Assembly: GCA_022822785.1 (NCBI GenBank) | Contig: JAJEAL010000076.1 | Location: 30,506 to 94,505 of the forward strand | Length of the DNA stretch: 64,000 bases | Direction: 5' to 3' | Source of the DNA: Candidatus Poribacteria bacterium | Lineage (GTDB): Bacteria; Poribacteria; WGA-4E; PCPOR2b | In this document: one piece after another, positions 1 through 64,000 of the stretch | Layout: each line of letters begins with the position of its first letter | Numbering within the stretch: the stretch's first letter is position 1 | Program-made: the position numbers and the translations under genes | Notes under the pieces: model-generated | Database searches by the model: none | The model's input: only the letters and a program-made list of their open reading frames with translations | Told to the model about the DNA's origin: nothing

Positions 1-477
1 TAAGTATTCCACCTGGATTGTGGCGTTCGATTCTGATTGACTTCTCACAAATAGTGAAACCTAATACCTGATCGCGGATTGGGGTTTCATTCTATCTATA
101 TAGCATTCTATATAACTATAATAATGTTGTCAAGGCTTTTTTTTTATTATTATTTCGCCAAAAGGGAGAGTGATAATAGGTATGCCAATCTTTGTCAAAT
201 GCCGATGAACATTGACTCTGGCATCGGATGACGTTCTAATAAATTGGGATTTACATCCGTTCGGTCCAAATGATAAATAGTTGAATGCCGCTGTGGGTAA
301 GAAACCGGACGCCAAACCGACAAGTATTAAACGCGATAGCCGAAACCCGCGCCACCATTGAGTTTGTAACAGGGGGCGCTTCTGAATTAGTTCCCTAGAA
401 TGCTATATGTAACTATCTGAATCGAGTTTTCTCATTAAATAACGCTAGCAAACTTGGGTCAGTAAAGGTATTTAGGG

Positions 478-3357
478 ATGACACAGTTGACTACATCAGG
501 ACCTAACCCTCAACAGCAGGCAGCTATCCGCATAACAGAAGGGCCGCTCCTCATTATCGCTGGTCCCGGATCTGGCAAGACCTTTACGCTCGTCGAAAGA
601 ATTTATCACCTAATATCTAAAAAGAGGATACCGCCGGAACGCCTATTTGTTTCAACCTTTACGGAGAAAGCAGCTGCCGAACTCATCACCCGAATCTCAT
701 CGCGATTGGACGCCGACAACATCTCCGTCAACCTCAACGAGATGTACGTTGGTACATTCCATTCGATCTGTCTGCGTTTTCTCGAAGAGAACCGTGACTT
801 TACCCGGTTGAAGCGGAACTTCACTCTACTGGATCAGTTTGACCAGCAATATTTCATCTATCAGCGGCTCTCCGAGTACCAAGAGATTGAGGGTAACGAA
901 CATATCCTTGGCAAATCAGGGACCTTCTCGTGGAGAGGGGCAGAGGGTCTCATGAAGTGGGTGAATACAGTGAGCGAGGAGGCACTCGACCCGAAAACTC
1001 TGCTGAATGCCCCCGAGCCTGAAATTCAGGCGTTAGGGCGCTGCTATCAGAAGTATCAGGAACACCTTGACGCGGAAAACTGTCTCGACTTCTCTACCAT
1101 TCAGGTTGAGGCGTTACGTCTGCTTGGCGACCATCCCCACATACTCGACGAAATCCGCGCTAAAGTCCAATACCTAATGGTCGATGAGTATCAGGACACT
1201 AACACTATCCAAGAGCGCCTCCTCTTCAAACTCGCAGAACCGGACTACAATCTCTGTGTCGTCGGCGACGATGATCAAGGGCTGTACCGATTCCGCGGCG
1301 CGACGATACGAAACATCCTCGAGTTCCCACAGCAGTTTCCAGATGGTCTCTGCCAGCAGGTCAAGCTCACCACGAATTACCGATCCCACCCAGATATCAT
1401 CAAGTTCTACAACCACTGGATGGATACTCTCGACTGGACAGCGGAGGGTCAGACCTTCCGGTATCAAAAGACAATCGTTCCAAACGATGAAGTGGATTTT
1501 ACAGATATACCCACCGTGCTGAAAGTCTCCGGTGATCCTGAGTCCGAGAATTGGCACGAGGAGGTCCTCGCCTTTCTTTGTGACCTTAAGGACAGTGGCG
1601 CATTGACGGATTGGAATCAGGTTGCTTTCCTGTTTTGGTCGGTGCGGAATAAGAAGGTTATTGCATTGGCAGAAGCGTTGGAGGCAGGCGGCATTCCTGT
1701 CTACTCGCCGCGATCGAATCTGTTCTTTGACCGGACAGAAATCCGCCTGATGATTGGTGCTTTGATCTTCCTTTTCCCACAGTTTGAAAAGGCAAGAGAG
1801 TGGAAAGAGGGGGCCAGCCTAGAAATATGGAAGTATTACGATCACAACTGTTTCGCGGAGTTTGCGACGGAGCTCCGCAAGCCAGAGAATAAGCCACTAC
1901 TAGAGTGGTGCCGCAGGAAAGCAAAAACACATCTCAACCTAAGTGAGCCGCCAGACTACGCCTTTTCCGGGCTGTTCTATGACCTGCTCCAGTTCCCCCT
2001 TTTCAGTCAGCACCTCGGCGAACCAACCCAGGGCGACGCGATAGACAGCCGCCCTGCCCGAAACCTAGCAATCTTCTCACAACTGCTCAATAAGTACGAG
2101 TATCTCCACGGCGTCAATCTCCTGATACCCAGGAATCTCAATAGAGACCTCCAGCGACTGTTCAACCAGTTCTTCCGTTTCCTCAAGGACGGCGGCATTG
2201 ACGAATACGAGGATGCGTCCGAATATGCACCAAGCGGTTGCGTCTCGTTTATGACAATCCACCAATCGAAGGGCTTAGAGTTCCCTGTCGTAATCGTCGG
2301 CTCACTACACGCCGTGCCCCGCAAACAGTACACCGAGGTCGACGAACTGCTTCAGCATAAATACTACAGCAAAGCACCGTTTGAGCCGTTGGACCAGACC
2401 AAATACTACGACTTCTGGCGATTGTATTACACCGCCTTTTCCAGAGCCCAAAATCTCCTCCTCCTCACCTGTCAGGAAAAGACACAAAGACAGCGGGTCC
2501 CCTCCGCCTATTTTCAGCCTATCTATGATCAGGTATGTCCTTGGCGGGCTGACTCGTTTCAAACTGAAGATCTCATCCTCGAAATTATCAAAGACGTGGA
2601 TCTAAAGAATGAGTACTCATTCACATCGCATATCACCGTCTTTGAGGATTGTGCCAGACAGTACAAATTCTACCGAGACCTCGGCTTCGCTCCGATCCGC
2701 CGAAACCCTATCCTTTTCGGCACGGTCGTGCATCAGACCATTGAGGACATCCACAAAGCGGTCCTGCGCGGCGAGGAGCAGATAGTCACCGACGAGCAGA
2801 TCTCGGACTGGTTTCATGCTAACTACACCCACCTTTCACGCCAAGAGCGCCTCTATCTCAGCTCTGGAGGACAAAAAGCAGCCCTAGATCATATCCTGAA
2901 CTATGCCCACCACGAGCGAGGAACGTGGGATCGCCTCAGCGAAACGGAGGTCGAAGTGTCCCTTGTCAAGGACGCATACCTCCTCAAAGGTCACGTCGAT
3001 CTAATTCGCGGGAAAGATAACACAGTGGAGATTGTCGATTTCAAGTCGGAAAAGAAGCCCGACCTCGTCAGCGAACGCGAGAAGGTGGACCGTTATCGCC
3101 GTCAAATCGAGGTTTATGCACATATCATCGAAGGACGCACAGGTCAAAAAATCAGTAAGATGCACCTCTACTACACCGGCGAGGACGACAGCAATCCGTA
3201 TATCACCTTTGACAAGGATGCGCGCTCAATTGATCAGACGATGGAAGCGTTTGATGGAATTGTCGATCGTATCGAAAACAGAGACTTTGAAATTTCCTCC
3301 CGCCCTGACAGACTCTGTAGAAACTGTGATATGAAGGCATACTGTGACGCGATGTAG
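478..3357 (+). CDS. UvrD/PcrA-like SF1 DNA helicase fused to a C-terminal Cas4/AddB-type Fe-S PD-(D/E)xK nuclease
   Basis: The N-terminal half carries the UvrD helicase motifs in order: Walker A GPGSGKTFTL, motif II DEYQDTN, motif III VVGDDDQGLYRFRGA, motif IV TTNYRSHPDII and motif V/VI IHQSKGLEFPVVIV. The C-terminal domain has the RecB/Cas4 nuclease motifs GHVDLI, EIVDFKS and QIEVY, plus four cysteines in the Cas4/AddB Fe-S arrangement (one upstream Cys, then CRNCDMKAYC = Cx2Cx5C at the extreme C-terminus). Confidence 0.8.
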   Translation: MTQLTTSGPNPQQQAAIRITEGPLLIIAGPGSGKTFTLVERIYHLISKKRIPPERLFVSTFTEKAAAELITRISSRLDADNISVNLNEMYVGTFHSICLRFLEENRDFTRLKRNFTLLDQFDQQYFIYQRLSEYQEIEGNEHILGKSGTFSWRGAEGLMKWVNTVSEEALDPKTLLNAPEPEIQALGRCYQKYQEHLDAENCLDFSTIQVEALRLLGDHPHILDEIRAKVQYLMVDEYQDTNTIQERLLFKLAEPDYNLCVVGDDDQGLYRFRGATIRNILEFPQQFPDGLCQQVKLTTNYRSHPDIIKFYNHWMDTLDWTAEGQTFRYQKTIVPNDEVDFTDIPTVLKVSGDPESENWHEEVLAFLCDLKDSGALTDWNQVAFLFWSVRNKKVIALAEALEAGGIPVYSPRSNLFFDRTEIRLMIGALIFLFPQFEKAREWKEGASLEIWKYYDHNCFAEFATELRKPENKPLLEWCRRKAKTHLNLSEPPDYAFSGLFYDLLQFPLFSQHLGEPTQGDAIDSRPARNLAIFSQLLNKYEYLHGVNLLIPRNLNRDLQRLFNQFFRFLKDGGIDEYEDASEYAPSGCVSFMTIHQSKGLEFPVVIVGSLHAVPRKQYTEVDELLQHKYYSKAPFEPLDQTKYYDFWRLYYTAFSRAQNLLLLTCQEKTQRQRVPSAYFQPIYDQVCPWRADSFQTEDLILEIIKDVDLKNEYSFTSHITVFEDCARQYKFYRDLGFAPIRRNPILFGTVVHQTIEDIHKAVLRGEEQIVTDEQISDWFHANYTHLSRQERLYLSSGGQKAALDHILNYAHHERGTWDRLSETEVEVSLVKDAYLLKGHVDLIRGKDNTVEIVDFKSEKKPDLVSEREKVDRYRRQIEVYAHIIEGRTGQKISKMHLYYTGEDDSNPYITFDKDARSIDQTMEAFDGIVDRIENRDFEISSRPDRLCRNCDMKAYCDAM

Positions 3358-3405
3358 CTAAACTGGACGACTATCAAGTAGTCCTATAAAATAAGGAGAT
3401 ACCTC

Positions 3406-5184
3406 TTGGAAACTCAAACCCAACTCAATATTTCTGAACCCATTGATTCTGTTGAAGCCTATGAATTTGAGCCAATTCAAGGCTCCCCCATGCTCAACTG
3501 GAAGGGGAAACGCCCCTTCCAATCCACGCAATACTATCCCGTGCAACTGAAAGAGACGTATGGCGAAGAGATAAACGGTTGGCGGAACAAGATCTATTGG
3601 GGCGATAACTTGCAGGTTATGAGTCACCTGCTCAAGACCTACCGCGGGAAAATTACCTTGATTTATATCGATCCTCCGTTTGACTCGAAGGCAGAGTACA
3701 AAAAGCGGATAGAACTGAGGGGTAAAAAAGTAGAGAATGATCGCACTGCTTTTGAGGAGAAACAGTACACGGACATCTGGACGAATGATAAATACTTGCA
3801 GTTCATGTATGAACGACTGATTTTGATGCGAGAGTTGTTGGCGGAGGAGGGATCAATCTATCTTCATTGTGACCCTACTGCCGGTCACTACATCAAGGTT
3901 ATGATGGATGAGATCTTTGGAAATGAAAACTTTAGGAATGAGATTGTGTGGTGTTATACAGGGCCAAGTAGCCCAAACATGAAAAATTTCCCACGCAAGC
4001 ATGATACAATCTTTCGTTATTCAAAGTCTCAAGAGTGCTGTTGGAATCCACAGCGAATACCTTACAAGGATCCCAACCAAACACTACGTCGAGCGATGGA
4101 CGGCGGCGCAGGTATAGGTGCAGAAGAAGTAGAAAAATACCGAGCACAGGGTAAGCTCATAGAAGATTACTGGACCGATATTGCACTTGCTGTCCGCAGC
4201 CCTAAAGAACGGATTGATTACCCTACCCAAAAACCTGAAGCCCTGCTTGAACGCATCATCCAAGCGTCATCCAATCCTGGCGATCTTGTCATCGACTGCT
4301 TCATGGGTAGTGGGACGACACAAGCTGTCGCCATGAAACTTGGTCGCCGCTTTATCGGGGCAGATATCAACCTCGGTGCAGTGGAAATCACCACAAAACG
4401 CCTTCTCAACCAAGCTGCAGATATTCAGAAAAGCACGGCTCAAGGGGAAATCGACACGCGCCAAGAAGGCACAGAAGATATACAAACCTACTATACGGGT
4501 TTTGATGTCTACAACGTCAACTACTACGATGTATTCCGCAATCCCGTTGAGGCGAAAGACCTGCTGATTGAAGCGTTAGAGATTCAGCCGCTGTCTGATG
4601 GCGGAATCTACGACGGCGAAAAGGACGGCCGCATGGTAAAAATTATGCAGATCAACCGCATTGCGACCCGCGCTGATCTGAACGAGCTAATCACTGGCTT
4701 TGATTACCGTGCGTTTGAGAGGCGTCAGGAGGAACACCCAACGGTTCCGGTCGAAAAGCTGTTGCTGGTCTGTATGGGGCATGAACCCGACCTCGCCGCT
4801 GCCCTGCAAAACGAAGTGCTCCACAAACTTGACATTGAAGTGATGGATATCCTGCGCGACAAATCCAAGTTAGAGTTTAAGCGGGAATCCAAAGCGAAAA
4901 TTGTCCGTCGCAATAGACACATAATCATTGAGCAGTTCTACCCCATGAACCTCCTCCAGAAATTGAGCCTGATGGAAGAGAACGTCGAAGATTGGCGCGA
5001 GCTGGTCGAATCTGTGAAGATCGACTTCAACTACGACGGTGCCGTATTAAACCCATCGGAGGTAGACATACCCGAAGAAGGCGAATTGGTCAAAGGTTCT
5101 TACCCCATCCCCGACGACGCCGGCACGATCCGCGTTAAAATCACCGACCTACTCTCAGAATCTCTAGAAGAAGCGGTAGAATAA
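3406..5184 (+). CDS. mod: Type III restriction-modification methyltransferase (Mod subunit, beta-class N6-adenine/N4-cytosine MTase)
   Basis: Motif IV (IYIDPPFDSK) precedes motif I (VIDCFMGSGTTQAVAMKLGRRFIGADIN), separated by a long variable target-recognition region. The gene is adjacent to a Res-like helicase-endonuclease. It has a probable TTG start 7 nt after an AAGGAG ribosome-binding site. Confidence 0.8.
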   Translation: METQTQLNISEPIDSVEAYEFEPIQGSPMLNWKGKRPFQSTQYYPVQLKETYGEEINGWRNKIYWGDNLQVMSHLLKTYRGKITLIYIDPPFDSKAEYKKRIELRGKKVENDRTAFEEKQYTDIWTNDKYLQFMYERLILMRELLAEEGSIYLHCDPTAGHYIKVMMDEIFGNENFRNEIVWCYTGPSSPNMKNFPRKHDTIFRYSKSQECCWNPQRIPYKDPNQTLRRAMDGGAGIGAEEVEKYRAQGKLIEDYWTDIALAVRSPKERIDYPTQKPEALLERIIQASSNPGDLVIDCFMGSGTTQAVAMKLGRRFIGADINLGAVEITTKRLLNQAADIQKSTAQGEIDTRQEGTEDIQTYYTGFDVYNVNYYDVFRNPVEAKDLLIEALEIQPLSDGGIYDGEKDGRMVKIMQINRIATRADLNELITGFDYRAFERRQEEHPTVPVEKLLLVCMGHEPDLAAALQNEVLHKLDIEVMDILRDKSKLEFKRESKAKIVRRNRHIIIEQFYPMNLLQKLSLMEENVEDWRELVESVKIDFNYDGAVLNPSEVDIPEEGELVKGSYPIPDDAGTIRVKITDLLSESLEEAVE

Positions 5185-5203
5185 CGACTTATAGGAGAAA
5201 AAC

Positions 5204-7813
5204 ATGGCACGAAACAGACGAACACAGATTAACATTGATTTTGCCTTCTTCACCTACCTACGCATCTTTTATAATGAGAATCGCGGACGCATCCGCACTC
5301 ACTTTCGGGATCTTGCCAAAAAATTCCTCGATTTCAACGACCCGGAGTCGGGCGCGTTTTTGCGGCAACCGCAATTTGAGGCGTTAGAGATGTATATCTT
5401 CATCAAGGAATATCTTGATAATCGGCACGTCCATCAGATTTTCGCAGACTGGCACGCAAGACAAAACGGCTTTGAGGCGAGGTCAAACCTCGGCGTAGAG
5501 CAAACTGAATTGTTCGGTGAGCTAGATGCAGAGCAGTATGAAGCCGTATTTGAATATATCCGACGGTTCGAGCGTACCTATCCGAATTATATCTTCGCAC
5601 TCCCAATGGGAACAGGTAAGACGATCCTTATGGCGGGCTGTATCTTCTACGAGTTTCTGCTCGCTAACAAATTCCCGAAAGATCCCAAGTACTGTCACAA
5701 CGCCCTCGTCTTCGCACCAGATAGAACTGTCCTTCAGTCCCTAAAGGAGATTCAGACCTTCGACATGGGGCTTGTTGTGCCTCCCGAATATGTCAACTTC
5801 CTATCAACCCATCTCAAATTTCACTTCCTCGAAGAAGCGGGCACTTCACTATCGACTATCGATCAATCGCGGTTTAACGTAATCATCTCTAATACTCAGA
5901 AGATTATCCTCAAGCGTCAACACGCAGAGCGAAGCCCGGCTGATACCCTGTTCAAGAGCGGTGCGCCGACCTATCAGCCCGGTAGCCCCTATGATGAGGC
6001 GTCCGACCTCTACGACTTTGATACTCCCGAAGATGAGAAAGAGCTGACCGTTAACCAACGATTTCAGAAGCTGACGCGACTCGAACAACTCGGTATCTTT
6101 GTCGATGAGGCGCATCACGCCTTCGGCACTAAATTGGCGAGGGACATGGGGATCCAGACATCAAAGACCAGTCTTCGACTCACCATCGATGAACTGGCAA
6201 CGAATCTGGAACGGGCAGGAACCCGTGTCTCTGCGTGCTACAATTTCACTGGAACACCTTACGTTGGCCAACAGGTCTTGCCAGAAGTGGTCTACGGCTA
6301 TGGTCTAAAGGAAGCGATCGACAAAGGGTTCCTCAAGCAAGTCACACTTAACAGCTACGAGAACACACAGAACTCAGAGTTTGTGCGGCTAGTAGTCAAC
6401 GATTTCTGGGAGAACCATAGGGAACAACGCCACGAGGGCATGTTGCCGAAACTCGCCCTCTTTGCTGCAACAATTGATGAGTTACAGAATGAGCTCCGTC
6501 CTGCGGTCGAATCTGCACTGAGTGATCTCGGTGTAGATCGCTCTCGCATCCTCGTCAACGTTGGCGATCCCAAACTAACCTCCAATGATGACCTACGTGA
6601 ATTCATCAACCTTGATACATCCGCATCCGAAAAACAGTTTATCCTGCTGGTCAATAAAGGGAAGGAAGGGTGGAACTGCCGATCTCTGTTCGGTGTCGCA
6701 CTCTATCGCAAGCCGAAATCGAAAATCTTTGTCCTACAGGCAAGTATGCGATGCTTGCGTCAAATCGGTGAAGGTCAACAGACCGGCAACGTCTACCTTT
6801 CCGAAGAAAACACACAAATCCTTGATGACGAGTTACAACAGAACTTCCGCCTAACTATTGACGAGATTGAGGACATCGGAAAAGAAAAGGTCAATTATGA
6901 GGTGCGCGTCAAAAAGCCGCCGGTAAAAGTAACACTGCAACGCATCCGAAAATTGCATACACTGATAGAAAAGCAACCGCAGAATGGAATGCGTTTAGAA
7001 CTCGATCAAGCGGACACAGAGAAATATCGCTTGGTACACCGGCAAAGGGCAGGACTCTCAGCATCAAACGAGGAGCAAGTCGAAGACCTGACCGAATTCA
7101 GGGAGCGACGCGATTTCAGTCAGTTGACACTCTGCGCGGAGATTGCCCGTTACCTCAACCGTTCACCTCTGGAAATAGAGAACATCCTGACGAAAACACA
7201 GGAGGGTATGGCCGAGATTCTTCGGAGCGTCAACGAGTTTAACGAACTGCTCTATGACTGGATTATTCCACGTCTCTTCAATGCGCTGTATGATCTGAAC
7301 GAATTTGAACACCACGAACCAGAGGAGATCGAACTGGTCAAAGCGCCAGAAGACGGCTACTACAAAGTCCGATCGAATCCGGAGCTAGTAGTTAAAGACG
7401 ACGAACCGGACGACCCAACAGTAAGAAATCATGGACACAAGAGTTTTCATCTTGATACCTACGCTTTTGATTCCCAGCCCGAACGCTCCTTATTCTGGTC
7501 CCTATTAAGAGAAGGAAAAGTAAACAAGGTCTATTTCACGGGAATGCTGACGCATGGTCAATCGGACTTCTACATCCAATACATTGACCCAGAATCCCAC
7601 GCTGTCAGACGCTATTACCCTGACTTCCTGATGCAGAAAGACGATAATTCGTGGGTAATCGTGGAAGTGAAGGGGGATAATATGATTGACGATAAAATAG
7701 TACAGGCAAAGGCATCTGCTACACAGCAGAGAGCGAGTGCAAGTGATATGTCTTACGAGATCATTAAGGGCAGCGACGCAGCGGCGGGACAGTATCAACG
7801 GTTATTAGAGTAA
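5204..7813 (+). CDS. res: Type III restriction enzyme Res subunit (SF2 helicase with C-terminal PD-(D/E)xK endonuclease)
   Basis: Walker A FALPMGTGKTILMAG and DEAH box IFVDEAHHAFG identify the helicase. A C-terminal YYPDFLMQKDDNSWVIVEVKGD endonuclease motif follows. The gene is 20 nt downstream of Mod on the same strand. Confidence 0.8.
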   Translation: MARNRRTQINIDFAFFTYLRIFYNENRGRIRTHFRDLAKKFLDFNDPESGAFLRQPQFEALEMYIFIKEYLDNRHVHQIFADWHARQNGFEARSNLGVEQTELFGELDAEQYEAVFEYIRRFERTYPNYIFALPMGTGKTILMAGCIFYEFLLANKFPKDPKYCHNALVFAPDRTVLQSLKEIQTFDMGLVVPPEYVNFLSTHLKFHFLEEAGTSLSTIDQSRFNVIISNTQKIILKRQHAERSPADTLFKSGAPTYQPGSPYDEASDLYDFDTPEDEKELTVNQRFQKLTRLEQLGIFVDEAHHAFGTKLARDMGIQTSKTSLRLTIDELATNLERAGTRVSACYNFTGTPYVGQQVLPEVVYGYGLKEAIDKGFLKQVTLNSYENTQNSEFVRLVVNDFWENHREQRHEGMLPKLALFAATIDELQNELRPAVESALSDLGVDRSRILVNVGDPKLTSNDDLREFINLDTSASEKQFILLVNKGKEGWNCRSLFGVALYRKPKSKIFVLQASMRCLRQIGEGQQTGNVYLSEENTQILDDELQQNFRLTIDEIEDIGKEKVNYEVRVKKPPVKVTLQRIRKLHTLIEKQPQNGMRLELDQADTEKYRLVHRQRAGLSASNEEQVEDLTEFRERRDFSQLTLCAEIARYLNRSPLEIENILTKTQEGMAEILRSVNEFNELLYDWIIPRLFNALYDLNEFEHHEPEEIELVKAPEDGYYKVRSNPELVVKDDEPDDPTVRNHGHKSFHLDTYAFDSQPERSLFWSLLREGKVNKVYFTGMLTHGQSDFYIQYIDPESHAVRRYYPDFLMQKDDNSWVIVEVKGDNMIDDKIVQAKASATQQRASASDMSYEIIKGSDAAAGQYQRLLE

Positions 7814-7938
7814 CTCAATTAACGATTAGGAGTTATGCACTTCAACCTCAATCGGGCGTCGTGAATCGTGTTGTGCGGTGATAAATCGCCGAACTACAAA
7901 ACTTTGAACGTTCGACGGCGTAAGTCCTAATAATATCA

Positions 7939-8673
7939 TCACCGTTGAAGGTCAACGCTACTGGAGAGAATGTGTTCCGTCATCGCCTGCTGCGCCTGAT
8001 TCGCGTCTCCCTCTCGGAGAGCGTCAAGGATTTTTCGGTGCTCTTGCAAGGATAGTTTCGCCCGCGTCTCTTCACCTGTTAGCGATTCAGCAAGACTTCC
8101 TTTAATCCACTCTTGCAGATACCCCCGTATCATGCTCAGAAGGCTGTAGAGTATCGAATTTTGCGTCGCGCGCGCGATGATCAGATGAAACTGTAAATCA
8201 AATTCCAAGTATTTCTCAGGCTGCCCGATCGATGCCTCCATTCCTTGCAAGGTCTCTTCGATTGTCTCAATATTCTTTGCTGTGACCCGCTGTGCAGCCA
8301 GAAACGCCGTTTGGGATTCTAGCATGAGCCGGGTTTCGATGAGGTCTTGAACCCTTTTACGGTCAAGCAGCAGCCCCCACTGTAACGTTTTCTCCAGATA
8401 CCGCTTGTTACTGTTAGACACAAAGGTGCCATCTCCAACCCGTCCATCTATAATTCCCATGACGGCAAGAGAGCGCAACGCCTCTCTCAAGGAACTCCGT
8501 CCCACCCCTAGCCGCTTACACAATTCCCGCTCAGAAGGCAACCGGTCTCCGGGTTTCAGCACATCCCGGGAGATGAGGTCAACCACCTGCTCCACAATCC
8601 CATCACTCAGGGAGGTGCGAGTATCAGGCTTTCTCTCCTTCATCGTCAATTTTTCTTGTTCTTGCGCTTTCAT
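7939..8673 (-). CDS. GntR-family transcriptional regulator with a FadR-like C-terminal domain
   Basis: N-terminal winged helix-turn-helix VEQVVDLISRDVLKPGDRLPSERELCKRLGVGRSSLREALRSL, followed by a helical FCD-like C-terminal domain. The start is moved to the ATG at 8673 (MKAQEQ...), because the upstream 39 codons of the ORF-track frame run into the repeat element. Confidence 0.75.
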   Translation of the reverse strand: MKAQEQEKLTMKERKPDTRTSLSDGIVEQVVDLISRDVLKPGDRLPSERELCKRLGVGRSSLREALRSLAVMGIIDGRVGDGTFVSNSNKRYLEKTLQWGLLLDRKRVQDLIETRLMLESQTAFLAAQRVTAKNIETIEETLQGMEASIGQPEKYLEFDLQFHLIIARATQNSILYSLLSMIRGYLQEWIKGSLAESLTGEETRAKLSLQEHRKILDALREGDANQAQQAMTEHILSSSVDLQR

Positions 8674-8793
8674 AACATAACCTAAGTTGCTAGTGATTGG
8701 AAATCCATCAGAACCTGTAGGTCGAGATTCACATCTCGACACAAAACCGTCGATTTTGATGAAGATTAATTTATAGTGAATTGTAAACATAAC

Positions 8794-8942
8794 TAGACAC
8801 TTTCGCTCTTCATGTTTGGTAGGCGCTGTTTCCGACTGCGCCTATACGGTGCGGTTTCTAACCGCACCTACCGGGGTAATAGCCCGGATTTTTCCAGCCC
8901 CGGTGGTCGAGGTTTCCTAACCTCGCCGATTGGCAGTGTCTA
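8794..8942. mobile_element. MITE-like intergenic repeat element, copy A (inverted relative to copy B)
   Basis: Ends TAGACACT (8794) and AGTGTCTA (8935) are reverse complements. Internal blocks ggcgcagtYggaaacagcgcctaccaaacatg and ggaaaaatccgggctatYaccccggtaggtgcgg are shared with copies at 11341-11579 and 61802-61905. A flanking AGAATTAAT motif is also shared. Confidence 0.65.
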
Positions 8943-9213
8943 ATTAATTCTAAAATCTACCATAATTGTATCAAATGAGGCCGATGATGAGGGGCTTGAG
9001 GCTCCGCATACATTCGTATTATGATACCGAAAAATCGACAAATTTCAGGCATTCAAATCCTTGATGAAAATTTCACTTTACAATTTCTTAATTTTGAGTT
9101 AAACTTATGATACAAAGGTCAGACCATTAATTATTATGCGAATAAATCGCTCTGTTGTCAAGCAAAATTACAGGTGAGAACCAAGAATAATAGTTCCTAA
9201 CGAGGAGATAGCC

Positions 9214-9849
9214 ATGGGTCAAACCGTCGATATTGGCAAACGTATTGAATTGGTCCCGATGGACCCTCATTTCCACGACATAACGATCGCGCTATACCAA
9301 CAGGGGCCGGATGAGAGCCCCCTGTTCTTAGTGCATACCTACAGCCAGATGGAAGGGGCTCAAGAGCGTATTCAGTTTGCGATCGAAGCGATGACGCGCA
9401 TGGGAAACCTGATTGTGACTGCGAACGGGATGCTCCAGTTCCCCTGTGGATCAGGACATCAACTCGCTTGCAGACGGACTTTTCTAGAGTCATGTAAGCT
9501 CTCCCCGAACGATTCAGCGGAACCTCGTCCCTTACAGATTCTAGACAGAAAGTCAGGCATGACTATCACGGTCGATAGTCTTGGACAAGGGATTTACCAA
9601 GTGAAAGCTGATGGCGAGGGCAGACGTGCCGACAGACGTGTCTCCGCAATTGCTGGCGGTTTACTGAAATTAGGAGAGATGGAAGAGGTGGACGGAACGC
9701 TCGATAAGGTCGCGTTTCCGTGTGGCCATTCCCACGATGCGTTGGTCGGTTTGTTGCTTGTTCGTGCCCCGAATGTACGCGCCATCGTACGGGAGCAAGA
9801 GATGGCAGCCTCGCGTGGCGTCCTCGCAGCACCTAGTCAACAGAATTAG
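9214..9849 (+). CDS. Hypothetical protein with an internal FPCG(S/H)xH duplication; first gene of the corrinoid methyltransferase cluster
   Basis: ORF with a GAGGAGA ribosome-binding site, ending 10 nt before the MtaA-like gene. Two repeated FPCGSGH / FPCGHSH motifs are present. I recognised no known family. Confidence 0.5.
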   Translation: MGQTVDIGKRIELVPMDPHFHDITIALYQQGPDESPLFLVHTYSQMEGAQERIQFAIEAMTRMGNLIVTANGMLQFPCGSGHQLACRRTFLESCKLSPNDSAEPRPLQILDRKSGMTITVDSLGQGIYQVKADGEGRRADRRVSAIAGGLLKLGEMEEVDGTLDKVAFPCGHSHDALVGLLLVRAPNVRAIVREQEMAASRGVLAAPSQQN

Positions 9850-9858
9850 GAGGAAAAT

Positions 9859-10914
9859 ATGGGAACCCAAAAACAAACCGTCGGACCGATGACCGGTAGA
9901 GAACGGGTTTTGGCAGCGTTGAAAAGAGAACCTGTGGACCGAACGCCGATTTGCAATCCAACGTCCGTCGCCACAGTAGAATTGATGGACTTGGTAGATG
10001 CACCATTCCCGGAAGCCAATCGTCAACCTGAGTTGATGGCACGGTTAGCCGCCACCGGGTATACTGAGTTAGGTTTCGATACCATTATGCCTGTTTTCAC
10101 GATTATTCAAGAATCCTCTGCACTCGGATGCAAGATCCAATGGGAGCAGAAGGACAATTGGCCCACGGTTAGAATGCGCGAGCCAATCTGGGAGGATGTC
10201 GATGAAATCAAGATTCCATCAGATTTTCTGACCCATCCGGATACCAAATGCGTACTCGATGCAATTAAAATCCTTAAGAAGGAATACGGGGAGGACGTCG
10301 CTATTATTGGAAAAACGATGGGACCGTGGTCTCAGGCCTATCACTGTTTCGGCGTGGAGCCTTTTTTGCTGCTATCCTTGGATGATCCGGGCACAACGAA
10401 ACTCGCGCTGGATAGGTTGAAGGAAGCCACGATAGAATTTGGCGTCGCACAGATTGAAGCGGGAGCAGATGCACTGACCCTACCCGACCACGCAACGGGC
10501 GATCTGGTCAGTGGTGAATACTATGAGCGTTACCTCCGCGACCTGCACATTGAGTTCGTCGAGCGGATTCCTATCCCGCTGATTCTTCATATTTGTGGGC
10601 GGACAGTGGATAGAATGGAATATATCGCTCAGACAGGAATGGCAGCCTTCCACTACGATTCCAAGAACGAACCCGGTGAATCTATGGAAGTGGTTAAAGA
10701 GCGAATCGCTCTAGTGGGCAACATTAATAACCCTGAGACGCTCTTCTCGAAGGGTCCCGAAGACGTTCGCGGGGAAGTCTACAAGAATCTGGAATCCGGT
10801 GTACATCTTATTGGTCCAGAGTGTGCGATTCCGTTGCAGACCGCTATTGAAAATCTCAAAGAAATTCCCAAAGCGGTGCAGGACTGGCACAAGGAACATA
10901 CGGAATTGAATTAG
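9859..10914 (+). CDS. Uroporphyrinogen decarboxylase (UroD)/MtaA-CmuA family methyltransferase (methylcobamide- or substrate:corrinoid methyltransferase)
   Basis: N-terminal MTGRERVLAALKREPVDRTPICNPTSVATVELM is typical of the MtaA/MtbA/UroD-like family. It has an AGGAGG ribosome-binding site and a length of about 350 aa. Confidence 0.75.
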   Translation: MGTQKQTVGPMTGRERVLAALKREPVDRTPICNPTSVATVELMDLVDAPFPEANRQPELMARLAATGYTELGFDTIMPVFTIIQESSALGCKIQWEQKDNWPTVRMREPIWEDVDEIKIPSDFLTHPDTKCVLDAIKILKKEYGEDVAIIGKTMGPWSQAYHCFGVEPFLLLSLDDPGTTKLALDRLKEATIEFGVAQIEAGADALTLPDHATGDLVSGEYYERYLRDLHIEFVERIPIPLILHICGRTVDRMEYIAQTGMAAFHYDSKNEPGESMEVVKERIALVGNINNPETLFSKGPEDVRGEVYKNLESGVHLIGPECAIPLQTAIENLKEIPKAVQDWHKEHTELN

Positions 10915-10963
10915 GATTAGTACAGAGAAATGTTGCTATAGGGAAAATCTTAATAGAACGTCT

Positions 10964-11323
10964 GTGTTGACAAGGACAAAAGATATGGTTCAGCTAACGA
11001 TGCAAGTTCCCGATGAATTGGCAACACAGATCCAGCCGATTGGCTCTTGGCTTCCAACCGTTATCGAGTTGAGTCTCATCGGATTTAAGACCTTGGCTGC
11101 CGCTACCACAGCCGAGACAATTCAGTTTTTATCAAAAAATCCTGACCCGCAGGAGGTGCTTAACTATCATGTTTCTGAAAGGGCGCAGGAGAGGCTTCAA
11201 CGCTTACTCACACTAAATCAAGCTGGATTGTTATCGGAGATGGAGCAACTTGAACTCGATGAACTGCAACAAATTGAGCATATTATCATCATGCTCAAAG
11301 CACAAGTTACATCACAGCTATAG
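10964..11323 (+). CDS. Hypothetical small protein
   Basis: An ORF only, lying between the MtaA-like gene and the repeat element. No motifs recognised. Confidence 0.3.
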   Translation: MLTRTKDMVQLTMQVPDELATQIQPIGSWLPTVIELSLIGFKTLAAATTAETIQFLSKNPDPQEVLNYHVSERAQERLQRLLTLNQAGLLSEMEQLELDELQQIEHIIIMLKAQVTSQL

Positions 11324-11340
11324 TAAAGTTTAGAATTAAT

Positions 11341-11579
11341 TGGACACTCTGTACCGGGGATGGGAAAATCCGGGCTATCACCCCGGTAGGTGCGGTTTCA
11401 TGAAGATTAATTTATTAATTGGGTAATTTGCTATTGACACCAGCGCGGTTGCAAGCCGCGCCTACCGGGTCTTGGGGAAATATAGAGTTACCCGATTATT
11501 TCCTGAAACTTCATCTAACCGCACCCCATCGGCGCAGTTGGAAACAGCGCCTACCAAACATGGGGAGCGAAAGTGTCTA
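11341..11579. mobile_element. MITE-like intergenic repeat element, copy B (longest copy)
   Basis: Left end AATTAATTGGACACT and right end GAGCGAAAGTGTCTA form terminal inverted repeats. Contains ggcgcagttggaaacagcgcctaccaaacatggggagcgaaagtgtcta and ggaaaatccgggctatcaccccggtaggtgcgg, shared with copies A and D. Confidence 0.65.
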
Positions 11580-11621
11580 TCTGTTTTTAGAATCCACTAT
11601 AAGTTCAAAGAGAAAAAAACT

Positions 11622-12392
11622 ATGGCAGAAATTACCGACATTCAAAATGAAATTATTGTAGACGAGATTGAGGAGTTCATTGAGCGCCCTGACGAACGGG
11701 AGCGCGCTATTAATACATTTGCCCAAACCACCCCTGAGATGCAGGACATCGCCGCAGCGCTCATTGACGGAGACAACGATGGTGTGGATGAGATGACCAA
11801 AGCCGCTTTGGACGCGGGCACCGAAGCACTGGAAATCATGGATGACGGCCTAATCGCAGGAATGGGGGTCGTCGGGATTAAGTTCCGAGAGAACTTTATC
11901 TTCGTCCCGGAAGTCCTCGCTTGCGCCCGAGCAATGAAAGCCGGCATGGCGTATATTGAACCGATTCTATCCGCCTCCGGCATCGATCCCATCGGGACTG
12001 TAATCATGGGAACGGTGAAAGGCGATCTCCACGACATCGGCAAGAACCTGTGCATCATGATGCTGCGGGGCGCAGGATTCGTTGTGCACGACTTGGGTGT
12101 GGACACCTCGGACGATGAGTTCATCGAAGCAGTGGAGGAGCACGAGGCACCCATACTCGGAATGTCAGCGTTGCTGACCACCACGATGCCAAACATGGGC
12201 AAGACAATTGAAGCCTTCATCGATGAAGATCTCCGGGAAGATGTGAAGATTATGGTGGGCGGTGCCCCGGTGACCCAAGAGTTCGCCGATGATATGGGTG
12301 CGGATGGCTACGGCAAAGACGCCCTTGAATGCGTGGCACTAGCAAAGAAGTTCCTCGAAGAAGAAGAGGACGAAGACTGGGCAGCAGATTAG
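11622..12392 (+). CDS. Corrinoid (cobalamin-binding) protein, MtaC/MtbC/MetH-B12-domain-like
   Basis: B12-binding Rossmann domain with the DxHxxG signature DLHDIGKNLCIMMLRGAGF and GMSALLTTTMPNM, preceded by a helical cap domain. The start is set at the ATG at 11622 (MAEITD), because the longer ORF-track frames begin inside the repeat. Confidence 0.8.
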   Translation: MAEITDIQNEIIVDEIEEFIERPDERERAINTFAQTTPEMQDIAAALIDGDNDGVDEMTKAALDAGTEALEIMDDGLIAGMGVVGIKFRENFIFVPEVLACARAMKAGMAYIEPILSASGIDPIGTVIMGTVKGDLHDIGKNLCIMMLRGAGFVVHDLGVDTSDDEFIEAVEEHEAPILGMSALLTTTMPNMGKTIEAFIDEDLREDVKIMVGGAPVTQEFADDMGADGYGKDALECVALAKKFLEEEEDEDWAAD

Positions 12393-12468
12393 AGGCTTCT
12401 CTCAAGCCGATTGGGTGTTAAGCTGGCTCGGTACAAAAAATTAAGGCAAACCTATTGACAACTTAAAC

Positions 12469-14424
12469 ATGAACAAAGAAGAATACCAGAAACGTTTAGA
12501 CAAAATAACAGAGCTGTTTTCAAGCATGGTAACTCATGCTGACCAACAATCGATGCATCGGTGCCCTTATAAAAACCGCTTCGATCAATGCACCGCTAAG
12601 TTCGGGTGTCGAAACCAGCGTAGGCCGCCTAGCGAAGGTTTGGTTGATAGGGAACGCAGATCTGCGTTCCCTACTAGCGTCCGCGGCACTCCAGAGGAAG
12701 GATTACTTTTGTGTGGTGGGGACGATAAGATTGACTATCGGACCGCGTGGGAAACTGAAGTTGCTAACGGCGCTTTCCTCGAAAATGAAGAAAACTACGG
12801 ATCGGGAACGGTAACACACGACAGCAAAAAGCGGCCTCTCGCAGCCGGAAAGACCATTTTCGATTACGCTGATGAACTCGCAGTTCAGGTGCCGACCTCC
12901 TGCTTCCGGACCGGGCAATGCCACGAATGTATTGTGGAAATTAAAGAGGGAATGGAGGCGCTGCGAACTCGGAACGAAGCAGAATCGTTTTTGCGAGAGA
13001 ACTATCGGCTCGCCTGCCAAGCAGTGGTTAAAGCCCCCGATATCGACATAGTGTTTTCGCCAATACGGCGCACCCCCAAGATCCTTACCCGTACGCACGA
13101 AAAACCCCTTCAAATTGACCCGTTAGTGACGCGCCGTGAAGACACGGTTTACTACGACGATGAGGCAGTTGACAGATACCGCGGTCATATCTACGGCTTG
13201 GCAATTGACCTCGGCACCACAACAGTCGTCATCGATTTAGTCGATCTGGAAACCGGTGAAAGTGTCCATGTCAGCTCCTTTGAAAACCCACAACGGTTCG
13301 GCGGCAGTGATATCATGCATCGCATTTCGTATGATGGTGAGTTCGGTGGCGAATTGCGCTGGTCAGTCATCAACGCGCTCAACCACGAAATTCGGGAAAT
13401 GGCTCAACAGTTAGGGTTCGTGCGTCAAGAAATTTACGAGATTGTTGTCGTGGGCAACTCGACCATGCGAGACATTTTCTTTAAGCTGGATGTACAAAGT
13501 ATCGGTCAAAAACCCTATCAATCGGTAATCGAGGGTCAATATCGTGCCGGTGAGCGCGAAACCACTTCCCTTATTGAAAAGACACGGCGACTTGGGATTC
13601 GAGCTAACCCCAAAGCGTGGGTGTATGGGCTGCCATTAATCGGCAGCCATGTTGGTGCCGACGTTGCAGCGGACCTAGTAGCACTCGACATGGCATCTCA
13701 AAAAGAGGTCGTCATGCTAGTAGATGTCGGCACGAATACTGAAGTGGTGGTTGGACATCCGGGGCGGCTGATTGCTGCGTCCTGCCCAGCAGGACCCGCT
13801 TTTGAGGGCGGCGGCATTAAGTACGGGATGCCCGGCTACGACGAAGCGATTGAGTCCGTCCGTTGGGTAGATGGTCAGATTGAATATAGTACGATCGGTG
13901 GCGTTGAACCTAAAGGCATCTGTGGCTCCGGTTTAATCGACCTATTGGCGGAGCTTCGTCGGAACGGACAGATGACTGAAATGGGGGTCTTCGGGAACAG
14001 AAAGACACGTGAGATACCCATTATCCCGGAATACGGCATCACTTTCTCCCGCGAAGATGCTAGCAATCTAGCGCAAGCTAAGGCTGCTAACTACTGCGGT
14101 CAATTCATCGTTATGCGAAGGTTCGGGATCAATCCGGCGGATATAAGTCGGCTCTATCTAGCGGGTGGTTTCGCCAATTATGTGGATGTGCGTAACGCAA
14201 TTGATATCGGGTTTTTGGCACCGGTAGATGAAAGCCGTATCTCCAAGATTGGCAACGCTGCGGTACAGGGCGCAAAGGAAGTACTCCTCTCACGAAAGAA
14301 ACGTGAGGATATTGAGCGTTTGGTCAAAGGGATAGAACATGTAGAATTGGAGACCACCTCCGATTTCTTTGAGGTGTTCGTCGAAGGGTGCCAATTTAAG
14401 CCGATGCCGACAGAGTTTGTGTGA
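12469..14424 (+). CDS. RamA/RACo-like reductive activator of corrinoid proteins (2Fe-2S ferredoxin plus ASKHA ATPase, DUF4445-like)
   Basis: N-terminal plant-type ferredoxin Cys pattern (SCFRTGQCHECIV...LACQ), followed by a large ASKHA-fold region (DLGTTTVV, VDVGTNTEVVVG). The length is about 650 aa. It is adjacent to a corrinoid protein. Confidence 0.7.
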   Translation: MNKEEYQKRLDKITELFSSMVTHADQQSMHRCPYKNRFDQCTAKFGCRNQRRPPSEGLVDRERRSAFPTSVRGTPEEGLLLCGGDDKIDYRTAWETEVANGAFLENEENYGSGTVTHDSKKRPLAAGKTIFDYADELAVQVPTSCFRTGQCHECIVEIKEGMEALRTRNEAESFLRENYRLACQAVVKAPDIDIVFSPIRRTPKILTRTHEKPLQIDPLVTRREDTVYYDDEAVDRYRGHIYGLAIDLGTTTVVIDLVDLETGESVHVSSFENPQRFGGSDIMHRISYDGEFGGELRWSVINALNHEIREMAQQLGFVRQEIYEIVVVGNSTMRDIFFKLDVQSIGQKPYQSVIEGQYRAGERETTSLIEKTRRLGIRANPKAWVYGLPLIGSHVGADVAADLVALDMASQKEVVMLVDVGTNTEVVVGHPGRLIAASCPAGPAFEGGGIKYGMPGYDEAIESVRWVDGQIEYSTIGGVEPKGICGSGLIDLLAELRRNGQMTEMGVFGNRKTREIPIIPEYGITFSREDASNLAQAKAANYCGQFIVMRRFGINPADISRLYLAGGFANYVDVRNAIDIGFLAPVDESRISKIGNAAVQGAKEVLLSRKKREDIERLVKGIEHVELETTSDFFEVFVEGCQFKPMPTEFV

Positions 14425-14478
14425 GGGTGGGAAACCTTTCGCGCTAAAATAGAGACCGAGCTCAAAATTTCAACGATT

Positions 14479-16137
14479 TTGACTAAGGATTTTTCAACCC
14501 ACGCCCCGTCAAGCGAGCCCACAATTATGAATACCTCCCCTACCGAAGCGAATCGTAACTTTAGTGCTTGGCAGAAGCCTACACTGCGCTATCTGCTTCA
14601 GGAGACAGATACATTCGTCACCTGTGTGGAATTGGTAACCTCGCGCGGAACCATCACCGAGCGCGATGGTCGTCGGATGTTAGCACTCGCGCGAAAACTC
14701 ACCGACAATCCGGGTATACACGCTCTAAGCATTACCGACAATCCGGGCGGTAACGCGATGATGGGCGCCGATACTTTGGGGACCGATTTGATCTCCCGCG
14801 GTCAAGAGGTGATTATTCACCTCTCTTGCAAAGATTGGAACCGCAATGCCCTACAGAGTCGAGGGTGGCAGCTCGCCAGCGAAGGGTTTAACAATATCTT
14901 AGCACTATCGGGCGATTATCCAACCGATGGGTATCACGGTCAAGCGAGCCCTGTATTTGACACGGACTCCGTAGGTTTGCTGAAGATGTTCACCGATATG
15001 AATGCTGGTATGAAGGTGGGCACTGGAAAAAGGTCGCAAGTGCTGCAGCGCACCAATTTTTTATTAGGTGCGGTGGTCAACAACCACAAACGTTACGAAC
15101 GCGAGGTTATGCCACAGTATTTCAAGCTAAAAAAGAAGATTGAGAACGGTGCTGCGTTCATCATCAACCAGATTGGATACGACTCACGCAAACAGGATGA
15201 ACTGTTGAAGTATATGGCAGCTCATAAGATGCGCGTACCGGTGATTGGCAACGTCTACGTCCTCAGTCGTGTTGCGGCCCGTTTTTTTAACAAAGGTAAC
15301 ATCCCCGGTGTAATCGTAACCGATGCACTACTTAACCTAATTGAAAAACAGGCAAAATCAAAGGACAAGGGCAAAGCTTTCTTCTTGGAGTTGGCCGCCA
15401 AGCAGTGCGCCATCGCCAAGGGGTTGGGCTATCGCGGCGTATATCTAGGGGGGCATCTACGTTACACAGATTTTGAGCGAATCCTGAAGATGGCAAATCG
15501 CTTTGGAGAGGACGATTGGAAGGATTTTGCCACAGAGATTTGTTTTCACTATCCCGATGAATTTTACTTTTTTGAACCCGACCCGGAGACGGGGCTCAGT
15601 TCAACTGAGATTAGTCGCGAGTATCTCTTTTCAAAACGGCCTGACGCCTTGAAAGCCGCCAAACAGACAATCCCCTTGAGCTATAAAATCAATCGCACGG
15701 TGCACGACAAAGTTTTTGAAAAGGGGAGCTGGGGCTTTACAATCGGCAAGCGGATTTCTCAGGCAGTCGATGGAACAAGTAAGACGGTAAAAAGAGTTAT
15801 ACACGGTGCCGAACAAGCAGTTAAGGTCCCCGCCTTTGATTGCCGTGACTGCGGCGATTGTTCGCTGCCGGATATTGCGTACCTATGTCCCGAATCCCAG
15901 TGCGTAAAAAACCAGCGTAATGGACCGTGTGGTGGGACCCGTCAGGGCAAATGCGAAATCGGTGAGAAGGACTGCATCTGGGCACGGGCTTATGACCGTC
16001 TCAAAGCCTACGGCGAAGAAGAAAAGATGTTAGACGGTCCCGCAATTTTCAAGGACGGTGCCCTCAAGGGCACGAGTGCGTGGAGCAATACTTTTCTAGA
16101 GCGGGATCATCACGCCCACAAAAAATCTAATAGCTAA
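14479..16137 (+). CDS. metF: Methylenetetrahydrofolate reductase (MetF-like) with a C-terminal Cys-rich MTHFR_C/MetV-like domain
   Basis: MTHFR motifs ALSITDNPGG, IIHLSCKD and NILALSGDYP. The C-terminal roughly 110 aa carry a dense Cys cluster (CRDCGDCSLPDIAYLCPESQCVKNQRNGPCGG...KCEIGEKDC). The start is uncertain: TTG at 14479 or ATG at 14527. Confidence 0.7.
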   Translation: MTKDFSTHAPSSEPTIMNTSPTEANRNFSAWQKPTLRYLLQETDTFVTCVELVTSRGTITERDGRRMLALARKLTDNPGIHALSITDNPGGNAMMGADTLGTDLISRGQEVIIHLSCKDWNRNALQSRGWQLASEGFNNILALSGDYPTDGYHGQASPVFDTDSVGLLKMFTDMNAGMKVGTGKRSQVLQRTNFLLGAVVNNHKRYEREVMPQYFKLKKKIENGAAFIINQIGYDSRKQDELLKYMAAHKMRVPVIGNVYVLSRVAARFFNKGNIPGVIVTDALLNLIEKQAKSKDKGKAFFLELAAKQCAIAKGLGYRGVYLGGHLRYTDFERILKMANRFGEDDWKDFATEICFHYPDEFYFFEPDPETGLSSTEISREYLFSKRPDALKAAKQTIPLSYKINRTVHDKVFEKGSWGFTIGKRISQAVDGTSKTVKRVIHGAEQAVKVPAFDCRDCGDCSLPDIAYLCPESQCVKNQRNGPCGGTRQGKCEIGEKDCIWARAYDRLKAYGEEEKMLDGPAIFKDGALKGTSAWSNTFLERDHHAHKKSNS

Positions 16138-16209
16138 TGACGCGGACGGGGGCCGCTTTTAATCGGTGCAACCGGTGCCAACCGTGTGCAGCACTACGAG
16201 GAGTTGACG

Positions 16210-17244
16210 ATGAAACTAAACGGTCAAGATTTTATCATTATCGGCGAGAATGTCCATACCACTCGTGTAGTAAGACGGAAGGGAAACCTAGTTACGGACA
16301 ACCCTGCTGGACTCGAGTCCGTCCGTTATTTGGGTACAAACAAAAAGCGCCGCTATCTTGTTATCCCCGAATCTATCAAAAAATCCCAAGAGTATGAGGA
16401 GGGGCGTGTCAAGCACGTCATCATCGCGGTTCAGGCGGCAATGGCGGGCCACGAACCCTATGCCAGCGAAGGGCTGGAATATATACGCAGAATCGTCCAA
16501 CGGCAGGTAGATGCTAACACCGACTTCCTCGATGTCAACGTGGATGAAATTTCGTGGCGGCTTGAAGAGCAGAAGGAAGCCATGCGCTGGTTGGTGCAAG
16601 CCATCCAACAGATGTCTGATACACCTTTGTCCATCGATTCCTCGAACAGCGAAATCATCACGGCGGGGCTTGAGGTGTATGATAACAGCGTCGGGCGGGC
16701 ACTACTCAACTCCGCTTCACTGGAACGCCTTGAAGCGTTAGATCTCGCCAAACAGTACAACACAAAGGTAATGGTAACCGCCGCCAGCGAATCTGGGATG
16801 CCACAGAACCCCGAAGAACGGCTCGCTAACGCCTCTCGCATGGTAGATGCAGCAAACGACAAAGGGATTGCTACTGAAGATATCTTTATTGACCCATTGT
16901 TCTTTCCGATTGGAGTGGACACTGAGAACGGCAACCACGCTTTTGAAGCTATCCGGATGCTCCGTGAGAAGTACGGTTCCGACATCCATATCAGTGGTGG
17001 ATTCAGCAATGTCTCTTTCCAGATGCCCTCCCGTCGTCTCATCAATGACGTTTTCATGGTGCTTGCAATCGAATCTGGTGCGGATAGCGGGATTATTGAC
17101 CCTGTGACCAATAAGCCGCAAAGCGCCCTCGCTATTGACCGCGCATCGCAAGTCTATCAATTGACCGAAGATATGCTGTTAGGCAAGGACCGCTTCTGTA
17201 GAACGTTCCTCCGTGCTTACCGCAAAGGCGAATTGGAGGGTTGA
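16210..17244 (+). CDS. Pterin-binding methyltetrahydrofolate:corrinoid methyltransferase (AcsE/MtrH/MetH-pterin-domain-like)
   Basis: FIIIGENVHTTR resembles the IGERIN motif of pterin-binding (DHPS-like) barrels. The length is about 345 aa. A GAGGAG ribosome-binding site precedes the ATG at 16210; a GTG alternative lies at 16186. Confidence 0.65.
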   Translation: MKLNGQDFIIIGENVHTTRVVRRKGNLVTDNPAGLESVRYLGTNKKRRYLVIPESIKKSQEYEEGRVKHVIIAVQAAMAGHEPYASEGLEYIRRIVQRQVDANTDFLDVNVDEISWRLEEQKEAMRWLVQAIQQMSDTPLSIDSSNSEIITAGLEVYDNSVGRALLNSASLERLEALDLAKQYNTKVMVTAASESGMPQNPEERLANASRMVDAANDKGIATEDIFIDPLFFPIGVDTENGNHAFEAIRMLREKYGSDIHISGGFSNVSFQMPSRRLINDVFMVLAIESGADSGIIDPVTNKPQSALAIDRASQVYQLTEDMLLGKDRFCRTFLRAYRKGELEG

Positions 17245-17247
17245 ACC

Positions 17248-17535
17248 GTGGCGATGTATCAAATCTTATACTGGAAGGATATTCCAGCGCAGGTGAGAGT
17301 TTATGAAGGTAGAAGGCGAATCACGCAGCAAATGCCCAAGCGTTTTCAGATCGAAATAGATCGCGTAGCGATGGAAACGGGTTTAGCCGGAACGGATGAT
17401 TATCTAGACCAGTGGCAGTGGACAGAAAAACAGGAACGTCCCGGCGAGCCGGAGGAAATTCTGAAGGCACTTGTTCAGGAACTTGAGGCAGAACATAACA
17501 ATAAGGCTCGGAAACGGAAGCAAAAGGGGCCGTAA
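17248..17535 (+). CDS. Hypothetical small protein with a basic C-terminal tail, translationally coupled to the upstream methyltransferase
   Basis: GGAGGG ribosome-binding site, with the start 3 nt after the upstream stop. No motif recognised. Confidence 0.4.
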   Translation: MAMYQILYWKDIPAQVRVYEGRRRITQQMPKRFQIEIDRVAMETGLAGTDDYLDQWQWTEKQERPGEPEEILKALVQELEAEHNNKARKRKQKGP

Positions 17536-17596
17536 AAGCTTGCCTGTACCTGCTAAAAAAGTAATACATAGATTAGAAGCGTAGAAAGGATTCCTT

Positions 17597-18658
17597 ATGC
17601 CTACATTCCAACCTGAAACCCTACGGCGAATCGGCTACGACCTCTTTGAAGCCGCCGGTTGCAGAGCAGAGGACACCCGATCGGTTGTTGACCACCTGAT
17701 CGAATCGAATCTCTTTGGACATGATTCTCACGGCGCCATCCGTTTCTATGAGTACGCCCGCGCTATACGAGATGGTAGATTCCAACCCACCGCAAAACCT
17801 GAAATTGTGAGCGACAATCCCTGTGCCGCAGTGGTCGATGGACACAGCGCCCTTGGACAGGTCGGGGCAACCTTTGCGATGAACCTTGCTATCGAAAAAG
17901 CACGGCAATACGGGACAGGCACTGTCGCACTGCGAAATACGAGTCATGTCGGACGAGCGGGTGCCTATCCTTTGATGGCAGCGCGAAACCAGATGCTAGG
18001 GATTGCTTTCGTCAACGCCGGTCATCTCGGCTATCAGATTGCTCCCTTCGGTGGTCTCGACGGTCGGCTCAGCACGAACCCGCTTGCATTCTCTGCCCCA
18101 CGCCGGAACGATGACCCAATCCTAGTGGATATGACCACCTCCGTAGTCGCGGAAGGCAAGATTCGCGTTGCAATCAATCAAGGTAAGGAGGTGCCGGAAG
18201 GTTGGATTATCGATTCACAAGGCAACCCGACCACCGACCCAAACGATTTCAAAGACGATCCACCCGGAGCGATTCTTCCGATGGGTGGCGTTGTGGCACA
18301 CAAAGGTTACGGACTCAGCTTTGTGGTGGAGCTCTTGGGTGGAGCTCTTAGCGGTCAGGGGTGTGCTGCCGGTGAGACCACAATGGTCAGCAACGGTGTT
18401 CTCTTCACCGTCTACAATATCAGTCACTTCACCGACCTCAACGACTATTACGATGAGGTAGAGGACCTAATTCAGCACGTCAAATCGAGTCGGCTTGCGC
18501 CGGGATTTCGCGAGATTCTGAGTCCCGGTGAACCCGAATTTCGCGCCGCCGCGCAGAAGCAGATCGAGGGCATTGAAATCGATGAGACAACGTGGACAGC
18601 TATTTGTGAGGAGGCGTCTGCTTTCGGTCTCGATCCAGAACAGTGGAAGACAGCGTAG
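17597..18658 (+). CDS. Ldh_2 family (malate/L-lactate/sulfolactate dehydrogenase type 2) oxidoreductase
   Basis: Signature LFGHDSHG and an overall length of about 350 aa. Confidence 0.7.
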   Translation: MPTFQPETLRRIGYDLFEAAGCRAEDTRSVVDHLIESNLFGHDSHGAIRFYEYARAIRDGRFQPTAKPEIVSDNPCAAVVDGHSALGQVGATFAMNLAIEKARQYGTGTVALRNTSHVGRAGAYPLMAARNQMLGIAFVNAGHLGYQIAPFGGLDGRLSTNPLAFSAPRRNDDPILVDMTTSVVAEGKIRVAINQGKEVPEGWIIDSQGNPTTDPNDFKDDPPGAILPMGGVVAHKGYGLSFVVELLGGALSGQGCAAGETTMVSNGVLFTVYNISHFTDLNDYYDEVEDLIQHVKSSRLAPGFREILSPGEPEFRAAAQKQIEGIEIDETTWTAICEEASAFGLDPEQWKTA

Positions 18659-18748
18659 AAATTCTCCCGGCCTGATCCGATGGATTGGGCCAGAAAGGAG
18701 TGAACTGAGTCAACATGAAATTTTTTTTGAAATATCAGAGGAGTTTAG

Positions 18749-19747
18749 ATGAAGGCATTTTTGGATAGATTGAAAGAGCCCACCCCAATGATTTATGACG
18801 GTGGGTTTGGCTCGCAGCTATTTAGTGTGGGCATTACATTGACAAACAGCACACTCGCAAACGAACTGCATTCGGAAACCGTCATCGACATCCATTCGGC
18901 TTACGTTGAAGCGGGCGCTGACGCGATCGGCACGAACACATTTGTCGCTTCGCCTCTGCATCTCGAAATGGCAGGGAAAGATGCCGCCGAAGCCGAGAAA
19001 CTGACAAGGCAGGCTGTGGCACACGCGAAGGCAGCCATTGAGAGAAATAGCAGGGACGTGTACATCGCCGGTACAGTTGGTCCTTCGCCCGGCGCGATCG
19101 AAGCCGATAGTGGTGGCGTTGATTTTGGGATTGCAAATACAGCGGCTAGAGATGCACATAAGCGAATAATATACGCCCTTGCAGAGGAAGGGGTGGACTT
19201 TTTCTGTATTGAAACCATGTTCTCCGCAAAGGAGGCTGCAATTGCCGTTGACGTTGCCAGAAACACGGGGCTGCCCATCGCCGTGAATATGACCTATAAA
19301 TATACCAGAGATCGGCGGACGAAAGAGGTGATATACAAAACGGATTGGGGACATTCTGCTGCATCCCTCATCGAGATTTTAGCCGGAGGTGAATTCTCCA
19401 ACGGAGATAATCTACTCGATCACATTCAAATCTTAGGGGTAAACTGCGGCGCAGAATCAAGACGTGAAGAACATACAGGCATGCCCTATGCGATAAGCGG
19501 AATCCAGCAGCTGCACGAAGCGATGGAAGAGAAAGGCATCAATTCAAAACGGTTGATGGCTTATCCAAATGCGGGCATGGCACGCTTAGACGAAAATCAA
19601 CAGACATATTGGCCCCAAGCACCGGAGGAGATGTCACCTTACTTACCGGAGCTGCTCAAGGAGGGGGCGTATCTGATTGGCGGCTGTTGCGGCACAAGCC
19701 CCGCACACGTCAAGGCGTTTCGGGAAACCTTATCTCAGTTAAAATAA
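18749..19747 (+). CDS. Homocysteine S-methyltransferase domain protein (MetH Hcy-binding-module-like)
   Basis: N-terminal MIYDGGFGSQL and a C-terminal zinc-site motif GGCCGTSPAHV, with about 330 aa in between. These are the characteristic features of the Pfam S-methyl_trans family. Confidence 0.75.
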   Translation: MKAFLDRLKEPTPMIYDGGFGSQLFSVGITLTNSTLANELHSETVIDIHSAYVEAGADAIGTNTFVASPLHLEMAGKDAAEAEKLTRQAVAHAKAAIERNSRDVYIAGTVGPSPGAIEADSGGVDFGIANTAARDAHKRIIYALAEEGVDFFCIETMFSAKEAAIAVDVARNTGLPIAVNMTYKYTRDRRTKEVIYKTDWGHSAASLIEILAGGEFSNGDNLLDHIQILGVNCGAESRREEHTGMPYAISGIQQLHEAMEEKGINSKRLMAYPNAGMARLDENQQTYWPQAPEEMSPYLPELLKEGAYLIGGCCGTSPAHVKAFRETLSQLK

Positions 19748-19749
19748 AA

Positions 19750-19834
19750 CAGAGCGGATGTAGATCTCGTTTGGTAGGGAACAACGATCGTTGTTCCTTA
19801 CAGATTCATTCAAAATGCTACGAGGTGGATAAAG
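19750..19834 (-). repeat. IS605-family right-end region with a hairpin (GGAACAACGATCGTTGTTCC); candidate omega-RNA scaffold
   Basis: A perfect palindromic hairpin lies immediately 3' of the tnpB stop on its strand. This is typical of the IS200/IS605 right end and the TnpB guide-RNA region. Confidence 0.5.
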
Positions 19835-21042
19835 TCAGTTACCCCGCCCTAAAGGACGAGGCTTGTTATAATTGCCTCCGCCACGGGGCTTACAAGGTTC
19901 CGCGCTTCTTTCTCTTTCAAGAGTTTCGGGGGTGTCTACTACCACCACACCTCCACGCAAGGCTACAGCAGCCTTTTTGATATTGATTGCAGCGTTATGG
20001 TCTCTGTCGATTACCAACCCACAATGCGGGCAGTCATGGACACGGACAGACAAGAGTTTGGGAACTATCGCCTCGCACCCTGAACATTTCTGGCTTGTGT
20101 AGTGGGGCTTAACCGTCGTCAACTGCTTACCGGCACTTTCAGCCTTGCTTTGCAGTTTCAATCGAAAACTCCCCCACCCCGCATCAGATATACTCTTGGC
20201 AAGGTAATGGTTTTTCAACATATTGGTGATGGTCAGATTCTCAACGGCAACCTCATCGCAACCAAGAAGCATCCGATGCACCGTCTTAAACTGAAAATCC
20301 TTACGCTGATTCGCTATACGTTCGTGGGTACGAGCGACAATCTCGCGCTGTTTCGCTCGACGTTTACTCCCTTTTTTGTGTCGAGAGAGTATCCGTTGAT
20401 GTTTGCCAAGCGTCTTTTCAGATTTACGATAGTGGCGTGGATTCGGAATCCGTTGACCATCGGAATCGACGACAAACGCATTAAGCCCAACATCCACGCC
20501 GATGGTCGTTTCAACAGGGACTTTCACGGGATTGGGGACTTCAACGCAGATAGTTACATACCAGCCCGACGCTTTACGGCGGATGGTCAGATTCTTGATT
20601 TTACCATCGGGCAGCGGTCGGTGATACCGAATCTTGAGGGGGCCGACTTTGGGGACAACCACGCGGGCAAACTTGCGACGGATATGCCGTATTAGATTCA
20701 CAGACAAGTGGCTAAAGGTCATTGACCGATACCGCCCTTCGCTTTTGAAGCGCGGGAAGCCCGGTTCAGCACCCATTTTGACACGACCAAAGAATGCTCG
20801 GTATGCTTTATCCAAACGGCGTAAGCAGTCTTGCAGCACATCAGCGTGGAGACCGGCAAACGCTTGGGATTCTTGTTTGAGGTCAGGTAACGCGTTCCCT
20901 TGTGTCGCCCACTTGACCGATTCACCGGTGGATTGGTAGACATCTTTACGTCATGCAAGTGCTTGGTTGTAAAGCGTCCGGAGCAACGCAAACCAAGTGG
21001 TAAAGGTCTTTCGTTGTTTGGCAGTCGGATACGCCCGATATT
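19835..21042 (-). pseudogene. tnpB: IS605/IS1341-family tnpB (RNA-guided-nuclease-like transposase), frameshifted near 20945
   Basis: The C-terminal part (19835-20839) has the OrfB zinc-ribbon CSGCEAIVPKLLSVRVHDCPHCG and RuvC-like motifs. The N-terminus (MKGRKLPSMKTTYEYRAYPTAKQRKTF...LYNQALA), recovered by hand translation of 21042-20947, is in another frame. No tnpA is adjacent. Confidence 0.75.
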
Positions 21043-21242
21043 CATAAGTAGTTTTCATTGAGGGTAGCTTTCTACCTTTCATTTCCTATGCACTAGGAGG
21101 TGGGAGACCCTACCAAGCGGTAGGGGTGCATTCTCCCACGAAAGCCACCAAGATTATACCATTTTTAGCGACAGTTTACAACGAAAAGGAGCGCAGTGGA
21201 CACCCCGCTCTAAAGAACGGGGTGTCCACTGCGAAGATTTTG

Positions 21243-22256
21243 ATGAAGATCACAAAAGTCGAACAGTTTGTCACAGCGGTTCCTCACATCCCTGCCATCG
21301 AGAACAATCGTCCCGGAGACTACCTCGAACGCCCTATCCCGATAATCAAAGTTCATACGGATGAAGGCATTTATGGCGTAGGAGAAGGCGGAAGAGGGCA
21401 GCGATTTGACAATGCAATCGAAGGTTGGATCGGTGTTGATGTAATGGAACTCAAATGGCAAAATCTCGGCGGTGCCTTTGGCTCAGCGGTTTTCGATATT
21501 GTCGGCAAGGCCCTCGGCGTACCCGCCCATAAACTGATGGGTCCTCAGCACTGGGAAAAAGTACCTGTCGGTTACTGGTCGTGCCCAATGGAACCGGAGG
21601 AGTTCGCTGCGGAGGCAGAGGTCGGTGTTAAGCTAGGCTTCAAGACACATAAACTCAAAGCGCGTCCGTGGAACATTGTTGAGACTGTTCGGCTTATGAC
21701 GGAAGCGGCGGGAGAGGATTACGGGATTATCGTCGATCCAAATTTCACCTTTGAGACCCCTGACCAATCAATTCGTCTTGCCCATGAGCTGGAGAAATAC
21801 AATATCGAAGCGTTTGAAGATCCGTTTTCATATCTCGAATATGGGTGGGACAGCTATCGCGACTTTCGCCAGCAGACCCGTATCCCCCTCGCTCCCCACA
21901 TCGCGGACCCAAAGATGATTATAGATGCCATCAAAGCGGACGCAGCGGATATGTTTAATACCGCTGGTAGCCCGGCGAGCGCGCAGCAAAACGCCGGCAT
22001 CGCTGAAGCCGCGGGACTGCCGGTGTGGCTACAGGTTGTCGGACTCGGTTTGGGCGTATCGGGCGCTTTCGGCACCCATGTTCACGCGGTCATCAAGAAC
22101 GCAACTATTCCGAGCGATTCCCTCCATTTCGTCCGCGAGAATGACCTCATTCACGGCGCACTGACCCCGAAAGATGGCTTCGTCGAAGTCCCCACCACGC
22201 CGGGGCTGGGGATTGAGTTAGATATGAAAGCGGTGGAGAAGTATCGGATCGCGTAA
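21243..22256 (+). CDS. Enolase-superfamily protein (mandelate racemase/muconate-lactonizing-enzyme-like)
   Basis: N-terminal capping-domain pattern MKITKVEQFVTAVP...IIKVHTDEGIYGVGEGG, and the barrel region FEDPFSYLEYGWD. Confidence 0.6.
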   Translation: MKITKVEQFVTAVPHIPAIENNRPGDYLERPIPIIKVHTDEGIYGVGEGGRGQRFDNAIEGWIGVDVMELKWQNLGGAFGSAVFDIVGKALGVPAHKLMGPQHWEKVPVGYWSCPMEPEEFAAEAEVGVKLGFKTHKLKARPWNIVETVRLMTEAAGEDYGIIVDPNFTFETPDQSIRLAHELEKYNIEAFEDPFSYLEYGWDSYRDFRQQTRIPLAPHIADPKMIIDAIKADAADMFNTAGSPASAQQNAGIAEAAGLPVWLQVVGLGLGVSGAFGTHVHAVIKNATIPSDSLHFVRENDLIHGALTPKDGFVEVPTTPGLGIELDMKAVEKYRIA

Positions 22257-22332
22257 TGGAAATTCCTTGCAACTTCTCTTGAATTGCGCGTATCCTATAG
22301 CCGCGCATTCATCACAAAAGGCAGGAGAAATC

Positions 22333-23322
22333 ATGTACGCGATCAGTCGAAAAGCATTACACACACTTTACCGATTCTGTTTGCCGATTCTTCTTATGTT
22401 TAGTGCGACCACATCAGATAGCGCGACCGAGGAGACGTGGGAGATGCTCGAAAGCGAGCATTTCCAAATCTACTACCAATCCGACGAGACCCATCCACAA
22501 GATATTGCCGATATTGCTGAAGACTTCTATCCGCAGATTCACCGCCTAATCAACGGCATTGAGATAGGCAAGATTGAAATCTGGATGTGTAGGACCCAGC
22601 AGCAATTCCAAGCCGCCGCCCATGCCCCCATCCAAGATTGGGCGGTCGGTTGCGCGTTCCCACTCAGTCGCCGTATCGTGATCCAAAACCCGCGTGTCAT
22701 CATTGATCGAAAGTTCCAACTCTCCCAAGTCCTCCGCCACGAAATTGTGCACATCGCCTTTGGACAACGCACGAAATCCACAATCGGCGACATCCCCTTA
22801 TGGTTTATCGAGGGGATTGCGATCTACCTTTCCGGAGAGTGGGCGCCCCATCGCCACGATGTCATGTTTGAGCATATTCTGTCGAAGTCGATTATTCCTC
22901 TCGCCGACCTGTCAGAACAATTTCCGACCCCCGAAAGGAAGGCGCAGTTGGCTTATGCAGAGAGTTTGAACGCGGTTGCATGGCTCACAAAAACTGCAGG
23001 CGAGGAAAAGTTGTGGGAGGTTATTGACCTACTCAGCGTAGGAAATGATTTGAATACCGCATATAAACAGGCAATTGGCTGGGATCTCGCGACCTTTGAC
23101 GCGGCGTGGCAAGCCTCGCTCTCCGAGCGTTACCGTTGGGCGGCCCTATTCTCAAATTCTTACCTGTTTTGGGGCAGCCTTGGACTGGTATTTATTCTCG
23201 TGTATATCTGGCGGCGGCGGCGCACTCGACAACAACTTGTCGCGCTAGAACAACAGGAGTCACAGGTGGATCCATTTTTTAGGTCGAAAACTCTCGGAAC
23301 GGAGCCGGACAATCACAGCTAA
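22333..23322 (+). CDS. Putative zinc metallopeptidase-like protein (HExxH) with a C-terminal transmembrane anchor
   Basis: HEIVH motif (VLRHEIVHIAFGQ). A C-terminal hydrophobic helix is followed by RRRRT. The ribosome-binding site is AGGAGAAATC. Confidence 0.45.
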   Translation: MYAISRKALHTLYRFCLPILLMFSATTSDSATEETWEMLESEHFQIYYQSDETHPQDIADIAEDFYPQIHRLINGIEIGKIEIWMCRTQQQFQAAAHAPIQDWAVGCAFPLSRRIVIQNPRVIIDRKFQLSQVLRHEIVHIAFGQRTKSTIGDIPLWFIEGIAIYLSGEWAPHRHDVMFEHILSKSIIPLADLSEQFPTPERKAQLAYAESLNAVAWLTKTAGEEKLWEVIDLLSVGNDLNTAYKQAIGWDLATFDAAWQASLSERYRWAALFSNSYLFWGSLGLVFILVYIWRRRRTRQQLVALEQQESQVDPFFRSKTLGTEPDNHS

Positions 23323-23852
23323 TCCGATAGCGGGGAGAGTTTAATCGGCTTTTCGACTAATTCAACGGGTGCCTGACAACACACGCAATCCCCCGGCGCA
23401 GCGGCCCGTATCGCACAAGTATCACAGTAGTAGTAGAGGTCATGTATAACTCCATCGCGTAGGGATTGGAATCGAATCGCTTCGAGTAGATGCGTTTTGG
23501 GAAAGGTTCTCCCTGTGATGATGAGTGTCTTTTGGTGCAAGCGTTTATCTACGAACAACGCCTCCGATAGATTGGTGCGTAGCAGGGTGTAAAACCTACC
23601 GTCTGTACCCTTAAAACCGTACAGGTGTTCGTGATTGGCAGGGAGATCTGCACGGTATAAATCGTGCATCGCCTCCGCAAGACATACCAGCTGCCCACGG
23701 ATTTGAATCGTCTCCGCTGTCCCGATACTGTCCACACCCTGCGATTCGACTGTCGCAGGATTTTGACCTTCCATATTGGCGGCTGCAATCACCGCAACGG
23801 CAAACACCAACCCGCCTAAATAGAAAATTCCGTGATTGTGTCGATGAAACAT
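23319..23852 (-). CDS. Hypothetical secreted protein with a C-terminal CxxC...CxCC cluster
   Basis: An N-terminal hydrophobic signal-like segment and a C-terminal YYYCDTCAIRAAAPGDCVCCQAP. Confidence 0.4.
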   Translation of the reverse strand: MFHRHNHGIFYLGGLVFAVAVIAAANMEGQNPATVESQGVDSIGTAETIQIRGQLVCLAEAMHDLYRADLPANHEHLYGFKGTDGRFYTLLRTNLSEALFVDKRLHQKTLIITGRTFPKTHLLEAIRFQSLRDGVIHDLYYYCDTCAIRAAAPGDCVCCQAPVELVEKPIKLSPLSD

Positions 23853-24096
23853 CGTTCACCTCTCCTTGTTCTGAGCGTTAGCGTCCAGTCTCATTTCTAT
23901 TGTTACCCCATCTCGTAGCGTTCATATTGTCCCATCCCTAGGAAATTCTGTCCATCTATTTTTTGGCTTGACTTCACTTTTCTCAGGTGATAGACTTCAG
24001 TTTCAGCGTTGGGCTTCATCATCGTTCAACCCAACCTACACTCACTACAATTACTATGTGCAACCCACAAGAACTTATGTAGAAGGATGAGGAACA

Positions 24097-24969
24097 ATGA
24101 TACCATCAAAACAGGTCACAGAAATAGCAGATACCCACGTGCCTCCGCTTGACGCTCCGGTGCCTATGACCCCAGAGCAGAAGTTTTTCTTCGACCTCCG
24201 CGGCTGGATTCTCCTACCCGCTGTGCTGTCGGAGTCCGATATTGAAAGGATGAAGACTGACGTGTATGGCGGTGCCAGACAGAGTTATGAAGGCGCACTC
24301 CAAGAACTGCTAGACCACCCGGCAATTGTAGGTATTTTGAATGAAATCCTGTCTGAGGATCCCTTTGTGAAAGACGATTGCTACGGTTTTCGATGTGAGG
24401 GATCTTTCACGACCGTCAGGCCGCCCGGATGGAGCAAGTCGGAACGGCGCGACGGGGGATTGCCGCACGTCGTGCGTCCACCGCAGCAAGCGAACGCCAT
24501 GCGGTATCAGGTCGCAGGAGGGAAGATATTCTCCGGACTTACCCGCGTGGTGTGGGAACTTGAGGAGGTGAAGGAAGGGACCGGAGGCACCTCTTTTCTC
24601 AGCGGATCGCACAAAGCGCACTTCAATTATGGGGGACCAGACCCGTACCGTCCGAATATCAGTGAATCACCGTGGGAGGAGAGTATGCGAGCGGCAATGG
24701 ATGAATACAGCTGCCCACCCGGCTCAGTTGTCATTTTCACGGAAAGTCTTGTTCACGCAGCAAATGATTGGACCAATCCCGACAATCCACGCTGTGCTGT
24801 TTTTAACTGCTACAACTCAATATGGGCGCAGTGGCATCGACTCAACCTTAGCCACGAGACAGTCGAAGCGATGCCGCCGAAGCGACGGACACTGTTCCGT
24901 GGGACTTGGGCGATTGGCGGGGGCCCCGAGGGCAACCGTGAATATTCGATGGACAACAGAACTGTGTAA
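24097..24969 (+). CDS. Phytanoyl-CoA dioxygenase (PhyH) family Fe(II)/2-oxoglutarate oxygenase
   Basis: PhyH-like N-terminus (FFFDLRGWILLP), plus a His-containing segment and the C-terminal VIFTESLVHAANDW. GAAGGATGAGG ribosome-binding site. Confidence 0.55.
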   Translation: MIPSKQVTEIADTHVPPLDAPVPMTPEQKFFFDLRGWILLPAVLSESDIERMKTDVYGGARQSYEGALQELLDHPAIVGILNEILSEDPFVKDDCYGFRCEGSFTTVRPPGWSKSERRDGGLPHVVRPPQQANAMRYQVAGGKIFSGLTRVVWELEEVKEGTGGTSFLSGSHKAHFNYGGPDPYRPNISESPWEESMRAAMDEYSCPPGSVVIFTESLVHAANDWTNPDNPRCAVFNCYNSIWAQWHRLNLSHETVEAMPPKRRTLFRGTWAIGGGPEGNREYSMDNRTV

Positions 24970-24988
24970 TACCAAAGGAGAAACGCGA

Positions 24989-26434
24989 ATGCAGCTCGAC
25001 CTAATCAATCCGAAACAGTATCGGCAGCTTTTCCTAGATGACTTCGCGATAGAAAACACCAAAAGCACCACGCGCACACTGCACTCCCCCAAGAAATGGG
25101 GACCGGTCATCAATGGGGTGGCGGTTCAGAGCAGATCCTGCCCGCAGTGGAATTCGGAGAAAAAACTGTGGGAATGGTGGTACTTTGGACAGCACGCATA
25201 CTACGCGTTCTCGGAAGACGGCGAGCATTGGGAAACACCTTCCCTGGGACTATACGAATCGAACGGTTCTAAGGACAACAACATCGCCTTTGACCCGGAG
25301 TACAAGGGACCGGGACGGCCATATCACGTTGTGCGAGATGAAACGGATCCAGATCCCGGACGCCGCTATAAATGCTTATTCGGTGCCCACAACCGCCATC
25401 CTGCCGTGTCCCCGGATGGATTTGATTGGACACTCGTCGATACCCCTCCTATCCCTAGCCAAGATGAATCCCAGTTTACGTATGACCACCAATCGAACCA
25501 ATTTCTCGCCATGGTCAAACTGGGTACGGAATGGGGGCGTTCTGTGTGGCTCTCTACCAGTTCCGACTTCGAGACCTTTTCCGAACCGAAGTTAATTTTT
25601 CATACCGACGAGATGGATCGGGAAAATCGGCGTCGCCGTGTCCGCAAAATCATCGAAGACCCAGCATATATCACCCCACCTATCATCGACGACGAGGACT
25701 ATATCGCTGAGTGCTACAACATGGCGGTGCTGCCGTACCAAGGGTTTTATGTCGGTTTTCCAACCATATTCAACCCTGTTGGTGCAGTTCCGCCGCCGGC
25801 GACAAACTACACCCGTATCAACCAGATCGAGTTGACCGTCTCACGGGATCTCTATCACTGGGACCGTGTCGCTGACCGTAAGTTGTTTATCGAACTTGAA
25901 CCTTTCGACGGTGAGAACTATGGGTGCAGCCAACTCTTGATGGCAGGGCATCCTATCGTGCGCGAGGACGGCGAAATTTGGTGCTACTATAACGCCCTGC
26001 GGATGCCTTCAAACATCGAGCGGTACAAAGAATTTAACCGTGCCAAAGAGCTGTTCCGTCTCAATGTCAAACCCGAACACTTTGAAGATACGGGCGCGTT
26101 GACCCTTGCCAAGCTACGACCCGACGGCTTTGTGTCGATCGATGGCGGCGAATGCGGCACAATTGTAACAAAGCCATTTGAATTGAAAGGTGAAGATGTC
26201 TATATCAATGCGGATGCCACTTGGGGCGAGATTTATAGCGAAATTATCGATGCAGAGACGCAGCGACCGCACGACGGGTTCTGGGTGCCGGGGGAGGAAC
26301 CGCCACCGTTTACCGGCGATAGTACCAAAGCAAAGATTCGGTGGAAATACCCGCACGACTTGGTATTTGAGAAGCCGGTACGCCTGAAGTTCTATCTGCG
26401 CCAAGCGCGTCTCTTCTCGTTCTGGATTGAATAA
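24989..26434 (+). CDS. Hypothetical protein, possibly a beta-propeller glycoside-hydrolase-like enzyme (GH43/GH32/GH130-like fold)
   Basis: The start is set at the ATG at 24989, 8 nt after AAGGAG, because the upstream part of the ORF-track frame overlaps the preceding gene. Recurrent W/Y/D-rich segments are present. The assignment is weak. Confidence 0.35.
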   Translation: MQLDLINPKQYRQLFLDDFAIENTKSTTRTLHSPKKWGPVINGVAVQSRSCPQWNSEKKLWEWWYFGQHAYYAFSEDGEHWETPSLGLYESNGSKDNNIAFDPEYKGPGRPYHVVRDETDPDPGRRYKCLFGAHNRHPAVSPDGFDWTLVDTPPIPSQDESQFTYDHQSNQFLAMVKLGTEWGRSVWLSTSSDFETFSEPKLIFHTDEMDRENRRRRVRKIIEDPAYITPPIIDDEDYIAECYNMAVLPYQGFYVGFPTIFNPVGAVPPPATNYTRINQIELTVSRDLYHWDRVADRKLFIELEPFDGENYGCSQLLMAGHPIVREDGEIWCYYNALRMPSNIERYKEFNRAKELFRLNVKPEHFEDTGALTLAKLRPDGFVSIDGGECGTIVTKPFELKGEDVYINADATWGEIYSEIIDAETQRPHDGFWVPGEEPPPFTGDSTKAKIRWKYPHDLVFEKPVRLKFYLRQARLFSFWIE

Positions 26435-26446
26435 AAGAGGACAGAC

Positions 26447-27361
26447 ATGAGTCAGACGTTTTCCGCCGGTCGTCGTTTCCGGGATGCACTGGCGATAGAA
26501 AACCCTTTGCAGGTTGTCGGAACGATTAACGCCTACTCCGCGCTGATGGCGGAGCAGATCGGGTTCCGGTCAATCTATCTTTCGGGCGGGGGTGTGGCTA
26601 ACGCTTCCTACGGTCTTCCAGATATCGGGATGACCACCTTGAACGATGTTCTAGAGGATGTGCGTCGCATCACCAGTAGGACGGAACTTCCGCTTCTCGT
26701 TGACGCCGATACCGGTTGGGGGAATGCGTTTATGATTGCCAAAACTATCCGTCAGATGATCCGGGCGGGAGCTGCGGGTGTACATATCGAAGATCAGGTA
26801 CAGGCAAAACGTTGCGGTCACCGTCCGAACAAAGAGATTGTGAGCGCAGCGGAGATGGCAGATCGGATGAAAGCCGCCGCCGACGCTAAGATGGATCCGG
26901 ATTTCGTGCTGATGGCGCGGACGGATGCCGTCGCCGTCGAGGGGTTAGATGCTGCCATTGAACGTGCATACCTCTGCGTGGAGGCAGGCGCGGATATGAT
27001 TTTTGCCGAAGCCCTAACAGAGTTGGATCAGTACCGAAAGTTTGCGGACGCGGTTGATGTTCCCATTTTGGCAAATATTACCGAGTTTGGCAAAACGCCA
27101 CTTTACACAACAGAGGAACTCAAGGAGGCCGGGGTTAGCATTGTACTTTACCCGCTATCGGCATTCCGCGCAATGAGTGCGGCTGCGCTCAACGTGTATC
27201 AGACGCTGCGCCACGAGGGTACACAAAAAACCGTGGTCAATACCATGCAGACGCGGGCGGAATTGTATGAGTTCTTAGGCTATCACGAGTATGAACGGAA
27301 ACTCGATCAACTCCTGAACGCAAATCGGGAAAAGATGAATCCTTCTAACAATTCCCACTAA
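26447..27361 (+). CDS. prpB: 2-methylisocitrate lyase (PEP mutase/isocitrate lyase superfamily)
   Basis: [28 protein letters not shown] and KRCGH motifs typical of PrpB. Confidence 0.8.
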
Positions 27362-27384
27362 ATTGATAGGGGAGGATGAAACGA

Positions 27385-28506
27385 ATGCAGACTAAAAACA
27401 GTGGAGGGTTAGCTGGCGTCATCGCCGGTGAAACCGCAATCGCCACGGTGGGAAAAGAGGGTGTTGGGCTTACCTATCGTGGGTATTCCATCCACGATTT
27501 AGCGGAACATACCACCTTTGAAGAGACCGCCTACCTGCTGATTCACGGTAAATTGCCGACGCAGAACGAACTTGGCAACTACAGGAAAAAGCTGATGGCA
27601 CTGCGCGGTTTACCGGATGGGCTCAAAGTCATCCTTGAGCAGGTGCCGGGAGCTGCACACCCGATGGATGTTCTGCGTACCGGATGCTCAGCTTTGGGAA
27701 CAATAGAGCGTGAAACTAGCGAAAGTGGTTCGGTTCAGATTGCGGACCGGTTGACCGCCTGTTTCGGCTCGATGCTACTTTACTGGCACCATTTCCACAC
27801 AAACGACAAACGGATCGATGTCGAAACGGACGATGCAACCAGCGCCGGACACTTTCTGCATTTGCTGCACGGGACGCAGCCGGACGAATTGCAACGTAGA
27901 GCCGTTGATGTGTCGTTAATCCTTTATGCAGAGCATGAATTTAACGCCTCAACGTTTGCGGCACGGGTCGCAACATCCACCCTGTCTGACTTTTATTCGG
28001 CTATTGTTGGAGCTATCGGAACGTTGCGCGGCCCTTTGCACGGCGGTGCAAACGAAGCTGCAATGGAACTGATTGAGCGATTTCAGACACCGGATGACGC
28101 TGAAAATGCTATTTTGAACATGCTTGAACGGAGGCAGCTAATCATGGGTTTTGGTCACCGCGTCTACACAATCTCTGACCCACGTTCAGATATCATCAAG
28201 GGGTGGTCACAGCAACTCGCTGAAGCAAGCGGTAACCGACTATTGTACGGAATCTCCGAACGGATTGAACAGGTAATGTGGCGGGAAAAGAAGCTGTTCC
28301 CAAACCTCGATTTTTACAGCGCCTCTGCCTACCATCTGTGCGGCATTCCGACGCCGATGTTCACTCCCATCTTTGTGATGTCGCGAATCACCGGCTGGGC
28401 TGCCCATATCATTGAGCAACGAAGCGATAATCGGTTGATTCGTCCGAGAGCAGAATATGTTGGCCCCGAACCGAAAACATTTGTGTCGATCGAAGAACGG
28501 ACATAG
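27385..28506 (+). CDS. prpC: 2-methylcitrate synthase / citrate synthase family
   Basis: GLAGVIAGETAIATV...GLTYRGYSIHDLAE, a citrate synthase signature. It lies directly downstream of prpB. The start is set at the ATG at 27385, which is better spaced from the GGGGAGG ribosome-binding site. Confidence 0.75.
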   Translation: MQTKNSGGLAGVIAGETAIATVGKEGVGLTYRGYSIHDLAEHTTFEETAYLLIHGKLPTQNELGNYRKKLMALRGLPDGLKVILEQVPGAAHPMDVLRTGCSALGTIERETSESGSVQIADRLTACFGSMLLYWHHFHTNDKRIDVETDDATSAGHFLHLLHGTQPDELQRRAVDVSLILYAEHEFNASTFAARVATSTLSDFYSAIVGAIGTLRGPLHGGANEAAMELIERFQTPDDAENAILNMLERRQLIMGFGHRVYTISDPRSDIIKGWSQQLAEASGNRLLYGISERIEQVMWREKKLFPNLDFYSASAYHLCGIPTPMFTPIFVMSRITGWAAHIIEQRSDNRLIRPRAEYVGPEPKTFVSIEERT

Positions 28507-28560
28507 AGCTCGATCGGAGCGACAGGTAATAGGAATACCCAAAACCTAGGAGCAATACTC

Positions 28561-28821
28561 ATGCTTACAACTATTGAAGGTGTATATCGCAATGGTAAGA
28601 TTGAATTCCCAAAAACACCGCATGATGTGCGCGATGGTACCCCCGTAATTGTGACCTTTCTGCCGTCTGATCCTGTAGATTTACAGAAACGGGGCATCGA
28701 TCCGGCACAAGCAGCAGTTTTGCAGGCGCAGTTAGCAGCTTTTGTCGAAGACTGGGAAAGTCCTGAGATGAATGTCTATGACAACTATGACGAGGTCAAA
28801 TCCGACCTACAAACGCGGTGA
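28561..28821 (+). CDS. Putative antitoxin (DUF104/AF2212-like small beta-barrel)
   Basis: MLTTIEGVYRNGKIEFPKTPHDVRDGTPVIVTFL matches the IEAxYENGVLKPL...EGTxVxV pattern. It overlaps the downstream toxin gene. Confidence 0.55.
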   Translation: MLTTIEGVYRNGKIEFPKTPHDVRDGTPVIVTFLPSDPVDLQKRGIDPAQAAVLQAQLAAFVEDWESPEMNVYDNYDEVKSDLQTR

Positions 28822-29146
28822 TGTAATCTTAGTACTTTTTCCAAATTCTAACCTGCTTACAGCCAAGCTGCGTCCGGCGTTAATCGTCCAAGCTGACAAC
28901 CTCCAAACAGGTTTGCCGCGAGTGATCGTGGCGATGATTACTAGCAAAATGTCCCGCGCCAACCACCCTAGTCGCGTCCCTATTTTACTTACCACACCGG
29001 AAGGACAACAATCAGGATTACTTATGGACTCAGTAGTGGTAACCGATAATCTTGCCACAATTGCTGAATCAGCAATTGATCGTGTTATAAGCTCCGTCCC
29101 AATGACCGAAATTGACATCGCTTTGGGGCATACGCTGAACCTATAA
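28787..29146 (+). CDS. MazF/PemK-family type II toxin (mRNA interferase)
   Basis: YKRGDVILVLFP...LRPALIVQ...IVAMITSK pattern typical of MazF/PemK. It overlaps the antitoxin stop. Confidence 0.7.
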   Translation: MTRSNPTYKRGDVILVLFPNSNLLTAKLRPALIVQADNLQTGLPRVIVAMITSKMSRANHPSRVPILLTTPEGQQSGLLMDSVVVTDNLATIAESAIDRVISSVPMTEIDIALGHTLNL

Positions 29147-29221
29147 ATGTAAGGCTCCCCATCCCAAAACCCCAATAAAGCAATAGGTATATAACAGTTA
29201 CAACTTCTTGCATACAAAATT

Positions 29222-30613
29222 ATGGCGACTATTCTTATTGTTGACGACGAAAAAAACGCTTTGAAGATGTTATCACAAGCGTTAAAATTGGAAGGCTACA
29301 ACACCTTGACAGCCTCAAGTGGTGAGGAAGCGCTGCAGCTGTGCACATCGAAAACGGTCGATCTGGTTTTGCTAGATATCCTGATGCCTGGCGGTATAGA
29401 TGGCGTGGAAACCCTGACCCGGTTGCGGCAGATTAAACCACAGTTGAACGTTGTGATGATGTCCGCACAAAAAGAGATTGAAACGGCGGTCAAAACGATG
29501 GAGTTGGGGGCGAAACGTTACCTGACGAAACCCGCTAGCATCAGCGAGATTGTATATGCTATTGAGCCATTTCTGGAACTTTCACGTTTGTCACAGGAAA
29601 ACGAGGCGCTGAAAGAGCAGATAGGCGATCAGGACGAGATGGTTGGCGAAAGCGTTGCGATGCAACAACTTCGATCACAGATTAGTCAAGTGGCATCAAG
29701 CGATTTGGGCGTATTGATTACCGGCGAAAACGGCACCGGCAAAGAGCTAGTCGCTAATGCAATCCATCAGCAGAGCCCACGCGGTCGAAAACCGCTGATT
29801 CGGCTCAACTGTGCGGCATTGCCGGAGGAGCTCATCGAAAGCGAACTTTTCGGACATGAACGCGGGGCCTTTACCGGTGCAACCGTACGCAGACAGGGGA
29901 AATTTGAGCTTGCAGACGGGAGTGCACTGTTTCTCGACGAAATTGGCGATATGAGTTTGAAGGCGCAGGCGAAAGTACTGCGCGTGCTGGAATATGGAGA
30001 GCTAGAACGCCTCGGTGGGACGCAAACGCTGCATGTAGACGTTCGGATTATCGCTGCCACAAATAAGAACCTTGAGGCAGAAATTGAGGCTGGTCGGTTT
30101 CGTCAAGATTTGTATTATCGTCTGAGTGTGGTCCCTATCACGGTTTCCCCGCTACGCGATCGCACCGATGATCTGCCGGTGCTGGTGAAGCATTTCGTCG
30201 AACGGTTTCATAAGGATAGCGCACGCACTCCCAAGGTTATCGATCCAGCCGCGATTGAGGTCTTGCAATTATATCATTGGCCCGGCAACATACGAGAGTT
30301 AAAGAATATTGTCGAACGTCTGCTCATCATGGTCAATCAAGATGTTATCCTACCAGCTGATGCGGAGAATGTCCTGCCAATTTCACAGCGTACCGTCCAA
30401 CCTGACAAAGCTGCTCCTGCCCAAGAAAATCGGCTTCAAGCAGGAAAATCGTTGCTGGAAATGGTTGACGACGCCGAAGCAGATCTTATCCGCAATGCTC
30501 TCAATGCAAACAGTTGGAACATCAAGCGAACCGCAGAACAGTTGAAAATCGAGCGAAGCAATTTTTATAAAAAACTGGAAAAATTCAACATCAAGCGTCC
30601 AGATAACCCGTGA
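29222..30613 (+). CDS. Sigma-54-dependent response regulator (NtrC/Fis family)
   Basis: Receiver domain (ILIVDDE...DLVLLDILMPG), AAA+ sigma-54 activator domain (GENGTGKELVANAIH, ESELFGHERGAFTGA) and a C-terminal Fis-type helix-turn-helix. Confidence 0.85.
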   Translation: MATILIVDDEKNALKMLSQALKLEGYNTLTASSGEEALQLCTSKTVDLVLLDILMPGGIDGVETLTRLRQIKPQLNVVMMSAQKEIETAVKTMELGAKRYLTKPASISEIVYAIEPFLELSRLSQENEALKEQIGDQDEMVGESVAMQQLRSQISQVASSDLGVLITGENGTGKELVANAIHQQSPRGRKPLIRLNCAALPEELIESELFGHERGAFTGATVRRQGKFELADGSALFLDEIGDMSLKAQAKVLRVLEYGELERLGGTQTLHVDVRIIAATNKNLEAEIEAGRFRQDLYYRLSVVPITVSPLRDRTDDLPVLVKHFVERFHKDSARTPKVIDPAAIEVLQLYHWPGNIRELKNIVERLLIMVNQDVILPADAENVLPISQRTVQPDKAAPAQENRLQAGKSLLEMVDDAEADLIRNALNANSWNIKRTAEQLKIERSNFYKKLEKFNIKRPDNP

Positions 30614-30678
30614 GATACTCGTTTGAAGCTGAAAGCGATGACCACGGAGGGACTATCGCAGTCATAAAAGGAGAATAG

Positions 30679-31482
30679 ATGCCAATGATAGCGACGTCCA
30701 TTCTCATCTTTGCGCTTGGATTGTCAATCGGTAGCTTTTTGAATGTGTGTATCTACCGCATTCCCCAGGGACTCTCTATTCATGCCCCACGTCGCTCATT
30801 TTGCCCCGCATGTCAAACAACGATTCGCTTCTACGAGAATATCCCTGTTCTAAGCTACCTCCTCCTGAGAGGACGCTGCCGACACTGTAACACGGAAATC
30901 TCGAAAGTTTATCCGCTGGTCGAACTGATGACAGGTGTCCTGTTTCTGCTCTCGTTGTATCGGTTCGGATTAACACTCGCACTTTTGCACAGTTGTCTGC
31001 TCATCAGCTTGTTGATACCGATTGCTTGGATTGATGCCCGATGGTCTCTCATTCCAAACACCATCATCCTTGTCGGGTTGATTACCGGTGCCGCCGTAAT
31101 ACTTCTTATTACGTTCACTCACCACAGTCTAGGCTACCTGATTGAACACCTAATCGGGGCAGCAGCCGGGGGCGCCTCAATGGCTTTAATTGCGGCTGCG
31201 GGGACGTTCCTCTTTGGTAAGCAGGCGATGGGCGGCGGAGACATCAAATTGATGATCCTAATCGGACTGTTTCTGGGAGGATGGCCCCATCTGTTGGTCG
31301 TAATTATGGTTTCCGCTCTCACCGGCTCAATCGTTGGATTGTCCCTTATCGCGTGCGGAAAAAAGAGTGGCGGCAGCAGTCCGATACCTTACGGTCCTTT
31401 TCTCGTAATTGGTGCACTACTAGATCTATTTTGGGGAGATGGAATTTGGGACTGGTATCTAAAGCTCATTGGCTGGCAATAG
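30679..31482 (+). CDS. pilD: Prepilin peptidase (type IV leader peptidase, A24 family)
   Basis: Zinc-ribbon-like CPACQTTIRFYENIPVLSYLLLRGRCRHC, plus polytopic membrane segments with conserved Asp. Confidence 0.8.
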   Translation: MPMIATSILIFALGLSIGSFLNVCIYRIPQGLSIHAPRRSFCPACQTTIRFYENIPVLSYLLLRGRCRHCNTEISKVYPLVELMTGVLFLLSLYRFGLTLALLHSCLLISLLIPIAWIDARWSLIPNTIILVGLITGAAVILLITFTHHSLGYLIEHLIGAAAGGASMALIAAAGTFLFGKQAMGGGDIKLMILIGLFLGGWPHLLVVIMVSALTGSIVGLSLIACGKKSGGSSPIPYGPFLVIGALLDLFWGDGIWDWYLKLIGWQ

Positions 31483-31624
31483 GCAAAGGTAGCATGAGAC
31501 CTATACGTTTCATTTTCCGCTTCTTTACAACCGTTACATATAGTGGTAAAATATCGTCAGGATCAGGACGATAATTCAAGGTTGAGAAAACAAGCCGGCG
31601 CAATCAAAAGACAGGAGGGCCGCA

Positions 31625-32512
31625 ATGGACGAACTGGTCAGAAAAGCAGAAATTCTAATTGAAGCGTTGCCTTATATTCAGACCTTCGCCGGAAAAACCA
31701 TCGTGATAAAATACGGTGGCGCTGCAATGGAGAATGACACGCTCAAACATAGCGTGATGCAGGATGTCGTTTTGATGAAGTATATCGGCATGAATCCCGT
31801 GGTTGTGCACGGCGGTGGGAACCAAATCAGCGAATGGATGCGGAGGGTTGGGAAAAAAGCGGAGTTTGTACAAGGCTTGCGGGTCACCGATGCGGAAACC
31901 GTTGAAATCGCTGAAATGGTGCTCGCAGGCGTAATCAACAAAGAAATTGTCTCACTGATCAACCTACACGGTGGGAAAGCGGTTGGGCTTTGTGGCAAGG
32001 ATGCGAATCTCATTCGCGTGCAAAAGCACTGTCCGGAGGTCGTCGATGAACACGGAAATACAACCTCCGTGGATATCGGTTTTGTCGGAGAGATTATCGG
32101 TGTTAAGCCGGATGTACTCTTCGCTCTGGATCGGGACGGTTATATCCCGGTGATTGCACCAAACGGCGTAGGCGATGACGATTGCACGTATAACGTCAAC
32201 GCGGATACGATGGCAGGAGAAATAGCTGCTGCCCTACAAGCGGAAAAACTGATTCTGTTGACAGATCAACGCGGCATCTTACGCGATCTGGACGATGAAT
32301 CCACGCTGATATCCAGAATAAGAACGGACGAAATTGAAGGGTTAATTGCCGATGGAATAATTGGTTCAGGCATGTTACCGAAAATCATGGCATGCGTGAC
32401 GGCACTCGAAGGCGAGGTGTGGAAAACGCACATTATTGACGGTCGAGTTAGCCACGCAATTTTGCTGGAGGTGTTTACGCAATCGGGCATCGGGACTGAG
32501 ATTCTCGTATAG
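31625..32512 (+). CDS. argB: Acetylglutamate kinase
   Basis: IVIKYGGAAM...VVVHGGG...GLRVTDAETVEIAEMVLAG, a classic amino-acid kinase / ArgB pattern. Confidence 0.85.
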   Translation: MDELVRKAEILIEALPYIQTFAGKTIVIKYGGAAMENDTLKHSVMQDVVLMKYIGMNPVVVHGGGNQISEWMRRVGKKAEFVQGLRVTDAETVEIAEMVLAGVINKEIVSLINLHGGKAVGLCGKDANLIRVQKHCPEVVDEHGNTTSVDIGFVGEIIGVKPDVLFALDRDGYIPVIAPNGVGDDDCTYNVNADTMAGEIAAALQAEKLILLTDQRGILRDLDDESTLISRIRTDEIEGLIADGIIGSGMLPKIMACVTALEGEVWKTHIIDGRVSHAILLEVFTQSGIGTEILV

Positions 32513-32524
32513 GGAATACGAAAC

Positions 32525-33544
32525 CTAAGCGACAGTAACCGCTGCACCACGGTTGTTTGCGTTAGTGATAAAACAGGTGCCCCCTTCCGGCAGCGTTTGA
32601 AGGAACGCCTCTGTTTTCTCTTTTAAGCTGGAGAGATTTTCCCCAACAACGAAAATTGCGGGTCCCCAACTGCTTACCCCTGCCCCTACCGCGCCGTTGT
32701 CCCGTAAAAAGTCGAGCGTCTGTTGCAGAATGCCGCCTTGAGCGTCAATCTCGACCTTCTTCCAGCCAAAAGTCTGAATGGCATTAATCGTGGACCCAAA
32801 GGCATAACAATCCTTTTCAAAGATTGCCGGCAAGAGCTTGAGGAGAATCAGATGGGAGAGCTGTTCAGCGGAGGATCTGGGTTGGGGACAAAGGGTCTTG
32901 AAGAGTTGAACCTCTGTCTCGCCGGAGATGTGGGTACAACGCGGAATGACAATGAGCAATTCCCAATCCGGAAAAGGCTGTCGGAGGAGGAGCGGAGGTG
33001 CGGGAACGTTACCCGCTGCAGAAGAGGGCAAGAACGAGGATTTCTGATCGGGGAAGCGGTGTCCACCATCAAGGATAAATCCGCCCTGCTCAAATGCGGT
33101 AATACCAATCCCCGATGTCCCACCCCTCCCGACGGCGTACGCTAAATCTGCTACGCTCAGATTCAGATTGTAGAGCGTGCTCACCGCTTGGGCAATGCCT
33201 AACGCGAGCTGCGTCCCGGAGCCAAAGCCCGAATGGGGTGGAATCTCAGAGACGAGCTGAAGGTGAATTCCCGGAAAGCTGTATTTTGATTGAAGCGTTT
33301 CGACAATGGCACGCGCCCGATCCTCGTACTGATTAGACACAATCCGAACCTGGTTCGCCGGTTCAGCGATAATTTCAAAATGCGGGTCATTAATCGCAAG
33401 GCCAATGCTTCCGTCAATCCTGCCCAACGAGCCGCTGAGATCGATAAGAGCAAAGTGGAGCCGTGCGGGGGTTCTGATTGTAACGGAGGCGGCACCGTTA
33501 GCCTTCATCCGTTTCGGAGAGGTATCCGTCGATTCGTTCATCAC
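32525..33544 (-). CDS. GHMP-kinase-superfamily protein (beta-ribofuranosylaminobenzene-5'-phosphate-synthase-like)
   Basis: RLHFALIDLSGSLGRIDGSIGLAI and the GHMP motif PPHSGFGSGTQLALG. Its start overlaps the stop of the upstream ABC ATPase. Confidence 0.5.
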   Translation of the reverse strand: MMNESTDTSPKRMKANGAASVTIRTPARLHFALIDLSGSLGRIDGSIGLAINDPHFEIIAEPANQVRIVSNQYEDRARAIVETLQSKYSFPGIHLQLVSEIPPHSGFGSGTQLALGIAQAVSTLYNLNLSVADLAYAVGRGGTSGIGITAFEQGGFILDGGHRFPDQKSSFLPSSAAGNVPAPPLLLRQPFPDWELLIVIPRCTHISGETEVQLFKTLCPQPRSSAEQLSHLILLKLLPAIFEKDCYAFGSTINAIQTFGWKKVEIDAQGGILQQTLDFLRDNGAVGAGVSSWGPAIFVVGENLSSLKEKTEAFLQTLPEGGTCFITNANNRGAAVTVA

Positions 33545-34221
33545 CCAATCTGTTCATCTCGCTCAATTAATCCGTCTCGAATGTGGAGGATGCGCCGGGC
33601 ATGGGCTGCAATTTCAGGTTCGTGCGTGACCATGATGATTGTATTCCCTACCTCGTTTAAGTGGTCAAAAATCGCCATGATTTCGCCGCCAGAACGGGTA
33701 TCTAGATTTCCCGTCGGTTCATCGGCAAAGATCATTGATGGGTTGTTTACCAGTGCTCGCGCAATCGCTACACGCTGGATTTGCCCGCCCGACATTTCAT
33801 TCGACTTGTGATGAACACGATCCGCGAGTCCAACCGATTCTAACGCTTCAAACGCTCTACGCCGTCGTTCCTTGCGACTCAATCCGCTGTAAATGAGCGG
33901 TAATTCAACGTTATGCAGCGCGGTGGTTCGCTGCAACAGGTTGAATGATTGAAATACAAATCCAATTTTTCGATTACGAATCTCAGCGAGCCGGTTGTCT
34001 GACAGTTGACCGATCTCTTGCTCTTCGAGATAGTATTCCCCTTCTGAAGGCTTTGCAAGACAACCGAGAATATCCATCATTGTGGATTTCCCTGAACCGG
34101 AAGGGCCCACAATAGCAATAAACTCGCCACTTTCGACGGTGAATGTCACACCTCTTAACGCGTGAACTTTGACATCTCCCATTTCATACACTTTTGTCAG
34201 ACTACGAACATCAATTAGCAT
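33541..34221 (-). CDS. ABC transporter ATP-binding protein (MacB/LolD-like ATPase only)
   Basis: Walker A GPSGSGKST, signature LSGGQIQRVAIARAL and Walker B IIFADEPTGNLD. The start is set at the ATG at 34221 (MLIDVRSLTKVY). Confidence 0.85.
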   Translation of the reverse strand: MLIDVRSLTKVYEMGDVKVHALRGVTFTVESGEFIAIVGPSGSGKSTMMDILGCLAKPSEGEYYLEEQEIGQLSDNRLAEIRNRKIGFVFQSFNLLQRTTALHNVELPLIYSGLSRKERRRRAFEALESVGLADRVHHKSNEMSGGQIQRVAIARALVNNPSMIFADEPTGNLDTRSGGEIMAIFDHLNEVGNTIIMVTHEPEIAAHARRILHIRDGLIERDEQIG

Positions 34222-34231
34222 AGCTACCTCT

Positions 34232-36214
34232 CTAATTAGTGCTTGGCACTGTTTTTGTAAGTTGCTGCATAGAGGGAACAAATACACGATCTCCCTCTAC
34301 AAGACCACTAATCACTTCAAAATGGGTGTTATTTCGCTGCCCAATCTCAATACGGGTCCGAACTCCCTTTTCGTCCTCTTTCTTGTCTGTCTTCTTTTTG
34401 TTATCCGATTTCGGGGGCTCCTTATCGAGCATAACAAAATATTTCTTTTCGCTCTCAATTTCCGCTTCAAGCCCTTCAATTTTATCCGTTTCAGAAAATA
34501 AAATATGCACCTCAGTAGGCCCCGAACGCAAACCGCGCGGTGAACCGTCGAGCAAAATTTCGACGTTGCCTCGTCCGCTGTTCGGCGAAATCTTGCCCAC
34601 TTTGCCGGAAAACTGCTTCCCAATCAGGTTTTGGACCTCCACCGCCTGATCCGATGTGAAACGTCCCAGTGAATTAGCGGGAACATTTACTTTGACTGTC
34701 AGCACCTCAGAGTCGATCACCGAATCGATAGGGAGTTGAAGAATATTATCCGCCTCCACGACGATGATGTCGACATCCGCCGACATGCCCGGTCGAAGTT
34801 CGGGCGGCGATCCGACCACTTCAATCATGACCTCGAAAGTAATTGTACCATCTCCCTGTTGCCCCATCTGTCCTGGAGCGAATGCACTCGGCGCAACTTC
34901 ACTGACTCTCCCTTCAAAGACTCTATCGCGATAAGCGTCAACGCGGATTTCTACCCTTTGCCCCAGTGCAATCTTAGCGATATCTACTTCGTTGATTCGC
35001 GTTTTGACAACCATTTTGGAAAGATCTGCGATGGTCAGGATAGCGGGACCTTGCGAAAATGCTGACCGTCCGGAGGTGACAATTTCGCCCTCCTCGACAT
35101 TGAGGAGCGTAACAGTGCCTGACATCGGCGCGACAACGGTTGTCCAACCGACACGCTCTTCTTGGGCTTTTAAGGTACTTAGCGCCTCTAGGAGCACGGC
35201 TTGGGCGCCCACCTCCGCGTGGACAGTCAGCTGCTTCTCTTCATCTGTTGTCTCTAGAATCTGATGAAGCTGGGTCTTCGCATTTTCCAGCTCTGCCTCG
35301 CGCTGTCTTTTTTGCGCCGCCTGCGATTCTTTGATCGTAACCAGATTCTCCCGATGCAACCGCAAGGTTGCCTCACGACTTTCGAGCGCTTTCTTTCTTG
35401 TATCAATGGTCTCTTGTTGCGATTCGACCGCGTTACGCTGGGACTCTACATCTTTTTTGGCCGTTTCATAATGAGAAAAAGCGTTTGCATGGGCGGTTTC
35501 CGTTTCTTCGAGCACCCGTTTCGAGACCAGCTTTTTCTCGAATAACCCTCGGTTGCGTTGTAATTCGGACTTGGCTGTCTCAAAGGCGACCCTTGCTGAT
35601 TCTTCCGCCGCTTGCGCTCGTTCAAGTGTAAGTGCTGCTTGCTCTCGTCCAATCTCAGACTGCCGCAGCGCGATTTCATCTTGCTGAAGGGCGTTCTGCG
35701 TCGTAGCAATTTGGGTCTCCGCTTCAGTGATTCGTTGACGTGTGTTTGCATCCAGCGACTCAAGCGCTGCCTTTGCGGATTCGACAGCGTTTTGGGCTTG
35801 TGTGATTACGCTCTCCTGCTGCTTCTCTGTCATCTGAATGCGGAGTTTCGCCTGTTCTAGTTGAGCTTGCCGTGCGTCCCGATTCGCCTCGGCCTGTTTC
35901 TTCTGTTCGAGCACCTGCTCATCGTCGATTTTGAGCAGTGCCTGCCCTTTTTCGACAACAGCACCCTCTTTAATATAGAGTGCCTGAATCTCTCCTTCGA
36001 CATTCGACCGAACGTTAACGGAAATCAAGGGTTCAAGGTTGCCCGATTCCCGAACTTTGAGGATGAATTCGCCGCGCCGAACTACCTCTTTTTTGTCTCC
36101 TTCGCCCTCTTCATCTTTTTTTCCAAATATTTTGGTTGCACCGAAAGCAACCACAGTAACCAGTGCTACAATTAGCACGCTGATAATAAGGCCAATCGTC
36201 CGTTTTCTGTTCAT
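34232..36214 (-). CDS. Efflux periplasmic adaptor (HlyD/MacA-family membrane-fusion protein) with a long coiled coil
   Basis: N-terminal transmembrane helix, an extended Q/E/A-rich coiled coil and a C-terminal beta-barrel/lipoyl-like region. Confidence 0.75.
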   Translation of the reverse strand: MNRKRTIGLIISVLIVALVTVVAFGATKIFGKKDEEGEGDKKEVVRRGEFILKVRESGNLEPLISVNVRSNVEGEIQALYIKEGAVVEKGQALLKIDDEQVLEQKKQAEANRDARQAQLEQAKLRIQMTEKQQESVITQAQNAVESAKAALESLDANTRQRITEAETQIATTQNALQQDEIALRQSEIGREQAALTLERAQAAEESARVAFETAKSELQRNRGLFEKKLVSKRVLEETETAHANAFSHYETAKKDVESQRNAVESQQETIDTRKKALESREATLRLHRENLVTIKESQAAQKRQREAELENAKTQLHQILETTDEEKQLTVHAEVGAQAVLLEALSTLKAQEERVGWTTVVAPMSGTVTLLNVEEGEIVTSGRSAFSQGPAILTIADLSKMVVKTRINEVDIAKIALGQRVEIRVDAYRDRVFEGRVSEVAPSAFAPGQMGQQGDGTITFEVMIEVVGSPPELRPGMSADVDIIVVEADNILQLPIDSVIDSEVLTVKVNVPANSLGRFTSDQAVEVQNLIGKQFSGKVGKISPNSGRGNVEILLDGSPRGLRSGPTEVHILFSETDKIEGLEAEIESEKKYFVMLDKEPPKSDNKKKTDKKEDEKGVRTRIEIGQRNNTHFEVISGLVEGDRVFVPSMQQLTKTVPSTN

Positions 36215-37545
36215 TGGATAGTCCCCATTGCTCGCTGCAAAGCGACTTGCGCGATTTTATAGTCATAAAAGGCTCGAACCTGATTGGTCAAAGCTTGTGC
36301 AAACTCAGTCTGAGCATTGAGTAATTCAAGTAGAATGGAGAGTTCCTGCTCGAACCGACCTCTAATAACTTGGAGACTCAACTCAGCATTTCGTACCTGT
36401 GTGTTAGAGATTTCCACCGCTCTTTCAGCACGTCTCAAGTTCAAGTAGGATTGGCGGACCTCTAATGCAATAGAACGTTCTAGATCGCTCGCATCTTCAC
36501 GGACCTGCTCAAGCGATAGCGCCGCTGCTTCGACCCGACGCTTGGTCACCCCGCCATCGAAAATCGGAAAGCTGAGTGTCGTCCTAACTTCCCAACTCCG
36601 GAAATCCGTAAAATTCTCGCGTTCATGGAGATAATCATCAAGGTTGACGTTGTAATTATATTCCGCGTTTAAGCGAGGCAAACGATCCAACCTTGCCAAT
36701 GTCAAATCCCATTCCAGCCGTTTTATTGTGGATTGGAGCTCCTTAAACTCAGGCCGAGTTTCAAAAGCTGTCTGAATAGCTTCATCAACGGACATATTCA
36801 GCACCTCAATTTGTCCTTTTTGGCGGTACAGTTCGTAGTCAGCATCTTCAGCAACAGTAACAAGGGTCGCCGGGTCTAAGCCCATGATTCGTGGTAGGGA
36901 TGCCATCGCAATCTCAAGGGCATTCTGATCATTAAGCAAGCTCAATTCGTCGTTGGCTTCTCTGACCTGCGCCGTTGCCACATCAGCTTCAATCTGAATT
37001 CCCGCCTCTACAAAAGCCCGCACCCGGTCAGTATTTTCCAGAGATCTCGCCAAGATTTCTTGATCTACCTTCACCAACTCCTGCGCCTTGAGTACGTTAT
37101 AATATGCCTGCGTGACTTGAAAGATTAGGTTCTGCTTTGTCTGTTCATTGCGGTTTATCGTCGCATTACGTCGCTCTTTTGCCTGCGAGAAATTTGCCTC
37201 TCTTTGTCCGTTGTCCCACAGCGTATATTGTCCGGTTACGCCCAAGTCATAATTTTCGCGCTCAAATCCAAAATCGACTGCGTCTGAAAAATTGTAACGC
37301 CCATCCAGAAAAATATCCGGATAGTAGCGGGCGCGCGCATCCCTGACATTCAGGCCATCAAGAGCAAGGTTGATACGGGCATTCCGCATATCGGTTGAGT
37401 TTTCAATGGCGAGTTGAATACACTCTTCTAGAGTGAGTGGTTGGGCAAGATTAATTTCTGGCGACTCTTGGGCAATTGCCGCAAGGGCAACAAAGCTTAG
37501 CACACATATTAAGACGAATCGCATCCTCCATCGGATCATTCTCAT
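36211..37545 (-). CDS. TolC-family outer-membrane efflux protein
   Basis: Signal peptide, then LTLEECIQLAIENSTDMRNARINL and duplicated OEP repeats. Confidence 0.8.
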   Translation of the reverse strand: MRMIRWRMRFVLICVLSFVALAAIAQESPEINLAQPLTLEECIQLAIENSTDMRNARINLALDGLNVRDARARYYPDIFLDGRYNFSDAVDFGFERENYDLGVTGQYTLWDNGQREANFSQAKERRNATINRNEQTKQNLIFQVTQAYYNVLKAQELVKVDQEILARSLENTDRVRAFVEAGIQIEADVATAQVREANDELSLLNDQNALEIAMASLPRIMGLDPATLVTVAEDADYELYRQKGQIEVLNMSVDEAIQTAFETRPEFKELQSTIKRLEWDLTLARLDRLPRLNAEYNYNVNLDDYLHERENFTDFRSWEVRTTLSFPIFDGGVTKRRVEAAALSLEQVREDASDLERSIALEVRQSYLNLRRAERAVEISNTQVRNAELSLQVIRGRFEQELSILLELLNAQTEFAQALTNQVRAFYDYKIAQVALQRAMGTIQ

Positions 37546-38041
37546 CTCCTATCGGTTATTTATATTCATCTGTTTCATTCAGACAGAAGCACAGCCTGTG
37601 AAATTACATTGAAAAAATGATATACAAGATTTTTCCATAGATTTATCGCATACATTCTGTAGGTGATTTGACAGTGAATTTTGACGGAATTAAGGATTGA
37701 AAGTTTAGACTGAAGATAGGACGCCATATTGGGAAATCCATTAATCCGACAGTATCATTGATGAAAATATCACCATTTCCAGAGTGGATGAAGACGACGA
37801 TTACACATTGGCAAGAGATGAGAGTTCCTGTTTTTACTTGCGCCCCCTCATAAATGCTGCTACACTTAATTTCGTGCAGCTAGATTCCGGGCAGGCACAG
37901 CCTAAAAAAACAGATATTGGCTCATGTAAAACGAAGACTTCGTTTGATTAACCTTCCATTTACATCCCCTCATCCCGAGAGGCAAATCGCGCAGAGACAT
38001 TGTTTTTTCGCTTTTGCGTTTCACATCTCATGGGTAAAACG

Positions 38042-39721
38042 ATGAAACACATTTTACTGTTTATCGTATTGTTTACTGCGGTCTCGCTTATTACGGGTCC
38101 GTCGTTATATGCTCAATCTGTAGATGCAGCAACTTGGTGGCTGATTGTGAATCCCGACACTGATGGCGGTTCTCCAAATAGTCTCGACGCCCTAGTCAGC
38201 CTATTGACAGAATACGGAAAAATCCCGGCGAACCATATCCGCCGAATCGACGGCGACGCGTGCACCCGCGACGGTATCAAAGCAAGCTTGGACGACCTCA
38301 GGACTGAAATAGGGCAAGGCGATCGGCTCATCTTCTACTTTCGCGGCTTTGTCACGAAACCGAGAAGATCGAATTCAATCTTCTTTCTGACATACGGAGC
38401 GACATCCGAAAATTTGGCAGATGCGCTTGAAGATCGCCAACTGAATCGTTGGTTGCGCGAAGCGTCCCAAAATACAGCCGTTGTCATTCTTGACAGCTAT
38501 ACAAGAGATTCTAATTTAATGGCTTACTACGGCAATCGCGGCATGCTTGGGACTGCAGCACTTATATCAATTCAGCGTCCAGCCTTAAATGCTGAGGATC
38601 TGTTTGGACAAACATTACTGGAAGTGTTGAAGACCAATGAAGTTGATCTCGATGACAATCGGCAACTCTCGATTGAGGAGCTTCATATACACCTCACGAC
38701 AAATTTAGATGAACGGACCTTGCGGCTTACAGAAGGGATCTTACTGCCGATGGGAAGGATTGAGAGACCAATCCTAAAATTAAGTCCAATGCTCACAATT
38801 GTGACAATGCCTGATGGAGCATCCGTTGTCCTTGATGGGCAACAAGAGATAGGACTAACGCCGCAACGCCTTGCCGATAACCTCGAACGGAGAACTTATA
38901 ATATAGAAGTCAGAAAACCGGGATATCTCATTCCCCCTGCCCGCTCCGTAGATATTGAACTTGTTCAAGGGGAATCGATTAATCTCTCATGGGACTTGGC
39001 CTCCATCGCTGTTCACGGGAGCATCACAGTCTCCGATGGTGTGTCCCTTGAAGGAACGATGGTGTGGATAGATGGTACGGCATACGAACAGAATCCGCTA
39101 TCCGTGCAAGCAGACGGTCGCTACCAACTTTCTGCCAATATACGTAACGCTACATCTGAAGCGGATACAAAAGTGCTGGAGCCGGGTAAAATGTACACGT
39201 TACGCGCCGAAAGCGATGAACTCCACCATGCGGCGGAAAATTTCACACTCGCTCCCCACGAATCCGTCGAACGAAATTTGGTTCTTACTAAAAAAACGTG
39301 GTTTGAAGTCGCTCAAATGCAGTTTAATCGAAAAGCGTACGAGGAAGCAATTGCTGCATTTCAAAACGGTATTGAGGAGACTATCGAATTTCCGCCGATG
39401 TCCCCAGAATTTACCAAATTACTCTTCGATTCTTTTTCGGAGGTAGTAAATAAAGTAAATGTCCAAAACATCGCTTACGTTGTCACAACCGCAAAGCTAG
39501 CGGATAGACTTGATCTTCGAGAAGCAGCCAAAGTGTACTGGGGGCAGGTAAGATTGCAGGCGACCGAAGGGTCCACAGCCCACGAACTTGCAACAAAACG
39601 GTTACGGGAGCTTAATTTTGGGCGTCGGCTGATCAATATGGGTGTCTTGGTTTTATTTATTCTCGTGTTAATTTCTGGTGGGTATGCCCTCCGTAGGGTA
39701 CTTCAGCGGTCCAAAACGTAA
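38042..39721 (+). CDS. Membrane-anchored protein with a degenerate caspase-like (C14) domain, a PEGA domain and C-terminal TPR-like region plus transmembrane helix
   Basis: Signal peptide MKHILLFIVLFTAVSLITGPSLYAQ. The caspase-like core DRLIFYFRGF...AVVILDSYT has the His and Cys positions substituted. The PEGA match is LTIVTMPDGASVVLDGQQEIGLTPQRL. The C-terminal transmembrane segment is LINMGVLVLFILVLISGGYAL. Confidence 0.5.
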   Translation: MKHILLFIVLFTAVSLITGPSLYAQSVDAATWWLIVNPDTDGGSPNSLDALVSLLTEYGKIPANHIRRIDGDACTRDGIKASLDDLRTEIGQGDRLIFYFRGFVTKPRRSNSIFFLTYGATSENLADALEDRQLNRWLREASQNTAVVILDSYTRDSNLMAYYGNRGMLGTAALISIQRPALNAEDLFGQTLLEVLKTNEVDLDDNRQLSIEELHIHLTTNLDERTLRLTEGILLPMGRIERPILKLSPMLTIVTMPDGASVVLDGQQEIGLTPQRLADNLERRTYNIEVRKPGYLIPPARSVDIELVQGESINLSWDLASIAVHGSITVSDGVSLEGTMVWIDGTAYEQNPLSVQADGRYQLSANIRNATSEADTKVLEPGKMYTLRAESDELHHAAENFTLAPHESVERNLVLTKKTWFEVAQMQFNRKAYEEAIAAFQNGIEETIEFPPMSPEFTKLLFDSFSEVVNKVNVQNIAYVVTTAKLADRLDLREAAKVYWGQVRLQATEGSTAHELATKRLRELNFGRRLINMGVLVLFILVLISGGYALRRVLQRSKT

Positions 39722-40743
39722 TGTCGCTTGGATTCCAAGGCAGATTTGGCTCTGTCCAAAGCGGCAAAGGGGATAAATTGATGTTCCTTTTCGGCTTTAA
39801 GATTTTACGACGTGCACAGTACCGGGGTCTGCTTAATCAGCAAAAGAAGCTAAATCACCAGCTCCATGAACTTGGCAAAAAGCTCAAAACTCTCACCACG
39901 GAGAAGGGTGAACTTGAGACACGTCATCAAGAGGAAAAATCAGCACTCAATCAGCAATTGGACGGCCTCCGCCAAACTGTCCAGGATTATGAACAGCTGC
40001 AACGCGGCATCGCAGCGGACATGGAGAGTGCGACAAGAGAATTTGGATTGAGCCGAACACAGATTGAAACACTCTGGGTGGATAGACTAGATTTAATTGA
40101 GCTATATATTGAGAAACTATATTCCCTCGCAAAGGACTTCTCCCGCGCCAACCGGGACATGAGAAAAAATCGTGGTCTGTTTTTATTACTGATAGATCGA
40201 CGAAACATGGCTGAGAACAACTTCTCAGAATTCCACGACACTCAAATAGAACACTTATCGGAGAAGCAATATCAAGGTGTCAATCAGCTTCCCCATATCT
40301 TCTCAGCCAAAATCGATGATATATTTAATTATATGGGGGAAAAGGTTCTCCTAAAGGATAAAAGCGGCGAAATCACCGGGCATGAAGAGCGGGATGGCGC
40401 CATACTTATCGACCTCAGTGGGGTTGCCTTCCGGTCTCGTATCATGGTAGAGGGGGTACGGACCTATCGTGTATTCGATAAGGTGGAACGGTTACACAAA
40501 GGAAGTGCCAGACATAATGCTGCAATCTACGCTTCAGCACTCGATGAAGTTATGGTGTCAATCGTGATTAGTGAGGAGACGAGTGAGGTGACACTTTTCC
40601 GGGATGGGCGCTTTATAGAGAGCTACGACCCGTACACAGATCAAGGCACACTGCGTGAAGAGAAGGTGGTGCCCATGAAGCGTAAAGAATCTGTGGATGA
40701 ATCCCCAGATCAAGTAATCCAACAAGAAATAACGGAAACTTGA
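39721..40743 (+). CDS. DAC (diadenylate cyclase, DisA_N)-domain protein with an N-terminal coiled coil
   Basis: Matches to the DAC motifs: GLFLLLID (compare GALIVI), RDGAILID (compare HDGAVII), and GSARHNAA...VSIVISEETSEVTLFRDG (compare GTRHRAA...IVVSEETG). The TAATG overlap with the upstream gene suggests translational coupling. Confidence 0.55.
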   Translation: MSLGFQGRFGSVQSGKGDKLMFLFGFKILRRAQYRGLLNQQKKLNHQLHELGKKLKTLTTEKGELETRHQEEKSALNQQLDGLRQTVQDYEQLQRGIAADMESATREFGLSRTQIETLWVDRLDLIELYIEKLYSLAKDFSRANRDMRKNRGLFLLLIDRRNMAENNFSEFHDTQIEHLSEKQYQGVNQLPHIFSAKIDDIFNYMGEKVLLKDKSGEITGHEERDGAILIDLSGVAFRSRIMVEGVRTYRVFDKVERLHKGSARHNAAIYASALDEVMVSIVISEETSEVTLFRDGRFIESYDPYTDQGTLREEKVVPMKRKESVDESPDQVIQQEITET

Positions 40744-40886
40744 GGATCAGCCCAACGATGGAGCAAGAGGATTAGATAAAATGTCACATAAAATGGAACT
40801 GTTACATTTCTAATTACACATGGGGTTAAGACGTAGTTACTTAACAGTATTGATCTTGGCAGTCTCACATTAAATGAATAACAGCG

Positions 40887-40925
40887 AAACGCCCCGGCGT
40901 CGAGGTTTGACATCGGGGCGTTTTG
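40887..40925 (+). terminator. Rho-independent terminator
   Basis: Stem aaacgccccgg / ccggggcgttt followed by TTTTG, downstream of the DAC gene. Confidence 0.6.
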
Positions 40926-41122
40926 GGTTGGGTCACGCACGGATTTAACCGTAGCCACCACTCATCACCATTTTTAGAGGACTCTTGCAACTTTAGTTGC
41001 TAGCTGGAACACTGTGTGCTTCCTCTAGCGGTTCAACAGTATCCAAAAAGGCTTGAAAACAGTGGTAGTCAATGATATAATAGCTATTTGGAAGTCTGTG
41101 TGAAACACTGAAAGGTGGGACG

Positions 41123-44100
41123 ATGATACATTGGGCAGCACGCTTATTTTGCAAAATATCGGTCATCATTGTAGCCATTACATGGACAGTTTCTCCCACA
41201 TTTGCGGGCGAGCGTGACGAATATGTTTTTGCTTACAAACTCTTCCAAGAGGGCGCCTATTTCATCGCCAAAGATGCGCTCAAAGTATTTATCCAAAACT
41301 ACCCGCAGAGCACAGATGCCGATGACGCCCGTTTCCTTATCGGGGAATGTGCGCTGCAACTCAAGGAATATGACGAGGCAATCCAGCACTATAAACAGCT
41401 CCAAATTGACTATCCGGATAGCCCACTGCGTTTAGATGCAGTTCGGGGTACAGCGATGGCTTGGTTCCATCAGGGCAGATACGAAGAAGCCATTGAGGCT
41501 TACGAAAAGGTTGTCGAAAGCTCCGATGATTCCCTTGTCATCTCCCATAGCCTTTATCTGATTGGGGAGTCTTATGACAACCTAGGACTCTACCAGAAAT
41601 CCGGCGAATATTACACACAAATCCTTACTAAATATCCGGAGTCAGCAGAAGTACCAGATGCTGTGTACGCGAACGGCTGGAGCCTTTATAGGCTTAAAAA
41701 ATACGGTGAGGCATACAACACACTAACAGACTTTATCAAAAAATATCCCACCCACTATGCCATCCCAGAAGCTTCCTATCGCGCAGCCGAATCCCTGTTC
41801 AACCTCGGCGATTGGGCAAAGGCGCAACTGGCATACCAGCAGGTCATTGACACCTACCAGAAAGACGAAGCACATCAGCAATTCGCTATAGATGCGCGAT
41901 TCAGGCTCGGCGAGTGTTATTTTCAGCAACAGTTGATGGAAGAGGCCAAAAATGCTTTTGAGCTTTTGCTACGTGAACACGGAAACTCGCCCATTGTCGC
42001 GGAGGCACAATATTGGATTGCCGAAGTCTTATTGGAAGAAAAGAAATATCCGGAAGCAATTCATGAGTATCAGAAAGTCATCACTCTTTATCCCCAGAGC
42101 GAAGTCGTCGATGATGCCCAGTACGGTATTGCGATGGCACATTTTTTAAAAGGCGACTACACCAAAGCCGGGAGCGAATTCAAGAACGTCGCAGAGAATC
42201 GGCGTTCTGGACTCGCTGATGCAGCCCGTTTTCGCCTAGCCGAGTGTTTCCGCTTGCAACGAGAGTTTAATTCAGCCATCCTCCACTATAAAAAAGTGCG
42301 TGCGTTATCAGCATATACTGATGACGCGCTCTATGGAAGAGCCACCAGTGCATTTGAATTGCGAGACTATTCACAGACTATTGATGTGCTGAATGCGTTG
42401 TTGAGTGCACAACCCTCCAGCCCCCTCAGACCTTACGTTCTCTACCAGCTTGGACTTGCCTATTTTAATCACCAAGCGTACCAAGAAAGCTCCCAAGCTT
42501 TTGATAGCTTCTTGTCCGAAAACCGCGATACCAACTTAGCCACCGCTCCCACTGATGAGGCGTTATTTTGGAAAGCGCGCGCCCGGTTTGAGCTAGGAGA
42601 TTATTCAACAACCCTTCAGACCTGCGAGGAGCTGCTTCGACGTTTTCCGAATAGCCACTTACGCTACCGGGCAGAATTTTTTATCGCAGAAAGTACCTAT
42701 TGGCGTGAGCAAACGGCGGAAGCTTATCAGTCAGCACGCGAAAAATATCAAGCTTTGTTAGAGAAACAATCACAGATTGCTCCCGATACCCTTGGAGCTG
42801 AGTGGGCGGAAAAGTGTCGCTACGGCATTGGGTGGACTCACTTCTCTGAAGCAATGCTCTCAAAAGACAGTACCGCCCAGCAAAAACATCATCAAGCAGC
42901 GGTATCCGCTTGGCGGGAAGTGCTTGCGAACCACCCAAACGGCACGCTTGCGGACAAAACGCAGTACCATATCGGTATCGCCTATGTCAATCTCAAACAG
43001 TACGATGATGGAATCCGGGCGTTCAGACAGGTGCTTTCCGGCTACCCCGGCAGCAATTGGAGTGACAATGCACGGTACCAGACGGGATGGGTGCTTTACA
43101 AACAGGAACGGTATCCCGAAGCAATCGCGGCACTCAATGAAATGCTCACGGTGCATCCCGGGTCGCAGCTTGTCCCGAGAGCGATTTTTGGCATCGCAAA
43201 TGCTTACTTCAAGCAAGGAAAATACGCCCAAGCGATTCGCGAATACCAACGGGTGGTTGACAAGTACCCTAACCCGATTCGCGAGGCGGGCGCTGAAAAG
43301 GCAATCGATTTGCGACCAGAAGCGCAATACTACATCGGAGAAAGCTTTTTGAACCTTCAGAACTATGCCGAGGCCATCGCCGCTTACGAAAAGGTTCCTC
43401 AGCATCACCCCAAAAGCGAGTGGGCAGATGACGCACAGTATGGCATTGCAACGGCTTACGAAAATCTGGGTCAAAAAGAGAAAGCGATACAGGCGTATCG
43501 GACCTTGACGCAGAAATACCCCAACCGTGAACTTGCGCCAGATGTTCAGCTCCAAATTGGTCGGTTCTACTATAATGAAAAAGACTATAAACGGGCAATC
43601 GCCGAGTTCCAAAATGCAATTAATCAGTATCCGAATACCCCCTCGGCGTGGCTAGCCCAGTACAACATCGGCAAATGCTACATTGCGCTAGGGTCATATC
43701 GCCAAGCAATTGGCGCATTTGAACGCGTTGACGTTAGGAGTGAATTTGCAGCGACCGCCGCGTACGAAATCGGTTACGCTTGGTACGATCAAAATAATCC
43801 GAGCCGAAATCTAGGTAACGCGGTGGAGGCGCTTCTTGCCGTTCCTGATAAATATCCGCAAAGCGTTGATGTTCCGCGTGCCCTGTTGGTTGCCGGTGAA
43901 TGCTACAAAGAATTGGTCGAATTGGACAAAGCGGTTGCGATATATCGTCGCCTCCTGAACGATTATCCGGCCTCGGAGCAAGCACAGTGGGCGCAATTGG
44001 CATTGGGGGATACCTACCGTGCCCAGCAAAAATTCGAGCAAGCCGCCGCGGCTTATGATGTGATTCGCGAAAAGGGAACAGAACGATACCCTGTTGATAT

Positions 44101-44434
44101 TGTAATTGATGGCCTGCTTCGTCTAGCAGAAACGCAAGCACTGATGCAGAAATATAAAGACGCTGGCACGACTTATTTGCGTATCCGCTACCTGTACAAG
44201 GACCACGATCCGTACAGGGCATTTCAAGCGACTGTCTATGCCGCCGATGCCTTTGCTAAGGCTGGTGAGGCTTTAGTCCAGCCAGCGTACACCCACCAAG
44301 CAAAGGATGAATATGAGAACGCAATTGAGTTTTACGAATTGAGTGTTGAACAGCTACAGGAGGCAGGAGAACGGAAGAGATGGGATGCACTATACGATTA
44401 TGCGAAGAACCAGCTTCAACAACTCTTTAAGTGA
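41123..44434 (+). CDS. Large secreted tetratricopeptide-repeat (TPR) protein
   Basis: Signal peptide, followed by more than 20 TPR-like 34-residue repeats with W/Y/A/P spacing. Confidence 0.75.
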   Translation: MIHWAARLFCKISVIIVAITWTVSPTFAGERDEYVFAYKLFQEGAYFIAKDALKVFIQNYPQSTDADDARFLIGECALQLKEYDEAIQHYKQLQIDYPDSPLRLDAVRGTAMAWFHQGRYEEAIEAYEKVVESSDDSLVISHSLYLIGESYDNLGLYQKSGEYYTQILTKYPESAEVPDAVYANGWSLYRLKKYGEAYNTLTDFIKKYPTHYAIPEASYRAAESLFNLGDWAKAQLAYQQVIDTYQKDEAHQQFAIDARFRLGECYFQQQLMEEAKNAFELLLREHGNSPIVAEAQYWIAEVLLEEKKYPEAIHEYQKVITLYPQSEVVDDAQYGIAMAHFLKGDYTKAGSEFKNVAENRRSGLADAARFRLAECFRLQREFNSAILHYKKVRALSAYTDDALYGRATSAFELRDYSQTIDVLNALLSAQPSSPLRPYVLYQLGLAYFNHQAYQESSQAFDSFLSENRDTNLATAPTDEALFWKARARFELGDYSTTLQTCEELLRRFPNSHLRYRAEFFIAESTYWREQTAEAYQSAREKYQALLEKQSQIAPDTLGAEWAEKCRYGIGWTHFSEAMLSKDSTAQQKHHQAAVSAWREVLANHPNGTLADKTQYHIGIAYVNLKQYDDGIRAFRQVLSGYPGSNWSDNARYQTGWVLYKQERYPEAIAALNEMLTVHPGSQLVPRAIFGIANAYFKQGKYAQAIREYQRVVDKYPNPIREAGAEKAIDLRPEAQYYIGESFLNLQNYAEAIAAYEKVPQHHPKSEWADDAQYGIATAYENLGQKEKAIQAYRTLTQKYPNRELAPDVQLQIGRFYYNEKDYKRAIAEFQNAINQYPNTPSAWLAQYNIGKCYIALGSYRQAIGAFERVDVRSEFAATAAYEIGYAWYDQNNPSRNLGNAVEALLAVPDKYPQSVDVPRALLVAGECYKELVELDKAVAIYRRLLNDYPASEQAQWAQLALGDTYRAQQKFEQAAAAYDVIREKGTERYPVDIVIDGLLRLAETQALMQKYKDAGTTYLRIRYLYKDHDPYRAFQATVYAADAFAKAGEALVQPAYTHQAKDEYENAIEFYELSVEQLQEAGERKRWDALYDYAKNQLQQLFK

Positions 44435-44487
44435 ATCCGGGTGAAAGGATGGCCGAAAAAAGGGCAGGGGGATTGGAAAAGCATACC

Positions 44488-46308
44488 ATGCGATACGTCC
44501 GATATAATACCTTTCACGTTTTGCGTTTTGTGTTTTACGTCCTACTCAGTTTATTGCCACTCTACGCCCAAACGCAGGAGCCCTCGGAAGAGCAGTTGGA
44601 ATCAGACTTGCCGGATGAAGTCATCGCAGAAGTCATCGATACGACCCGAATCGAACTTGAGCCCCGCAGTCGTTTTAGCGATCCACTGGTGCCCGAGCTG
44701 ATTCACGCTATCGCTCTATACCCCAAGGAACGACTATGGAATTTACCGCCCACCACAACCCCCCAAAAGGCTGTCAGGCCTAGTCCCGCTCCACCGAAGA
44801 ACTATAGATTTCACCTTGCTGCACAAGCAAGCCGACCAGAATCGCTATTCTATAAAGTCCTTTTCGCGGGGCGTGCAGAGGGAACACACGGTTTTGTCCA
44901 TTTGAACCGGCAGCAGCTTGGTAATGCACGGACAGCGGGGCGGGGAGATTATCACCTTGACGGGATCCGCGGCAACGTAACCCACCAATATCAGGAGTTG
45001 AGCGAAATTTCCTTTGATGTTGGCTTAAATCTCAAAGCGCTTGAGTGGTTGCCTGCAACAGCAACCACCCCCAACCCTCAGAAGGATTTGCTGCTTTTTC
45101 GTTCCGATTTGAATTGGCAGCAGCAGCTTTCCGAAACAACGTGGTCCACCTTGAACCTCGATACGACACTGGTTCGTATCAATCACGACGAATCTGAACA
45201 GGATGCAGCGACGGATGCGCGATTCAACTTCGACATGGCGCTTTCGTGGCCCTTCTTGAACCCAATTCACGCCGGGGGCGATGTGGAGTATTTTTCCGCC
45301 GGAGATGCTGGGGAGATCATCGCTCGACTGTATGCCCGCGACGAGTTTTCGCCATTTGGACCATTCGTCTCTAGTATAGGTGTAGAAGCAGTCAGTCTCC
45401 GCGAACCTGATGATACCAGCGAAGACATAATGGACTCGCAGCTAAGCGTGACAGACGCGGCTCAACAGACTGGCACCGAAACTAGCGAAGATATAGCGGA
45501 CACACAGTCCGACATAGTAGATGTAGACCGACAGAATAGCATCGACACTAGCGAAGATACAGTCAGCTTGTATTTAAACCCGTCTCTTGCATTGACTACC
45601 CATATTAACGAACACTGGCTAATCCGGCTTGAAGGACTTCGAACAATCGCGCGGCATCGATTGGCGCCACTTTACTTTGACACAGATTACATCAGCCTCA
45701 CCCCAAGCCTTCAACCGGAGAAAGCTTGGAATGAACGGCTTACACTAAAGTATCATCGCGGCGCGAAATTTGAAATGAATCTATCTGGCTTTGCAAAGCA
45801 GATAGACAACCTCGTTGTTTTGATTCCCCAAACGGAATCTCCCAAAGAGAATAGTGTGCAATTGACCAACAATGTCGCAACAGAACTTGCATGGGCTCCA
45901 ACAAACATTGATGCGTCAATCTATGGAGGACAGCTGCTAATGTCCGCTCGCATTCCCGACCGCCTTGACCTTCGGTTTCAGTACACACATGAGATTCATG
46001 TACCCAACATGGGGGATTACATCCTTTATAGGCCCACAGATCGCATCGACCTAGACATCGTATATCATCTCCCATCAGGGTTCCATGCCGCACTTCAGGC
46101 AGAATTGCAGGGACCTAGGTATATTGATACAATGACTGATGAAATGCTGCAAGGTTATCTGCTGTTGAAACCCAAGTTGAGTAAAACAATTGGAAACTAT
46201 ATTGACGCCTTCGTTGGGGGGGCGTTTGCAGTCGGAGAGTATCGTTTACTAGAGATGTATGCGCTTTCGCAGCGTAACTTCGATTTTGGGATTGAGTTAA
46301 AATTTTAG
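44488..46308 (+). CDS. Putative outer-membrane beta-barrel protein with internal D-T-S-E-D tandem repeats
   Basis: Signal peptide MRYVRYNTFHVLRFVFYVLLSLLPLYAQ, a C-terminal ...GIELKF ending in Phe, and three TSED(I) repeats. Confidence 0.4.
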   Translation: MRYVRYNTFHVLRFVFYVLLSLLPLYAQTQEPSEEQLESDLPDEVIAEVIDTTRIELEPRSRFSDPLVPELIHAIALYPKERLWNLPPTTTPQKAVRPSPAPPKNYRFHLAAQASRPESLFYKVLFAGRAEGTHGFVHLNRQQLGNARTAGRGDYHLDGIRGNVTHQYQELSEISFDVGLNLKALEWLPATATTPNPQKDLLLFRSDLNWQQQLSETTWSTLNLDTTLVRINHDESEQDAATDARFNFDMALSWPFLNPIHAGGDVEYFSAGDAGEIIARLYARDEFSPFGPFVSSIGVEAVSLREPDDTSEDIMDSQLSVTDAAQQTGTETSEDIADTQSDIVDVDRQNSIDTSEDTVSLYLNPSLALTTHINEHWLIRLEGLRTIARHRLAPLYFDTDYISLTPSLQPEKAWNERLTLKYHRGAKFEMNLSGFAKQIDNLVVLIPQTESPKENSVQLTNNVATELAWAPTNIDASIYGGQLLMSARIPDRLDLRFQYTHEIHVPNMGDYILYRPTDRIDLDIVYHLPSGFHAALQAELQGPRYIDTMTDEMLQGYLLLKPKLSKTIGNYIDAFVGGAFAVGEYRLLEMYALSQRNFDFGIELKF

Positions 46309-46382
46309 CGAATACTATCCGGGGGATACAGGTATGGACACTCCTGACCTGAATTGGACGTTGATTAAAGCGAGGAGCTATC

Positions 46383-47102
46383 ATGGGTAATCTGATTGAA
46401 ATGATTGTTTCAGGATTAGAACAGTTGAGCGGAGGCGGGATCCTGCTGATTCCCTTAATTGGTTGTTCTATCTGTGCACACGCGATCATTATGGAACGGA
46501 TTTATCATTTGCGGCGTGAGCGAGTCATCCCCTCACAGTTTGTGACCCGTATCATCTACCACGAACTTGTGCAAGGCAATCCCAACGTTGCGATCCAGAT
46601 GTGCGAGCAGCGACCCGGACCGCTGACAAATGTCCTCCGCGCCGGGATAGAACGCAGAAATGCCGATGAGGACACGCTCAAACGGGTGGTCCGTTTATCT
46701 ATCAACGGCGAAAAGCCGAAATTGACGCGATATCTGCATATTTTGGGACTACTGTCCGCTGTAGCGATATACACAGGTCTACTCGGCACATTTCTCGGCA
46801 TGATTATCTCATTTGGCAATCTTTATGAATTAGGCGGACAGGTAGGGCAGTCGAGAGATATTGCTGGTGGCATCTCACAAGCCTTAATCACAACCGCTGC
46901 TGGATTAATGGTTGCACTACCAACATATGTCGCGTATTATTATTTTAATAGTAAGGCACAGCTCTACTTAACCGAACTGGAAAGACACGGCATGTCCCTC
47001 GTTCGGTTTCTTACCGCCGAAGAACATAAACTGTTTCAGGACGAGCTTGAAGATATTCAGAGTTTGCCCCATAGGAGCCCTACTGATGAACACTCAAGGT
47101 AA
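46383..47102 (+). CDS. exbB: MotA/TolQ/ExbB-family proton-channel protein
   Basis: Three transmembrane helices and the conserved core GLLGTFLGMI...ALITTAAGLMVALP. Confidence 0.8.
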   Translation: MGNLIEMIVSGLEQLSGGGILLIPLIGCSICAHAIIMERIYHLRRERVIPSQFVTRIIYHELVQGNPNVAIQMCEQRPGPLTNVLRAGIERRNADEDTLKRVVRLSINGEKPKLTRYLHILGLLSAVAIYTGLLGTFLGMIISFGNLYELGGQVGQSRDIAGGISQALITTAAGLMVALPTYVAYYYFNSKAQLYLTELERHGMSLVRFLTAEEHKLFQDELEDIQSLPHRSPTDEHSR

Positions 47103-47982
47103 AACCAAGCTGAGCGCCTTTATCGGGATTGCAATTATCGAACATGTGGTTTTGATTCTAGTGTTAGCTATAGCGGCTTATACGCCCCATGTTCCAAAGC
47201 CTAGGGACACAGCTATAACTGTGGATATTCTGATAAATGAACCGGAGCAGAAGCGTGTTGAGACAGAAATCCCTATCGCTATCCCCCCAACTCGGCAGCC
47301 TGAAATGCCTACCGAATTGCCGCCGATCCAATCAGCAAATAATGTCCAGCGATATCTTAACCCTGGAGGTCCGTCAGGAGGTTTACCCGCTCGGGCCCTC
47401 GCACGAGATACCAATCAAGACCCGAATCGCTTGGCGTTAGGGGCAGCCTCTTCACAAGGACGAAGCCAAACTCTACTCGACGATTTAGAGGTAACCAATG
47501 CAAGGATCAGGGAAAAACCACTCGTTGACGAGGAAGGCTATCAAGGTGCTTTAGCGCGGCCCGGCGTACGAGATACGGAGCGAATGAAACATAGAGGAGA
47601 CCGTGGGCGCAGCTTAATTCGAAACGTGTCTACAGGAAATGTAACCCAGACTGGACAAAGCAGTGTTACCAATGGTGTTGGCTTTGAGTTTGAAATCTCC
47701 GGCGAAGTCAGTGGACGCGGCTATCTCTTGGGGAAACCCATTCAGACAGAAGGCAGGCAGGGCGGAGGCGTCCAAATCAGCTTCAAGGTGAGACCGGACG
47801 GCACCGTGTACGATGTGCGCGTGAAGCCCGGTTTCTTAACGACGGTAGGTGAAGTCCGACTCAAAGAGCAAGCCAAAAGATATGTCGAAAGAATCCGATT
47901 CAACACTTTGCCCCAAAACGCGCCACAAGTCGATCAGTCCGGAGAAATCTTTATTAACTTCACAACACAGCTCAGTCGCTGA
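47086..47982 (+). CDS. TonB/TolA-like energy-transducer protein
   Basis: N-terminal transmembrane helix, a Pro-rich linker and a C-terminal TonB_C-like domain (VQISFKVRPDGTVYDVRV...). It overlaps the exbB stop by 17 nt. Confidence 0.6.
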   Translation: MNTQGKTKLSAFIGIAIIEHVVLILVLAIAAYTPHVPKPRDTAITVDILINEPEQKRVETEIPIAIPPTRQPEMPTELPPIQSANNVQRYLNPGGPSGGLPARALARDTNQDPNRLALGAASSQGRSQTLLDDLEVTNARIREKPLVDEEGYQGALARPGVRDTERMKHRGDRGRSLIRNVSTGNVTQTGQSSVTNGVGFEFEISGEVSGRGYLLGKPIQTEGRQGGGVQISFKVRPDGTVYDVRVKPGFLTTVGEVRLKEQAKRYVERIRFNTLPQNAPQVDQSGEIFINFTTQLSR

Positions 47983-48048
47983 TCTCCTTGCGTATCATCG
48001 AGCGACGCGAGCGATATTAATCATTCTTTAGGAAATTCAAAATGGTTG

Positions 48049-48077
48049 TTGACAATTTTTGGGAAAACGATTATAAT
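48049..48077 (+). promoter_or_regulatory. Consensus sigma-70 promoter (TTGACA, 17-nt spacer, TATAAT)
   Basis: Exact consensus -35 and -10 hexamers with a 17-nt spacer, about 75 nt upstream of the TPR lipoprotein gene. Confidence 0.6.
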
Positions 48078-48151
48078 GGAATGGTAAAAAGAGGATTGCA
48101 TCTGAAAATCCTGCGAACTTACTAATCTAGTAAAGCTTAGGAGGAATAATC

Positions 48152-57710: not shown

Positions 57711-58901
57711 ATGGACTTTACGTTGACCGCAGACCATGACGCTATCCGTAAGACTGCACGAGCGTTCTGTCGCTGTGAGCTTGTGCCACATCTCCGCGAC
57801 TGGGACCGTGCAGCGCACCTTCCACGTGAGGTCATACGGAAGATGGGGGCAGCGGGTCTGCTGGGGGTGTGCATTCCTCGGCGTTACGGTGGGTTAGGCT
57901 ACGATTACTTAAGTCTCGGTATTGTCTCCGAAGAACTAGAGCGTGCCGACAGCGCGTTCCGCGTATTGGTCGCTGTCCACCTTGGACTTAACTCGCTAGC
58001 GTTGTTTCAGTGGGGAAATGAAGCGCAAAAACAGGGTTATCTTGTCCCGCAGGCACGTGGCGAGAAATTGGCGGCGTTTGGGCTGACTGAGCCGGGTGCA
58101 GGCAGCGATGTCGCCGGTATCAGCACAACCGCCCGGCGCGATGGTAGCAGCTACATTCTCAACGGCGAGAAGATGTGGATCGGCTGCGCCGATATCGCTG
58201 ATCATTTCCTCATCTTCGCCTATACAGATCGCGAGGCGAAACACCGCGGTATCTCTGCGTTCATCGTTGAGCGCGGCTTTGAGGGCGTGACCACATCGAG
58301 CATCCACCATAAGCTAGGCGGTCGCATCGGCAATGTGGGCAGCATCTCCTTGCAGGACGTGCGTGTGCCGGTCGCAAATCGTGTCGGCGAGGAGGGCGAC
58401 GGTTTCAAAATTGCGATGAGTGCACTGGACAACGGACGCTACACCGTGGCGTCCGGCGCGGTCGGTTTGATAGAGGCGTGTCTTGAGGCAAGCGTGGCTT
58501 ACGCCACGAAACGTGAGACCTTCGGGCAACCCATCGGCAAACATCAGCTGGTCCAACAAAAAATCGCTAACATGGTCGCCGGGCGTGACATTGGGAGGCT
58601 GCTTTACTATCAGGTCGGCTGGATGAAAAATCAGGGAATGCGCTGCACACGCGAGGTGAGCCTCGCCAAATGGACGAACTGTCAACACGCCTTCCAGGCT
58701 GCGGACGACGCGATACAGATTCATGGCGCACACGGCTATAGCGACGAATATCCTGTAGAACGCTATTTTCGCAACGCCCGTGGAGCGTTAATTTATGAGG
58801 GAACACAGGAGATCCACCAGTTGATTCAAGCTGGGTATGCACTCGGTGACCGGGTTGATAAACCTGTGACGCAACCGCTGCCCTCCTATCCGTTTGAGTA
58901 G
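57711..58901 (+). CDS. Acyl-CoA dehydrogenase (glutaryl-CoA-dehydrogenase-like)
   Basis: Typical acyl-CoA dehydrogenase organisation with GLTEPGAGSD and a C-terminal IYEGTQEI. Confidence 0.85.
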   Translation: MDFTLTADHDAIRKTARAFCRCELVPHLRDWDRAAHLPREVIRKMGAAGLLGVCIPRRYGGLGYDYLSLGIVSEELERADSAFRVLVAVHLGLNSLALFQWGNEAQKQGYLVPQARGEKLAAFGLTEPGAGSDVAGISTTARRDGSSYILNGEKMWIGCADIADHFLIFAYTDREAKHRGISAFIVERGFEGVTTSSIHHKLGGRIGNVGSISLQDVRVPVANRVGEEGDGFKIAMSALDNGRYTVASGAVGLIEACLEASVAYATKRETFGQPIGKHQLVQQKIANMVAGRDIGRLLYYQVGWMKNQGMRCTREVSLAKWTNCQHAFQAADDAIQIHGAHGYSDEYPVERYFRNARGALIYEGTQEIHQLIQAGYALGDRVDKPVTQPLPSYPFE

Positions 58902-58959
58902 TCTCCAATAACATAAGAGGCACAGGTAAAAAGAAAGGGCAAAGGAGGAAAACGCATAA

Positions 58960-60153
58960 ATGACCTTGAGTCCATTGGACGGCATCCATGTTTTTGATCT
59001 GTCACGGCACTTGGCTGGTCCCTACTGCGCCATGATGTTGGGCGATTTGGGCGCGGAAGTCATCAAAGTTGAACGTCCCGGCGTCGGTGATGAAACCCGT
59101 CAGTGGGGCCCGCCGTTCCTCGGTGGCGAGTCCGCGTATTACCTCTGCTGTAACCGTAATAAAAAAAGCCTGACACTCAACCTCAAAGACAAGGGGGGCA
59201 TCGCTATTGCACAGAAACTGGCAGCACAAAGCGATGTGTTAATTGAGAATTTCCGTATCGGCGGTCTGGACGCAAGCGGTTTAGATTATGCATCGCTCAA
59301 GGAGATTAACCCGCGTCTGATTTATTGCTCCATCAGCGGTTTTGGACACACGGGCCCTGACCACGAGTTGCCGGGCTACGATTTCATGATTCAGGGACGC
59401 GGCGGTTTCATGTCCATCACCGGTGAACACGATGGAGCCCCCATGAAAGTTGGTGTCGCGATTGTGGATGTCGCCGCCGCACTGTTTGCGTGCAACGCTA
59501 TCTTGGCGGCGTTACTTGCGCGTGAGCGTACCGGCGAGGGACAGCATATTGACATCGCATTGCTCGACTCACAGATTGCACTGTTAGCAAACGTTGGGAG
59601 CAGCTATCTCTGTTCAGGTGAAGTGCCAGAACGCTGGGGTAACGCACATTCCAGTATCGTGCCGTACCAAGGGTTTCGGGCGATGGACGATTACCTCATC
59701 CTTGCTATCGGCAACGATGGGCAGTGGGAACGTTTCTGCACAGCGGCGGGGGTAAGTGCGTGGGCGGCGGATGAACGGTTTGCCACCAATCCGCAGCGCG
59801 TCGCTCACCGGACGGTATTGATTCCAATGCTAGAGGACCTGTTTCGTCAGAGATCTGTTGCAGAATGGTTACAACGCTGCGCTGATGCCGATGTTCCCGC
59901 GGGACCGGTCAACTCTCTCGATAAGGTGTTCGCTGACCCGCAGACACTAGCGCGAGGGATGCGGGTGGAGATGCCGCACCCAACGGCGGAGACCGTGCAA
60001 CTAGCAGGCACACCACTTAACCTATCGGGAACACCGACACAGATGCGGATGCCGCCGCCGCTGCTTGGAGAACACACCGACGAGATTCTTACCGGTCTGC
60101 TTGGATTGAACGACAAGGCGATTGCAGATCTGCGTCAAGACGGGGTTATTTAA
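58960..60153 (+). CDS. Family III CoA-transferase (CaiB/BaiF / formyl-CoA-transferase-like)
   Basis: LDGIHVFDLSRHLAGPYCAMMLGDLGAEVIKVERPGVGD and a catalytic Asp region. Confidence 0.85.
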   Translation: MTLSPLDGIHVFDLSRHLAGPYCAMMLGDLGAEVIKVERPGVGDETRQWGPPFLGGESAYYLCCNRNKKSLTLNLKDKGGIAIAQKLAAQSDVLIENFRIGGLDASGLDYASLKEINPRLIYCSISGFGHTGPDHELPGYDFMIQGRGGFMSITGEHDGAPMKVGVAIVDVAAALFACNAILAALLARERTGEGQHIDIALLDSQIALLANVGSSYLCSGEVPERWGNAHSSIVPYQGFRAMDDYLILAIGNDGQWERFCTAAGVSAWAADERFATNPQRVAHRTVLIPMLEDLFRQRSVAEWLQRCADADVPAGPVNSLDKVFADPQTLARGMRVEMPHPTAETVQLAGTPLNLSGTPTQMRMPPPLLGEHTDEILTGLLGLNDKAIADLRQDGVI

Positions 60154-60155
60154 AA

Positions 60156-61664
60156 ATGAGGAAAATATCGGAAACGTCCCTCTGGTTTTGTGTCCTTCTC
60201 TGCGGTGCTATGTTCTATAGTTGTGGTGGGACTTCAACAATTGAAGTCCCACCGCTCACACCACTAGAGCTGTCAAAGCCGGTACAACGATTACACGCAG
60301 CAATTGACGCCATACTGAACGACCCACTCATTGCCTCCTCAAACGTCGGGGTGAAGGTTGTTTCAATCGCAACGGGGGAGGTGCTTTATGAGAAAGACGC
60401 TGAAAAATTGTATCATCCCGCTTCAACCATGAAACTGATTACCGCAGCAACAGCACTGGCTAAACTCGGTCCAGACTACCGTTTCCATACCACGCTTTAC
60501 ATGGGTCACCTTGAAGACAGTCAGATCTCGCGGAATATCTATCTCAAAGGGCACGGTGATCCGATGTTTGATAGCGACGATCTGGAGAAGATGGTCGAAA
60601 GATTGGTGGAAATGGGTACGACAGATTTGCCGGGCGACATTGTGGTAGACGAAACCTACTTTGACGCTGTCCGATGGGGTAAAGGTTGGATGTGGGACGA
60701 TGGGCCTATCGGTGGGTACTATCCACATCTGAGTGCGCTGACGATTAACCGTAACGGTGTGCTTGTCCGCATCTCCCCCGGCAGTAAAGTTGATGATCCG
60801 GTTCGCGTTCAGCTTGACCCGCCCACAGAGTATATGAAAATTGTTAATAAAGCGACTACCGTAGGACACTCGGAAAAAACACGCCTGACAATTAAACGAA
60901 AAGATGAATCCGCCAAGGAGAACCTCCTAACGATTGATGGAATGATGGCAATCGGTCAAGCTGGGAGGAACCGACGTGTAGATGTACTTGCCCCGGCGCT
61001 CTACTGTGGCACACTATTGCGAGAAATGCTCGCAAAGCGGGGAATTACCGTCCAAGGAAAAGTGCGTTATGGCGAAGTACCTGAAGGAACAGCGGAAATC
61101 ATCACGCATGTATCCCCACCATTATCCCGTATCCTTTGGGAGATGAACAAGCCGAGCGATAACCTGATTGCCGAACTTCTGTTGAAAACAATCGGTGCTG
61201 AACTGAGCGGCAATCCGGGAACAGCAGAGAACGGCCTGGGAGCGACTAGTAATTTTTTAGGTGAAATTGGAATAGCTTGGGAACATTATACCCTTGCCGA
61301 TGGTTCGGGGGTATCTCGCTATAATTTAGTAACTGCTTCCCTGCTGACTGACCTGTTGGTCTATATGTTCCGCAATTTTGCGGTGATGCCCGACTACGTT
61401 GCGTCGCTGCCGATTGGAGGGGTGGATGGAACGCTAGCATGGCGGATGCAGGGCATGGCAGCGGAAGGGGTTTTACGCGCCAAAACCGGAACGTTGCGGG
61501 GGTTAACCGCACTTGCCGGCTATACGGTAACGTCGGACGGGGAAACGGTGGCATTCTCGATTATCATGAGCAATTATCACGGTCCTACAAGTCCGCGCCG
61601 CACCTTACAAGATAAAATTGGGAATATACTCACGCAGTTCAGCAGACGGGGTTCTATGGATTAA
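60156..61664 (+). CDS. dacB: D-alanyl-D-alanine carboxypeptidase/endopeptidase (PBP4, peptidase S13)
   Basis: Signal peptide, STMK active-site motif (PASTMKLITAATAL), SDN and KTG motifs. Confidence 0.8.
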   Translation: MRKISETSLWFCVLLCGAMFYSCGGTSTIEVPPLTPLELSKPVQRLHAAIDAILNDPLIASSNVGVKVVSIATGEVLYEKDAEKLYHPASTMKLITAATALAKLGPDYRFHTTLYMGHLEDSQISRNIYLKGHGDPMFDSDDLEKMVERLVEMGTTDLPGDIVVDETYFDAVRWGKGWMWDDGPIGGYYPHLSALTINRNGVLVRISPGSKVDDPVRVQLDPPTEYMKIVNKATTVGHSEKTRLTIKRKDESAKENLLTIDGMMAIGQAGRNRRVDVLAPALYCGTLLREMLAKRGITVQGKVRYGEVPEGTAEIITHVSPPLSRILWEMNKPSDNLIAELLLKTIGAELSGNPGTAENGLGATSNFLGEIGIAWEHYTLADGSGVSRYNLVTASLLTDLLVYMFRNFAVMPDYVASLPIGGVDGTLAWRMQGMAAEGVLRAKTGTLRGLTALAGYTVTSDGETVAFSIIMSNYHGPTSPRRTLQDKIGNILTQFSRRGSMD

Positions 61665-61801
61665 CGGAATACTCGCTACCCATAACAACCGGCATAAGAA
61701 CGCGCAATGGATTGCGCTACTACAAACAGCGGGGCAAGATGCCCGCCTACTGGGTGCAGGCGTGGCCACACCTAAAACTATGGTGAATTTTAGAATTACT
61801 T

Positions 61802-61905
61802 GGACACTCTATACCGGCGCAGTTGGAAACAGCGCCTACCAAATGGGAAACTGGACGGCGCAGTTGGAAACAGCGCCTACCAAACATGGGGATCGAAAGT
61901 GTCTA
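61802..61905. mobile_element. MITE-like repeat element, copy D (short form with a duplicated internal unit)
   Basis: AGAATTACTTGGACACT at the left end and GAAAGTGTCTA at the right end. The internal unit gcgcagttggaaacagcgcctaccaaa occurs twice in tandem. Confidence 0.65.
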
Positions 61906-61987
61906 CATATTTATATTGTTCACCATAAATAGCCTTGTGTTATCCTAGAGGCTGTTTATCCGACCTCACACAATTGAGGAGACTACA

Positions 61988-62911
61988 ATGTCCACGACTA
62001 TAGAGGATAAAGAAACAGAATTTGGGGATGTCACCATCGAACGACCTGAAGAGGGGCAACCGCACAAGGGCAAGGTGTTCGCTGCAGTTCAACCCCATGC
62101 GGACGACATCCCGCTTTTCTGTGGCGGCACAATCGCCAAATTCATCGCAGAAGGCTATACCGGCTACCTCATCCAAACAACCAATGACGAAAAGTGCGGA
62201 CCGACACCAAGTATCGGTGAAACCATCCTAAGCAATGAACGCGAGGTGGACGAGTTAGCGAAAGTGCTGGGACTCAAGGGGATTTTTAATCTTGGATACC
62301 GGAACCACCGTCTCGACGAAGCGTCACCGTTAGAGCTGCGGGCTCGACTGGTTTTCCTGTTTCGCACCTTGAAAGTTGACACCGTATTCACCTTTAACCC
62401 TTGGGGGCATAGCGAGGAGAACCCCGATCACTATGTAACCGCACATGCGGTCGAAGCCGCCCGCTGGATGGCTGGTATGGCAAAGGATTATCCAGAACAG
62501 GTAGCACTCGGCATTGCGCCCCACACGGTAAGAGAGCAGTATTACTGGGTCGCGCGTCCGGGGCAACCGTACAATCGGGTGGTCGATATCAGCGATTATA
62601 TGGATGAGAAGGTCGCTTCGATGAGCGTGAATAAATCGCAGGGACCGGCGGGCTCAAGCGGGTCCACGCTCAAAACACGACTTGAGAAGCAGGGACTGCA
62701 CTTGCCGGCACTAGATGGCGATGACGAGACAGCGGATCGTGCGTATATCAAGCTGTTCGGCTTACAAGCTTACAAAGCGCTCGGTCAGAAGTATGGGCTT
62801 GAATATGCGGAGAATTTCTACTATGTCGGTCCGGGTGGGACCTTTGTGGGCTGCGTTGACCCGGAAGAGGTTGAAAGATATATTGCCGAAAACGCGGCAC
62901 CCATCAAATAG
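61988..62911 (+). CDS. PIG-L/LmbE-family N-acetylglucosaminyl deacetylase
   Basis: VFAAVQPHADDIPLFCGGTIAKF and downstream His motifs. Confidence 0.75.
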   Translation: MSTTIEDKETEFGDVTIERPEEGQPHKGKVFAAVQPHADDIPLFCGGTIAKFIAEGYTGYLIQTTNDEKCGPTPSIGETILSNEREVDELAKVLGLKGIFNLGYRNHRLDEASPLELRARLVFLFRTLKVDTVFTFNPWGHSEENPDHYVTAHAVEAARWMAGMAKDYPEQVALGIAPHTVREQYYWVARPGQPYNRVVDISDYMDEKVASMSVNKSQGPAGSSGSTLKTRLEKQGLHLPALDGDDETADRAYIKLFGLQAYKALGQKYGLEYAENFYYVGPGGTFVGCVDPEEVERYIAENAAPIK

Positions 62912-62948
62912 GGGAAAGGTTAATCAAATTAAAGAGAGGCAGATTCAA

Positions 62949-63752
62949 ATGGGAACGAACACAGAAGCTAAACTGACTTCAGCACAACGTTACTTCTACG
63001 ACGTCAACGGTTACGTCCTGCTCAAGAGCATCCTCAGTCCGCCGGACTGTCAGCGTCTCATCGATCTGGCGGATCAGATGGACGCCGATGACGGATGCGT
63101 CTACAAGCACGACGGCTATCCGAAAACCCCGACACTTACCGTTCTCTCACGGTGTGCTTGGTATCATCCACACCTACTGGAAACAGCAATGCATCCAATC
63201 CTACTCCCGATTATTCAAGATGTGGTTGGCGGCGATGTGCGCCTTGAGGAACATCAATACCTGATTAACTACTCAAATGGGGAAGACTCTAGCAAATTAT
63301 CCCATGTCAAGGATGAGGGGTGGCACCGGGGCACTGCTCCGAATTTCGGCAGCTTTGAGGCGGATGGACACTATCACTGTATGTTTAGCAAAGCCTTCAT
63401 CTACCTGACGGATAACGGCCCGGGCGAGGGCACGTGGGTGGTGCCGGGCAGTCATCGGATGGATATCCCGACGAAGACGCTGCGCGGGTTCATGGATGAG
63501 ACCTTAGCAACGCAGCTGCAATCCCAAGCGGGCGATGTTCTCATCTTGAGCGAAACATTAATCCACGCCGGCCCCACGCTCAAAGCCGGCGCATCCCCGC
63601 GCTATTCGCTGGTCTACGGATACACGCCGCCATTCATGCAAACATGGCGGCGCTATGATCCGCCGGCAGATTTACTTGAGCAGGTGACCCCGGAGCAACG
63701 ACAGTTTTTGGCGGGTGAGATTCGCTACGGATTCCGCCGAGGAGAATTCTGA
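62949..63752 (+). CDS. Phytanoyl-CoA dioxygenase (PhyH) family oxygenase
   Basis: FYDVNGYVLLKSILSP N-terminus and a 2-His-1-Asp-like arrangement. The start is set at the ATG at 62949, downstream of an AAAGAGAGG ribosome-binding site. Confidence 0.6.
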   Translation: MGTNTEAKLTSAQRYFYDVNGYVLLKSILSPPDCQRLIDLADQMDADDGCVYKHDGYPKTPTLTVLSRCAWYHPHLLETAMHPILLPIIQDVVGGDVRLEEHQYLINYSNGEDSSKLSHVKDEGWHRGTAPNFGSFEADGHYHCMFSKAFIYLTDNGPGEGTWVVPGSHRMDIPTKTLRGFMDETLATQLQSQAGDVLILSETLIHAGPTLKAGASPRYSLVYGYTPPFMQTWRRYDPPADLLEQVTPEQRQFLAGEIRYGFRRGEF

Positions 63753-64000
63753 AAGAGAGATTTCACACTGTCAGGACTTACGCAAATTTAGCACGCGGTG
63801 CGAGATTGTTCCATTTTTAACCCCCTAAACCCCCCTTGTCAGGGGGACTTATGAATCAACAACATAAGCCATAAGTGTATTAGACGTTGGATGAAAAGAC
63901 GAAAATTGCTTCACGGAACTGTCCAAGCGGTCGTCCATCATAAGTTACATTTAGAGGGATGACAGTGCGTTGGGCACCGTTGATGTGTGTCGGAATGGGA

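What the first reader, a model, noticed from the sequence alone, without database searches (positions are those of the whole stretch)
478..7813. Candidate three-gene defence operon: helicase-nuclease fusion upstream of a Type III R-M pair
Three co-oriented genes are spaced 48 nt and 19 nt apart. The first is a UvrD-like helicase with a C-terminal Cas4/AddB-type nuclease. The other two are recognisable Type III Mod and Res subunits. The operon follows an AT-rich, gene-free leader (1-477), and a GntR regulator sits convergently downstream. A stand-alone Type III system needs only Mod and Res, so an extra SF1 helicase-nuclease in the same transcription unit suggests one of three things: an accessory factor, an anti-anti-restriction or DNA-end-processing partner, or a separate defence gene stacked in an island. 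I cannot match the whole architecture to a named system. GajB of Gabija, Nhi and AddAB-like enzymes each share only some of its parts.
Basis: partly seen in the sequence, partly recalled or inferred. Interest (0 to 1): 0.7.

Follow-up and report, generated by a model that had tools for sequence, protein, structure and literature searches.

The report
Helicase-nuclease plus Type III-like restriction cassette
This is a real three-gene DNA-restriction cassette (a helicase-nuclease, a DNA methylase and a restriction motor-nuclease) that moves as one unit between very different bacteria, plasmids and a phage; the gene combination was already noted by comparative genomics in 2017, but no experimental test turned up in the papers searched.

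Summary
Three co-oriented genes (478-3357, 3406-5184, 5204-7813) are spaced 48 and 19 nt apart behind an AT-rich non-coding leader. Gene 1 is a UvrD/PcrA-type SF1 helicase fused to a Cas4-type Fe-S nuclease. Gene 2 is a beta-class Type III-like Mod with a hypervariable target-recognition region. Gene 3 is an SF2 motor with a C-terminal PD..ExK (TnsA-like) nuclease. It has Type III Res topology but belongs to a separate, narrow family that canonical Res models barely detect.

The linkage is not chance. Of 80 genome loci carrying a gene 1 homologue, 70 have the same triad in the same order, 7 are cut by contig ends, and 3 are informative exceptions. Genes 1 and 3 share one phylogeny (Mantel r 0.975). 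The triad occurs across several phyla, on plasmids, in a phage and in an E. coli integrative island.

It is not new as an architecture: Hudaiberdiev et al. 2017 described UvrD-Cas4 fusions whose commonest neighbours are Type III Mod and Res. I found no experimental work. My best reading is an integral helicase-nuclease that processes DNA after Mod/Res cutting; that step is inferred. Verdict: new member of a known, uncharacterised kind; moderate interest.

The parts
1..477 (+). Non-coding, AT-rich leader upstream of gene 1; presumably holds the operon promoter, which was not identified
   Evidence: 39.6% GC against 49.8% for the window. No credible ORF in the 1.1-kb gap of the parent contig. 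Window 1-439 is 93.6% identical to non-coding DNA in the syntenic relative L107, so it is not a decayed gene. No + strand sigma-70-like match in 1-477, and hits over 1-9300 are not above shuffles.
478..3357 (+). Gene 1: SF1 UvrD/PcrA-like helicase fused to a C-terminal Cas4-type PD-(D/E)XK nuclease (959 aa)
   Evidence: Pfam UvrD-helicase 5e-76, UvrD_C, PDDEXK_1 6e-22. PDB sequence matches: PcrA 1e-53, UvrD, AdnB, AddA, RecB. 77-sequence alignment.
559..582 (+). Gene 1 Walker A (AGPGSGKT, K34)
   Evidence: At least 97% conserved in 77 homologues.
1183..1197 (+). Gene 1 helicase motif II (DEYQD, residues 236-240)
   Evidence: At least 97% conserved.
2626..3348 (+). Gene 1 nuclease domain (residues 717-957): E824, D841, D854-x-K856, QxxxY (876-880), and Cys725 plus C947-x2-C950-x5-C956 (four-cysteine Fe-S type set)
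   Evidence: PDDEXK_1 covers residues 717-957. This region alone hits PADLOC Cas4 models at 8e-14. All listed residues at least 97% conserved.
3406..5184 (+). Gene 2: beta-class N6-adenine DNA methyltransferase, Type III Mod-like (592 aa)
   Evidence: N6_N4_Mtase 2.5e-51; PADLOC MTase_III 3e-64 over residues 57-420; EcoP15I Mod 4zcf_A 5.6e-20.
3670..3681 (+). Mod catalytic motif IV (DPPF, residues 89-92), which precedes motif I
   Evidence: Conserved in the 66-sequence alignment.
3901..4200 (+). Mod hypervariable region, the putative target-recognition domain (residues ~166-265)
   Evidence: Mean pairwise identity 0.24-0.39 against 0.55-0.84 in the flanks, with indel hotspots after residues 229, 237 and 245.
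4300..4314 (+). Mod SAM-binding motif I (FMGSG, residues 299-303)
   Evidence: Conserved.
5204..7813 (+). Gene 3: Res-like SF2 ATPase with a C-terminal TnsA-like PD..ExK nuclease (869 aa)
   Evidence: ResIII 4.5e-8 and Tn7_TnsA-like_N 7.3e-6. AF2 model with pLDDT 84.3. Fold matches to HsdR, RadD, SauUSI and EcoP15I Res.
5606..5623 (+). Gene 3 Walker A (MGTGKT, residues 135-140)
   Evidence: M135, G136, G138, K139 and T140 invariant in a 45-sequence alignment reaching down to 24% identity.
6104..6115 (+). Gene 3 motif II (DEAH, residues 301-304)
   Evidence: E302 invariant; D301, A303 and H304 at least 90% conserved.
7619..7672 (+). Gene 3 nuclease core (P806-D807 ... E821-x-K823)
   Evidence: P806, D807, F808 and E821 invariant; K823 at least 90% conserved. 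Marginal match to positions 781-822 of the PADLOC REase_III model.

Best explanation
The three genes form one horizontally mobile restriction-modification cassette. Mod (gene 2) methylates an asymmetric target, chosen by its variable TRD, to mark self DNA. Mod together with the Res-like SF2 ATPase-nuclease (gene 3) recognises and cuts unmodified incoming DNA in an ATP-dependent, Type III-like way. The UvrD-Cas4 helicase-nuclease (gene 1) is an integral third component and was not added by chance. It most likely loads at the nick or break made by Res, then unwinds and degrades the invader. In effect it would be a built-in, RecBCD/AddAB-like end processor that turns a single cut into irreversible destruction. 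Shown here: gene content, intact catalytic motifs, conserved order and spacing, co-inheritance of genes 1 and 3, TRD diversification, and carriage on mobile elements. Inferred only: complex formation, the order of events, and the end-processing role. My confidence that gene 1 is an integral part of a mobile R-M-type cassette is about 0.85. My confidence in the specific post-cleavage degradation role is about 0.4. The single figure of 0.55 is for the statement as a whole.
For: Linkage: 70 of 80 genome loci found with gene 1 carry Mod then Res downstream on the same strand. Six have Mod and then the contig ends, and one contig ends straight after gene 1. Median gaps are 54 and 29 nt. Reciprocal test: gene 3 homologues down to 46% identity on Enterococcus and Vibrio plasmids sit in the same triad. 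Co-inheritance: pairwise-identity matrices of genes 1 and 3 correlate at r 0.975 over 62 loci (maximum of 1000 permutations 0.24), and r 0.978 without Poribacteria. Mod correlates at only about 0.39-0.41, and its variation is concentrated in the TRD. Two cassettes in one MAG differ mainly in the TRD (0.40 against 0.72-0.78), as expected for working R-M specificities. All helicase, methylase and nuclease motifs are intact and conserved. Mobility and defence context: the triad occurs in Poribacteria, Chloroflexota, Cyanobacteria, Alpha-, Beta- and Gammaproteobacteria, Bacillota and Desulfobacterota at 58-63% identity. It is on plasmids, in a Caudoviricetes genome, and in an integrase/IS island in E. 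coli. Neighbours include WYL regulators, TmtA-like, HerA and Mokosh/Dpd-like genes and integrases. Modularity of gene 1: L008 pairs it with a different, canonical ResIII protein. The sister clade of gene 3 (28-33% identity) works as Res then Mod without gene 1, yet keeps the same PD..ExK residues. That fits gene 1 acting on a generic product such as a DNA end. Its closest solved relatives by sequence are PcrA and UvrD; the end-processing helicase-nuclease subunits AdnB, AddA and RecB follow at weaker scores. Independent prior inference of a defence role: PMC5704561.
Against: No experiment exists for any member in the searchable literature. Co-phylogeny proves co-transfer, not physical or functional interaction. 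Gene 3 keeps its own nuclease, and the sister clade manages without gene 1, so gene 1 may be dispensable for restriction itself. Solo gene 1 copies exist (L009; L011 after an IS21 insertion). In this Poribacteria lineage the cassette shows no compositional anomaly and sits at a stable chromosomal site between metabolic genes, so it is not in a recognisable island here. No promoter or terminator was identified.
Confidence: 0.55

Rival explanations
1. Gene 1 is required for the cleavage step itself. It would unwind DNA at or near the Mod-bound site so that the TnsA-like nuclease of gene 3, the Cas4-type nuclease of gene 1, or both can cut. All three proteins would then form one obligate enzyme. 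[quoted passage not shown]
For: Very tight co-inheritance of genes 1 and 3 (r 0.975). Gene 1 comes first in the operon with short gaps. Gene 3 is far from canonical Res proteins, so it may have lost autonomous function. Suggestion.
Against: Gene 3 retains invariant ATPase and PD..ExK residues. The same residues are kept in the sister clade that lacks gene 1. Gene 1 also pairs with an unrelated canonical Res in L008 and, according to PMC5704561, with Dcm/Vsr modules. That argues against a bespoke protein-specific mechanism.
Confidence: 0.2
2. Gene 1 protects the host, not attacks the invader. It would process breaks made by accidental self-restriction into substrates for recombinational repair (an AddAB-like repair role), lowering the autoimmune cost of carrying the R-M.
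For: Sequence similarity to repair helicase-nucleases AddA, AdnB and RecB. The cassette travels to hosts of many phyla whose own end-processing machinery differs.
Against: There is no AddB/AdnA-like partner, and Chi recognition could not be assessed with these tools. The nuclease is Cas4-type. Neighbourhoods are enriched in other defence genes, and repair genes were not seen among them. Nothing here distinguishes this directly from the main explanation.
Confidence: 0.12
3. Gene 1 is an independent single-gene defence or housekeeping helicase that merely sits next to an ordinary two-gene R-M (stacking in an island, or a PcrA/AddA paralogue).
For: Solo copies occur (L009). PMC5704561 reports stand-alone uvrD-cas4 genes. 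Single-protein helicase-nuclease defences exist (Nhi, Hna; named).
Against: 70 of the 73 genome loci with enough downstream sequence to judge keep the triad across phyla, plasmids and a phage, with operon-like spacing. Genes 1 and 3 share one tree. NCBIfam scores are far below the cut-offs for PcrA (247 against 911), UvrD, AddA (171 against 708) and RecB (104 against 696). The cross-phylum distribution at about 60% identity is incompatible with a vertically inherited housekeeping gene.
Confidence: 0.05

Closest known systems
UvrD-Cas4-like fusion genes next to Type III Mod/Res, described computationally by Hudaiberdiev et al. 2017, BMC Evol Biol 17:232 (PMC5704561, section on pfam12705, Fig. 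6)
   Same: Same fusion (UvrD-like SF1 helicase plus pfam12705 Cas4-like nuclease). Same commonest neighbourhood (Mod and Res). Occasional WYL/HTH regulators. Inferred defence role.
   Different: Nothing essential differs; the window is another member. Added here: gene 1/gene 3 co-phylogeny, the distinctness of the Res family and its gene-1-less sister clade, TRD diversification, plasmid, phage and E. coli carriage, and clade-specific extra genes.
Canonical Type III R-M (EcoP15I, EcoP1I; structure 4ZCF)
   Same: Beta-class Mod with a central TRD (EcoP15I Mod 5.6e-20). Order mod then res. Res with an N-terminal SF2 ATPase and a C-terminal PD..ExK nuclease. EcoP15I Res gives the longest Foldseek alignment among the 50 best hits (736 columns, E 1e-9).
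AddAB / RecBCD / AdnAB end-processing helicase-nucleases
   Same: UvrD-type SF1 motor fused to a C-terminal RecB-family nuclease. Four-Cys Fe-S type nuclease as in AddB and Cas4. Sequence hits to AdnB, AddA and RecB.
   Different: Single polypeptide with no partner subunit gene. Scores are far below the equivalog cut-offs. Encoded in an R-M operon on mobile elements, not as a housekeeping locus.
Gabija GajB
   Same: UvrD-like SF1 helicase in a defence context; it is the best PADLOC hit to the helicase half (4.9e-58).
   Different: No GajA (OLD/TOPRIM) gene next to gene 1 or inside the operon in the window or in the loci whose genes were inspected. The shown GajB models are 382-725 positions long, and the hits cover only the helicase part of gene 1. 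Similarity to solved GajB is weak (2.5e-8).
Cas4 (CRISPR adaptation nuclease)
   Same: The nuclease domain matches Cas4 models (8e-14; TIGR00372 at 45 bits) with the same Cys pattern.
   Different: Below the Cas4 equivalog cut-off (45 against 65 bits). Fused to a helicase. No cas gene among the called genes within 10 kb either side of gene 1.

Membership tests
UvrD-Cas4 / Type III Mod-Res neighbourhood (Hudaiberdiev 2017) | Single protein with a UvrD-like SF1 helicase fused to a pfam12705 (Cas4-like) nuclease | tested here: met
   PF00580 5e-76 plus PF12705 6e-22 in one 959-aa ORF. Cas4 models 8e-14 on the C-terminal 259 aa.
UvrD-Cas4 / Type III Mod-Res neighbourhood (Hudaiberdiev 2017) | Adjacent Mod and Res genes, conserved across genomes | tested here: met
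   70 of 80 loci are complete triads; 7 are contig-truncated.
UvrD-Cas4 / Type III Mod-Res neighbourhood (Hudaiberdiev 2017) | Some loci carry WYL/HTH regulators and other defence genes | tested here: met
   WYL genes next to the gene 1 start in 5 related loci (abutting or overlapping in 4, 18 nt away in L082). TmtA-, HerA- and Mokosh-like neighbours. Not present in the window itself.
Type III restriction-modification | Mod is a beta-class (motif IV before motif I) N6-adenine MTase with a central variable TRD | tested here: met
   DPPF at 89-92, FMGSG at 299-303, variable block at 166-265. MTase_III 3e-64 and EcoP15I Mod 5.6e-20.
Type III restriction-modification | Res has an N-terminal SF2 ATPase and a C-terminal PD-(D/E)XK nuclease, encoded directly after mod | tested here: met
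   GTGKT, DEAH, QxxR and PD..ExK conserved. 19-nt gap after mod.
Type III restriction-modification | Res is homologous to characterised Res proteins (EcoP15I/EcoP1I family) | tested here: inconclusive
Type III restriction-modification | A two-gene system is sufficient (Mod and Res only) | tested here: not met
   A third gene is conserved in the triad clade. Sufficiency itself needs an experiment.
Type III restriction-modification | ATP-dependent cleavage needing two inversely oriented unmethylated sites; hemimethylation of an asymmetric site | not testable with these tools
   Needs a methylome and biochemistry.
AddAB / RecBCD / AdnAB | Reaches the equivalog score and has a partner subunit gene (AddB, RecC/RecD, AdnA) | tested here: not met
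   AddA 171 against 708 bits; RecB 104 against 696. No partner gene in the window or related loci.
Housekeeping PcrA / UvrD / Rep | Reaches the equivalog score, with vertical, lineage-wide inheritance | tested here: not met
   PcrA 247 against 911; UvrD 212 against 1144. Patchy cross-phylum distribution at about 60% identity, and carriage on plasmids and a phage.
Gabija | GajB helicase encoded next to a GajA OLD-family ATPase-TOPRIM nuclease | tested here: not met
   No such gene next to gene 1 or inside the operon in the window or in the loci whose genes were inspected.
BPTD_3080 family restriction endonuclease (NCBIfam NF046055) | Score at or above the curated cut-off | tested here: not met
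   65 bits against a cut-off of 800.

The most novel reading that the evidence does not exclude
The triad is a distinct class of R-M enzyme and more than a Type III system with a helper. In this reading, a divergent Res-like motor (TnsA-like nuclease) and Mod only license the target, while the co-evolving UvrD-Cas4 subunit is the processive executioner. That would give RecBCD-independent shredding of invader DNA, resistant to phage anti-RecBCD proteins. Some lineages would have extended the same chassis with protease or Tiamat-like effectors.
Probability: 0.25. Interest if true: 0.65.

Novelty: new member of a known kind. Interest (0 to 1): 0.4.

Why it matters
Type III enzymes cut DNA once, and the host's RecBCD or AddAB is generally assumed to finish the job. 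A widespread cassette that carries its own helicase-nuclease would show how mobile R-M systems become independent of host repair machinery and of phage anti-RecBCD factors. This family has representatives in several phyla, on Enterococcus poxtA plasmids and in a gut phage. PADLOC's REase_III model barely detects its Res (21.6 bits). The family is annotated inconsistently, so it may be under-counted in defence censuses. A native E. coli copy makes it directly testable.

Tried and rejected
(1) Housekeeping PcrA/AddA paralogue. The many 75-92% identical Poribacteria homologues first suggested a core gene. I rejected this after the cross-phylum triad census and the sub-threshold equivalog scores.

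(2) Leader as a decayed gene. I tested it against the ~150-aa N-terminal extension of other Poribacteria homologues and against the 426-aa upstream gene of L107. There is no remnant, and the leader aligns to non-coding DNA.

(3) GntR as the operon regulator. It is not conserved in any of the 80 genome loci, although the syntenic relative L107 shares it.

(4) Sequence route to a solved Res homologue. A single sequence and a 45-sequence profile both found nothing.

(5) Fold route to prove Type III Res membership. The result was only a generic restriction-type SF2 motor, with HsdR above EcoP15I Res.

(6) Promoter and terminator scans did not rise above shuffled controls.

(7) Rfam and tRNA scans of the window found nothing.

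(8) Literature searches for a name or an experiment ('UvrD-Cas4', BPTD_3080, the Type III/UvrD/helicase-nuclease/Cas4-like term sets, TnsA-N plus methyltransferase) returned only the 2017 paper. The Synechococcus cas4/uvrD paper concerns separate genes.

(9) An empty-site search through the exact GntR protein found only a 1.4-kb contig.

Full report
**1. Observation**

The window holds three + strand ORFs at 478-3357 (959 aa), 3406-5184 (592 aa, TTG start) and 5204-7813 (869 aa). They are separated by 48 and 19 nt, and Shine-Dalgarno sequences precede genes 2 and 3.
- Gene 1 carries UvrD-helicase (5e-76), UvrD_C and PDDEXK_1 (6e-22) domains.
- Gene 2 carries N6_N4_Mtase (2.5e-51).
- Gene 3 carries ResIII (4.5e-8) and a C-terminal Tn7_TnsA-like_N domain (7.3e-6).

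A GntR/FCD gene lies convergently at 7939-8790. The leader 1-477 has 39.6% GC against 49.8% for the window. In the parent contig (ENA ERZ23491076 scaffold_451, 92 kb) the ORF-free gap is 1.1 kb.

One correction applies to gene 3. It scores only 21.6 bits against PADLOC's REase_III model. It also has no sequence match to any solved structure, EcoP15I Res included, either alone or as a 45-sequence profile.

**2. Is the linkage real?**

The named homologues of gene 1 come from Candidatus Poribacteria, and more than 120 clusters share 75-92% identity with it. That first suggested a lineage core gene.

A scan of one genome per species changed this view. It returned 80 loci: Poribacteria at 74-81% identity, and then Chloroflexota, Cyanobacteria, Alpha-, Beta- and Gammaproteobacteria, Bacillota, Desulfobacterota and Syntrophomonadaceae, all at 58-63% identity over the full length.

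A tblastn search with the window's Mod and Res then gave this census:
- 70 of 80 loci have Mod then Res directly downstream on the same strand, with median gaps of 54 and 29 nt.
- Six loci have Mod followed by a contig end.
- One contig ends just after gene 1.
- Three loci are informative exceptions.

The GntR gene is not conserved in any of the 80 genome loci; only the syntenic relative L107 shares it.

The exceptions are themselves instructive:
- L008 pairs gene 1 with a divergent Mod and a canonical ResIII protein (8e-33).
- L009 has a solo gene 1 followed by a histidine kinase.
- L011 has an IS21 element where Mod and Res should be.

**3. Co-inheritance**

Over the 62 loci that have all three proteins at full length, the pairwise-identity matrices of genes 1 and 3 correlate at r 0.975. 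The maximum over 1000 label permutations is 0.24, and r is 0.978 when Poribacteria are excluded. Mod correlates with either partner at only 0.39-0.41.

Mod's excess variation sits in residues ~166-265, between motif IV (DPPF) and motif I (FMGSG). Mean pairwise identity there is 0.24-0.39 with indel hotspots, against 0.55-0.84 elsewhere. Two cassettes in a single Poribacteria MAG (L005 and L007) differ mainly in this block (0.40 against 0.72-0.78). This is the pattern expected of an R-M module whose specificity diversifies by changes in the TRD.

**4. Reciprocal test and family boundaries**

Gene 3 homologues on plasmids keep the triad down to 46% identity. Examples are the Enterococcus faecium poxtA plasmid pDY28 and Vibrio pVAS19 at 51%.

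An exhaustive HMMER pass over 1.84 billion representatives found only 1,144 proteins at E <= 1e-3. The family is therefore narrow and separate from mainstream Res proteins.

Its distant full-length members (28-33% identity) are encoded as Res then Mod, with no helicase-nuclease in the operon. Even so, the ATPase and PD..ExK residues stay invariant across the whole alignment. Gene 1 therefore defines one sub-clade of this Res family, and the family as a whole does not need it.

**5. Anatomy**

- Gene 1 has all the SF1 motifs: Walker A AGPGSGKT, DEYQD, VGDDDQ..YRFRGA, TIHQSKGLEF and YTAFSRA. Its RecB/Cas4-type nuclease has E824, D841, D854-x-K856 and QxxxY, plus Cys725 and C947-x2-C950-x5-C956. 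All are at least 97% conserved in 77 homologues. The C-terminal 259 aa alone match Cas4 models at 8e-14.
- The nearest solved relatives of gene 1 by sequence are PcrA, UvrD, AdnB, AddA and RecB. NCBIfam scores are far below every equivalog cut-off.
- In short, gene 3 has a restriction-type SF2 motor and the Type III placement of the nuclease at the C-terminus. Specific membership in the EcoP15I Res family is not established.

**6. Context**

In related loci the cassette lies beside:
- integrases and recombinases;
- WYL regulators next to the gene 1 start (5 loci);
- a divergent TmtA (Tiamat)-like gene (28 loci, 26 of them inside one gene 1 clade of 42; Mantel r 0.71);
- HerA pairs (8 loci);
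- a Mokosh/DpdJ-like helicase (4 loci).

The cassette also occurs in 13 IMG/VR contigs and in Acutalibacteraceae phage NatCom_11578. In E. coli it sits in an integrase/IS island next to yecA-tyrP and is detectable in 3 of 5,426 genomes at the DNA level.

In the window's own lineage the picture is different. The cassette sits at a stable site between epimerase and GntR genes, shared with a relative whose gene 1 is 92% identical at the protein level (L107). Its GC content matches the background.

**7. Prior knowledge**

Hudaiberdiev et al. 2017 (PMC5704561) reported that UvrD-Cas4-like fusions are monophyletic. [quoted passage not shown] They proposed an ancillary role in defence. Searches of the held library found no later paper naming or testing the system. 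That library misses most subscription-journal papers, so this absence is not proof.

**8. Mechanism**

What is shown: a co-inherited, mobile, catalytically intact triad with a diversifying Mod TRD.

What is inferred:
- Mod marks self DNA.
- Mod plus the Res-like motor-nuclease cut unmodified DNA.
- The UvrD-Cas4 protein engages the resulting end or nick and degrades the invader.

The modularity of gene 1 favours action on a generic DNA product over a bespoke protein partner. It pairs with a different Res in L008, and the sister clade does without it.

The rivals are obligate participation in the cleavage step, host-protective repair of self-inflicted breaks, and independent stacking. The first two are not excluded, and the census and co-phylogeny make stacking unlikely.

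**9. Verdict**

This is a genuine three-gene Type III-like R-M cassette with an integral helicase-nuclease. It is a new member of a kind already described computationally and still uncharacterised experimentally in the literature I could search. Interest is moderate.

Noticed in passing
L011, L023, L026-L030, L033, L035, L037-L040, L043-L046, L048-L051, L053-L055, L059, L062, L063, L069 (e.g. L011:5551-8898 -): A ~1100-aa TmtA (Tiamat)-like protein (Sacsin ATPase plus NOV_C; PADLOC TmtA 3e-66) is encoded divergently upstream of gene 1 in 28 loci, mostly 150-350 nt away. 26 of them fall in one gene 1 clade of 42, and the Mantel r with gene 1 is 0.71. It may be a clade-specific fourth component or a co-travelling system. 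It is absent from the window.
   Followed up: partly
L011:9063-9992, L012:9057-9989, L013:804-1688, L063:9102-9989, L082:9105-9980: A co-oriented WYL-domain regulator gene abuts or overlaps the start of gene 1 in four loci and ends 18 nt before it in L082. It may be a BrxR/CapW-type regulator of the cassette. There is none in the window.
   Followed up: partly
L010:12923-16978, L057:12889-13899, L071:11466-13661 and 15618-18023, L017:3365-4375: Predicted peptidase genes are inserted inside the operon between gene 1 and Mod: Peptidase_M14 (1351 aa), Trypsin_2 (336 aa) and CHAT (731 aa). L071 also has an HNH protein between Mod and Res, and L017 has a 336-aa ORF with no Pfam match. These may be added effector modules.
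   Followed up: partly
P0046, P0051, P0060, P0091; L004:9401-10000; L008:9137-10000: Many Poribacteria homologues of gene 1 carry a conserved ~150-aa N-terminal domain (no Pfam match) followed by a Q/P/A-rich repeat linker, giving 1140-1270 aa. The window copy lacks it, and no remnant is present upstream.
   Followed up: partly
L107:8678-9958: The closest syntenic relative (gene 1 92% identical at the protein level) has an extra co-oriented 426-aa gene (HSDR_N_2 weak, plus FGE-sulfatase, with a predicted membrane segment) ending 43 nt before gene 1. It lies on a ~1.9-kb segment absent from the window and is not found in any other fetched locus.
   Followed up: partly
L003:5515-7295 and L004:12924-14691: A second Mod copy, broken into two ORFs, lies in tandem before the intact Mod in two Poribacteria loci. 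This could be a duplication or a specificity-swapping remnant.
   Followed up: no
L005 and L007 (same MAG, contigs 21 and 8): One Poribacteria MAG carries two complete triads (gene 1 80% and 74% identical to the window) whose Mods differ mainly in the TRD.
   Followed up: partly
Plasmid hits H11-H26 (e.g. L083, NZ_MW207671 pDY28-poxtA): The triad is on Enterococcus plasmids, including a poxtA plasmid, flanked by IS1216. About 11 of the 15 Enterococcus records show only partial matches to the Res-like gene; the cause of the truncation was not examined.
   Followed up: no
L099 (PV036426.1 298-8451): A human-gut Caudoviricetes genome (Acutalibacteraceae phage NatCom_11578) carries helicase-nuclease, a 246-aa ORF, Mod and a Res-like gene at one genome end.
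   Followed up: partly
L014:11059-14457 and 7 other loci: A HerA-like ATPase (~675 aa) plus a 451-aa partner with no family match recurs beside the cassette in 8 loci: just downstream of Res or just upstream of gene 1, and 1.6 kb from Res in L034. It looks like another defence pair.
   Followed up: no
L102:7425-10854: A distant Res then Mod relative without gene 1 is followed by a Vsr-Dcm fusion and a HATPase_c_3 (MORC-like) gene. This echoes the second UvrD-Cas4 context reported in PMC5704561.
   Followed up: no
window 9214-14424: Downstream of the GntR gene lies a corrinoid-dependent methyltransferase cluster: a 211-aa ORF, a URO-D-like methyltransferase (7.7e-66), a B12-binding protein and a RACo-type activase. 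It is conserved in L107, so GntR is more plausibly linked to this cluster than to the cassette.
   Followed up: no
window 1-64000: There is no tRNA gene and no Rfam family at gathering threshold anywhere in the 64-kb window.
   Followed up: yes

What the first reader, a model, noticed from the sequence alone, without database searches (positions are those of the whole stretch)
8794..8942. MITE-like repeat family with TAGACACT / AGTGTCTA ends at four intergenic loci
Copies occur at 8794-8942, 11341-11579, 57371-57490 and 61802-61905. They share nearly identical blocks (ggcgcagtYggaaacagcgcctaccaaacatgRRgagcgaaagtgtcta and ggaaaaatccgggctatYaccccggtaggtgcgg) and an AGAATTAAYTRGACACT terminus. 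Copy A is inverted relative to copy B. Copy D is a short form with a tandemly duplicated internal unit. All four sit in 5' intergenic regions: the GntR regulator and hypothetical gene pair, the corrinoid protein, the oxidoreductase and ACAD divergent region, and the PIG-L deacetylase. In the ORF track they create artefactual N-terminal extensions of neighbouring genes. Four copies in 64 kb implies a highly abundant non-autonomous element that could also supply promoters or RNA structure to adjacent genes.
Basis: seen in the sequence. Interest (0 to 1): 0.6.

Follow-up and report, generated by a model that had tools for sequence, protein, structure and literature searches.

The report
Miniature transposon family in sponge symbiont
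The four repeats are copies of a small non-coding transposon (a MITE) that inserts at TA sites, has ends matching a 0.9-kb IS630-type insertion sequence, and is spread through sponge-associated Poribacteria; it is a real but fairly ordinary kind of mobile DNA.

Summary
Each copy is bounded by imperfect ~30-nt terminal inverted repeats (TA-TRGTRRATTYTARAAWTAMWTAGACACT) and flanked by TA.

Copies A (8772-8964, minus strand), B (11319-11601) and D (61779-61927) are complete. C (57349-57392) is a truncated left end.

The same termini occur in 39 species-level Candidatus Poribacteria genomes; I collected 97 two-ended copies of 94-283 bp. Filled and empty sites show clean TA duplication. Identical copies sit megabases apart in one chromosome.

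A 909-bp IS630-family insertion sequence from sponge-metagenome assemblies, with a truncated copy in a Poribacteria genome, is also flanked by TA. It has an HTH orfA and a DDE_3 orfB. Its ends match the MITE ends as well as they match each other, so it is the likely mobilising partner.

Copy B also carries a nested 115-bp second MITE sitting in a hairpin loop.

The element shows no orientation bias, and 12 of 78 copies lie between convergent genes. There are no Rfam hits. It is therefore not a leader RNA, and promoter supply is unproven.

Verdict: new member of a known kind; moderate interest.

The parts
8772..8964 (-). MITE copy A, complete, 193 bp including the flanking TA at each end. In element orientation the AGAATTA-type 'left' TIR is 8935-8964 and the 'right' TIR is 8772-8801.
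   Evidence: (I1-I5). It is 88% identical over 203 nt to L105 2632-2834 in another Poribacteria genome.
8817..8930 (.). Cargo of copy A. It holds three GC-rich hairpins of the GTAG+palindrome type: GTAGGCGCTGTTTCCGACTGCGCC at about 8819-8842, GGTGCGGTTTCTAACCGCACCTAC at 8848-8871, and GGTCGAGGTTTCCTAACCTCGCC at about 8908-8930. It also holds the CCGGGG...CCCCGG stem at 8871-8904.
   Evidence: Covariation of this hairpin class is shown.
8758..8773 (+). Left end of a second MITE family, 'E2' (ATGAAGATTAATTTA). Copy A appears to have inserted into it at a TA.
   Evidence: (D8), plus a direct reading. This is inference, not a clean empty site.
11319..11601 (+). MITE copy B, complete, 283 bp including the flanking TA at each end. 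Left TIR is 11319-11348 and right TIR is 11572-11601. The first three element bases (TAG, 11321-11323) form the stop codon of ORF 10964-11323. The right end lies 20 nt before the corrinoid-protein ATG at 11622.
11400..11514 (+). E2, a 115-bp second MITE-like element with about 28-nt TIRs (ATGAAGATTAATTTATTAATTGGGTAAT / ...CTTCAT). It is nested in the loop of the GGTGCGGTT..AACCGCACC hairpin of copy B.
   Evidence: (82% identity to L053 316-432; nine copies seen).
57349..57392 (+). Copy C, a truncated MITE. It consists of the left TIR (57349-57378) plus the 5' half of a GTAG hairpin (GTAGTGCAAGCTGT). There is no right end.
   Evidence: The intact subfamily relative is L085 957-1087.
57393..57480 (+). 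Truncated E2 copy inserted into the hairpin loop of copy C. Its right end and the rest of the MITE are deleted.
   Evidence: The flank resumes with sequence orthologous to L100.
61779..61927 (+). MITE copy D, complete, 149 bp including the flanking TA at each end. Its cargo is the hairpin unit GGCGCAGTTGGAAACAGCGCCTACCAAA, duplicated at 61815-61843 and 61856-61884.
   Evidence: (D1, D5, I2). Short-read contigs L119 and L120 break at this repeat. The orthologous intergenic region in L100 lacks it.

Best explanation
The four loci hold copies of a non-autonomous DNA transposon (a MITE) derived from an IS630-family insertion sequence, and most likely mobilised in trans by its transposase.

**Anatomy.** Each copy has imperfect ~30-nt terminal inverted repeats with a conserved outer box (TRGTRRATT) and inner box (TAGACAYT). 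These are the presumed binding and cleavage sites for the IS's HTH + DD35E transposase.

**Insertion.** Copies insert at TA dinucleotides, preferring A-W-Y-TA-R-W-T, and duplicate the TA.

**Cargo.** The body is non-coding and modular. It holds one to three GC-rich hairpins of the GTAG+palindrome (REP) type. These have been exchanged, duplicated (copy D) and themselves hit by a second small element, E2 (copies B and C).

**Shown here:** the repeat family; the TIRs; TA duplication from filled and empty sites; near-identical copies within single genomes; and an IS with matching ends and an IS630-type transposase.

**Inferred:** that this particular transposase moves the MITE; that a frameshift on the A8 run joins orfA to orfB; and that copies lying inside co-directional gene arrays (copy B) are transcribed and fold into long stem structures that could affect mRNA processing.
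For: 1. **Terminus specificity.** There are 4 hits in the window against 0.02 expected. In the genome collection, 100 of 112 hit stretches are Poribacteria MAGs, spanning 39 species-level genomes. There are 0 termini in 444 kb of unrelated metagenome loci.
2. **Copy set and ends.** I collected 97 two-ended copies of 94-283 bp. Conservation stops 3 nt outside the TA, and there is no direct repeat longer than TA.
3. **Empty sites.** L049 784-949 is filled and its paralogue L049 4542-4615 is empty (...ctacaacTA|agtcgcacc..., 97% over 75 nt). L069 4301-4438 is filled and orthologous L022 2729-2815 is empty. L014 3822-3951 is inserted at the TA inside another copy's TIR.
4. **Recent amplification.** 100%-identical copies lie megabases apart on one chromosome: L103/L088 on OZ242029.1 and L018/L090 on OZ244950.1.
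5. **Partner IS.** It is 909 bp including TA-TA and was seen in five copies (L113-L117), plus a truncated copy in L017. orfA matches HTH_Tnp_IS630 at E = 3.6e-30. orfB matches DDE_3 at E = 3.5e-30 and NCBIfam transpos_IS630 at 101.4 bits against a cut-off of 100.
6. **Matching ends.**
   - The IS ends match the MITE consensus at 19-23 of 30 positions, while the IS's own two ends match each other at 19 of 30.
   - MITE-L resembles IS-R most closely, and MITE-R resembles IS-L most closely.
   - The inner 24 nt score 16-17, with P <= 4e-4 against random Poribacteria 30-mers.
   - The regular expression I built from MITE ends hits both ends of every IS copy.
7. **Genomic position.** Copies show no orientation bias and avoid ORFs. 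The counts are 24 + 21 tandem, 21 divergent, 12 convergent, and 1 of 97 inside an ORF call.
Against: - No IS copy lies in the 64-kb window.
- In several complete Poribacteria chromosomes only 63-109-aa transposase fragments were seen. Current activity in the window's own genome is therefore unknown.
- MITE and IS share only the TIRs; the MITE interior is unrelated to the IS.
- TIR identity is moderate (about 65-75%).
- A duplicated TA cannot formally be told apart from a terminal TA that belongs to the element.
- No clean empty site was obtained for copies A, B or D themselves. At D the ortholog in L100 has different intergenic content.
- No transposition experiment exists.
Confidence: 0.88

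Rival explanations
1. The elements are REP/BIME-like mosaics spread by a RAYT (Y1 tyrosine transposase) rather than by a DDE transposase. On this view the long inverted ends are just linker motifs.
For: - The cargo hairpins fit the REP definition of GT[A/G]G plus a palindrome (PMC3686654).
- Palindrome+CTAC hairpins are enriched in Poribacteria loci: 162, against 46-93 for most control tails.
- A RAYT-like gene flanked by such hairpins exists in sponge-metagenome contig L121.
Against: - The mobile unit defined by filled and empty sites is the whole TIR-to-TIR element with TA duplication, not the hairpin.
- The TIRs match an IS630 element.
- Subfamilies with non-REP cargo have the same ends.
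- Y1 transposases make no TIRs and no TA duplication (established knowledge of the IS200/IS605 and RAYT families).
- 133 of the 162 hairpins lie outside these elements.
Confidence: 0.04
2. The repeats are a conserved cis-regulatory leader (a riboswitch or attenuator) or a promoter/operator cassette. On this view they are kept by selection in front of particular genes rather than being mobile.
For: - All four window copies sit next to at least one gene 5' end.
- 18 of 113 element ends lie <=30 nt from a start codon.
- TIR-L contains TAGAAT and TTGGACA/TTAGACA hexamers that score as weak sigma-70-like matches.
- The predicted RNA structure is strong.
Against: - No Rfam family matches.
- Both orientations are equally common in tandem gene pairs (24 against 21), and 12 of 78 copies lie between convergent genes.
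- Flanking genes are functionally unrelated.
- Orthologous sites differ in presence or absence.
- The interior is not conserved while the ends are. That is the pattern of transposase recognition, not of a ligand-binding RNA.
Confidence: 0.03
3. It is a MITE as described, but many copies have been exapted. Copies lying inside operons, or just upstream of start codons, would act as RNA processing or stability elements, or as outward promoters, as Correia elements do in Neisseria.
For: - Copy B lies between co-directional genes, 20 nt before the corrinoid-protein ATG, and supplies the stop codon of the upstream ORF.
- Fold energies are -51 to -106 kcal/mol, with z-scores of -5.3 to -7.9.
- The hairpin cargo keeps pairing through compensatory changes.
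- There is precedent in Correia elements (PMC2649163 abstract; PMC2229807).
Against: - There are no expression data.
- Promoter matches are weak, and the TIR has no good -35 box reading outward (plus direct reading).
- The distance distribution to start codons is broad, 2-569 nt.
- Hairpin covariation could equally reflect a DNA-level requirement, for example a RAYT substrate.
Confidence: 0.2

Closest known systems
Correia / NEMIS elements (CREE) of Neisseria
   Same: - Both are 100-160-bp non-coding elements with ~26-30-nt TIRs and TA at the termini, present in many intergenic copies whose transcripts fold into long stems (PMC2229807, PMC2649163).
- The outer TIR bases are nearly the same. 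Correia has TATAGTGGATTAA... (PMC5039591). The right TIR of copy B is TATAGTGGATTCTAAAAACAG.
- One Correia variant also has GGACAA at the same distance from the end as the GGACA/AGACA inner box found here. It matches IS-L at 18 of 29 positions.
   Different: - The host phylum differs.
- Overall TIR identity is only 10-18 of 28-29.
- The interior is unrelated.
- No IHF site, promoter or RNase III role has been tested here.
- For the Poribacteria family a candidate parent IS was found. I know of no parent described for Correia; that is from my own knowledge, not something the papers I read establish.
RUP of Streptococcus pneumoniae with IS630-Spn1 (an IS630-derived bacterial MITE)
   Same: Both are small non-coding elements whose TIRs resemble those of an IS630-family IS in the same host. 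Both insert at TA, target other mobile elements and form nested insertions (PMC2229807).
   Different: The TIRs here are much longer (30 nt against 9 nt). The cargo is modular, made of REP-like hairpins. The family spans a whole candidate phylum rather than one species.
REP / REPIN-RAYT systems (for the cargo hairpins only)
   Same: The hairpins share the GT[A/G]G tetranucleotide followed by a GC-rich palindrome, have many sequence classes per genome and are extragenic (PMC3686654). One class flanks a RAYT-like gene.
   Different: Here the hairpins ride inside a TIR-bounded DDE-type MITE. The cognate RAYT for the classes in the window copies was not identified. The RAYT-like protein scores below the NCBIfam cut-off (44.9 bits against 80).
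IS1397 / ISKpn1-type insertion into REP loops (for the nested E2 element; from my own knowledge, not checked in a paper here)
   Same: E2 sits in the loop of REP-like hairpins in at least 5 of the 9 copies seen.
   Different: E2 is a 115-bp non-coding element with about 28-nt TIRs and no evident duplication. Its transposase is unknown.

Membership tests
Prokaryotic MITE (non-autonomous DNA transposon) | Small size (<~300 bp) and no coding capacity | tested here: met
   The 97 two-ended copies measure 94-283 bp. ORFs that cross them are artefactual extensions.
Prokaryotic MITE (non-autonomous DNA transposon) | Terminal inverted repeats | tested here: met
   The imperfect ~30-nt TIR is conserved in 194 ends. 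In the window it appears as I1, I2 and I5.
Prokaryotic MITE (non-autonomous DNA transposon) | Target-site duplication shown by filled and empty sites | tested here: met
   TA is duplicated at L049 (a paralogous pair), at L069/L022 (an orthologous pair) and at L014 (insertion inside another copy's TIR). No longer duplication exists.
Prokaryotic MITE (non-autonomous DNA transposon) | Multiple dispersed copies, including near-identical ones, within a genome | tested here: met
   The scan hit more than 112 stretches. 100%-identical copies lie Mb apart on OZ242029.1 and OZ244950.1.
Prokaryotic MITE (non-autonomous DNA transposon) | TIRs shared with an autonomous IS of the same lineage | tested here: met
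   The 909-bp IS in L113-L117, with a fragment in Poribacteria MAG locus L017, matches the MITE ends at 19-23 of 30 positions. The pairing is end-specific: MITE-L with IS-R and MITE-R with IS-L.
Prokaryotic MITE (non-autonomous DNA transposon) | Mobilisation by that transposase | not testable with these tools
   This needs a binding or transposition assay.
IS630 family (the partner IS) | IS630-type transposase: an HTH domain plus a DDE_3 catalytic domain with DD35E spacing | tested here: met
   HTH_Tnp_IS630 matches at E = 3.6e-30 and DDE_3 at E = 3.5e-30. NCBIfam transpos_IS630 scores 101.4 bits against a cut-off of 100. From D (MDNA) to E (NPVE) is 35 residues, read from the translation.
IS630 family (the partner IS) | Insertion at TA with TA duplication | tested here: met
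   All five IS copies are flanked by TA on both sides, with left flank ..ATT|TA. No empty site was obtained for the IS itself.
Correia/NEMIS elements | The 26-bp Correia TIR sequence and the conserved Correia core, in Neisseria | tested here: not met
   Only the outer ~11 nt and a GGACA box are shared, giving 10-18 of 28-29 identity. The host is Poribacteria. It works like a Correia element but is not a member.
REP elements (cargo hairpins) | A 5' GT[A/G]G followed by a palindrome, numerous and extragenic | tested here: met
   The definition is from PMC3686654. The stems covary: 94.4% of cells are paired, 5 of 9 pairs change on both sides, and 0 of 500 shuffles reach this. That set was hand-picked, so it is biased towards hairpins.
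REP elements (cargo hairpins) | A cognate RAYT gene flanked by the same REP class | tested here: inconclusive
   This is met for the class GGGAACAACGATCGTTGTTCCC. In L121 the hairpins lie at 978-1005 and 1631-1656, with one more inside the ORF. However, the protein scores below the NCBIfam cut-off, and no RAYT was sought for the classes carried by the window MITEs.
Riboswitch / structured leader RNA | Match to a described family, fixed orientation and position relative to a regulated gene | tested here: not met
   Rfam at gathering threshold gives 0 hits. There is no orientation bias, and copies occur between convergent genes.

The most novel reading that the evidence does not exclude
Poribacteria intergenic DNA may hold a three-layer nested system of small mobile elements.
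1. An IS630-type MITE carries REP-type (RAYT-substrate) hairpins as cargo.
2. Those hairpin loops are in turn the specific landing sites of a second TIR-bearing MITE, E2.
3. So one transposition system ferries the targets of two others around the genome.

A further, weaker possibility concerns Correia elements. The Poribacteria IS/MITE TIR shares a two-part pattern with the Neisseria Correia TIR: TATAGTGGATT at the outer end and GGACA at the same spacing. This may point to the IS630 subgroup from which the so far parentless Correia elements derive.
Probability: 0.3. Interest if true: 0.55.

Novelty: new member of a known kind. Interest (0 to 1): 0.38.

Why it matters
**Genome annotation and assembly.** Poribacteria are uncultivated sponge symbionts known only from MAGs and single cells. 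A MITE family present at an estimated order of a hundred or more copies per genome has practical consequences:
- It breaks short-read assemblies; contigs L119 and L120 end at copy D.
- It creates false N-terminal ORF extensions.
- It can supply stop codons, as copy B does.

**Lineage marker.** The ~30-nt TIR is almost exclusive to the phylum. That makes it a cheap diagnostic for Poribacteria contigs in sponge metagenomes.

**Experiments.** The 0.9-kb IS630 partner is one of the smaller IS630-type elements, going by my own knowledge of the family. Together with its MITE it gives a defined transposase/TIR pair that could be tested in E. coli.

**Biology.** The modular REP-like cargo and the hairpin-loop-targeting E2 element offer a compact case of interaction between different mobile-DNA systems. 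None of this changes current understanding of how MITEs work.

Tried and rejected
1. **Rfam gathering scan of the whole window.** No hits, so no known riboswitch or leader.
2. **Autonomous copy among the 112 loci.** I paired MITE-type termini 0.6-3.5 kb apart. This gave only two solo ends around ordinary genes. The single outer-box pair enclosed a 312-aa ORF that, by reading its sequence, looks like a sugar-phosphate isomerase (not scanned against Pfam) rather than a transposase. The IS was found instead through a 'solo' terminus in L017.
3. **Duplications longer than TA, at every boundary offset.** None.
4. **Metagenome scan with the corrinoid protein, seeking strain-level empty sites for copies A and B.**
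   - It returned 80 loci at 77-85% protein identity.
   - They came from soil and marine samples.
   - They hold no MITE termini in 444 kb.
   - They are useful only as a negative control.
5. **Exact-protein look-ups of window genes.** These returned only the same sample's scaffolds.
6. **Viral-contig scan for the terminus.** It gave 50 stretches. None has the outer TIR, and the recurrent hit lies in what reads as a coding-sequence start, ATGACAAATACAGTAGAATTACTTGGACACTATGG.
7. **Sigma-70 and terminator consensus scan.** Only weak matches involving the TIR, which cannot support a promoter claim.
8. **Literature searches.** Poribacteria with MITE, with IS630 and with RAYT/REP returned nothing.
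9. **Clean empty site for copy D in the ortholog L100.** The intergenic region there is different DNA with a small minus-strand ORF, so there is no base-precise comparison.

Full report
**Observation**

That is four matches at up to 3 mismatches against 0.02 expected, and none of 100 shuffles reached four. The two long shared blocks are there as described. Copy A is inverted relative to B (I1/I3/I5). Copy D contains an exact 29-nt duplication at 61815-61843 and 61856-61884 (D1).

The repeat finder also showed that similarity does not stop at TAGACACT/AGTGTCTA. It runs a further 22 nt outwards to TATRGT (D3-D5, I1, I2, I5). The real limits, including a TA on each side, are:
- A: 8772-8964, minus orientation
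- B: 11319-11601
- D: 61779-61927

Copy C has only a left terminus (57349-57378) followed by 14 nt of a half hairpin.

**Where else it occurs**

Of these, 100 are Candidatus Poribacteria MAGs, from 39 species-level genomes with a genuine TIR context. The 12 hits in other taxa lack the outer TIR and are chance matches.

Locus L100 (OZ242036.1) is orthologous to window 56588-63996 at 83-89% identity. The window is therefore from a Poribacteria genome. It also matches a sponge-metagenome scaffold.

**Anatomy of the family**

From the window plus the 112 loci I collected 97 copies with both ends. They measure 94-283 bp, with modes near 104, 117 and 138 bp.

The ends are imperfect ~30-nt inverted repeats with the consensus (A-W-Y)-TA-TRGTRRATTYTARAAWTAMWTAGACACT. 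The two ends differ consistently: AGAATTA on the 'left' and AGAAATAA on the 'right'. Conservation stops three bases outside the TA. No direct repeat longer than TA exists at any boundary offset.

The interior is not conserved across subfamilies, whereas the ends are.

**Evidence of mobility**

I rebuilt 'empty sites' (left flank + TA + right flank) and searched for them. This gave:
- A clean paralogous pair in L049: filled ...ctacaacTA[161 nt]TAagtcgcacc..., empty ...ctacaacTAagtcgcacc..., 97% identity over 75 nt.
- An orthologous pair: L069 4301-4438 filled, L022 2729-2815 empty.
- A second, less clean orthologous pair: L069 5234-5335 against L022 3524-3602.
- A copy, L014 3822-3951, inserted at the TA of TTT-TA-GAATTA inside another copy's TIR.

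Copies that are 100% identical lie megabases apart on the same chromosome. These are L103/L088 on OZ242029.1 and L018/L090 on OZ244950.1. This points to recent amplification within lineages.

Near the window's copy C, the ortholog L100 has a full 220-bp copy at a different position that the window lacks. At copy D's site L100 has unrelated intergenic DNA.

**The autonomous partner**

A 'solo' terminus in L017 is followed by the 3' part of a gene with the motifs VIMDNARIH...LPPYSPDYNPVE. Its homologues are 186-aa DDE_3 proteins.

Their contigs show a 909-bp element, including TA-TA, in five copies at about 91% identity:
- L113 2170-3078
- L114 2170-3078
- L115
- L116
- L117

The coding parts are as follows:
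- **orfA.** It is 106 aa and matches HTH_Tnp_IS630 at E = 3.6e-30.
- **orfB.** It is 186 aa. It matches DDE_3 at E = 3.5e-30 and NCBIfam transpos_IS630 at 101.4 bits against a cut-off of 100.
- **The overlap.** orfA overlaps orfB at a conserved A8 run. I infer this to be a frameshift site.
- **Catalytic spacing.** The D-to-E spacing is 35 residues, read.

The IS ends are IS-L TATAGTAAACCCAAGAAATAACGGGACAAT and IS-R TATAGTAGATTTAACAATTACCGATACATA. They compare with the MITE ends as follows:
- They match the MITE consensus at 19-23 of 30 positions. The two IS ends match each other at only 19 of 30.
- MITE-L is closest to IS-R (23) and MITE-R is closest to IS-L (22), as expected for an internal-deletion derivative.
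- The inner 24 nt alone score 16-17, with P <= 4e-4 against random Poribacteria 30-mers.
- The regular expression I had built from MITE ends hits both ends of all five IS copies.

Every IS copy is flanked by ..ATT-TA and TA. Shorter homologues, which I read as fragments of this transposase, lie on contigs whose lengths match Poribacteria chromosomes that also carry the MITE. No IS copy is in the window.

**The cargo**

Read on the other strand, this is GTAG followed by a palindrome. That is the published definition of a REP element (PMC3686654).

Minimal 101-108-nt copies from different species carry exactly one such hairpin at the same place. Their stems differ but compensate: GGCGAGG/CCTCGCC, GGTGCGG/CCGCACC and GGTTCGG/CCGAAAC.

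On 18 modules, 94.4% of cells pair. Five of nine pairs change on both sides, and no shuffle out of 500 reaches this. The set was hand-picked, so the paired fraction is biased.

Palindrome+CTAC hairpins are enriched throughout the Poribacteria loci: 162 against 46-93 for most control tails, though ACT gave 135. Of the 162, 133 lie outside this MITE, and they fall into many sequence classes.

One class, GGGAACAACGATCGTTGTTCCC, flanks and even interrupts a RAYT-like Y1 gene in L121. That protein scores below the NCBIfam cut-off. The cargo is therefore REP-like. Its own RAYT was not identified.

**The second element, E2**

Copy B is long because a 115-bp element with ~28-nt TIRs (ATGAAGATTAATTTATTAATTCGGTAAT...) sits at 11400-11514. 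It splits the hairpin GGTGCGGTTTC|...|CTAACCGCACC.

Nine copies were seen. In at least five, E2 lies in the loop of a REP-like hairpin, and the stems differ between cases:
- window copies B and C
- L059
- L098
- L040

No duplication is evident.

Copy C is a MITE of the L085 subfamily whose first hairpin was hit by E2 and which was then truncated. Copy A appears to have inserted at a TA within the left end of an E2 copy at 8758-8773. This rests on reading the sequence, not on a clean test.

**What it is not**

- There are no Rfam hits.
- Among copies with both neighbours classified there are 24 + 21 tandem (both orientations), 21 divergent and 12 convergent. One of 97 lies inside an ORF call. 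There is thus no orientation rule and no restriction to 5' regions.
- Distances from an element end to the next start codon are broad (2-569 nt), although 18 of 113 are <=30 nt.
- The flanking genes in the window are unrelated in function:
  - a GntR/FCD regulator
  - a hypothetical protein
  - a corrinoid protein
  - a GFO/IDH/MocA oxidoreductase
  - an acyl-CoA dehydrogenase
  - an S13 peptidase
  - a PIG-L deacetylase
- Promoter-like matches involving the TIR are weak.

**Possible effects on neighbours (inferred)**

Transcribed copies would fold into long TIR-closed stems:
- -83 kcal/mol, z -7.9 for copy A
- -51 kcal/mol, z -5.3 for copy D
- -106 kcal/mol, z -6.2 for copy B

Copy B lies between co-directional genes. 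It supplies the TAG stop of ORF 10964-11323 and ends 20 nt before the corrinoid-protein ATG. It is probably part of a polycistronic transcript.

**Comparison with known systems**

In mechanism and anatomy this is an IS630-derived bacterial MITE, like RUP with IS630-Spn1 (PMC2229807). It most resembles Correia/NEMIS elements of Neisseria in size, long TIRs, TA termini and stem-forming transcripts (PMC2229807, PMC2649163).

The outer TIR bases are almost those of Correia: TATAGTGGATTAA... (PMC5039591) against TATAGTGGATTCT... in copy B. One Correia variant shares a GGACA box at the same spacing. Overall identity is only 10-18 of 28-29, so it is not a member of that family.

I found no paper linking Poribacteria with MITEs, IS630 or REP/RAYT.

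**Verdict**

The MITE interpretation is supported, and a cognate IS630-type partner was identified. It is a new member of a known kind. The nested REP-like cargo and the loop-targeting E2 element are the more unusual side features.

Noticed in passing
window 11400-11514, 57393-57480, 8758-8773; L053 316-432, L059 ~3620-3730, L098 4557-4673, L040 ~6450-6560: A second MITE-like family, 'E2', of about 115 bp with ~28-nt TIRs beginning ATGAAGATTAATTT, carries its own GTAG-type hairpin. In at least five of the nine copies seen it sits in the loop of a REP-like hairpin, with different stems in different cases and no evident target duplication. Its transposase is unknown.
   Followed up: partly
L121 978-1005, 1365-1391, 1631-1656 with gene 1201-1620; window 19773-19801 and 12649-12674: A RAYT-like Y1 gene (P0041, 139 aa) matches NCBIfam REP_Tyr_transpos at E = 1e-11 but below the cut-off. 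It is flanked by GTAG-GGGAACAACGATCGTTGTTCCC hairpins and has one more copy inserted in frame inside the ORF. The same hairpin class occurs in the window at 19773-19801, with a variant at 12649-12674. The variant lies inside the long ORF called for the RACo gene, upstream of its first Pfam domain.
   Followed up: partly
window 8677-8758; L073 6454-6535; L100 683-700 and 878-895; window 57556-57580: A further intergenic repeat contains the motif TAAC(C/G)NAAGTTGCTAG and a GTAG-GTCGAGAT..ATCTCGAC hairpin. It is 90% identical between the window and L073 and lies close to gene starts. What it is remains unknown.
   Followed up: no
window 61701-61760: Two more REP-like hairpins (GCGCAATGGATTGCGCTAC and GGGGCAAGATGCCCGCCTAC) lie immediately upstream of copy D. 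A closely similar arrangement is seen in L073 in the output.
   Followed up: no
window 63771-63855: A stand-alone copy of the module CCCCCTAAA(C/T)CCCCCTT(G/A)TCAGGGGGAC has no TIRs here. This module is the cargo of the 138-bp MITE subfamily in other genomes. It is 87-88% identical to L016 5312-5395 and L105 1184-1260.
   Followed up: no
window 11319-11323: The stop codon TAG of the hypothetical ORF 10964-11323 is formed by the first three bases of MITE copy B (TA|TAG). Without the element the frame would run about 20 codons further, into the start of the corrinoid-protein gene.
   Followed up: partly
L069 4301-4438 versus L022 2729-2815: In the empty ortholog the TA target lies inside the spacer of a good sigma-70-like promoter (TTGACG-17 nt-TATCAA) upstream of the downstream gene. 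The insertion therefore separates the -35 box from the -10 box.
   Followed up: no
L113 2525-2545, L114 2525-2545: The IS630-type partner is only 909 bp. Its transposase is split into orfA (106 aa) and orfB (186 aa), which overlap at a conserved A8 run. This suggests programmed frameshifting or transcriptional slippage.
   Followed up: partly

What the first reader, a model, noticed from the sequence alone, without database searches (positions are those of the whole stretch)
9214..19747. Multi-component corrinoid methyl-transfer cluster resembling a disassembled methionine synthase or demethylase
Nine co-oriented genes make up the cluster. They encode an unknown 211-aa protein, a UroD/MtaA-family methyltransferase, a B12-binding corrinoid protein, a RamA-like ATP-dependent reductive activase, an MTHFR with a Cys-rich C-terminal domain, a pterin-binding methyl-THF:corrinoid methyltransferase, a small basic protein, an Ldh_2-family dehydrogenase and a stand-alone homocysteine S-methyltransferase domain. 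Together they supply every module of cobalamin-dependent methionine synthase as separate polypeptides: the Hcy-binding barrel, the pterin barrel and the B12 domain. Reactivation would come from RamA instead of the AdoMet domain of MetH. A second zinc thiol/O-methyltransferase (MtaA-like) is also present. The cluster could run in the demethylase direction (methoxy or methylthio substrate to corrinoid to THF to methylene-THF) or in the methionine-synthase direction. A frameshifted tnpB insertion lies immediately downstream.
Basis: partly seen in the sequence, partly recalled or inferred. Interest (0 to 1): 0.65.

Follow-up and report, generated by a model that had tools for sequence, protein, structure and literature searches.

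The report
Sponge-symbiont cobalamin methyl-transfer operon
This is a real, widely conserved vitamin-B12-dependent operon in a sponge-symbiont bacterium (Poribacteria) that probably moves methyl groups between an unidentified, probably sulfur-containing compound, folate and homocysteine; its most constant part is a methanogen-type methyltransferase always paired with a 211-residue protein of unknown fold.

Summary
The window is from a Candidatus Poribacteria metagenome scaffold.

Comparative genomics shifts the emphasis. The constant unit is the unknown 211-aa protein (U211) plus the MtaA-like zinc methyltransferase. They are adjacent in 75 of 80 species genomes. Around this pair sit a corrinoid protein, a RACo-type activase, a pterin methyltransferase, PF13769, an optional MetF-MetV-type MTHFR, a 2-hydroxyacid dehydrogenase (Ldh_2, or the unrelated 2-Hacid_dh) and often the homocysteine methyltransferase. 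A divergent GntR/FCD regulator has a conserved TGGTCAGACCA operator just after the promoter.

The pterin, B12 and Hcy modules plus the activase form a split MetH, which is already known from Phaeobacter. A corrinoid protein shared between methionine synthesis and demethylation is known from Ruegeria (MtgBCDE). What is new is the substrate module. It is an MtaA-type enzyme with His-Cys-Cys zinc ligands, 71-98% identical across phyla, with U211 as partner. U211 is an internally duplicated protein with no fold match.

Substrate and direction remain unproven. I favour an S-methylated carboxylic acid as methyl donor.

The downstream tnpB carries an in-frame stop, not a frameshift.

Verdict: a new variant of a known kind.

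The parts
7939..8673 (-). Divergent GntR-family regulator with an FCD ligand domain; the probable repressor of the operon
   Evidence: Pfam GntR 1.3e-17 and FCD 1e-27. The 244-aa gene call is from the source scaffold. The gene sits divergently next to the cluster in 26 of 80 genome loci and in distant lineages L092, L094, L097 and L098.
9077..9125 (+). Conserved promoter-like site (TTTACA, 17 nt, TAAACT at 9077-9105) followed by the palindromic operator GGTCAGACC (9117-9125; extended AAGGTCAGACCATT)
   Evidence: Promoter scan. The block CTTTACAAT...GTTAAACTTAT...TGGTC(A/T)GACCA is conserved upstream of the 211-aa gene in 11 of the 23 upstream regions examined; all 11 have an adjacent GntR. L031 and L047, which have only the U211/URO-D pair and no adjacent GntR, keep the promoter but lack the operator. 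That this matches the FadR-subfamily TGGTNNNACCA operator type is my own knowledge.
9214..9849 (+). U211: 211-aa protein of unknown function, the obligate neighbour of the MtaA-like methyltransferase. It is an internal tandem duplication, each half carrying an F-P-C-x3-H motif, and has a conserved disordered C-terminal tail ...RGVLxAPSQQ
9859..10914 (+). MtaA/CmuA-family (URO-D superfamily) zinc methyltransferase with His-Cys-Cys ligands
   Evidence: Pfam URO-D 7.7e-66. TIGR01463 scores 242 bits (cut-off 235) and PRK06252 scores 262 (cut-off 244). 191 bits to Methanosarcina mazei MtaA (4AY7), with LHICG and GPECA aligned to the MtaA zinc motifs. H244, C246 and C322 are invariant, and identity is 71-83% even to Acidobacteriota and Bryobacterales copies.
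10985..11323 (+). Small inserted ORF (112 aa, no family). In some relatives it is followed by an HNH-motif ORF. Not part of the pathway
   Evidence: No Pfam hit. Present in only 6 of 80 loci, always between the methyltransferase and corrinoid genes; the partner ORF f49 carries an HNH-like motif.
11314..11605 (.). REP/MITE-like intergenic repeat, an inverted copy of the one at 8768-8969. Together they bracket U211, URO-D and the small ORF
   Evidence: Inverted repeats I1-I3, 83-93% complementary. Further copies lie at 57343-57471 and 61773-61930 and in other Poribacteria loci at unrelated positions.
11622..12392 (+). Corrinoid (cobalamin-binding) protein, 256 aa, with a His-on DxHxxG motif (GDLHDIGKN)
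   Evidence: Pfam B12-binding_2 and B12-binding. Best NCBIfam hits are MtgC-type and pyl_corrinoid models, all below cut-off. Sequence. 79-99% identical in 33 loci.
12469..14424 (+). RACo-type ATP-dependent reductive activase of corrinoid proteins, with a 2Fe-2S domain and a fused N-terminal Cys-rich module of about 100 aa
   Evidence: Pfam Fer2, Raco_middle and RACo_C_ter. The RamA model TIGR04270 scores only 125 of 500 bits. The N-terminal 100 aa are 49-59% identical to a separate 76-110-aa ORF that lies between the corrinoid and activase genes in L007, L097 and L098.
14527..16137 (+). MetF-like methylenetetrahydrofolate reductase fused to a MetV-like Cys-rich C-terminal domain
   Evidence: Pfam MTHFR 2.4e-13 and DUF5981 2.4e-26. 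Present in 19 of 80 loci and in L097. Absent from the otherwise identical clusters L029, L043, L045, L046, L092, L094 and L098.
16210..17244 (+). Pterin-binding methyl-THF:corrinoid methyltransferase (AcsE/MeTr- and MetH-pterin-module-like)
   Evidence: Pfam Pterin_bind 2.1e-25. PRK07535 scores 210 bits (cut-off 259) and metH 108 bits over model positions 372-611.
17248..17535 (+). PF13769 ('Virulence_fact') protein, 95 aa, function unknown. It starts 4 nt after the pterin methyltransferase gene
17597..18658 (+). Ldh_2-family NAD(P)-dependent 2-hydroxy/2-oxo-acid dehydrogenase
   Evidence: Pfam 9.6e-110. Closest solved structures are E. coli YbiC (2G8Y), a P. horikoshii malate dehydrogenase (1V9N) and sulfolactate dehydrogenase ComC (2X06). 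In L092, L094 and L097 an unrelated 2-Hacid_dh enzyme follows the pterin methyltransferase instead: directly in L092/L094, and after PF13769 and an SDR gene in L097.
18749..19747 (+). Stand-alone homocysteine S-methyltransferase domain protein with zinc cysteines (GVNCG, GGCCG)
   Evidence: Pfam S-methyl_trans 3e-50. The best NCBIfam hits are the YitJ N-terminal half, MmuM, BHMT and MetH, all below cut-off. Sequence. It lies next to the cluster in 12 of 80 loci, in two different gene orders and at least three phyla.
19835..21049 (-). tnpB (IS605/OrfB, TnpB) pseudogene that marks the 3' end of the cluster
   Evidence: Pfam OrfB_IS605 and Cas12f1-like_TNB. Translating a single frame gives a typical TnpB N-terminus, then a stop after about 32 codons, then the 334-aa ORF. 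Related intact TnpBs are 371-403 aa long and align in that same frame.

Best explanation
This is a GntR/FCD-repressed, cobalamin-dependent methyl-transfer operon of a Poribacteria sponge symbiont.

Proposed mechanism:
1. A dedicated corrinoid protein (His-on, DxHxxG) is kept in the Co(I) state by a RACo-type ATP-dependent activase.
2. An MtaA-type zinc methyltransferase with His-Cys-Cys ligands works with its obligate 211-aa partner U211. Together they take a methyl group from the sulfur (possibly selenium) of a small carboxylic acid and load it on the corrinoid.
3. The methyl group then leaves by one of two exits. One is to homocysteine through the PF02574 protein, giving methionine. The other is to tetrahydrofolate through the pterin-binding methyltransferase, after which the MetF-MetV-type reductase converts methyl-THF to methylene-THF.
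4. The same pterin, corrinoid, Hcy and activase proteins also make up a split MetH that can make methionine from methyl-THF.
5. Ldh_2 acts on the 2-hydroxy/2-oxo group of the substrate or of its demethylated product.

What is shown and what is inferred:
- Shown: the families, the metal and cofactor motifs, the conserved synteny, and the promoter/operator.
- Inferred: protein-protein partnerships, the direction of transfer through the MtaA-like enzyme, and the substrate class.
- Speculation: candidate substrates. These are MMPA, 4-methylthio-2-hydroxy- or 2-oxobutyrate, DMSHB and other sulfonium or thioether acids, and methylselenium compounds.
For: Families and motifs.

The U211 plus URO-D pair is invariant. 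It is adjacent in 75 of 80 species genomes and also in lineages where U211 is only 35-53% identical.

Two compact gene sets exist that each contain a full transfer chain:
- HcyMT-PF13769-U211-UROD-CP-RACo in Opitutales, Latescibacterota and unclassified MAGs, with no pterin methyltransferase within 10 kb.
- GntR<-U211-UROD-CP-RACo-Pter(-PF13769)(-2-Hacid_dh), with no Hcy methyltransferase.
The module common to both is U211/URO-D. The first set has a complete donor-to-acceptor chain only if URO-D (or, less plausibly, the PF02574 protein) is the donor-side enzyme.

His-Cys-Cys zinc ligands are invariant. In the URO-D superfamily this pattern marks S/Se-methyltransferases, whereas O-demethylases replace the cysteines (PMC10418091). 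MtpA is a precedent for an MtaA homologue that demethylates a carboxylated thioether (bioRxiv 10.1101/548461).

A 2-hydroxyacid dehydrogenase recurs through non-homologous enzymes, Ldh_2 or 2-Hacid_dh. With the FCD-type regulator, its conserved operator and an SBF-family transporter gene downstream in the same gene run in L097, this points to a carboxylic-acid substrate.

The operon logic matches Ruegeria MtgBCDE plus MetF2 and RamA, where one corrinoid protein and one bidirectional pterin methyltransferase serve both demethylation and methionine synthesis (PMC12478193). It also matches the split MetH of Phaeobacter (PMC5764234).

Formate-THF ligase lies beside the regulator in L004-L006.
Against: - No biochemical or genetic data exist for any of these proteins.
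- Moving a methyl group from a thioether to THF is strongly uphill. It is the reverse of the methionine-synthase reaction, roughly +30 kJ/mol by my own knowledge. A thioether donor therefore fits the homocysteine exit but not the THF/MTHFR exit. A sulfonium or halide donor, or the opposite direction of transfer, would fit THF better.
- MMPA demethylation by MtpA is itself unfavourable (10.1101/548461).
- Most Poribacteria carry U211/URO-D alone, away from the other genes, so a partnership with this corrinoid protein is not proven for them.
- The Acidobacteriota U211 copy has lost all four Cys/His motif residues, so these cannot be universally catalytic.
- The 2-hydroxyacid dehydrogenase could instead be a hydroxypyruvate/glyoxylate reductase for C1 assimilation, which would say nothing about the substrate.
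- The PF02574 protein scores higher against the YitJ, MmuM and BHMT models than against MetH, so it might not use the corrinoid protein at all.
Confidence: 0.5

Rival explanations
1. The hardware is the same but the MtaA-like enzyme works in the opposite direction. Methyl-THF, made by the MetF-MetV reductase, methylates the corrinoid protein through the pterin methyltransferase. The methyl group then goes to two thiol acceptors: homocysteine through PF02574, and a second thiol (a mercapto-2-oxo/2-hydroxy acid, 3-mercaptopropionate, sulfide or selenide) through URO-D/U211. The system would then be a methionine-synthase-like S-methylating machine.
For: Methyl-THF to thiol is the thermodynamically favourable direction (my own knowledge of MetH and Mtr). 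MtaA, the closest solved relative, is a methylcobalamin:thiol methyltransferase. The U211-UROD-CP-RACo-Pter clusters would form a complete methyl-THF-to-thiol chain. MTHFR normally runs towards methyl-THF. The MtpA and Mlp2 assays ran best in the thiol- or selenide-methylating direction (10.1101/548461; PMC10418091).
Against: The HcyMT-PF13769-U211-UROD-CP-RACo operons would contain two acceptor enzymes and no donor enzyme within 10 kb. An FCD-GntR repressor and the operon layout look like catabolic demethylase systems (PMC12478193). No biosynthetic need for such a product is evident.
Confidence: 0.22
2. A cmu-like methyl halide pathway. URO-D/U211 would dehalogenate CH3Cl, CH3Br or CH3I onto the corrinoid protein. 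The pterin methyltransferase and MTHFR would then feed the methyl group into THF-linked C1 oxidation, with methionine synthesis as a side exit.
For: The protein scores above the cut-off of the shared MtaA/CmuA model TIGR01463. Halide-to-THF transfer is exergonic. CmuA, CmuB and MetF2 provide the same logic (cmu pathway as summarised in PMC13222342; the role of MetF2 is my own knowledge). Methyl halides and organohalogens are abundant in sponges and seawater (my own knowledge). Formate-THF ligase lies nearby in L004-L006.
Against: A carboxylate-type FCD regulator, the recurrent 2-hydroxyacid dehydrogenase and the SBF-family transporter have no role with a gaseous halomethane. CmuA is a methyltransferase-corrinoid fusion; here the two are separate proteins. 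No direct comparison with CmuA was possible: a plasmid search returned no CmuA-like hit.
Confidence: 0.1
3. A classical O-demethylase for methoxylated aromatic compounds, with URO-D as MT I, the pterin protein as MT II, plus a corrinoid protein and an activase.
For: The four-component set and gene order resemble the Odm, Vdm, Mtv and Mto systems (PMC13222342). Aplysina-type sponges are rich in O-methylated bromotyrosine alkaloids (my own knowledge).
Against: The zinc ligands are His-Cys-Cys, whereas O-demethylases substitute the cysteines (PMC10418091). The protein scores 191 bits to MtaA, and the only other PDB hits at E<=1e-5 are uroporphyrinogen decarboxylases. It passes the MtaA/CmuA model cut-off.
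Confidence: 0.06
4. Simply a split cobalamin-dependent methionine synthase. U211 and URO-D would be accessory proteins (for example for cofactor loading or repair, as DUF1638 may be in Phaeobacter) or unrelated passengers.
For: All MetH modules and a RamA-like activase are present. The Phaeobacter split MetH needs an extra protein of unknown role, DUF1638 (PMC5764234).
Against: The Hcy methyltransferase is absent from many otherwise complete clusters. U211/URO-D is the most conserved and constant element. URO-D keeps an intact catalytic zinc site. Housekeeping methionine synthesis does not need an inducible GntR operon with a dehydrogenase.
Confidence: 0.05

Closest known systems
MtgBCDE dual glycine-betaine demethylase / methionine synthase of Ruegeria pomeroyi, with MetF2, RamA and DUF1638 (Mausz et al. 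2025, PMC12478193)
   Same: Both have separate corrinoid, pterin-methyltransferase and Hcy-methyltransferase proteins, a RamA-like activase and a dedicated MetF paralogue. Both have one corrinoid protein proposed to serve both a substrate demethylase and methionine synthesis. Both occur in aerobic marine bacteria.
   Different: The substrate-specific methyltransferase there is an MttB-family protein (PF06253) acting on a quaternary amine. Here it is an MtaA-type URO-D zinc enzyme plus U211. No PF06253 or DUF1638 hit was obtained for any window ORF of 150 aa or more that was scanned. PF13769, Ldh_2 and a GntR/FCD regulator are additional here.
Three-part split MetH with a RamA-like (DUF4445) activase in Phaeobacter inhibens (Price et al. 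2018, PMC5764234)
   Same: PF02574, PF00809 and PF02607+PF02310 are carried on separate proteins. Reactivation is by a ferredoxin-DUF4445 protein instead of the MetH AdoMet domain.
   Different: In Phaeobacter the genes are scattered and DUF1638 is required. There is no MtaA-like enzyme, U211, PF13769, MTHFR or dehydrogenase in an operon.
Type 1 mlp gene clusters (MtaA-like proteins + corrinoid protein + Ram/RACE) of anaerobes (Kountz & Balskus 2023, PMC10418091), and the methanogen enzymes MtaA, MtsA and MtpA
   Same: An MtaA-like URO-D enzyme with His-Cys-Cys zinc ligands sits next to a corrinoid protein and a bacterial-type activase. Both are predicted to act in methyl-sulfur or methyl-selenium metabolism, possibly feeding methionine.
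   Different: Type 1 clusters carry two or three distinct Mlps, lack a THF methyltransferase and are reported only from obligate anaerobes. This cluster has one Mlp-like enzyme paired with U211, has pterin and Hcy methyltransferases, and occurs in sponge symbionts whose close relatives carry a predicted Fe(II)/2-oxoglutarate dioxygenase (PhyH family) gene inside the operon.
cmu chloromethane pathway (CmuA, CmuB, MetF2) and the corrinoid O-demethylase and Cdm systems (PMC13222342)
   Same: A URO-D-superfamily MT I, a corrinoid carrier, a pterin-type MT II and an activase, with methyl-THF oxidised by a dedicated MetF.
   Different: CmuA is a fusion protein. The O-demethylase and Cdm MT I enzymes belong to a different URO-D clade and lack the Cys-Cys ligands or the zinc altogether. 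None has a U211-like partner or an Hcy methyltransferase.

Membership tests
MtaA/CmuA-family methyltransferase (TIGR01463; URO-D superfamily) | Score above the curated model cut-off | tested here: met
   TIGR01463 scores 242.4 bits against a cut-off of 235.4. PRK06252 scores 262.4 against 244. The equivalog models MtaA_Meth (237 of 400) and MtbA (198 of 600) are not reached.
MtaA/CmuA-family methyltransferase (TIGR01463; URO-D superfamily) | His-x-Cys ... Cys zinc-binding residues | tested here: met
   LHICG and GPECA align with the MtaA (4AY7) motifs LHICG and APGCG. H244, C246 and C322 are invariant in six copies from distinct lineages.
MtaA/CmuA-family methyltransferase (TIGR01463; URO-D superfamily) | Methyl transfer between a corrinoid and a thiol or halide substrate | not testable with these tools
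   Needs an enzyme assay.
Split cobalamin-dependent methionine synthase (Phaeobacter type) | PF02574, PF00809 and PF02607+PF02310 on separate polypeptides | tested here: met
   The zinc cysteines of the Hcy module and the DxHxxG motif of the B12 module are present.
Split cobalamin-dependent methionine synthase (Phaeobacter type) | RamA-like (Fer2 + DUF4445/RACo) reactivation protein instead of the PF02965 domain | tested here: met
   Fer2, Raco_middle and RACo_C_ter are present; no cluster protein hits PF02965.
Split cobalamin-dependent methionine synthase (Phaeobacter type) | Associated DUF1638 (PF07796) protein | tested here: not met
   No scanned window ORF hits PF07796. It could be encoded elsewhere in the genome.
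Split cobalamin-dependent methionine synthase (Phaeobacter type) | The genes are required for methionine prototrophy | not testable with these tools
   The organism is uncultured. Whether the genome has metH or metE could not be checked from a 64-kb window.
MtgBCDE glycine betaine demethylase / methionine synthase | MttB-family (PF06253) substrate methyltransferase MtgB | tested here: not met
   No PF06253 hit among the scanned window ORFs of 150 aa or more.
MtgBCDE glycine betaine demethylase / methionine synthase | Corrinoid protein of the MtgC type | tested here: inconclusive
   The best NCBIfam hit is corrin_MtgC_2, at 201 bits against a cut-off of 370.
Type 1 mlp gene cluster | [quoted passage not shown] | tested here: not met
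   There is a single URO-D gene and a pterin methyltransferase is present. Clade assignment to Mlp1-3 was not tested because no reference sequences were available.
RamA (TIGR04270, methanogen reductive activase) | Score above the model cut-off; two [4Fe-4S] motifs | tested here: not met
   125 bits against a cut-off of 500. The protein has a 2Fe-2S Fer2 domain and the RACo domains instead.
Corrinoid O-demethylase MT I (OdmB, VdmB, MtvB, MtoB, CdmB clade) | Membership of that URO-D clade; zinc cysteines replaced or absent | tested here: not met
   His-Cys-Cys is retained. The only PDB hits at E<=1e-5 are MtaA and uroporphyrinogen decarboxylases. The ligand rule is taken from PMC10418091.

The most novel reading that the evidence does not exclude
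The U211 plus MtaA-like pair is a previously unrecognised two-subunit methyltransferase. It lets aerobic sponge symbionts, and some free-living Acidobacteriota, Verrucomicrobiota and Latescibacterota, strip the methyl group from an S-methylated organic acid of host or algal origin, for example MMPA, 4-methylthio-2-hydroxybutyrate or its sulfonium DMSHB. The methyl group passes by way of cobalamin directly to homocysteine and folate. This would be a new cobalamin-dependent route in marine organosulfur and methionine cycling, spread by horizontal transfer among symbionts. U211 and PF13769 would be new protein folds with roles in corrinoid methyl transfer.
Probability: 0.3. Interest if true: 0.8.

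Novelty: new variant of a known kind. Interest (0 to 1): 0.6.

Why it matters
- Soluble MtaA-type methyltransferases are thought of as methanogen and anaerobe enzymes. Here one is among the most conserved proteins of an operon shared by several phyla of sponge symbionts. It is 71-98% identical across them and is wired to folate and homocysteine.
- If the substrate is a methylated sulfur compound, this would be an unrecognised cobalamin-dependent link between DMSP-related organosulfur compounds, methionine supply and C1 metabolism in sponge holobionts. It would also add to the reasons why these symbionts need B12.
- The work attaches a testable context to two orphan protein families, U211 and PF13769, and to a Cys-rich activase module.
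- It gives a defined regulator and operator pair that could be used to find the inducer.

Tried and rejected
- The afdb50 library was not available.
- Sequence search of PF13769 against the PDB found nothing meaningful. A literature search for PF13769 found nothing.
- A tblastn of the URO-D protein against plasmids, meant to reach cmuA on Methylobacterium plasmids, returned only hemE-like hits of 23-27% identity. No CmuA comparison was therefore possible.
- An Rfam scan of the cluster and its leader found no riboswitch. The only hit was a sub-threshold atpB RNA match inside the tnpB region.
- The generic promoter/terminator scan did not exceed shuffled expectation for terminators, so it says little about co-transcription.
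- A TGATACA/TGTATCA motif I noticed upstream of U211 is not conserved in other loci and was dropped.
- The remote U211-like proteins P0237 and P0220 are not next to URO-D genes and gave no functional hint. P0170 lay on a contig too short to use.
- The window's own PhyH-like ORFs (24097-24969 and 62715-63752) are not orthologues of the PhyH gene found inside the operon in relatives.
- A literature search for Poribacteria with corrinoid methyltransferases found no description of this cluster.
- I considered an O-demethylase and a plain split MetH as the main reading and rejected both, for the reasons given under the rival explanations.

Full report
**1. What is in the window**

ORF listing and profile searches confirm nine co-oriented genes between 9214 and 19747:
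- an unknown 211-aa protein (U211, no Pfam or NCBIfam family)
- a URO-D-superfamily protein that passes the curated cut-offs of the MtaA/CmuA model TIGR01463 and of PRK06252
- a corrinoid protein (B12-binding_2 plus B12-binding)
- a RACo-type activase (Fer2, Raco_middle, RACo_C_ter)
- an MTHFR fused to the MetV-like Cys-rich domain DUF5981
- a pterin-binding methyltransferase
- a 95-aa PF13769 protein
- an Ldh_2 dehydrogenase
- a stand-alone homocysteine S-methyltransferase domain

Cofactor motifs are intact:
- The corrinoid protein has DxHxxG.
- The Hcy methyltransferase has GVNCG and GGCCG.
- The URO-D protein aligns over its whole length with Methanosarcina mazei MtaA (191 bits). The MtaA zinc motifs are reproduced as LHICG and GPECA.

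A GntR/FCD regulator is transcribed divergently upstream. A tnpB lies downstream. Translating one frame shows it is broken by an in-frame stop about 32 codons in, not by a frameshift.

Between the methyltransferase and the corrinoid gene is a 708-bp gap. It holds a small ORF with no family and a REP/MITE-like repeat. An inverted copy of that repeat lies upstream of U211. The repeat family is dispersed in the window and in related genomes, so I treat it as intergenic clutter. The rest of the window holds nothing related to the cluster.

**2. Source and conservation**

The window is identical to a 92-kb metagenome scaffold. U211 has 1120 homologues, all unannotated, and the named ones are Candidatus Poribacteria. 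A scan of one genome per species found 333 encoding stretches. The best 80 are mostly Poribacteria, with some Latescibacterota, Opitutales, Moanabacter and unclassified MAGs. The window organism is therefore a poribacterial sponge symbiont; its U211 is 95% identical to the best match.

tblastn mapping of the window proteins onto these 80 loci and ORF family clustering gave these counts:

| Gene | Loci (of 80) |
|---|---|
| U211 | 80 |
| URO-D within 2 kb downstream of U211 | 75 |
| URO-D about 8 kb downstream | 2 |
| Corrinoid protein | 33 |
| Activase | 31 |
| GntR | 26 |
| PF13769 | 20 |
| MTHFR | 19 |
| Pterin methyltransferase | 17 |
| Hcy methyltransferase | 12 |
| Ldh_2 | 10 |

Several counts are lower bounds, because the flanks stop at 10 kb.

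Four layouts occur:
- **A (the window's clade):** GntR<-U211-UROD-CP-RACo-[PhyH]-MTHFR-Pter-PF13769-Ldh_2-HcyMT. Restriction-modification or toxin-antitoxin-like insertions are common.
- **B:** the same without MTHFR.
- **C (Opitutales, Latescibacterota and others):** HcyMT-PF13769-U211-UROD-CP-RACo as a compact six-gene unit.
- **D (most Poribacteria):** U211-UROD alone among unrelated genes.

The window lacks a 265-aa PhyH-family dioxygenase gene that 20 relatives carry between the activase and MTHFR.

**3. Reach of the cluster beyond sponge symbionts**

A profile search of 1.84 billion representatives found only 269 U211-family clusters. Members only 35-53% identical to the window protein still sit in the same cluster:
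- GntR, several IS elements, then U211-UROD-CP-RACo-Pter-2-Hacid_dh, with a MetE-like gene convergent on the other strand (Pfam)
- GntR<-U211-UROD-CP-RACo-Pter-2-Hacid_dh

Starting instead from PF13769 homologues, I reached two further MAGs.
- **Acidobacteriota MAG:** GntR<-U211-UROD-CP-small ORF-RACo-MTHFR/DUF5981-Pter-PF13769. This is followed by an SDR, two 2-Hacid_dh genes, a GlpX-type FBPase gene and an SBF-family transporter.
- **Bryobacterales MAG:** GntR<-U211-UROD-CP-small ORF-RACo-Pter-PF13769.

Across all of these the URO-D protein stays 71-83% identical to the window copy and its zinc ligands are invariant, while U211 diverges much more.

The small ORF between the corrinoid and activase genes in those lineages is homologous to the Cys-rich first 100 residues of the window's activase. 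The module is therefore fused here.

**4. Regulation**

Upstream of U211 lies a conserved block: CTTTACAAT, 17 nt, GTTAAACTTAT, then the palindrome TGGTC(A/T)GACCA. It is found in 11 of the 23 upstream regions examined, all of which have an adjacent GntR. These include distant lineages. In the window the hexamers are at 9077-9105 and the palindrome core at 9117-9125.

The two layout-D loci L031 and L047 keep the promoter-like block but lack the palindrome. Layout C has neither. This fits a FadR-type GntR repressor site that overlaps the start of the operon (the operator type is my own knowledge). It also supports U211 as the first gene.

Gene spacing is 4-100 nt, apart from the insertion. No riboswitch was detected.

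**5. The two orphan proteins**

C78, H82, C170 and H174 are nearly invariant, but all four are lost together in the Acidobacteriota copy. This suggests one joint, dispensable metal site rather than a catalytic residue set. The conserved, disordered C-terminal tail (RGVLxAPSQQ) is kept in all URO-D-linked members.

PF13769 also gives a confident model (pLDDT 90) with no fold relative. It is never fused to another domain in the 120 homologues listed.

**6. Comparison with the literature**

- **Price et al. 2018 (PMC5764234):** the Phaeobacter inhibens methionine synthase is split into PF02574, PF00809 and B12-binding proteins. It depends on a RamA-like Fer2-DUF4445 protein and a DUF1638 protein.
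- **Mausz et al. 2025 (PMC12478193):** in Ruegeria pomeroyi the corrinoid protein MtgC and the pterin methyltransferase MtgD are needed both for methionine synthesis and for glycine betaine demethylation by an MttB-family MtgB. MetF2 is strongly induced.
- **Kountz and Balskus 2023 (PMC10418091):** they describe clusters of MtaA-like proteins with a corrinoid protein and an activase in anaerobes. They state that His-Cys-Cys zinc ligation marks S/Se-methyltransferases, whereas O-demethylases replace the cysteines.
- **Fu et al. [quoted passage not shown]
- **Bernhardt et al. 2026 (PMC13222342):** the O-demethylase and chloromethane MT I enzymes fall in other clades of the URO-D superfamily.

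None of the searches found a description of this cluster, of U211, or of MtaA-like enzymes in Poribacteria.

**7. Interpretation**

The pterin, corrinoid, Hcy and activase genes form a split MetH of a known kind. A hub in which one corrinoid protein serves several methyltransferases also has precedent.

The distinctive part is the substrate module, U211 plus an MtaA-type His-Cys-Cys enzyme. It is the only element present in every layout. Layout C contains a complete donor-carrier-acceptor chain only if this module is the donor-side enzyme and homocysteine is the acceptor. The Pter-containing layouts without HcyMT give a complete chain with THF.

Three features point to a carboxylic acid with a 2-hydroxy or 2-oxo function as substrate or product:
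- the FCD-type regulator
- a 2-hydroxyacid dehydrogenase that recurs through non-homologous enzymes (Ldh_2 or 2-Hacid_dh)
- the SBF-family transporter in one lineage

I therefore favour a methyl-sulfur (or methyl-selenium) acid demethylase that feeds methionine and the folate pool.

The main weakness is thermodynamic. Thioether-to-THF transfer is uphill by about the free energy of the methionine-synthase reaction (my own knowledge). So either homocysteine is the real outlet, or the donor is a sulfonium or a halide, or the MtaA-like enzyme runs in the thiol-methylating direction (rival 1). The dehydrogenase might also be a hydroxypyruvate/glyoxylate reductase for C1 assimilation. These points cannot be settled by computation.

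**8. Verdict**

The system is a new variant of the corrinoid-dependent multi-component methyltransferases. It has two orphan protein families and an unusually conserved methanogen-type methyltransferase in aerobic sponge symbionts. The substrate is unknown.

Noticed in passing
window 8768-8969 and 11314-11605 (also 57343-57471 and 61773-61930): A family of REP/MITE-like intergenic repeats made of nested GC-rich hairpins such as GGTAGGCGC...GCGCCTAC. Two copies in inverted orientation bracket U211, URO-D and the small ORF. Other copies occur at unrelated positions in other Poribacteria loci.
   Followed up: partly
window 10985-11323; relatives L009, L012, L015, L018 and L023: A small ORF of 112-123 aa with no family is inserted between the methyltransferase and corrinoid genes. 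In some relatives it is followed by a 136-aa ORF with an HNH-like motif. It looks like a small mobile or toxin-antitoxin-like cassette sitting inside the operon.
   Followed up: partly
window 14424-14527, compared with L008-L025: Twenty related genomes carry a 265-aa PhyH-family (predicted Fe(II)/2-oxoglutarate dioxygenase) gene between the activase and MTHFR. The window has lost it or never had it. Its role in the pathway is unknown, but it implies that the operon works in the presence of oxygen.
   Followed up: partly
window 9146-9160 (leader of U211): A short motif, (G)CTGTCAAG(C), lies about 55-65 nt upstream of the U211 start codon. It is also seen in the leaders of Latescibacterota, Acidobacteriota and Bryobacterales copies. 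It may be a second protein-binding site or a promoter element. No Rfam family matches.
   Followed up: no
window 12469-12770: The first 100 or so residues of the activase form a Cys-rich module (CPYKNRFDQCTAKFGCRNQRR...LLCGGDDKIDYR). In other lineages it is a separate 76-110-aa gene between the corrinoid and activase genes. This conserved accessory domain has no known function.
   Followed up: partly
window 478-7813: Three co-oriented defence-type genes lie directly upstream of the regulator: a UvrD-like helicase fused to a PD-(D/E)XK nuclease, an N6/N4 DNA methylase, and a ResIII helicase with a TnsA-like endonuclease domain. In close relatives two NAD-dependent epimerase-like genes occupy this position.
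   Followed up: no
window 19835-21049 (- strand): The tnpB has an in-frame stop after about 32 codons. A sub-threshold Rfam match (atpB RNA, E 0.017) lies inside it at 20347-20475. The expected TnpB guide-RNA region at the 3' end was not examined.
   Followed up: partly
L055 and L081; L038, L074 and L075: In two genomes about 8 kb separates U211 from the URO-D gene. In three genomes no URO-D gene lies within 10 kb. These may be insertions that split the otherwise constant pair.
   Followed up: no
L092 14466-16596 (- strand): In one divergent lineage a 375-aa MetE-like (Meth_synt_2) gene and a bicupin gene lie convergent to the cluster, at the position where other lineages have the PF02574 homocysteine methyltransferase. 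This may be a non-orthologous replacement of the homocysteine-methylating module.
   Followed up: partly
window 26447-28506: An adjacent gene pair encodes a PEP-mutase/isocitrate-lyase-family protein and a citrate synthase, which suggests a methylcitrate-type pathway. It is unrelated to the finding.
   Followed up: no

What the first reader, a model, noticed from the sequence alone, without database searches (positions are those of the whole stretch)
38042..40743. Apparently dead caspase-like/PEGA membrane protein translationally coupled to a DAC-domain protein
The first protein has a caspase-like core (DRLIFYFRGF...VVILDSYT) with the His and Cys catalytic positions replaced, followed by a clear PEGA domain and a C-terminal transmembrane helix. 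Its stop overlaps (TAATG) the start of a protein whose C-terminal half matches diadenylate cyclase motifs (RDGAILID, GSARHNAA, VISEETSEV). That second protein has a coiled-coil N-terminus in place of the CdaA transmembrane helices. A possibly inactive caspase-fold envelope sensor paired with a c-di-AMP synthase-like enzyme would be an unusual signalling pair. The RHR-to-RHN change also raises the question of whether the cyclase itself is active.
Basis: partly seen in the sequence, partly recalled or inferred. Interest (0 to 1): 0.55.

Follow-up and report, generated by a model that had tools for sequence, protein, structure and literature searches.

The report
Dead caspase-like protein beside divergent diadenylate cyclase
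Uncultivated Poribacteria usually keep two genes side by side, one for a membrane-anchored periplasmic protein built on a catalytically dead caspase fold and one for a cytoplasmic coiled-coil protein with a very divergent diadenylate-cyclase domain; they may link the cell envelope to c-di-AMP signalling, but that is not demonstrated.

Summary
Both genes are real and strongly conserved, and are found only in Candidatus Poribacteria.

ORF1 (38042-39721) has a signal peptide, a caspase/paracaspase-fold domain, a PEGA domain, a second beta-sandwich, a helical domain and a C-terminal TM helix. Foldseek matches the fold domain to MALT1 at E 7e-7. Its His and Cys positions are F103 and Y153, and they vary across homologs.

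An exhaustive HMMER search of 1.84 billion representatives found only 22 hits. Seven clusters (E <1e-30) form the core family. The nearest outsiders are small Pfam-DAC proteins.

In 39 of 49 Poribacteria species, ORF1 lies immediately upstream of ORF2 even where the flanking genes differ. ORF2 also occurs without ORF1 in 10 species, and ORF1 occurs without ORF2 in one locus.

The TAATG overlap exists, but the conserved ORF2 start is 60 nt downstream at 39781, with its own Shine-Dalgarno sequence. Translational coupling is therefore not supported. Enzyme activity and any ORF1-ORF2 signalling remain inference. I rate this a new variant of known kinds, of moderate interest.

The parts
38042..39721 (+). 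ORF1, 559 aa: a membrane-anchored, periplasm-facing pseudo-caspase/PEGA protein. The public gene call P0121 starts 12 nt upstream, at 38030.
   Evidence: ORF list. Homologs in >120 clusters, all Poribacteria. Alignment A3 places the start at MK(H/Q)IL.
38042..38116 (+). Signal peptide (res 1-25, ending ..SLYAQ)
   Evidence: Kyte-Doolittle 19-residue windows above 1.6 at res 1-6. AF2 helix 2-17 followed by a disordered stretch. Whether it is cleaved is inferred.
38123..38746 (+). Caspase/hemoglobinase-fold domain (res ~28-235) lacking the catalytic dyad. The His position is F103 (nt 38348-38350) and the Cys position is Y153 (nt 38498-38500).
   Evidence: Foldseek PDB: MALT1 7e-7, Yca1, legumain, CED-3, caspases, GSU0716. 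NCBIfam NF047832 E 3.8e-7, res 46-224. The motifs sit at the ends of strands 95-105 and 146-153. In diverse homologs these positions are F/Q/R/H/G and Y/T/I/F.
38645..38680 (+). Invariant EF-hand-like loop DLDDNRQLSIEE (res 202-213), a candidate Ca2+ site
   Evidence: D202, D204, N206, R207 and E213 are invariant in A3. The pattern is kept in homologs at 30% identity. Metal binding is inferred from the motif only.
38774..38986 (+). PEGA beta-sandwich domain (res ~245-315)
   Evidence: Pfam PF08308 E 2.9e-7, 30.7 bits against a cut-off of 20.8.
38987..39289 (+). Second beta-rich domain (res ~316-416), weakly CarboxypepD_reg-like
   Evidence: Pfam PF13620 E 0.0056, below cut-off. Precomputed PF13620 hits on many homologs. 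The AF2 model is of low confidence here.
39290..39616 (+). Juxtamembrane helical, TPR-like domain (res 417-525). It is the most conserved part of ORF1.
   Evidence: AF2 helices 434-524. Weak TPR_1/TPR_2 hits. Highest mean pairwise identity among diverse homologs, 0.43.
39617..39718 (+). C-terminal transmembrane helix (res ~526-550) and a ~9-residue basic cytoplasmic tail
   Evidence: Hydropathy windows 524-536 above 1.6. It is the least conserved segment, 0.22 identity.
39766..39773 (+). Shine-Dalgarno-like AAAGGGGA, 7 nt before the conserved ORF2 start
   Evidence: Sequence. The same motif precedes the start in L004-L023.
39781..40743 (+). ORF2, 320 aa from the conserved start: a cytoplasmic coiled-coil protein with a divergent DAC domain. 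An upstream in-frame ATG at 39721 gives the 340-aa form used by the public gene call P0001.
   Evidence: No hydrophobic segment.
39781..40053 (+). N-terminal conserved MF(F)FKIL motif followed by a long helix (res 1-~91)
40054..40665 (+). DAC-fold domain (res ~92-295). Motifs: GLFLLLID 40174-40197; DGA 40393-40401; Met222 at the CdaA-Tyr position; RHN 40510-40518; SEET 40570-40581.

Best explanation
Shown:
- The region is a two-gene cassette specific to Candidatus Poribacteria.
- ORF1 is exported and held in the inner membrane by a C-terminal helix. It carries a caspase-fold domain that cannot be a Cys protease, followed by PEGA, a second beta-sandwich and a conserved helical domain.
- ORF2 is cytoplasmic. 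It has a long helical N-terminus followed by a complete but very divergent diadenylate-cyclase (DAC) domain. The domain keeps DGA, the first basic residue plus His of RHR, and SEET. It carries Asn in place of the second Arg.

Inferred, as the most likely mechanism:
- ORF2 oligomerises through its helices, still binds ATP, and makes c-di-AMP or a close relative.
- ORF2 is the core component, because it is present across Poribacteria with or without ORF1.
- ORF1 is an accessory envelope-side modulator encoded in the same transcription unit. It would report a periplasmic or cell-wall state (peptide ligand, or Ca2+ at its EF-hand-like loop) to the cyclase.
- This is functionally analogous to the extracytoplasmic regulator CdaR/YbbR acting on CdaA in Firmicutes.
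For: Folds:
- ORF1's Foldseek hits are caspase-clan proteins, and it matches an NCBIfam caspase model at E 3.8e-7.

Sequence link to DAC:
- The family profile reaches Pfam-DAC proteins at E 1e-5 to 4e-4 in a library of 1.84e9 proteins.
- 67 of 80 members hit PF02457 at E<=0.01.

Active-site conservation:
- D205, G206, H245, S264 and E269 are invariant. A207, N246, E265 and E266 are >=90% conserved across 42-85% identity. This argues for a maintained nucleotide pocket.
- DGA is followed by three hydrophobic residues, as described for active DACs (PMC6741144).
- The Tyr-to-Met change is not disqualifying, because that Tyr is absent from DisA and CdaS (PMC6368335).

Genomic linkage:
- ORF1 lies directly upstream on the same strand in 39 of 49 species-level genomes. 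ORF1 identity falls to ~30%. In 16 loci neither window-type flank is kept.
- No terminator-like site on the + strand was found between or after the genes.

Precedent and context:
- The extracytoplasmic YbbR/CdaR, encoded in the dacA operon, binds CdaA (PMC6368335).
- Surrounding genes are envelope systems: TolC/HlyD/ABC, TPR, an OM barrel, ExbB and TonB.
Against: - RHR is R/K-H-N in every member. RHR-to-AAA abolishes ATP binding and activity in M. tuberculosis DacA (PMC3328451).
- The window protein is below Pfam's DAC cut-off (23.8 vs 27 bits).
- ORF2 has no membrane segment. ORF1's TM helix and 9-residue tail are its least conserved part. No obvious contact surface across the membrane is therefore conserved.
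- ORF2 occurs without ORF1 in 10 of 49 species. An ORF1 homolog is followed directly by the TPR/barrel genes with no ORF2 in L053.
- The spacer varies from -17 to 707 nt.
- There is no experimental data. Poribacteria are uncultivated.
- Whether these genomes hold a canonical CdaA or DisA could not be checked.
Confidence: 0.4

Rival explanations
1. ORF2 is a pseudo-cyclase. Its DAC fold has lost catalysis through RHR-to-RHN and serves as a nucleotide-binding or c-di-AMP-binding or scaffolding coiled-coil protein. It may be part of an envelope-associated structure together with ORF1.
For: - Asn replaces the second Arg of RHR in all members, including distant tandem paralogs. The RHR motif is essential in Mtb DacA (PMC3328451).
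- His before DGA is Arg, and the stacking Tyr is Met.
- The family is extremely divergent from canonical DACs (PDB profile E 0.005).
- A clearly degenerate paralog (RGA / RYD) exists in tandem with intact-motif copies in L056. The lineage therefore tolerates non-catalytic copies.
Against: - The remaining catalytic and ligand residues (DGA Asp, R/K-H, SEET) are invariant or nearly so. That would be unexpected for a purely structural protein.
- Several of the nearest Pfam-DAC relatives also have RH[L/T/I]. The third position is therefore not universally Arg in the wider family.
- The published RHR mutant changed all three residues at once. It says nothing specific about the second Arg.
Confidence: 0.25
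2. The two genes are neighbours without a direct functional link. ORF1 belongs with the downstream TPR / OM-barrel / ExbB / TonB envelope system. ORF2 is an independent cytoplasmic DAC-family protein that happens to sit between them in many Poribacteria.
For: - L053 has the ORF1 homolog directly followed by the TPR (63% id) and barrel genes, with no ORF2.
- ORF1-(ORF2)-TPR-barrel is seen in the window clade and in the distant L028/L032/L033.
- ORF2 stands alone or next to TolC/HlyD, response regulators or an L,D-transpeptidase in 10 species.
- The intergenic distance is variable, and ORF2 has its own SD.
- The TPR gene has its own strong promoter-like site at 41053-41081.
Against: - In 16 species the ORF1-ORF2 pair persists, same strand and adjacent, with neither the TolC nor the TPR/barrel neighbours. 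The pair therefore moves as a unit more often than ORF1 stays with TPR.
- The genes overlap or nearly abut (-17 to +4 nt) in L024, L028, L032, L033 and L048.
Confidence: 0.3
3. The pair is an anti-phage defence module of the caspase-like effector plus cyclic-nucleotide synthase type (CBASS-like, or type III CRISPR/Craspase-like).
For: Only a superficial resemblance: a caspase-fold protein sits next to a cyclic-dinucleotide-synthase fold. The NCBIfam hit is to a conflict-system-associated caspase model.
Against: - There are no PADLOC matches beyond a coiled-coil artefact.
- The caspase dyad is absent, so it cannot act as a protease effector.
- ORF1 is exported to the periplasm.
- The genes are near-universal, vertically conserved and syntenic in one phylum, rather than patchy and mobile.
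- Composition is unremarkable.
Confidence: 0.02

Closest known systems
CdaA/DacA with its extracytoplasmic regulator CdaR/YbbR (Firmicutes dacA-ybbR-glmM operon)
   Different: - ORF2 has no TM helices, and CdaR contacts CdaA through its TM region.
- ORF1 is built of pseudo-caspase, PEGA and helical domains, not YbbR domains.
- The gene order is reversed, and no glmM is present.
- RHR is RHN.
- DAC-domain sequence identity in the fold-search alignments is only about 10-22%.
CdaS/DacB (sporulation-specific DAC; B. cereus structure 2fb5)
   Different: - ORF2's helical region is ~120 residues (one ~85-residue helix plus a second), not the short two-helix domain.
- The NCBIfam CdaS model scores 13.9 bits against a cut-off of 225.
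- ORF2 has RHN rather than RHR.
- ORF2 is restricted to Poribacteria.
DisA (DAC + helical spine + HhH)
   Different: In ORF2 the DAC domain is C-terminal rather than N-terminal. There is no HhH DNA-binding domain. RHR is intact in DisA.
Bacterial pseudo-orthocaspases and the MALT1 paracaspase
   Same: Caspase-fold p20-like domain. As in pseudo-orthocaspases, the His-Cys dyad is replaced (Tyr/Ser there; PMC6426788). As in MALT1, the caspase domain is followed by an Ig-like domain.
   Different: - The replacements here are Phe/Tyr and are not even conserved within the family.
- The protein is exported and C-terminally anchored.
- There is no Pfam Peptidase_C14 hit at E<=1.
- The added PEGA, beta-sandwich and TPR-like domains and the EF-hand-like loop are absent from those families.

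Membership tests
Diadenylate cyclase (DAC/DisA_N, PF02457) | Mixed alpha/beta DAC fold | tested here: met
Diadenylate cyclase (DAC/DisA_N, PF02457) | Pfam model score at or above the gathering threshold (27 bits) | tested here: not met
   The window protein scores 23.8-24.0 bits and covers only profile positions 53-118. 67 of 80 family members hit at E<=0.01, and some clusters carry precomputed PF02457.
Diadenylate cyclase (DAC/DisA_N, PF02457) | DGA motif followed by hydrophobic residues | tested here: met
   RDGAILID. D205 and G206 are invariant, and A207 is >=90% conserved.
Diadenylate cyclase (DAC/DisA_N, PF02457) | RHR motif | tested here: not met
   R/K-H-N (or R/K-H-A in one subclade) in all members. 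It aligns to RHR of DacM and of B. subtilis and S. pneumoniae CdaA.
Diadenylate cyclase (DAC/DisA_N, PF02457) | Conserved Ser-Glu-Glu(-Thr) strand after the RHR helix | tested here: met
   VISEETSEV aligns to VSEETGG of CdaA. S264 is invariant, and E265 and E266 are >=90% conserved.
Diadenylate cyclase (DAC/DisA_N, PF02457) | Synthesis of c-di-AMP from ATP | not testable with these tools
   This needs an enzyme assay.
CdaA/DacA class | Three N-terminal TM helices; operon with cdaR/ybbR and glmM | tested here: not met
   ORF2 has no hydrophobic segment (maximum KD19 1.3). Its neighbours are ORF1 and TPR genes.
CdaS/DacB class | NCBIfam NF038328 at cut-off 225 bits | tested here: not met
   13.9 bits, E 0.031.
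Peptidase C14 / caspase-like (clan CD) | Caspase-hemoglobinase fold | tested here: met
   Foldseek: MALT1 7e-7; the 3v4o caspase domain with target-normalised TM-score 0.63; metacaspases, legumain and caspases. The N-terminal domain has pLDDT about 63-92.
Peptidase C14 / caspase-like (clan CD) | Catalytic His-Cys dyad after strands 3 and 4 | tested here: not met
   FRGF and DSYT sit at the ends of strands 95-105 and 146-153. These positions vary (F/Q/R/H/G and Y/T/I/F) in homologs. The assignment rests on motif and strand register, not on a residue-level structural superposition.
Peptidase C14 / caspase-like (clan CD) | Curated sequence-model score | tested here: not met
   No Pfam Peptidase_C14 hit at E<=1. 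NF047832 scores 29.8 bits against a cut-off of 140. No PDB sequence hit, even with a profile.
PEGA domain (PF08308) | Pfam score above the gathering threshold | tested here: met
   30.7 bits against 20.8, res 250-295.
Known anti-phage defence systems (PADLOC) | Match to any defence-system protein model | tested here: not met
   ORF1 has none. ORF2 has only a weak coiled-coil match to LmuB (E 0.0088).

The most novel reading that the evidence does not exclude
The ORF2 family is an active, previously unclassified class of cyclic-dinucleotide synthase (coiled-coil DAC with an R/K-H-N site). Its output is set from the periplasm by a dead caspase-fold receptor, ORF1, possibly Ca2+- or peptide-binding. 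That would be the first case of a pseudo-protease controlling cyclic-dinucleotide synthesis, and a trans-envelope signalling route specific to sponge-associated and free-living Poribacteria.
Probability: 0.2. Interest if true: 0.7.

Novelty: new variant of a known kind. Interest (0 to 1): 0.45.

Why it matters
c-di-AMP controls osmotic and cell-wall homeostasis, and how its cyclases are regulated is known for only a few classes (CdaA-CdaR-GlmM, DisA-RadA, CdaS).

This family would add two things. The first is a phylum-restricted, highly divergent DAC architecture with a naturally altered RHR motif. That is useful for asking what the second Arg actually does. The second is a candidate extracytoplasmic partner of a new type, a pseudo-caspase.

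It also gives a concrete, testable gene pair in Poribacteria, an uncultivated sponge-symbiont phylum whose signalling is essentially unknown. If ORF2 proves inactive, it would instead be an example of a conserved pseudo-cyclase.

Tried and rejected
- Translational coupling via TAATG is rejected. The conserved start is M21 with its own SD, and the spacer is variable.
- A defence-system reading is rejected.
- PDB sequence searches for ORF1, with a single sequence and with a profile, found nothing relevant.
- Rfam found no RNA family in the window, including no c-di-AMP riboswitch.
- A metagenome-contig scan with the ORF1 alignment matched 291 patterns, but none was confirmed. The reverse co-occurrence test therefore rests on three look-ups.
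- The afdb50 fold library was not available.
- Galperin 2023, 'All DACs in a row', the key census of DAC architectures, and He et al. 2020 are not held. I could not check whether this architecture is already catalogued there.
- No paper in the library mentions Poribacteria together with c-di-AMP.
Full report
**Observation**

The window holds two same-strand ORFs at 38042-39721 and 39721-40743. The TAA of the first shares its last A with an ATG. Both have many conserved homologs, all labelled Candidatus Poribacteria where a name exists:
- ORF2 has 144 hits at 48-100% identity in the listed set.
- ORF1 has 320 hits, of which the listed 120 are at 52-100% identity.

Most ORF2 homologs are 315-325 aa and begin at MF(F)FKIL, which is M21 of the 340-aa reading. 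That ATG (39781) is preceded at 7 nt by AAAGGGGA. The same motif is conserved in relatives. The stop-to-start spacer ranges from -17 to 707 nt and is about 190 nt in the closest relatives. The TAATG overlap is therefore real in the sequence, but it is unlikely to be the functional junction.

**ORF1**

Pfam finds PEGA above threshold (res 250-295). It also gives weak CarboxypepD_reg and TPR signals. NCBIfam gives a sub-threshold but significant match to a caspase model (NF047832, E 3.8e-7, res 46-224).

An AF2 model built on 46 homologs is confident for res ~30-225 and poor for 319-449. Foldseek against the PDB returns only caspase-clan proteins at the top: MALT1 (7e-7), metacaspases Yca1 and C. 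glabrata, legumain, CED-3, caspase-3 and -11, and GSU0716.

The motifs at the ends of the third and fourth strands are FRGF (100-103) and DSYT (151-154), where caspases carry SGHG and D-x-C. Seven homologs spanning ~30-55% identity were aligned:
- The His position is F/Q/R/Q/H/F/G.
- The Cys position is Y/T/I/F/Y/Y/Y.

The family therefore has no conserved dyad and is a pseudo-protease. Pseudo-orthocaspases are a known precedent (PMC6426788).

Hydropathy shows an N-terminal signal-like segment and one C-terminal TM helix (526-554). About nine basic residues follow it. The bulk of the protein is therefore periplasmic.

Conservation varies by region:
- The most conserved part is the juxtamembrane helical domain, at 0.43 mean identity.
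- The least conserved is the TM helix plus tail, at 0.22.

An invariant loop, D-x-[DN]-[DE]-N-R-x-[LIV]-[ST]-[LIV]-x-E (res 202-213), has the spacing of an EF-hand Ca2+ loop. That reading rests on the motif only.

**ORF2**

Pfam DAC matches only the C-terminal half of the model, just below threshold (23.8 bits). PDB sequence searches reach DacM at E 0.005-0.07.

The AF2 model (80 homologs, pLDDT 77) has two parts:
- an 85-residue helix followed by a second helix at 92-123;
- an alpha/beta domain at 133-291.

An exhaustive HMMER search used the DAC-domain profile against 1.84 billion representatives. It found only 22 hits at E<=1e-3:
- Seven clusters score below E 1e-30 and make up the core family. 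Most of the next hits are fragments of it.
- P0247 is a degenerate relative.
- P0251 is more distant.
- P0254-P0260 are small soluble proteins at E 9e-6 to 4.5e-4. Six of these seven reach Pfam DAC above threshold.

This gives a statistically sound sequence link to the DAC family. It also shows how isolated the Poribacteria family is.

**Active site**

Alignments to CdaA and DacM and family conservation show the following:
- DGA plus three hydrophobic residues is kept.
- SEET is kept.
- The first basic residue and the His of RHR are kept.
- The second Arg is Asn in essentially all members (Ala in one subclade). This includes tandem paralogs in a distant lineage.
- The adenine-stacking Tyr of CdaA is an invariant Met. 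That Tyr is absent from active DisA and CdaS (PMC6368335), so the change is not diagnostic.

RHR-to-AAA abolishes ATP binding and activity in Mtb DacA (PMC3328451). No single-residue data for the second Arg were found. Several of the nearest Pfam-DAC relatives also carry RH[L/T/I]. Activity is therefore plausible but open.

**Linkage**

A scan of GTDB species representatives gave 49 Poribacteria loci encoding ORF2.

ORF1 is present immediately upstream on the same strand in 39 of them, at 29-82% identity:
- 20 loci keep the window's flanks (TolC/HlyD/ABC upstream; TPR and barrel downstream).
- 3 loci keep only the TPR and barrel genes.
- 16 loci keep neither. In these the pair has moved as a unit.
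- The genes overlap or abut in L024, L028, L032, L033 and L048.

Ten species have ORF2 without ORF1:
- Pelagic lineages place it divergently next to AMIN-TolC/HlyD.
- Others place it next to response regulators (RR-HD_5, RR-SpoIIE), an LVIVD propeller or a TPR-LysM-YkuD protein.

Conversely, an ORF1 homolog on a 2.7-Mb contig (L053) is followed directly by the TPR (63% id) and barrel genes, with no ORF2. Adjacency is therefore frequent and survives rearrangement, but neither gene strictly requires the other as a neighbour.

**Context in the window**

- Upstream, on the minus strand, lies an ABC-ATPase/HlyD/TolC efflux operon.
- Downstream lie a 1103-aa TPR protein, a TonB-dependent-receptor-like barrel, ExbB/TolQ, a TonB_C protein and another TPR protein.
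- A near-consensus sigma-70-like promoter sits at 41053-41081, before the TPR gene. No + strand terminator-like site lies between ORF1 and ORF2.
- There are no Rfam families and no defence-system matches.

**Interpretation**

The anatomy is well established. ORF1 is a periplasmic, membrane-anchored pseudo-caspase/PEGA protein. ORF2 is a cytoplasmic coiled-coil protein with a divergent DAC domain. The two are usually co-located in Poribacteria.

The best mechanistic reading, at confidence about 0.4, has two parts:
- ORF2 is a still-functional nucleotide-binding and probably c-di-AMP-forming enzyme.
- ORF1 is an accessory envelope-side modulator, by analogy with CdaR/YbbR and CdaA (PMC6368335).

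Several points weigh against it:
- the RHN site;
- the lack of any membrane segment in ORF2;
- the poor conservation of ORF1's TM helix and tail;
- the cases where the two genes are uncoupled.

The rivals are a pseudo-cyclase (0.25), mere neighbourhood with ORF1 belonging to the Ton/TPR envelope cluster (0.3), and a defence system (0.02).

**Novelty**

DAC domains, pseudo-caspases and PEGA domains are all known. Public annotation already labels some members 'diadenylate cyclase' or 'PEGA domain-containing protein'. The following appear to be new:
- the architecture (long coiled coil plus a DAC domain with R/K-H-N);
- the restriction to one phylum;
- the recurrent pairing with a periplasmic pseudo-caspase.

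I could not consult the 2023 census of DAC architectures. I rate this a new variant of a known kind, with interest 0.45.

Noticed in passing
window 38645-38680 (ORF1 res 202-213): An invariant DLDDNRQLSIEE loop with EF-hand-like spacing (D1, D3, N5, hydrophobic 8, E12) is conserved even in ORF1 homologs at 30% identity. It is a candidate periplasmic Ca2+ site in the pseudo-caspase domain.
   Followed up: partly
window 41053-49618: Downstream is a Ton/Tol-like envelope cluster: a 1103-aa TPR protein, a TonB-dependent-receptor-like barrel, ExbB/TolQ (46383-47102), a TonB_C protein (47047-47982) and another TPR protein. A near-consensus promoter-like site (TTGAAA-17-TATAAT with TG) lies at 41053-41081. 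The barrel gene's start overlaps the stop of the TPR gene (44431-44434).
   Followed up: partly
L056:6001-8410: A divergent lineage carries three tandem short paralogs of the ORF2 family. The first and third keep DGA/RHN/SEE. The middle one (P0247) is degenerate (RGA, RYD, no SEE). This suggests mixed assemblies of catalytic and non-catalytic copies.
   Followed up: partly
L053:4001-9665: An ORF1 homolog (52% id) is followed directly by the giant TPR (63% id) and barrel genes, with no ORF2 in between. This is the only ORF1-without-adjacent-ORF2 case seen among the three ORF1 homolog loci looked up (L053-L055).
   Followed up: yes
L047:1027-2715: The most divergent ORF1 homolog keeps a His at the caspase His position (FRGH). 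It has a Cys one residue before the canonical Cys position (DCYT). It may lie closer to an active ancestor.
   Followed up: no
L001:4525-7302, L041:2794-5376: In pelagic Poribacteria the TolC homolog next to ORF2 carries a long N-terminal extension with internally repeated AMIN-like segments. Part of it is masked by a run of N in L001.
   Followed up: no
L037:4068-7140, L043:1670-3326, L046:6062-7661: In lineages lacking ORF1, ORF2 is flanked, in convergent orientation, by response-regulator fusions: RR-HD_5 (HD-GYP-like) with RR-GAF-PAS-HisKA, or RR-SpoIIE with a stand-alone RR. This hints at a link to two-component or nucleotide-turnover signalling.
   Followed up: partly
window 39721-39780: The public gene call (P0001, 340 aa) uses the upstream ATG that overlaps ORF1's stop. 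The 20-residue extension is shared only by a few close relatives. It coincides with the conserved Shine-Dalgarno region, so it is probably a start-site mis-call.
   Followed up: yes
window 29222-31482: A sigma-54-dependent response regulator (RR-AAA-HTH_8) lies next to a prepilin peptidase (A24), a few kb upstream of the efflux operon.
   Followed up: no
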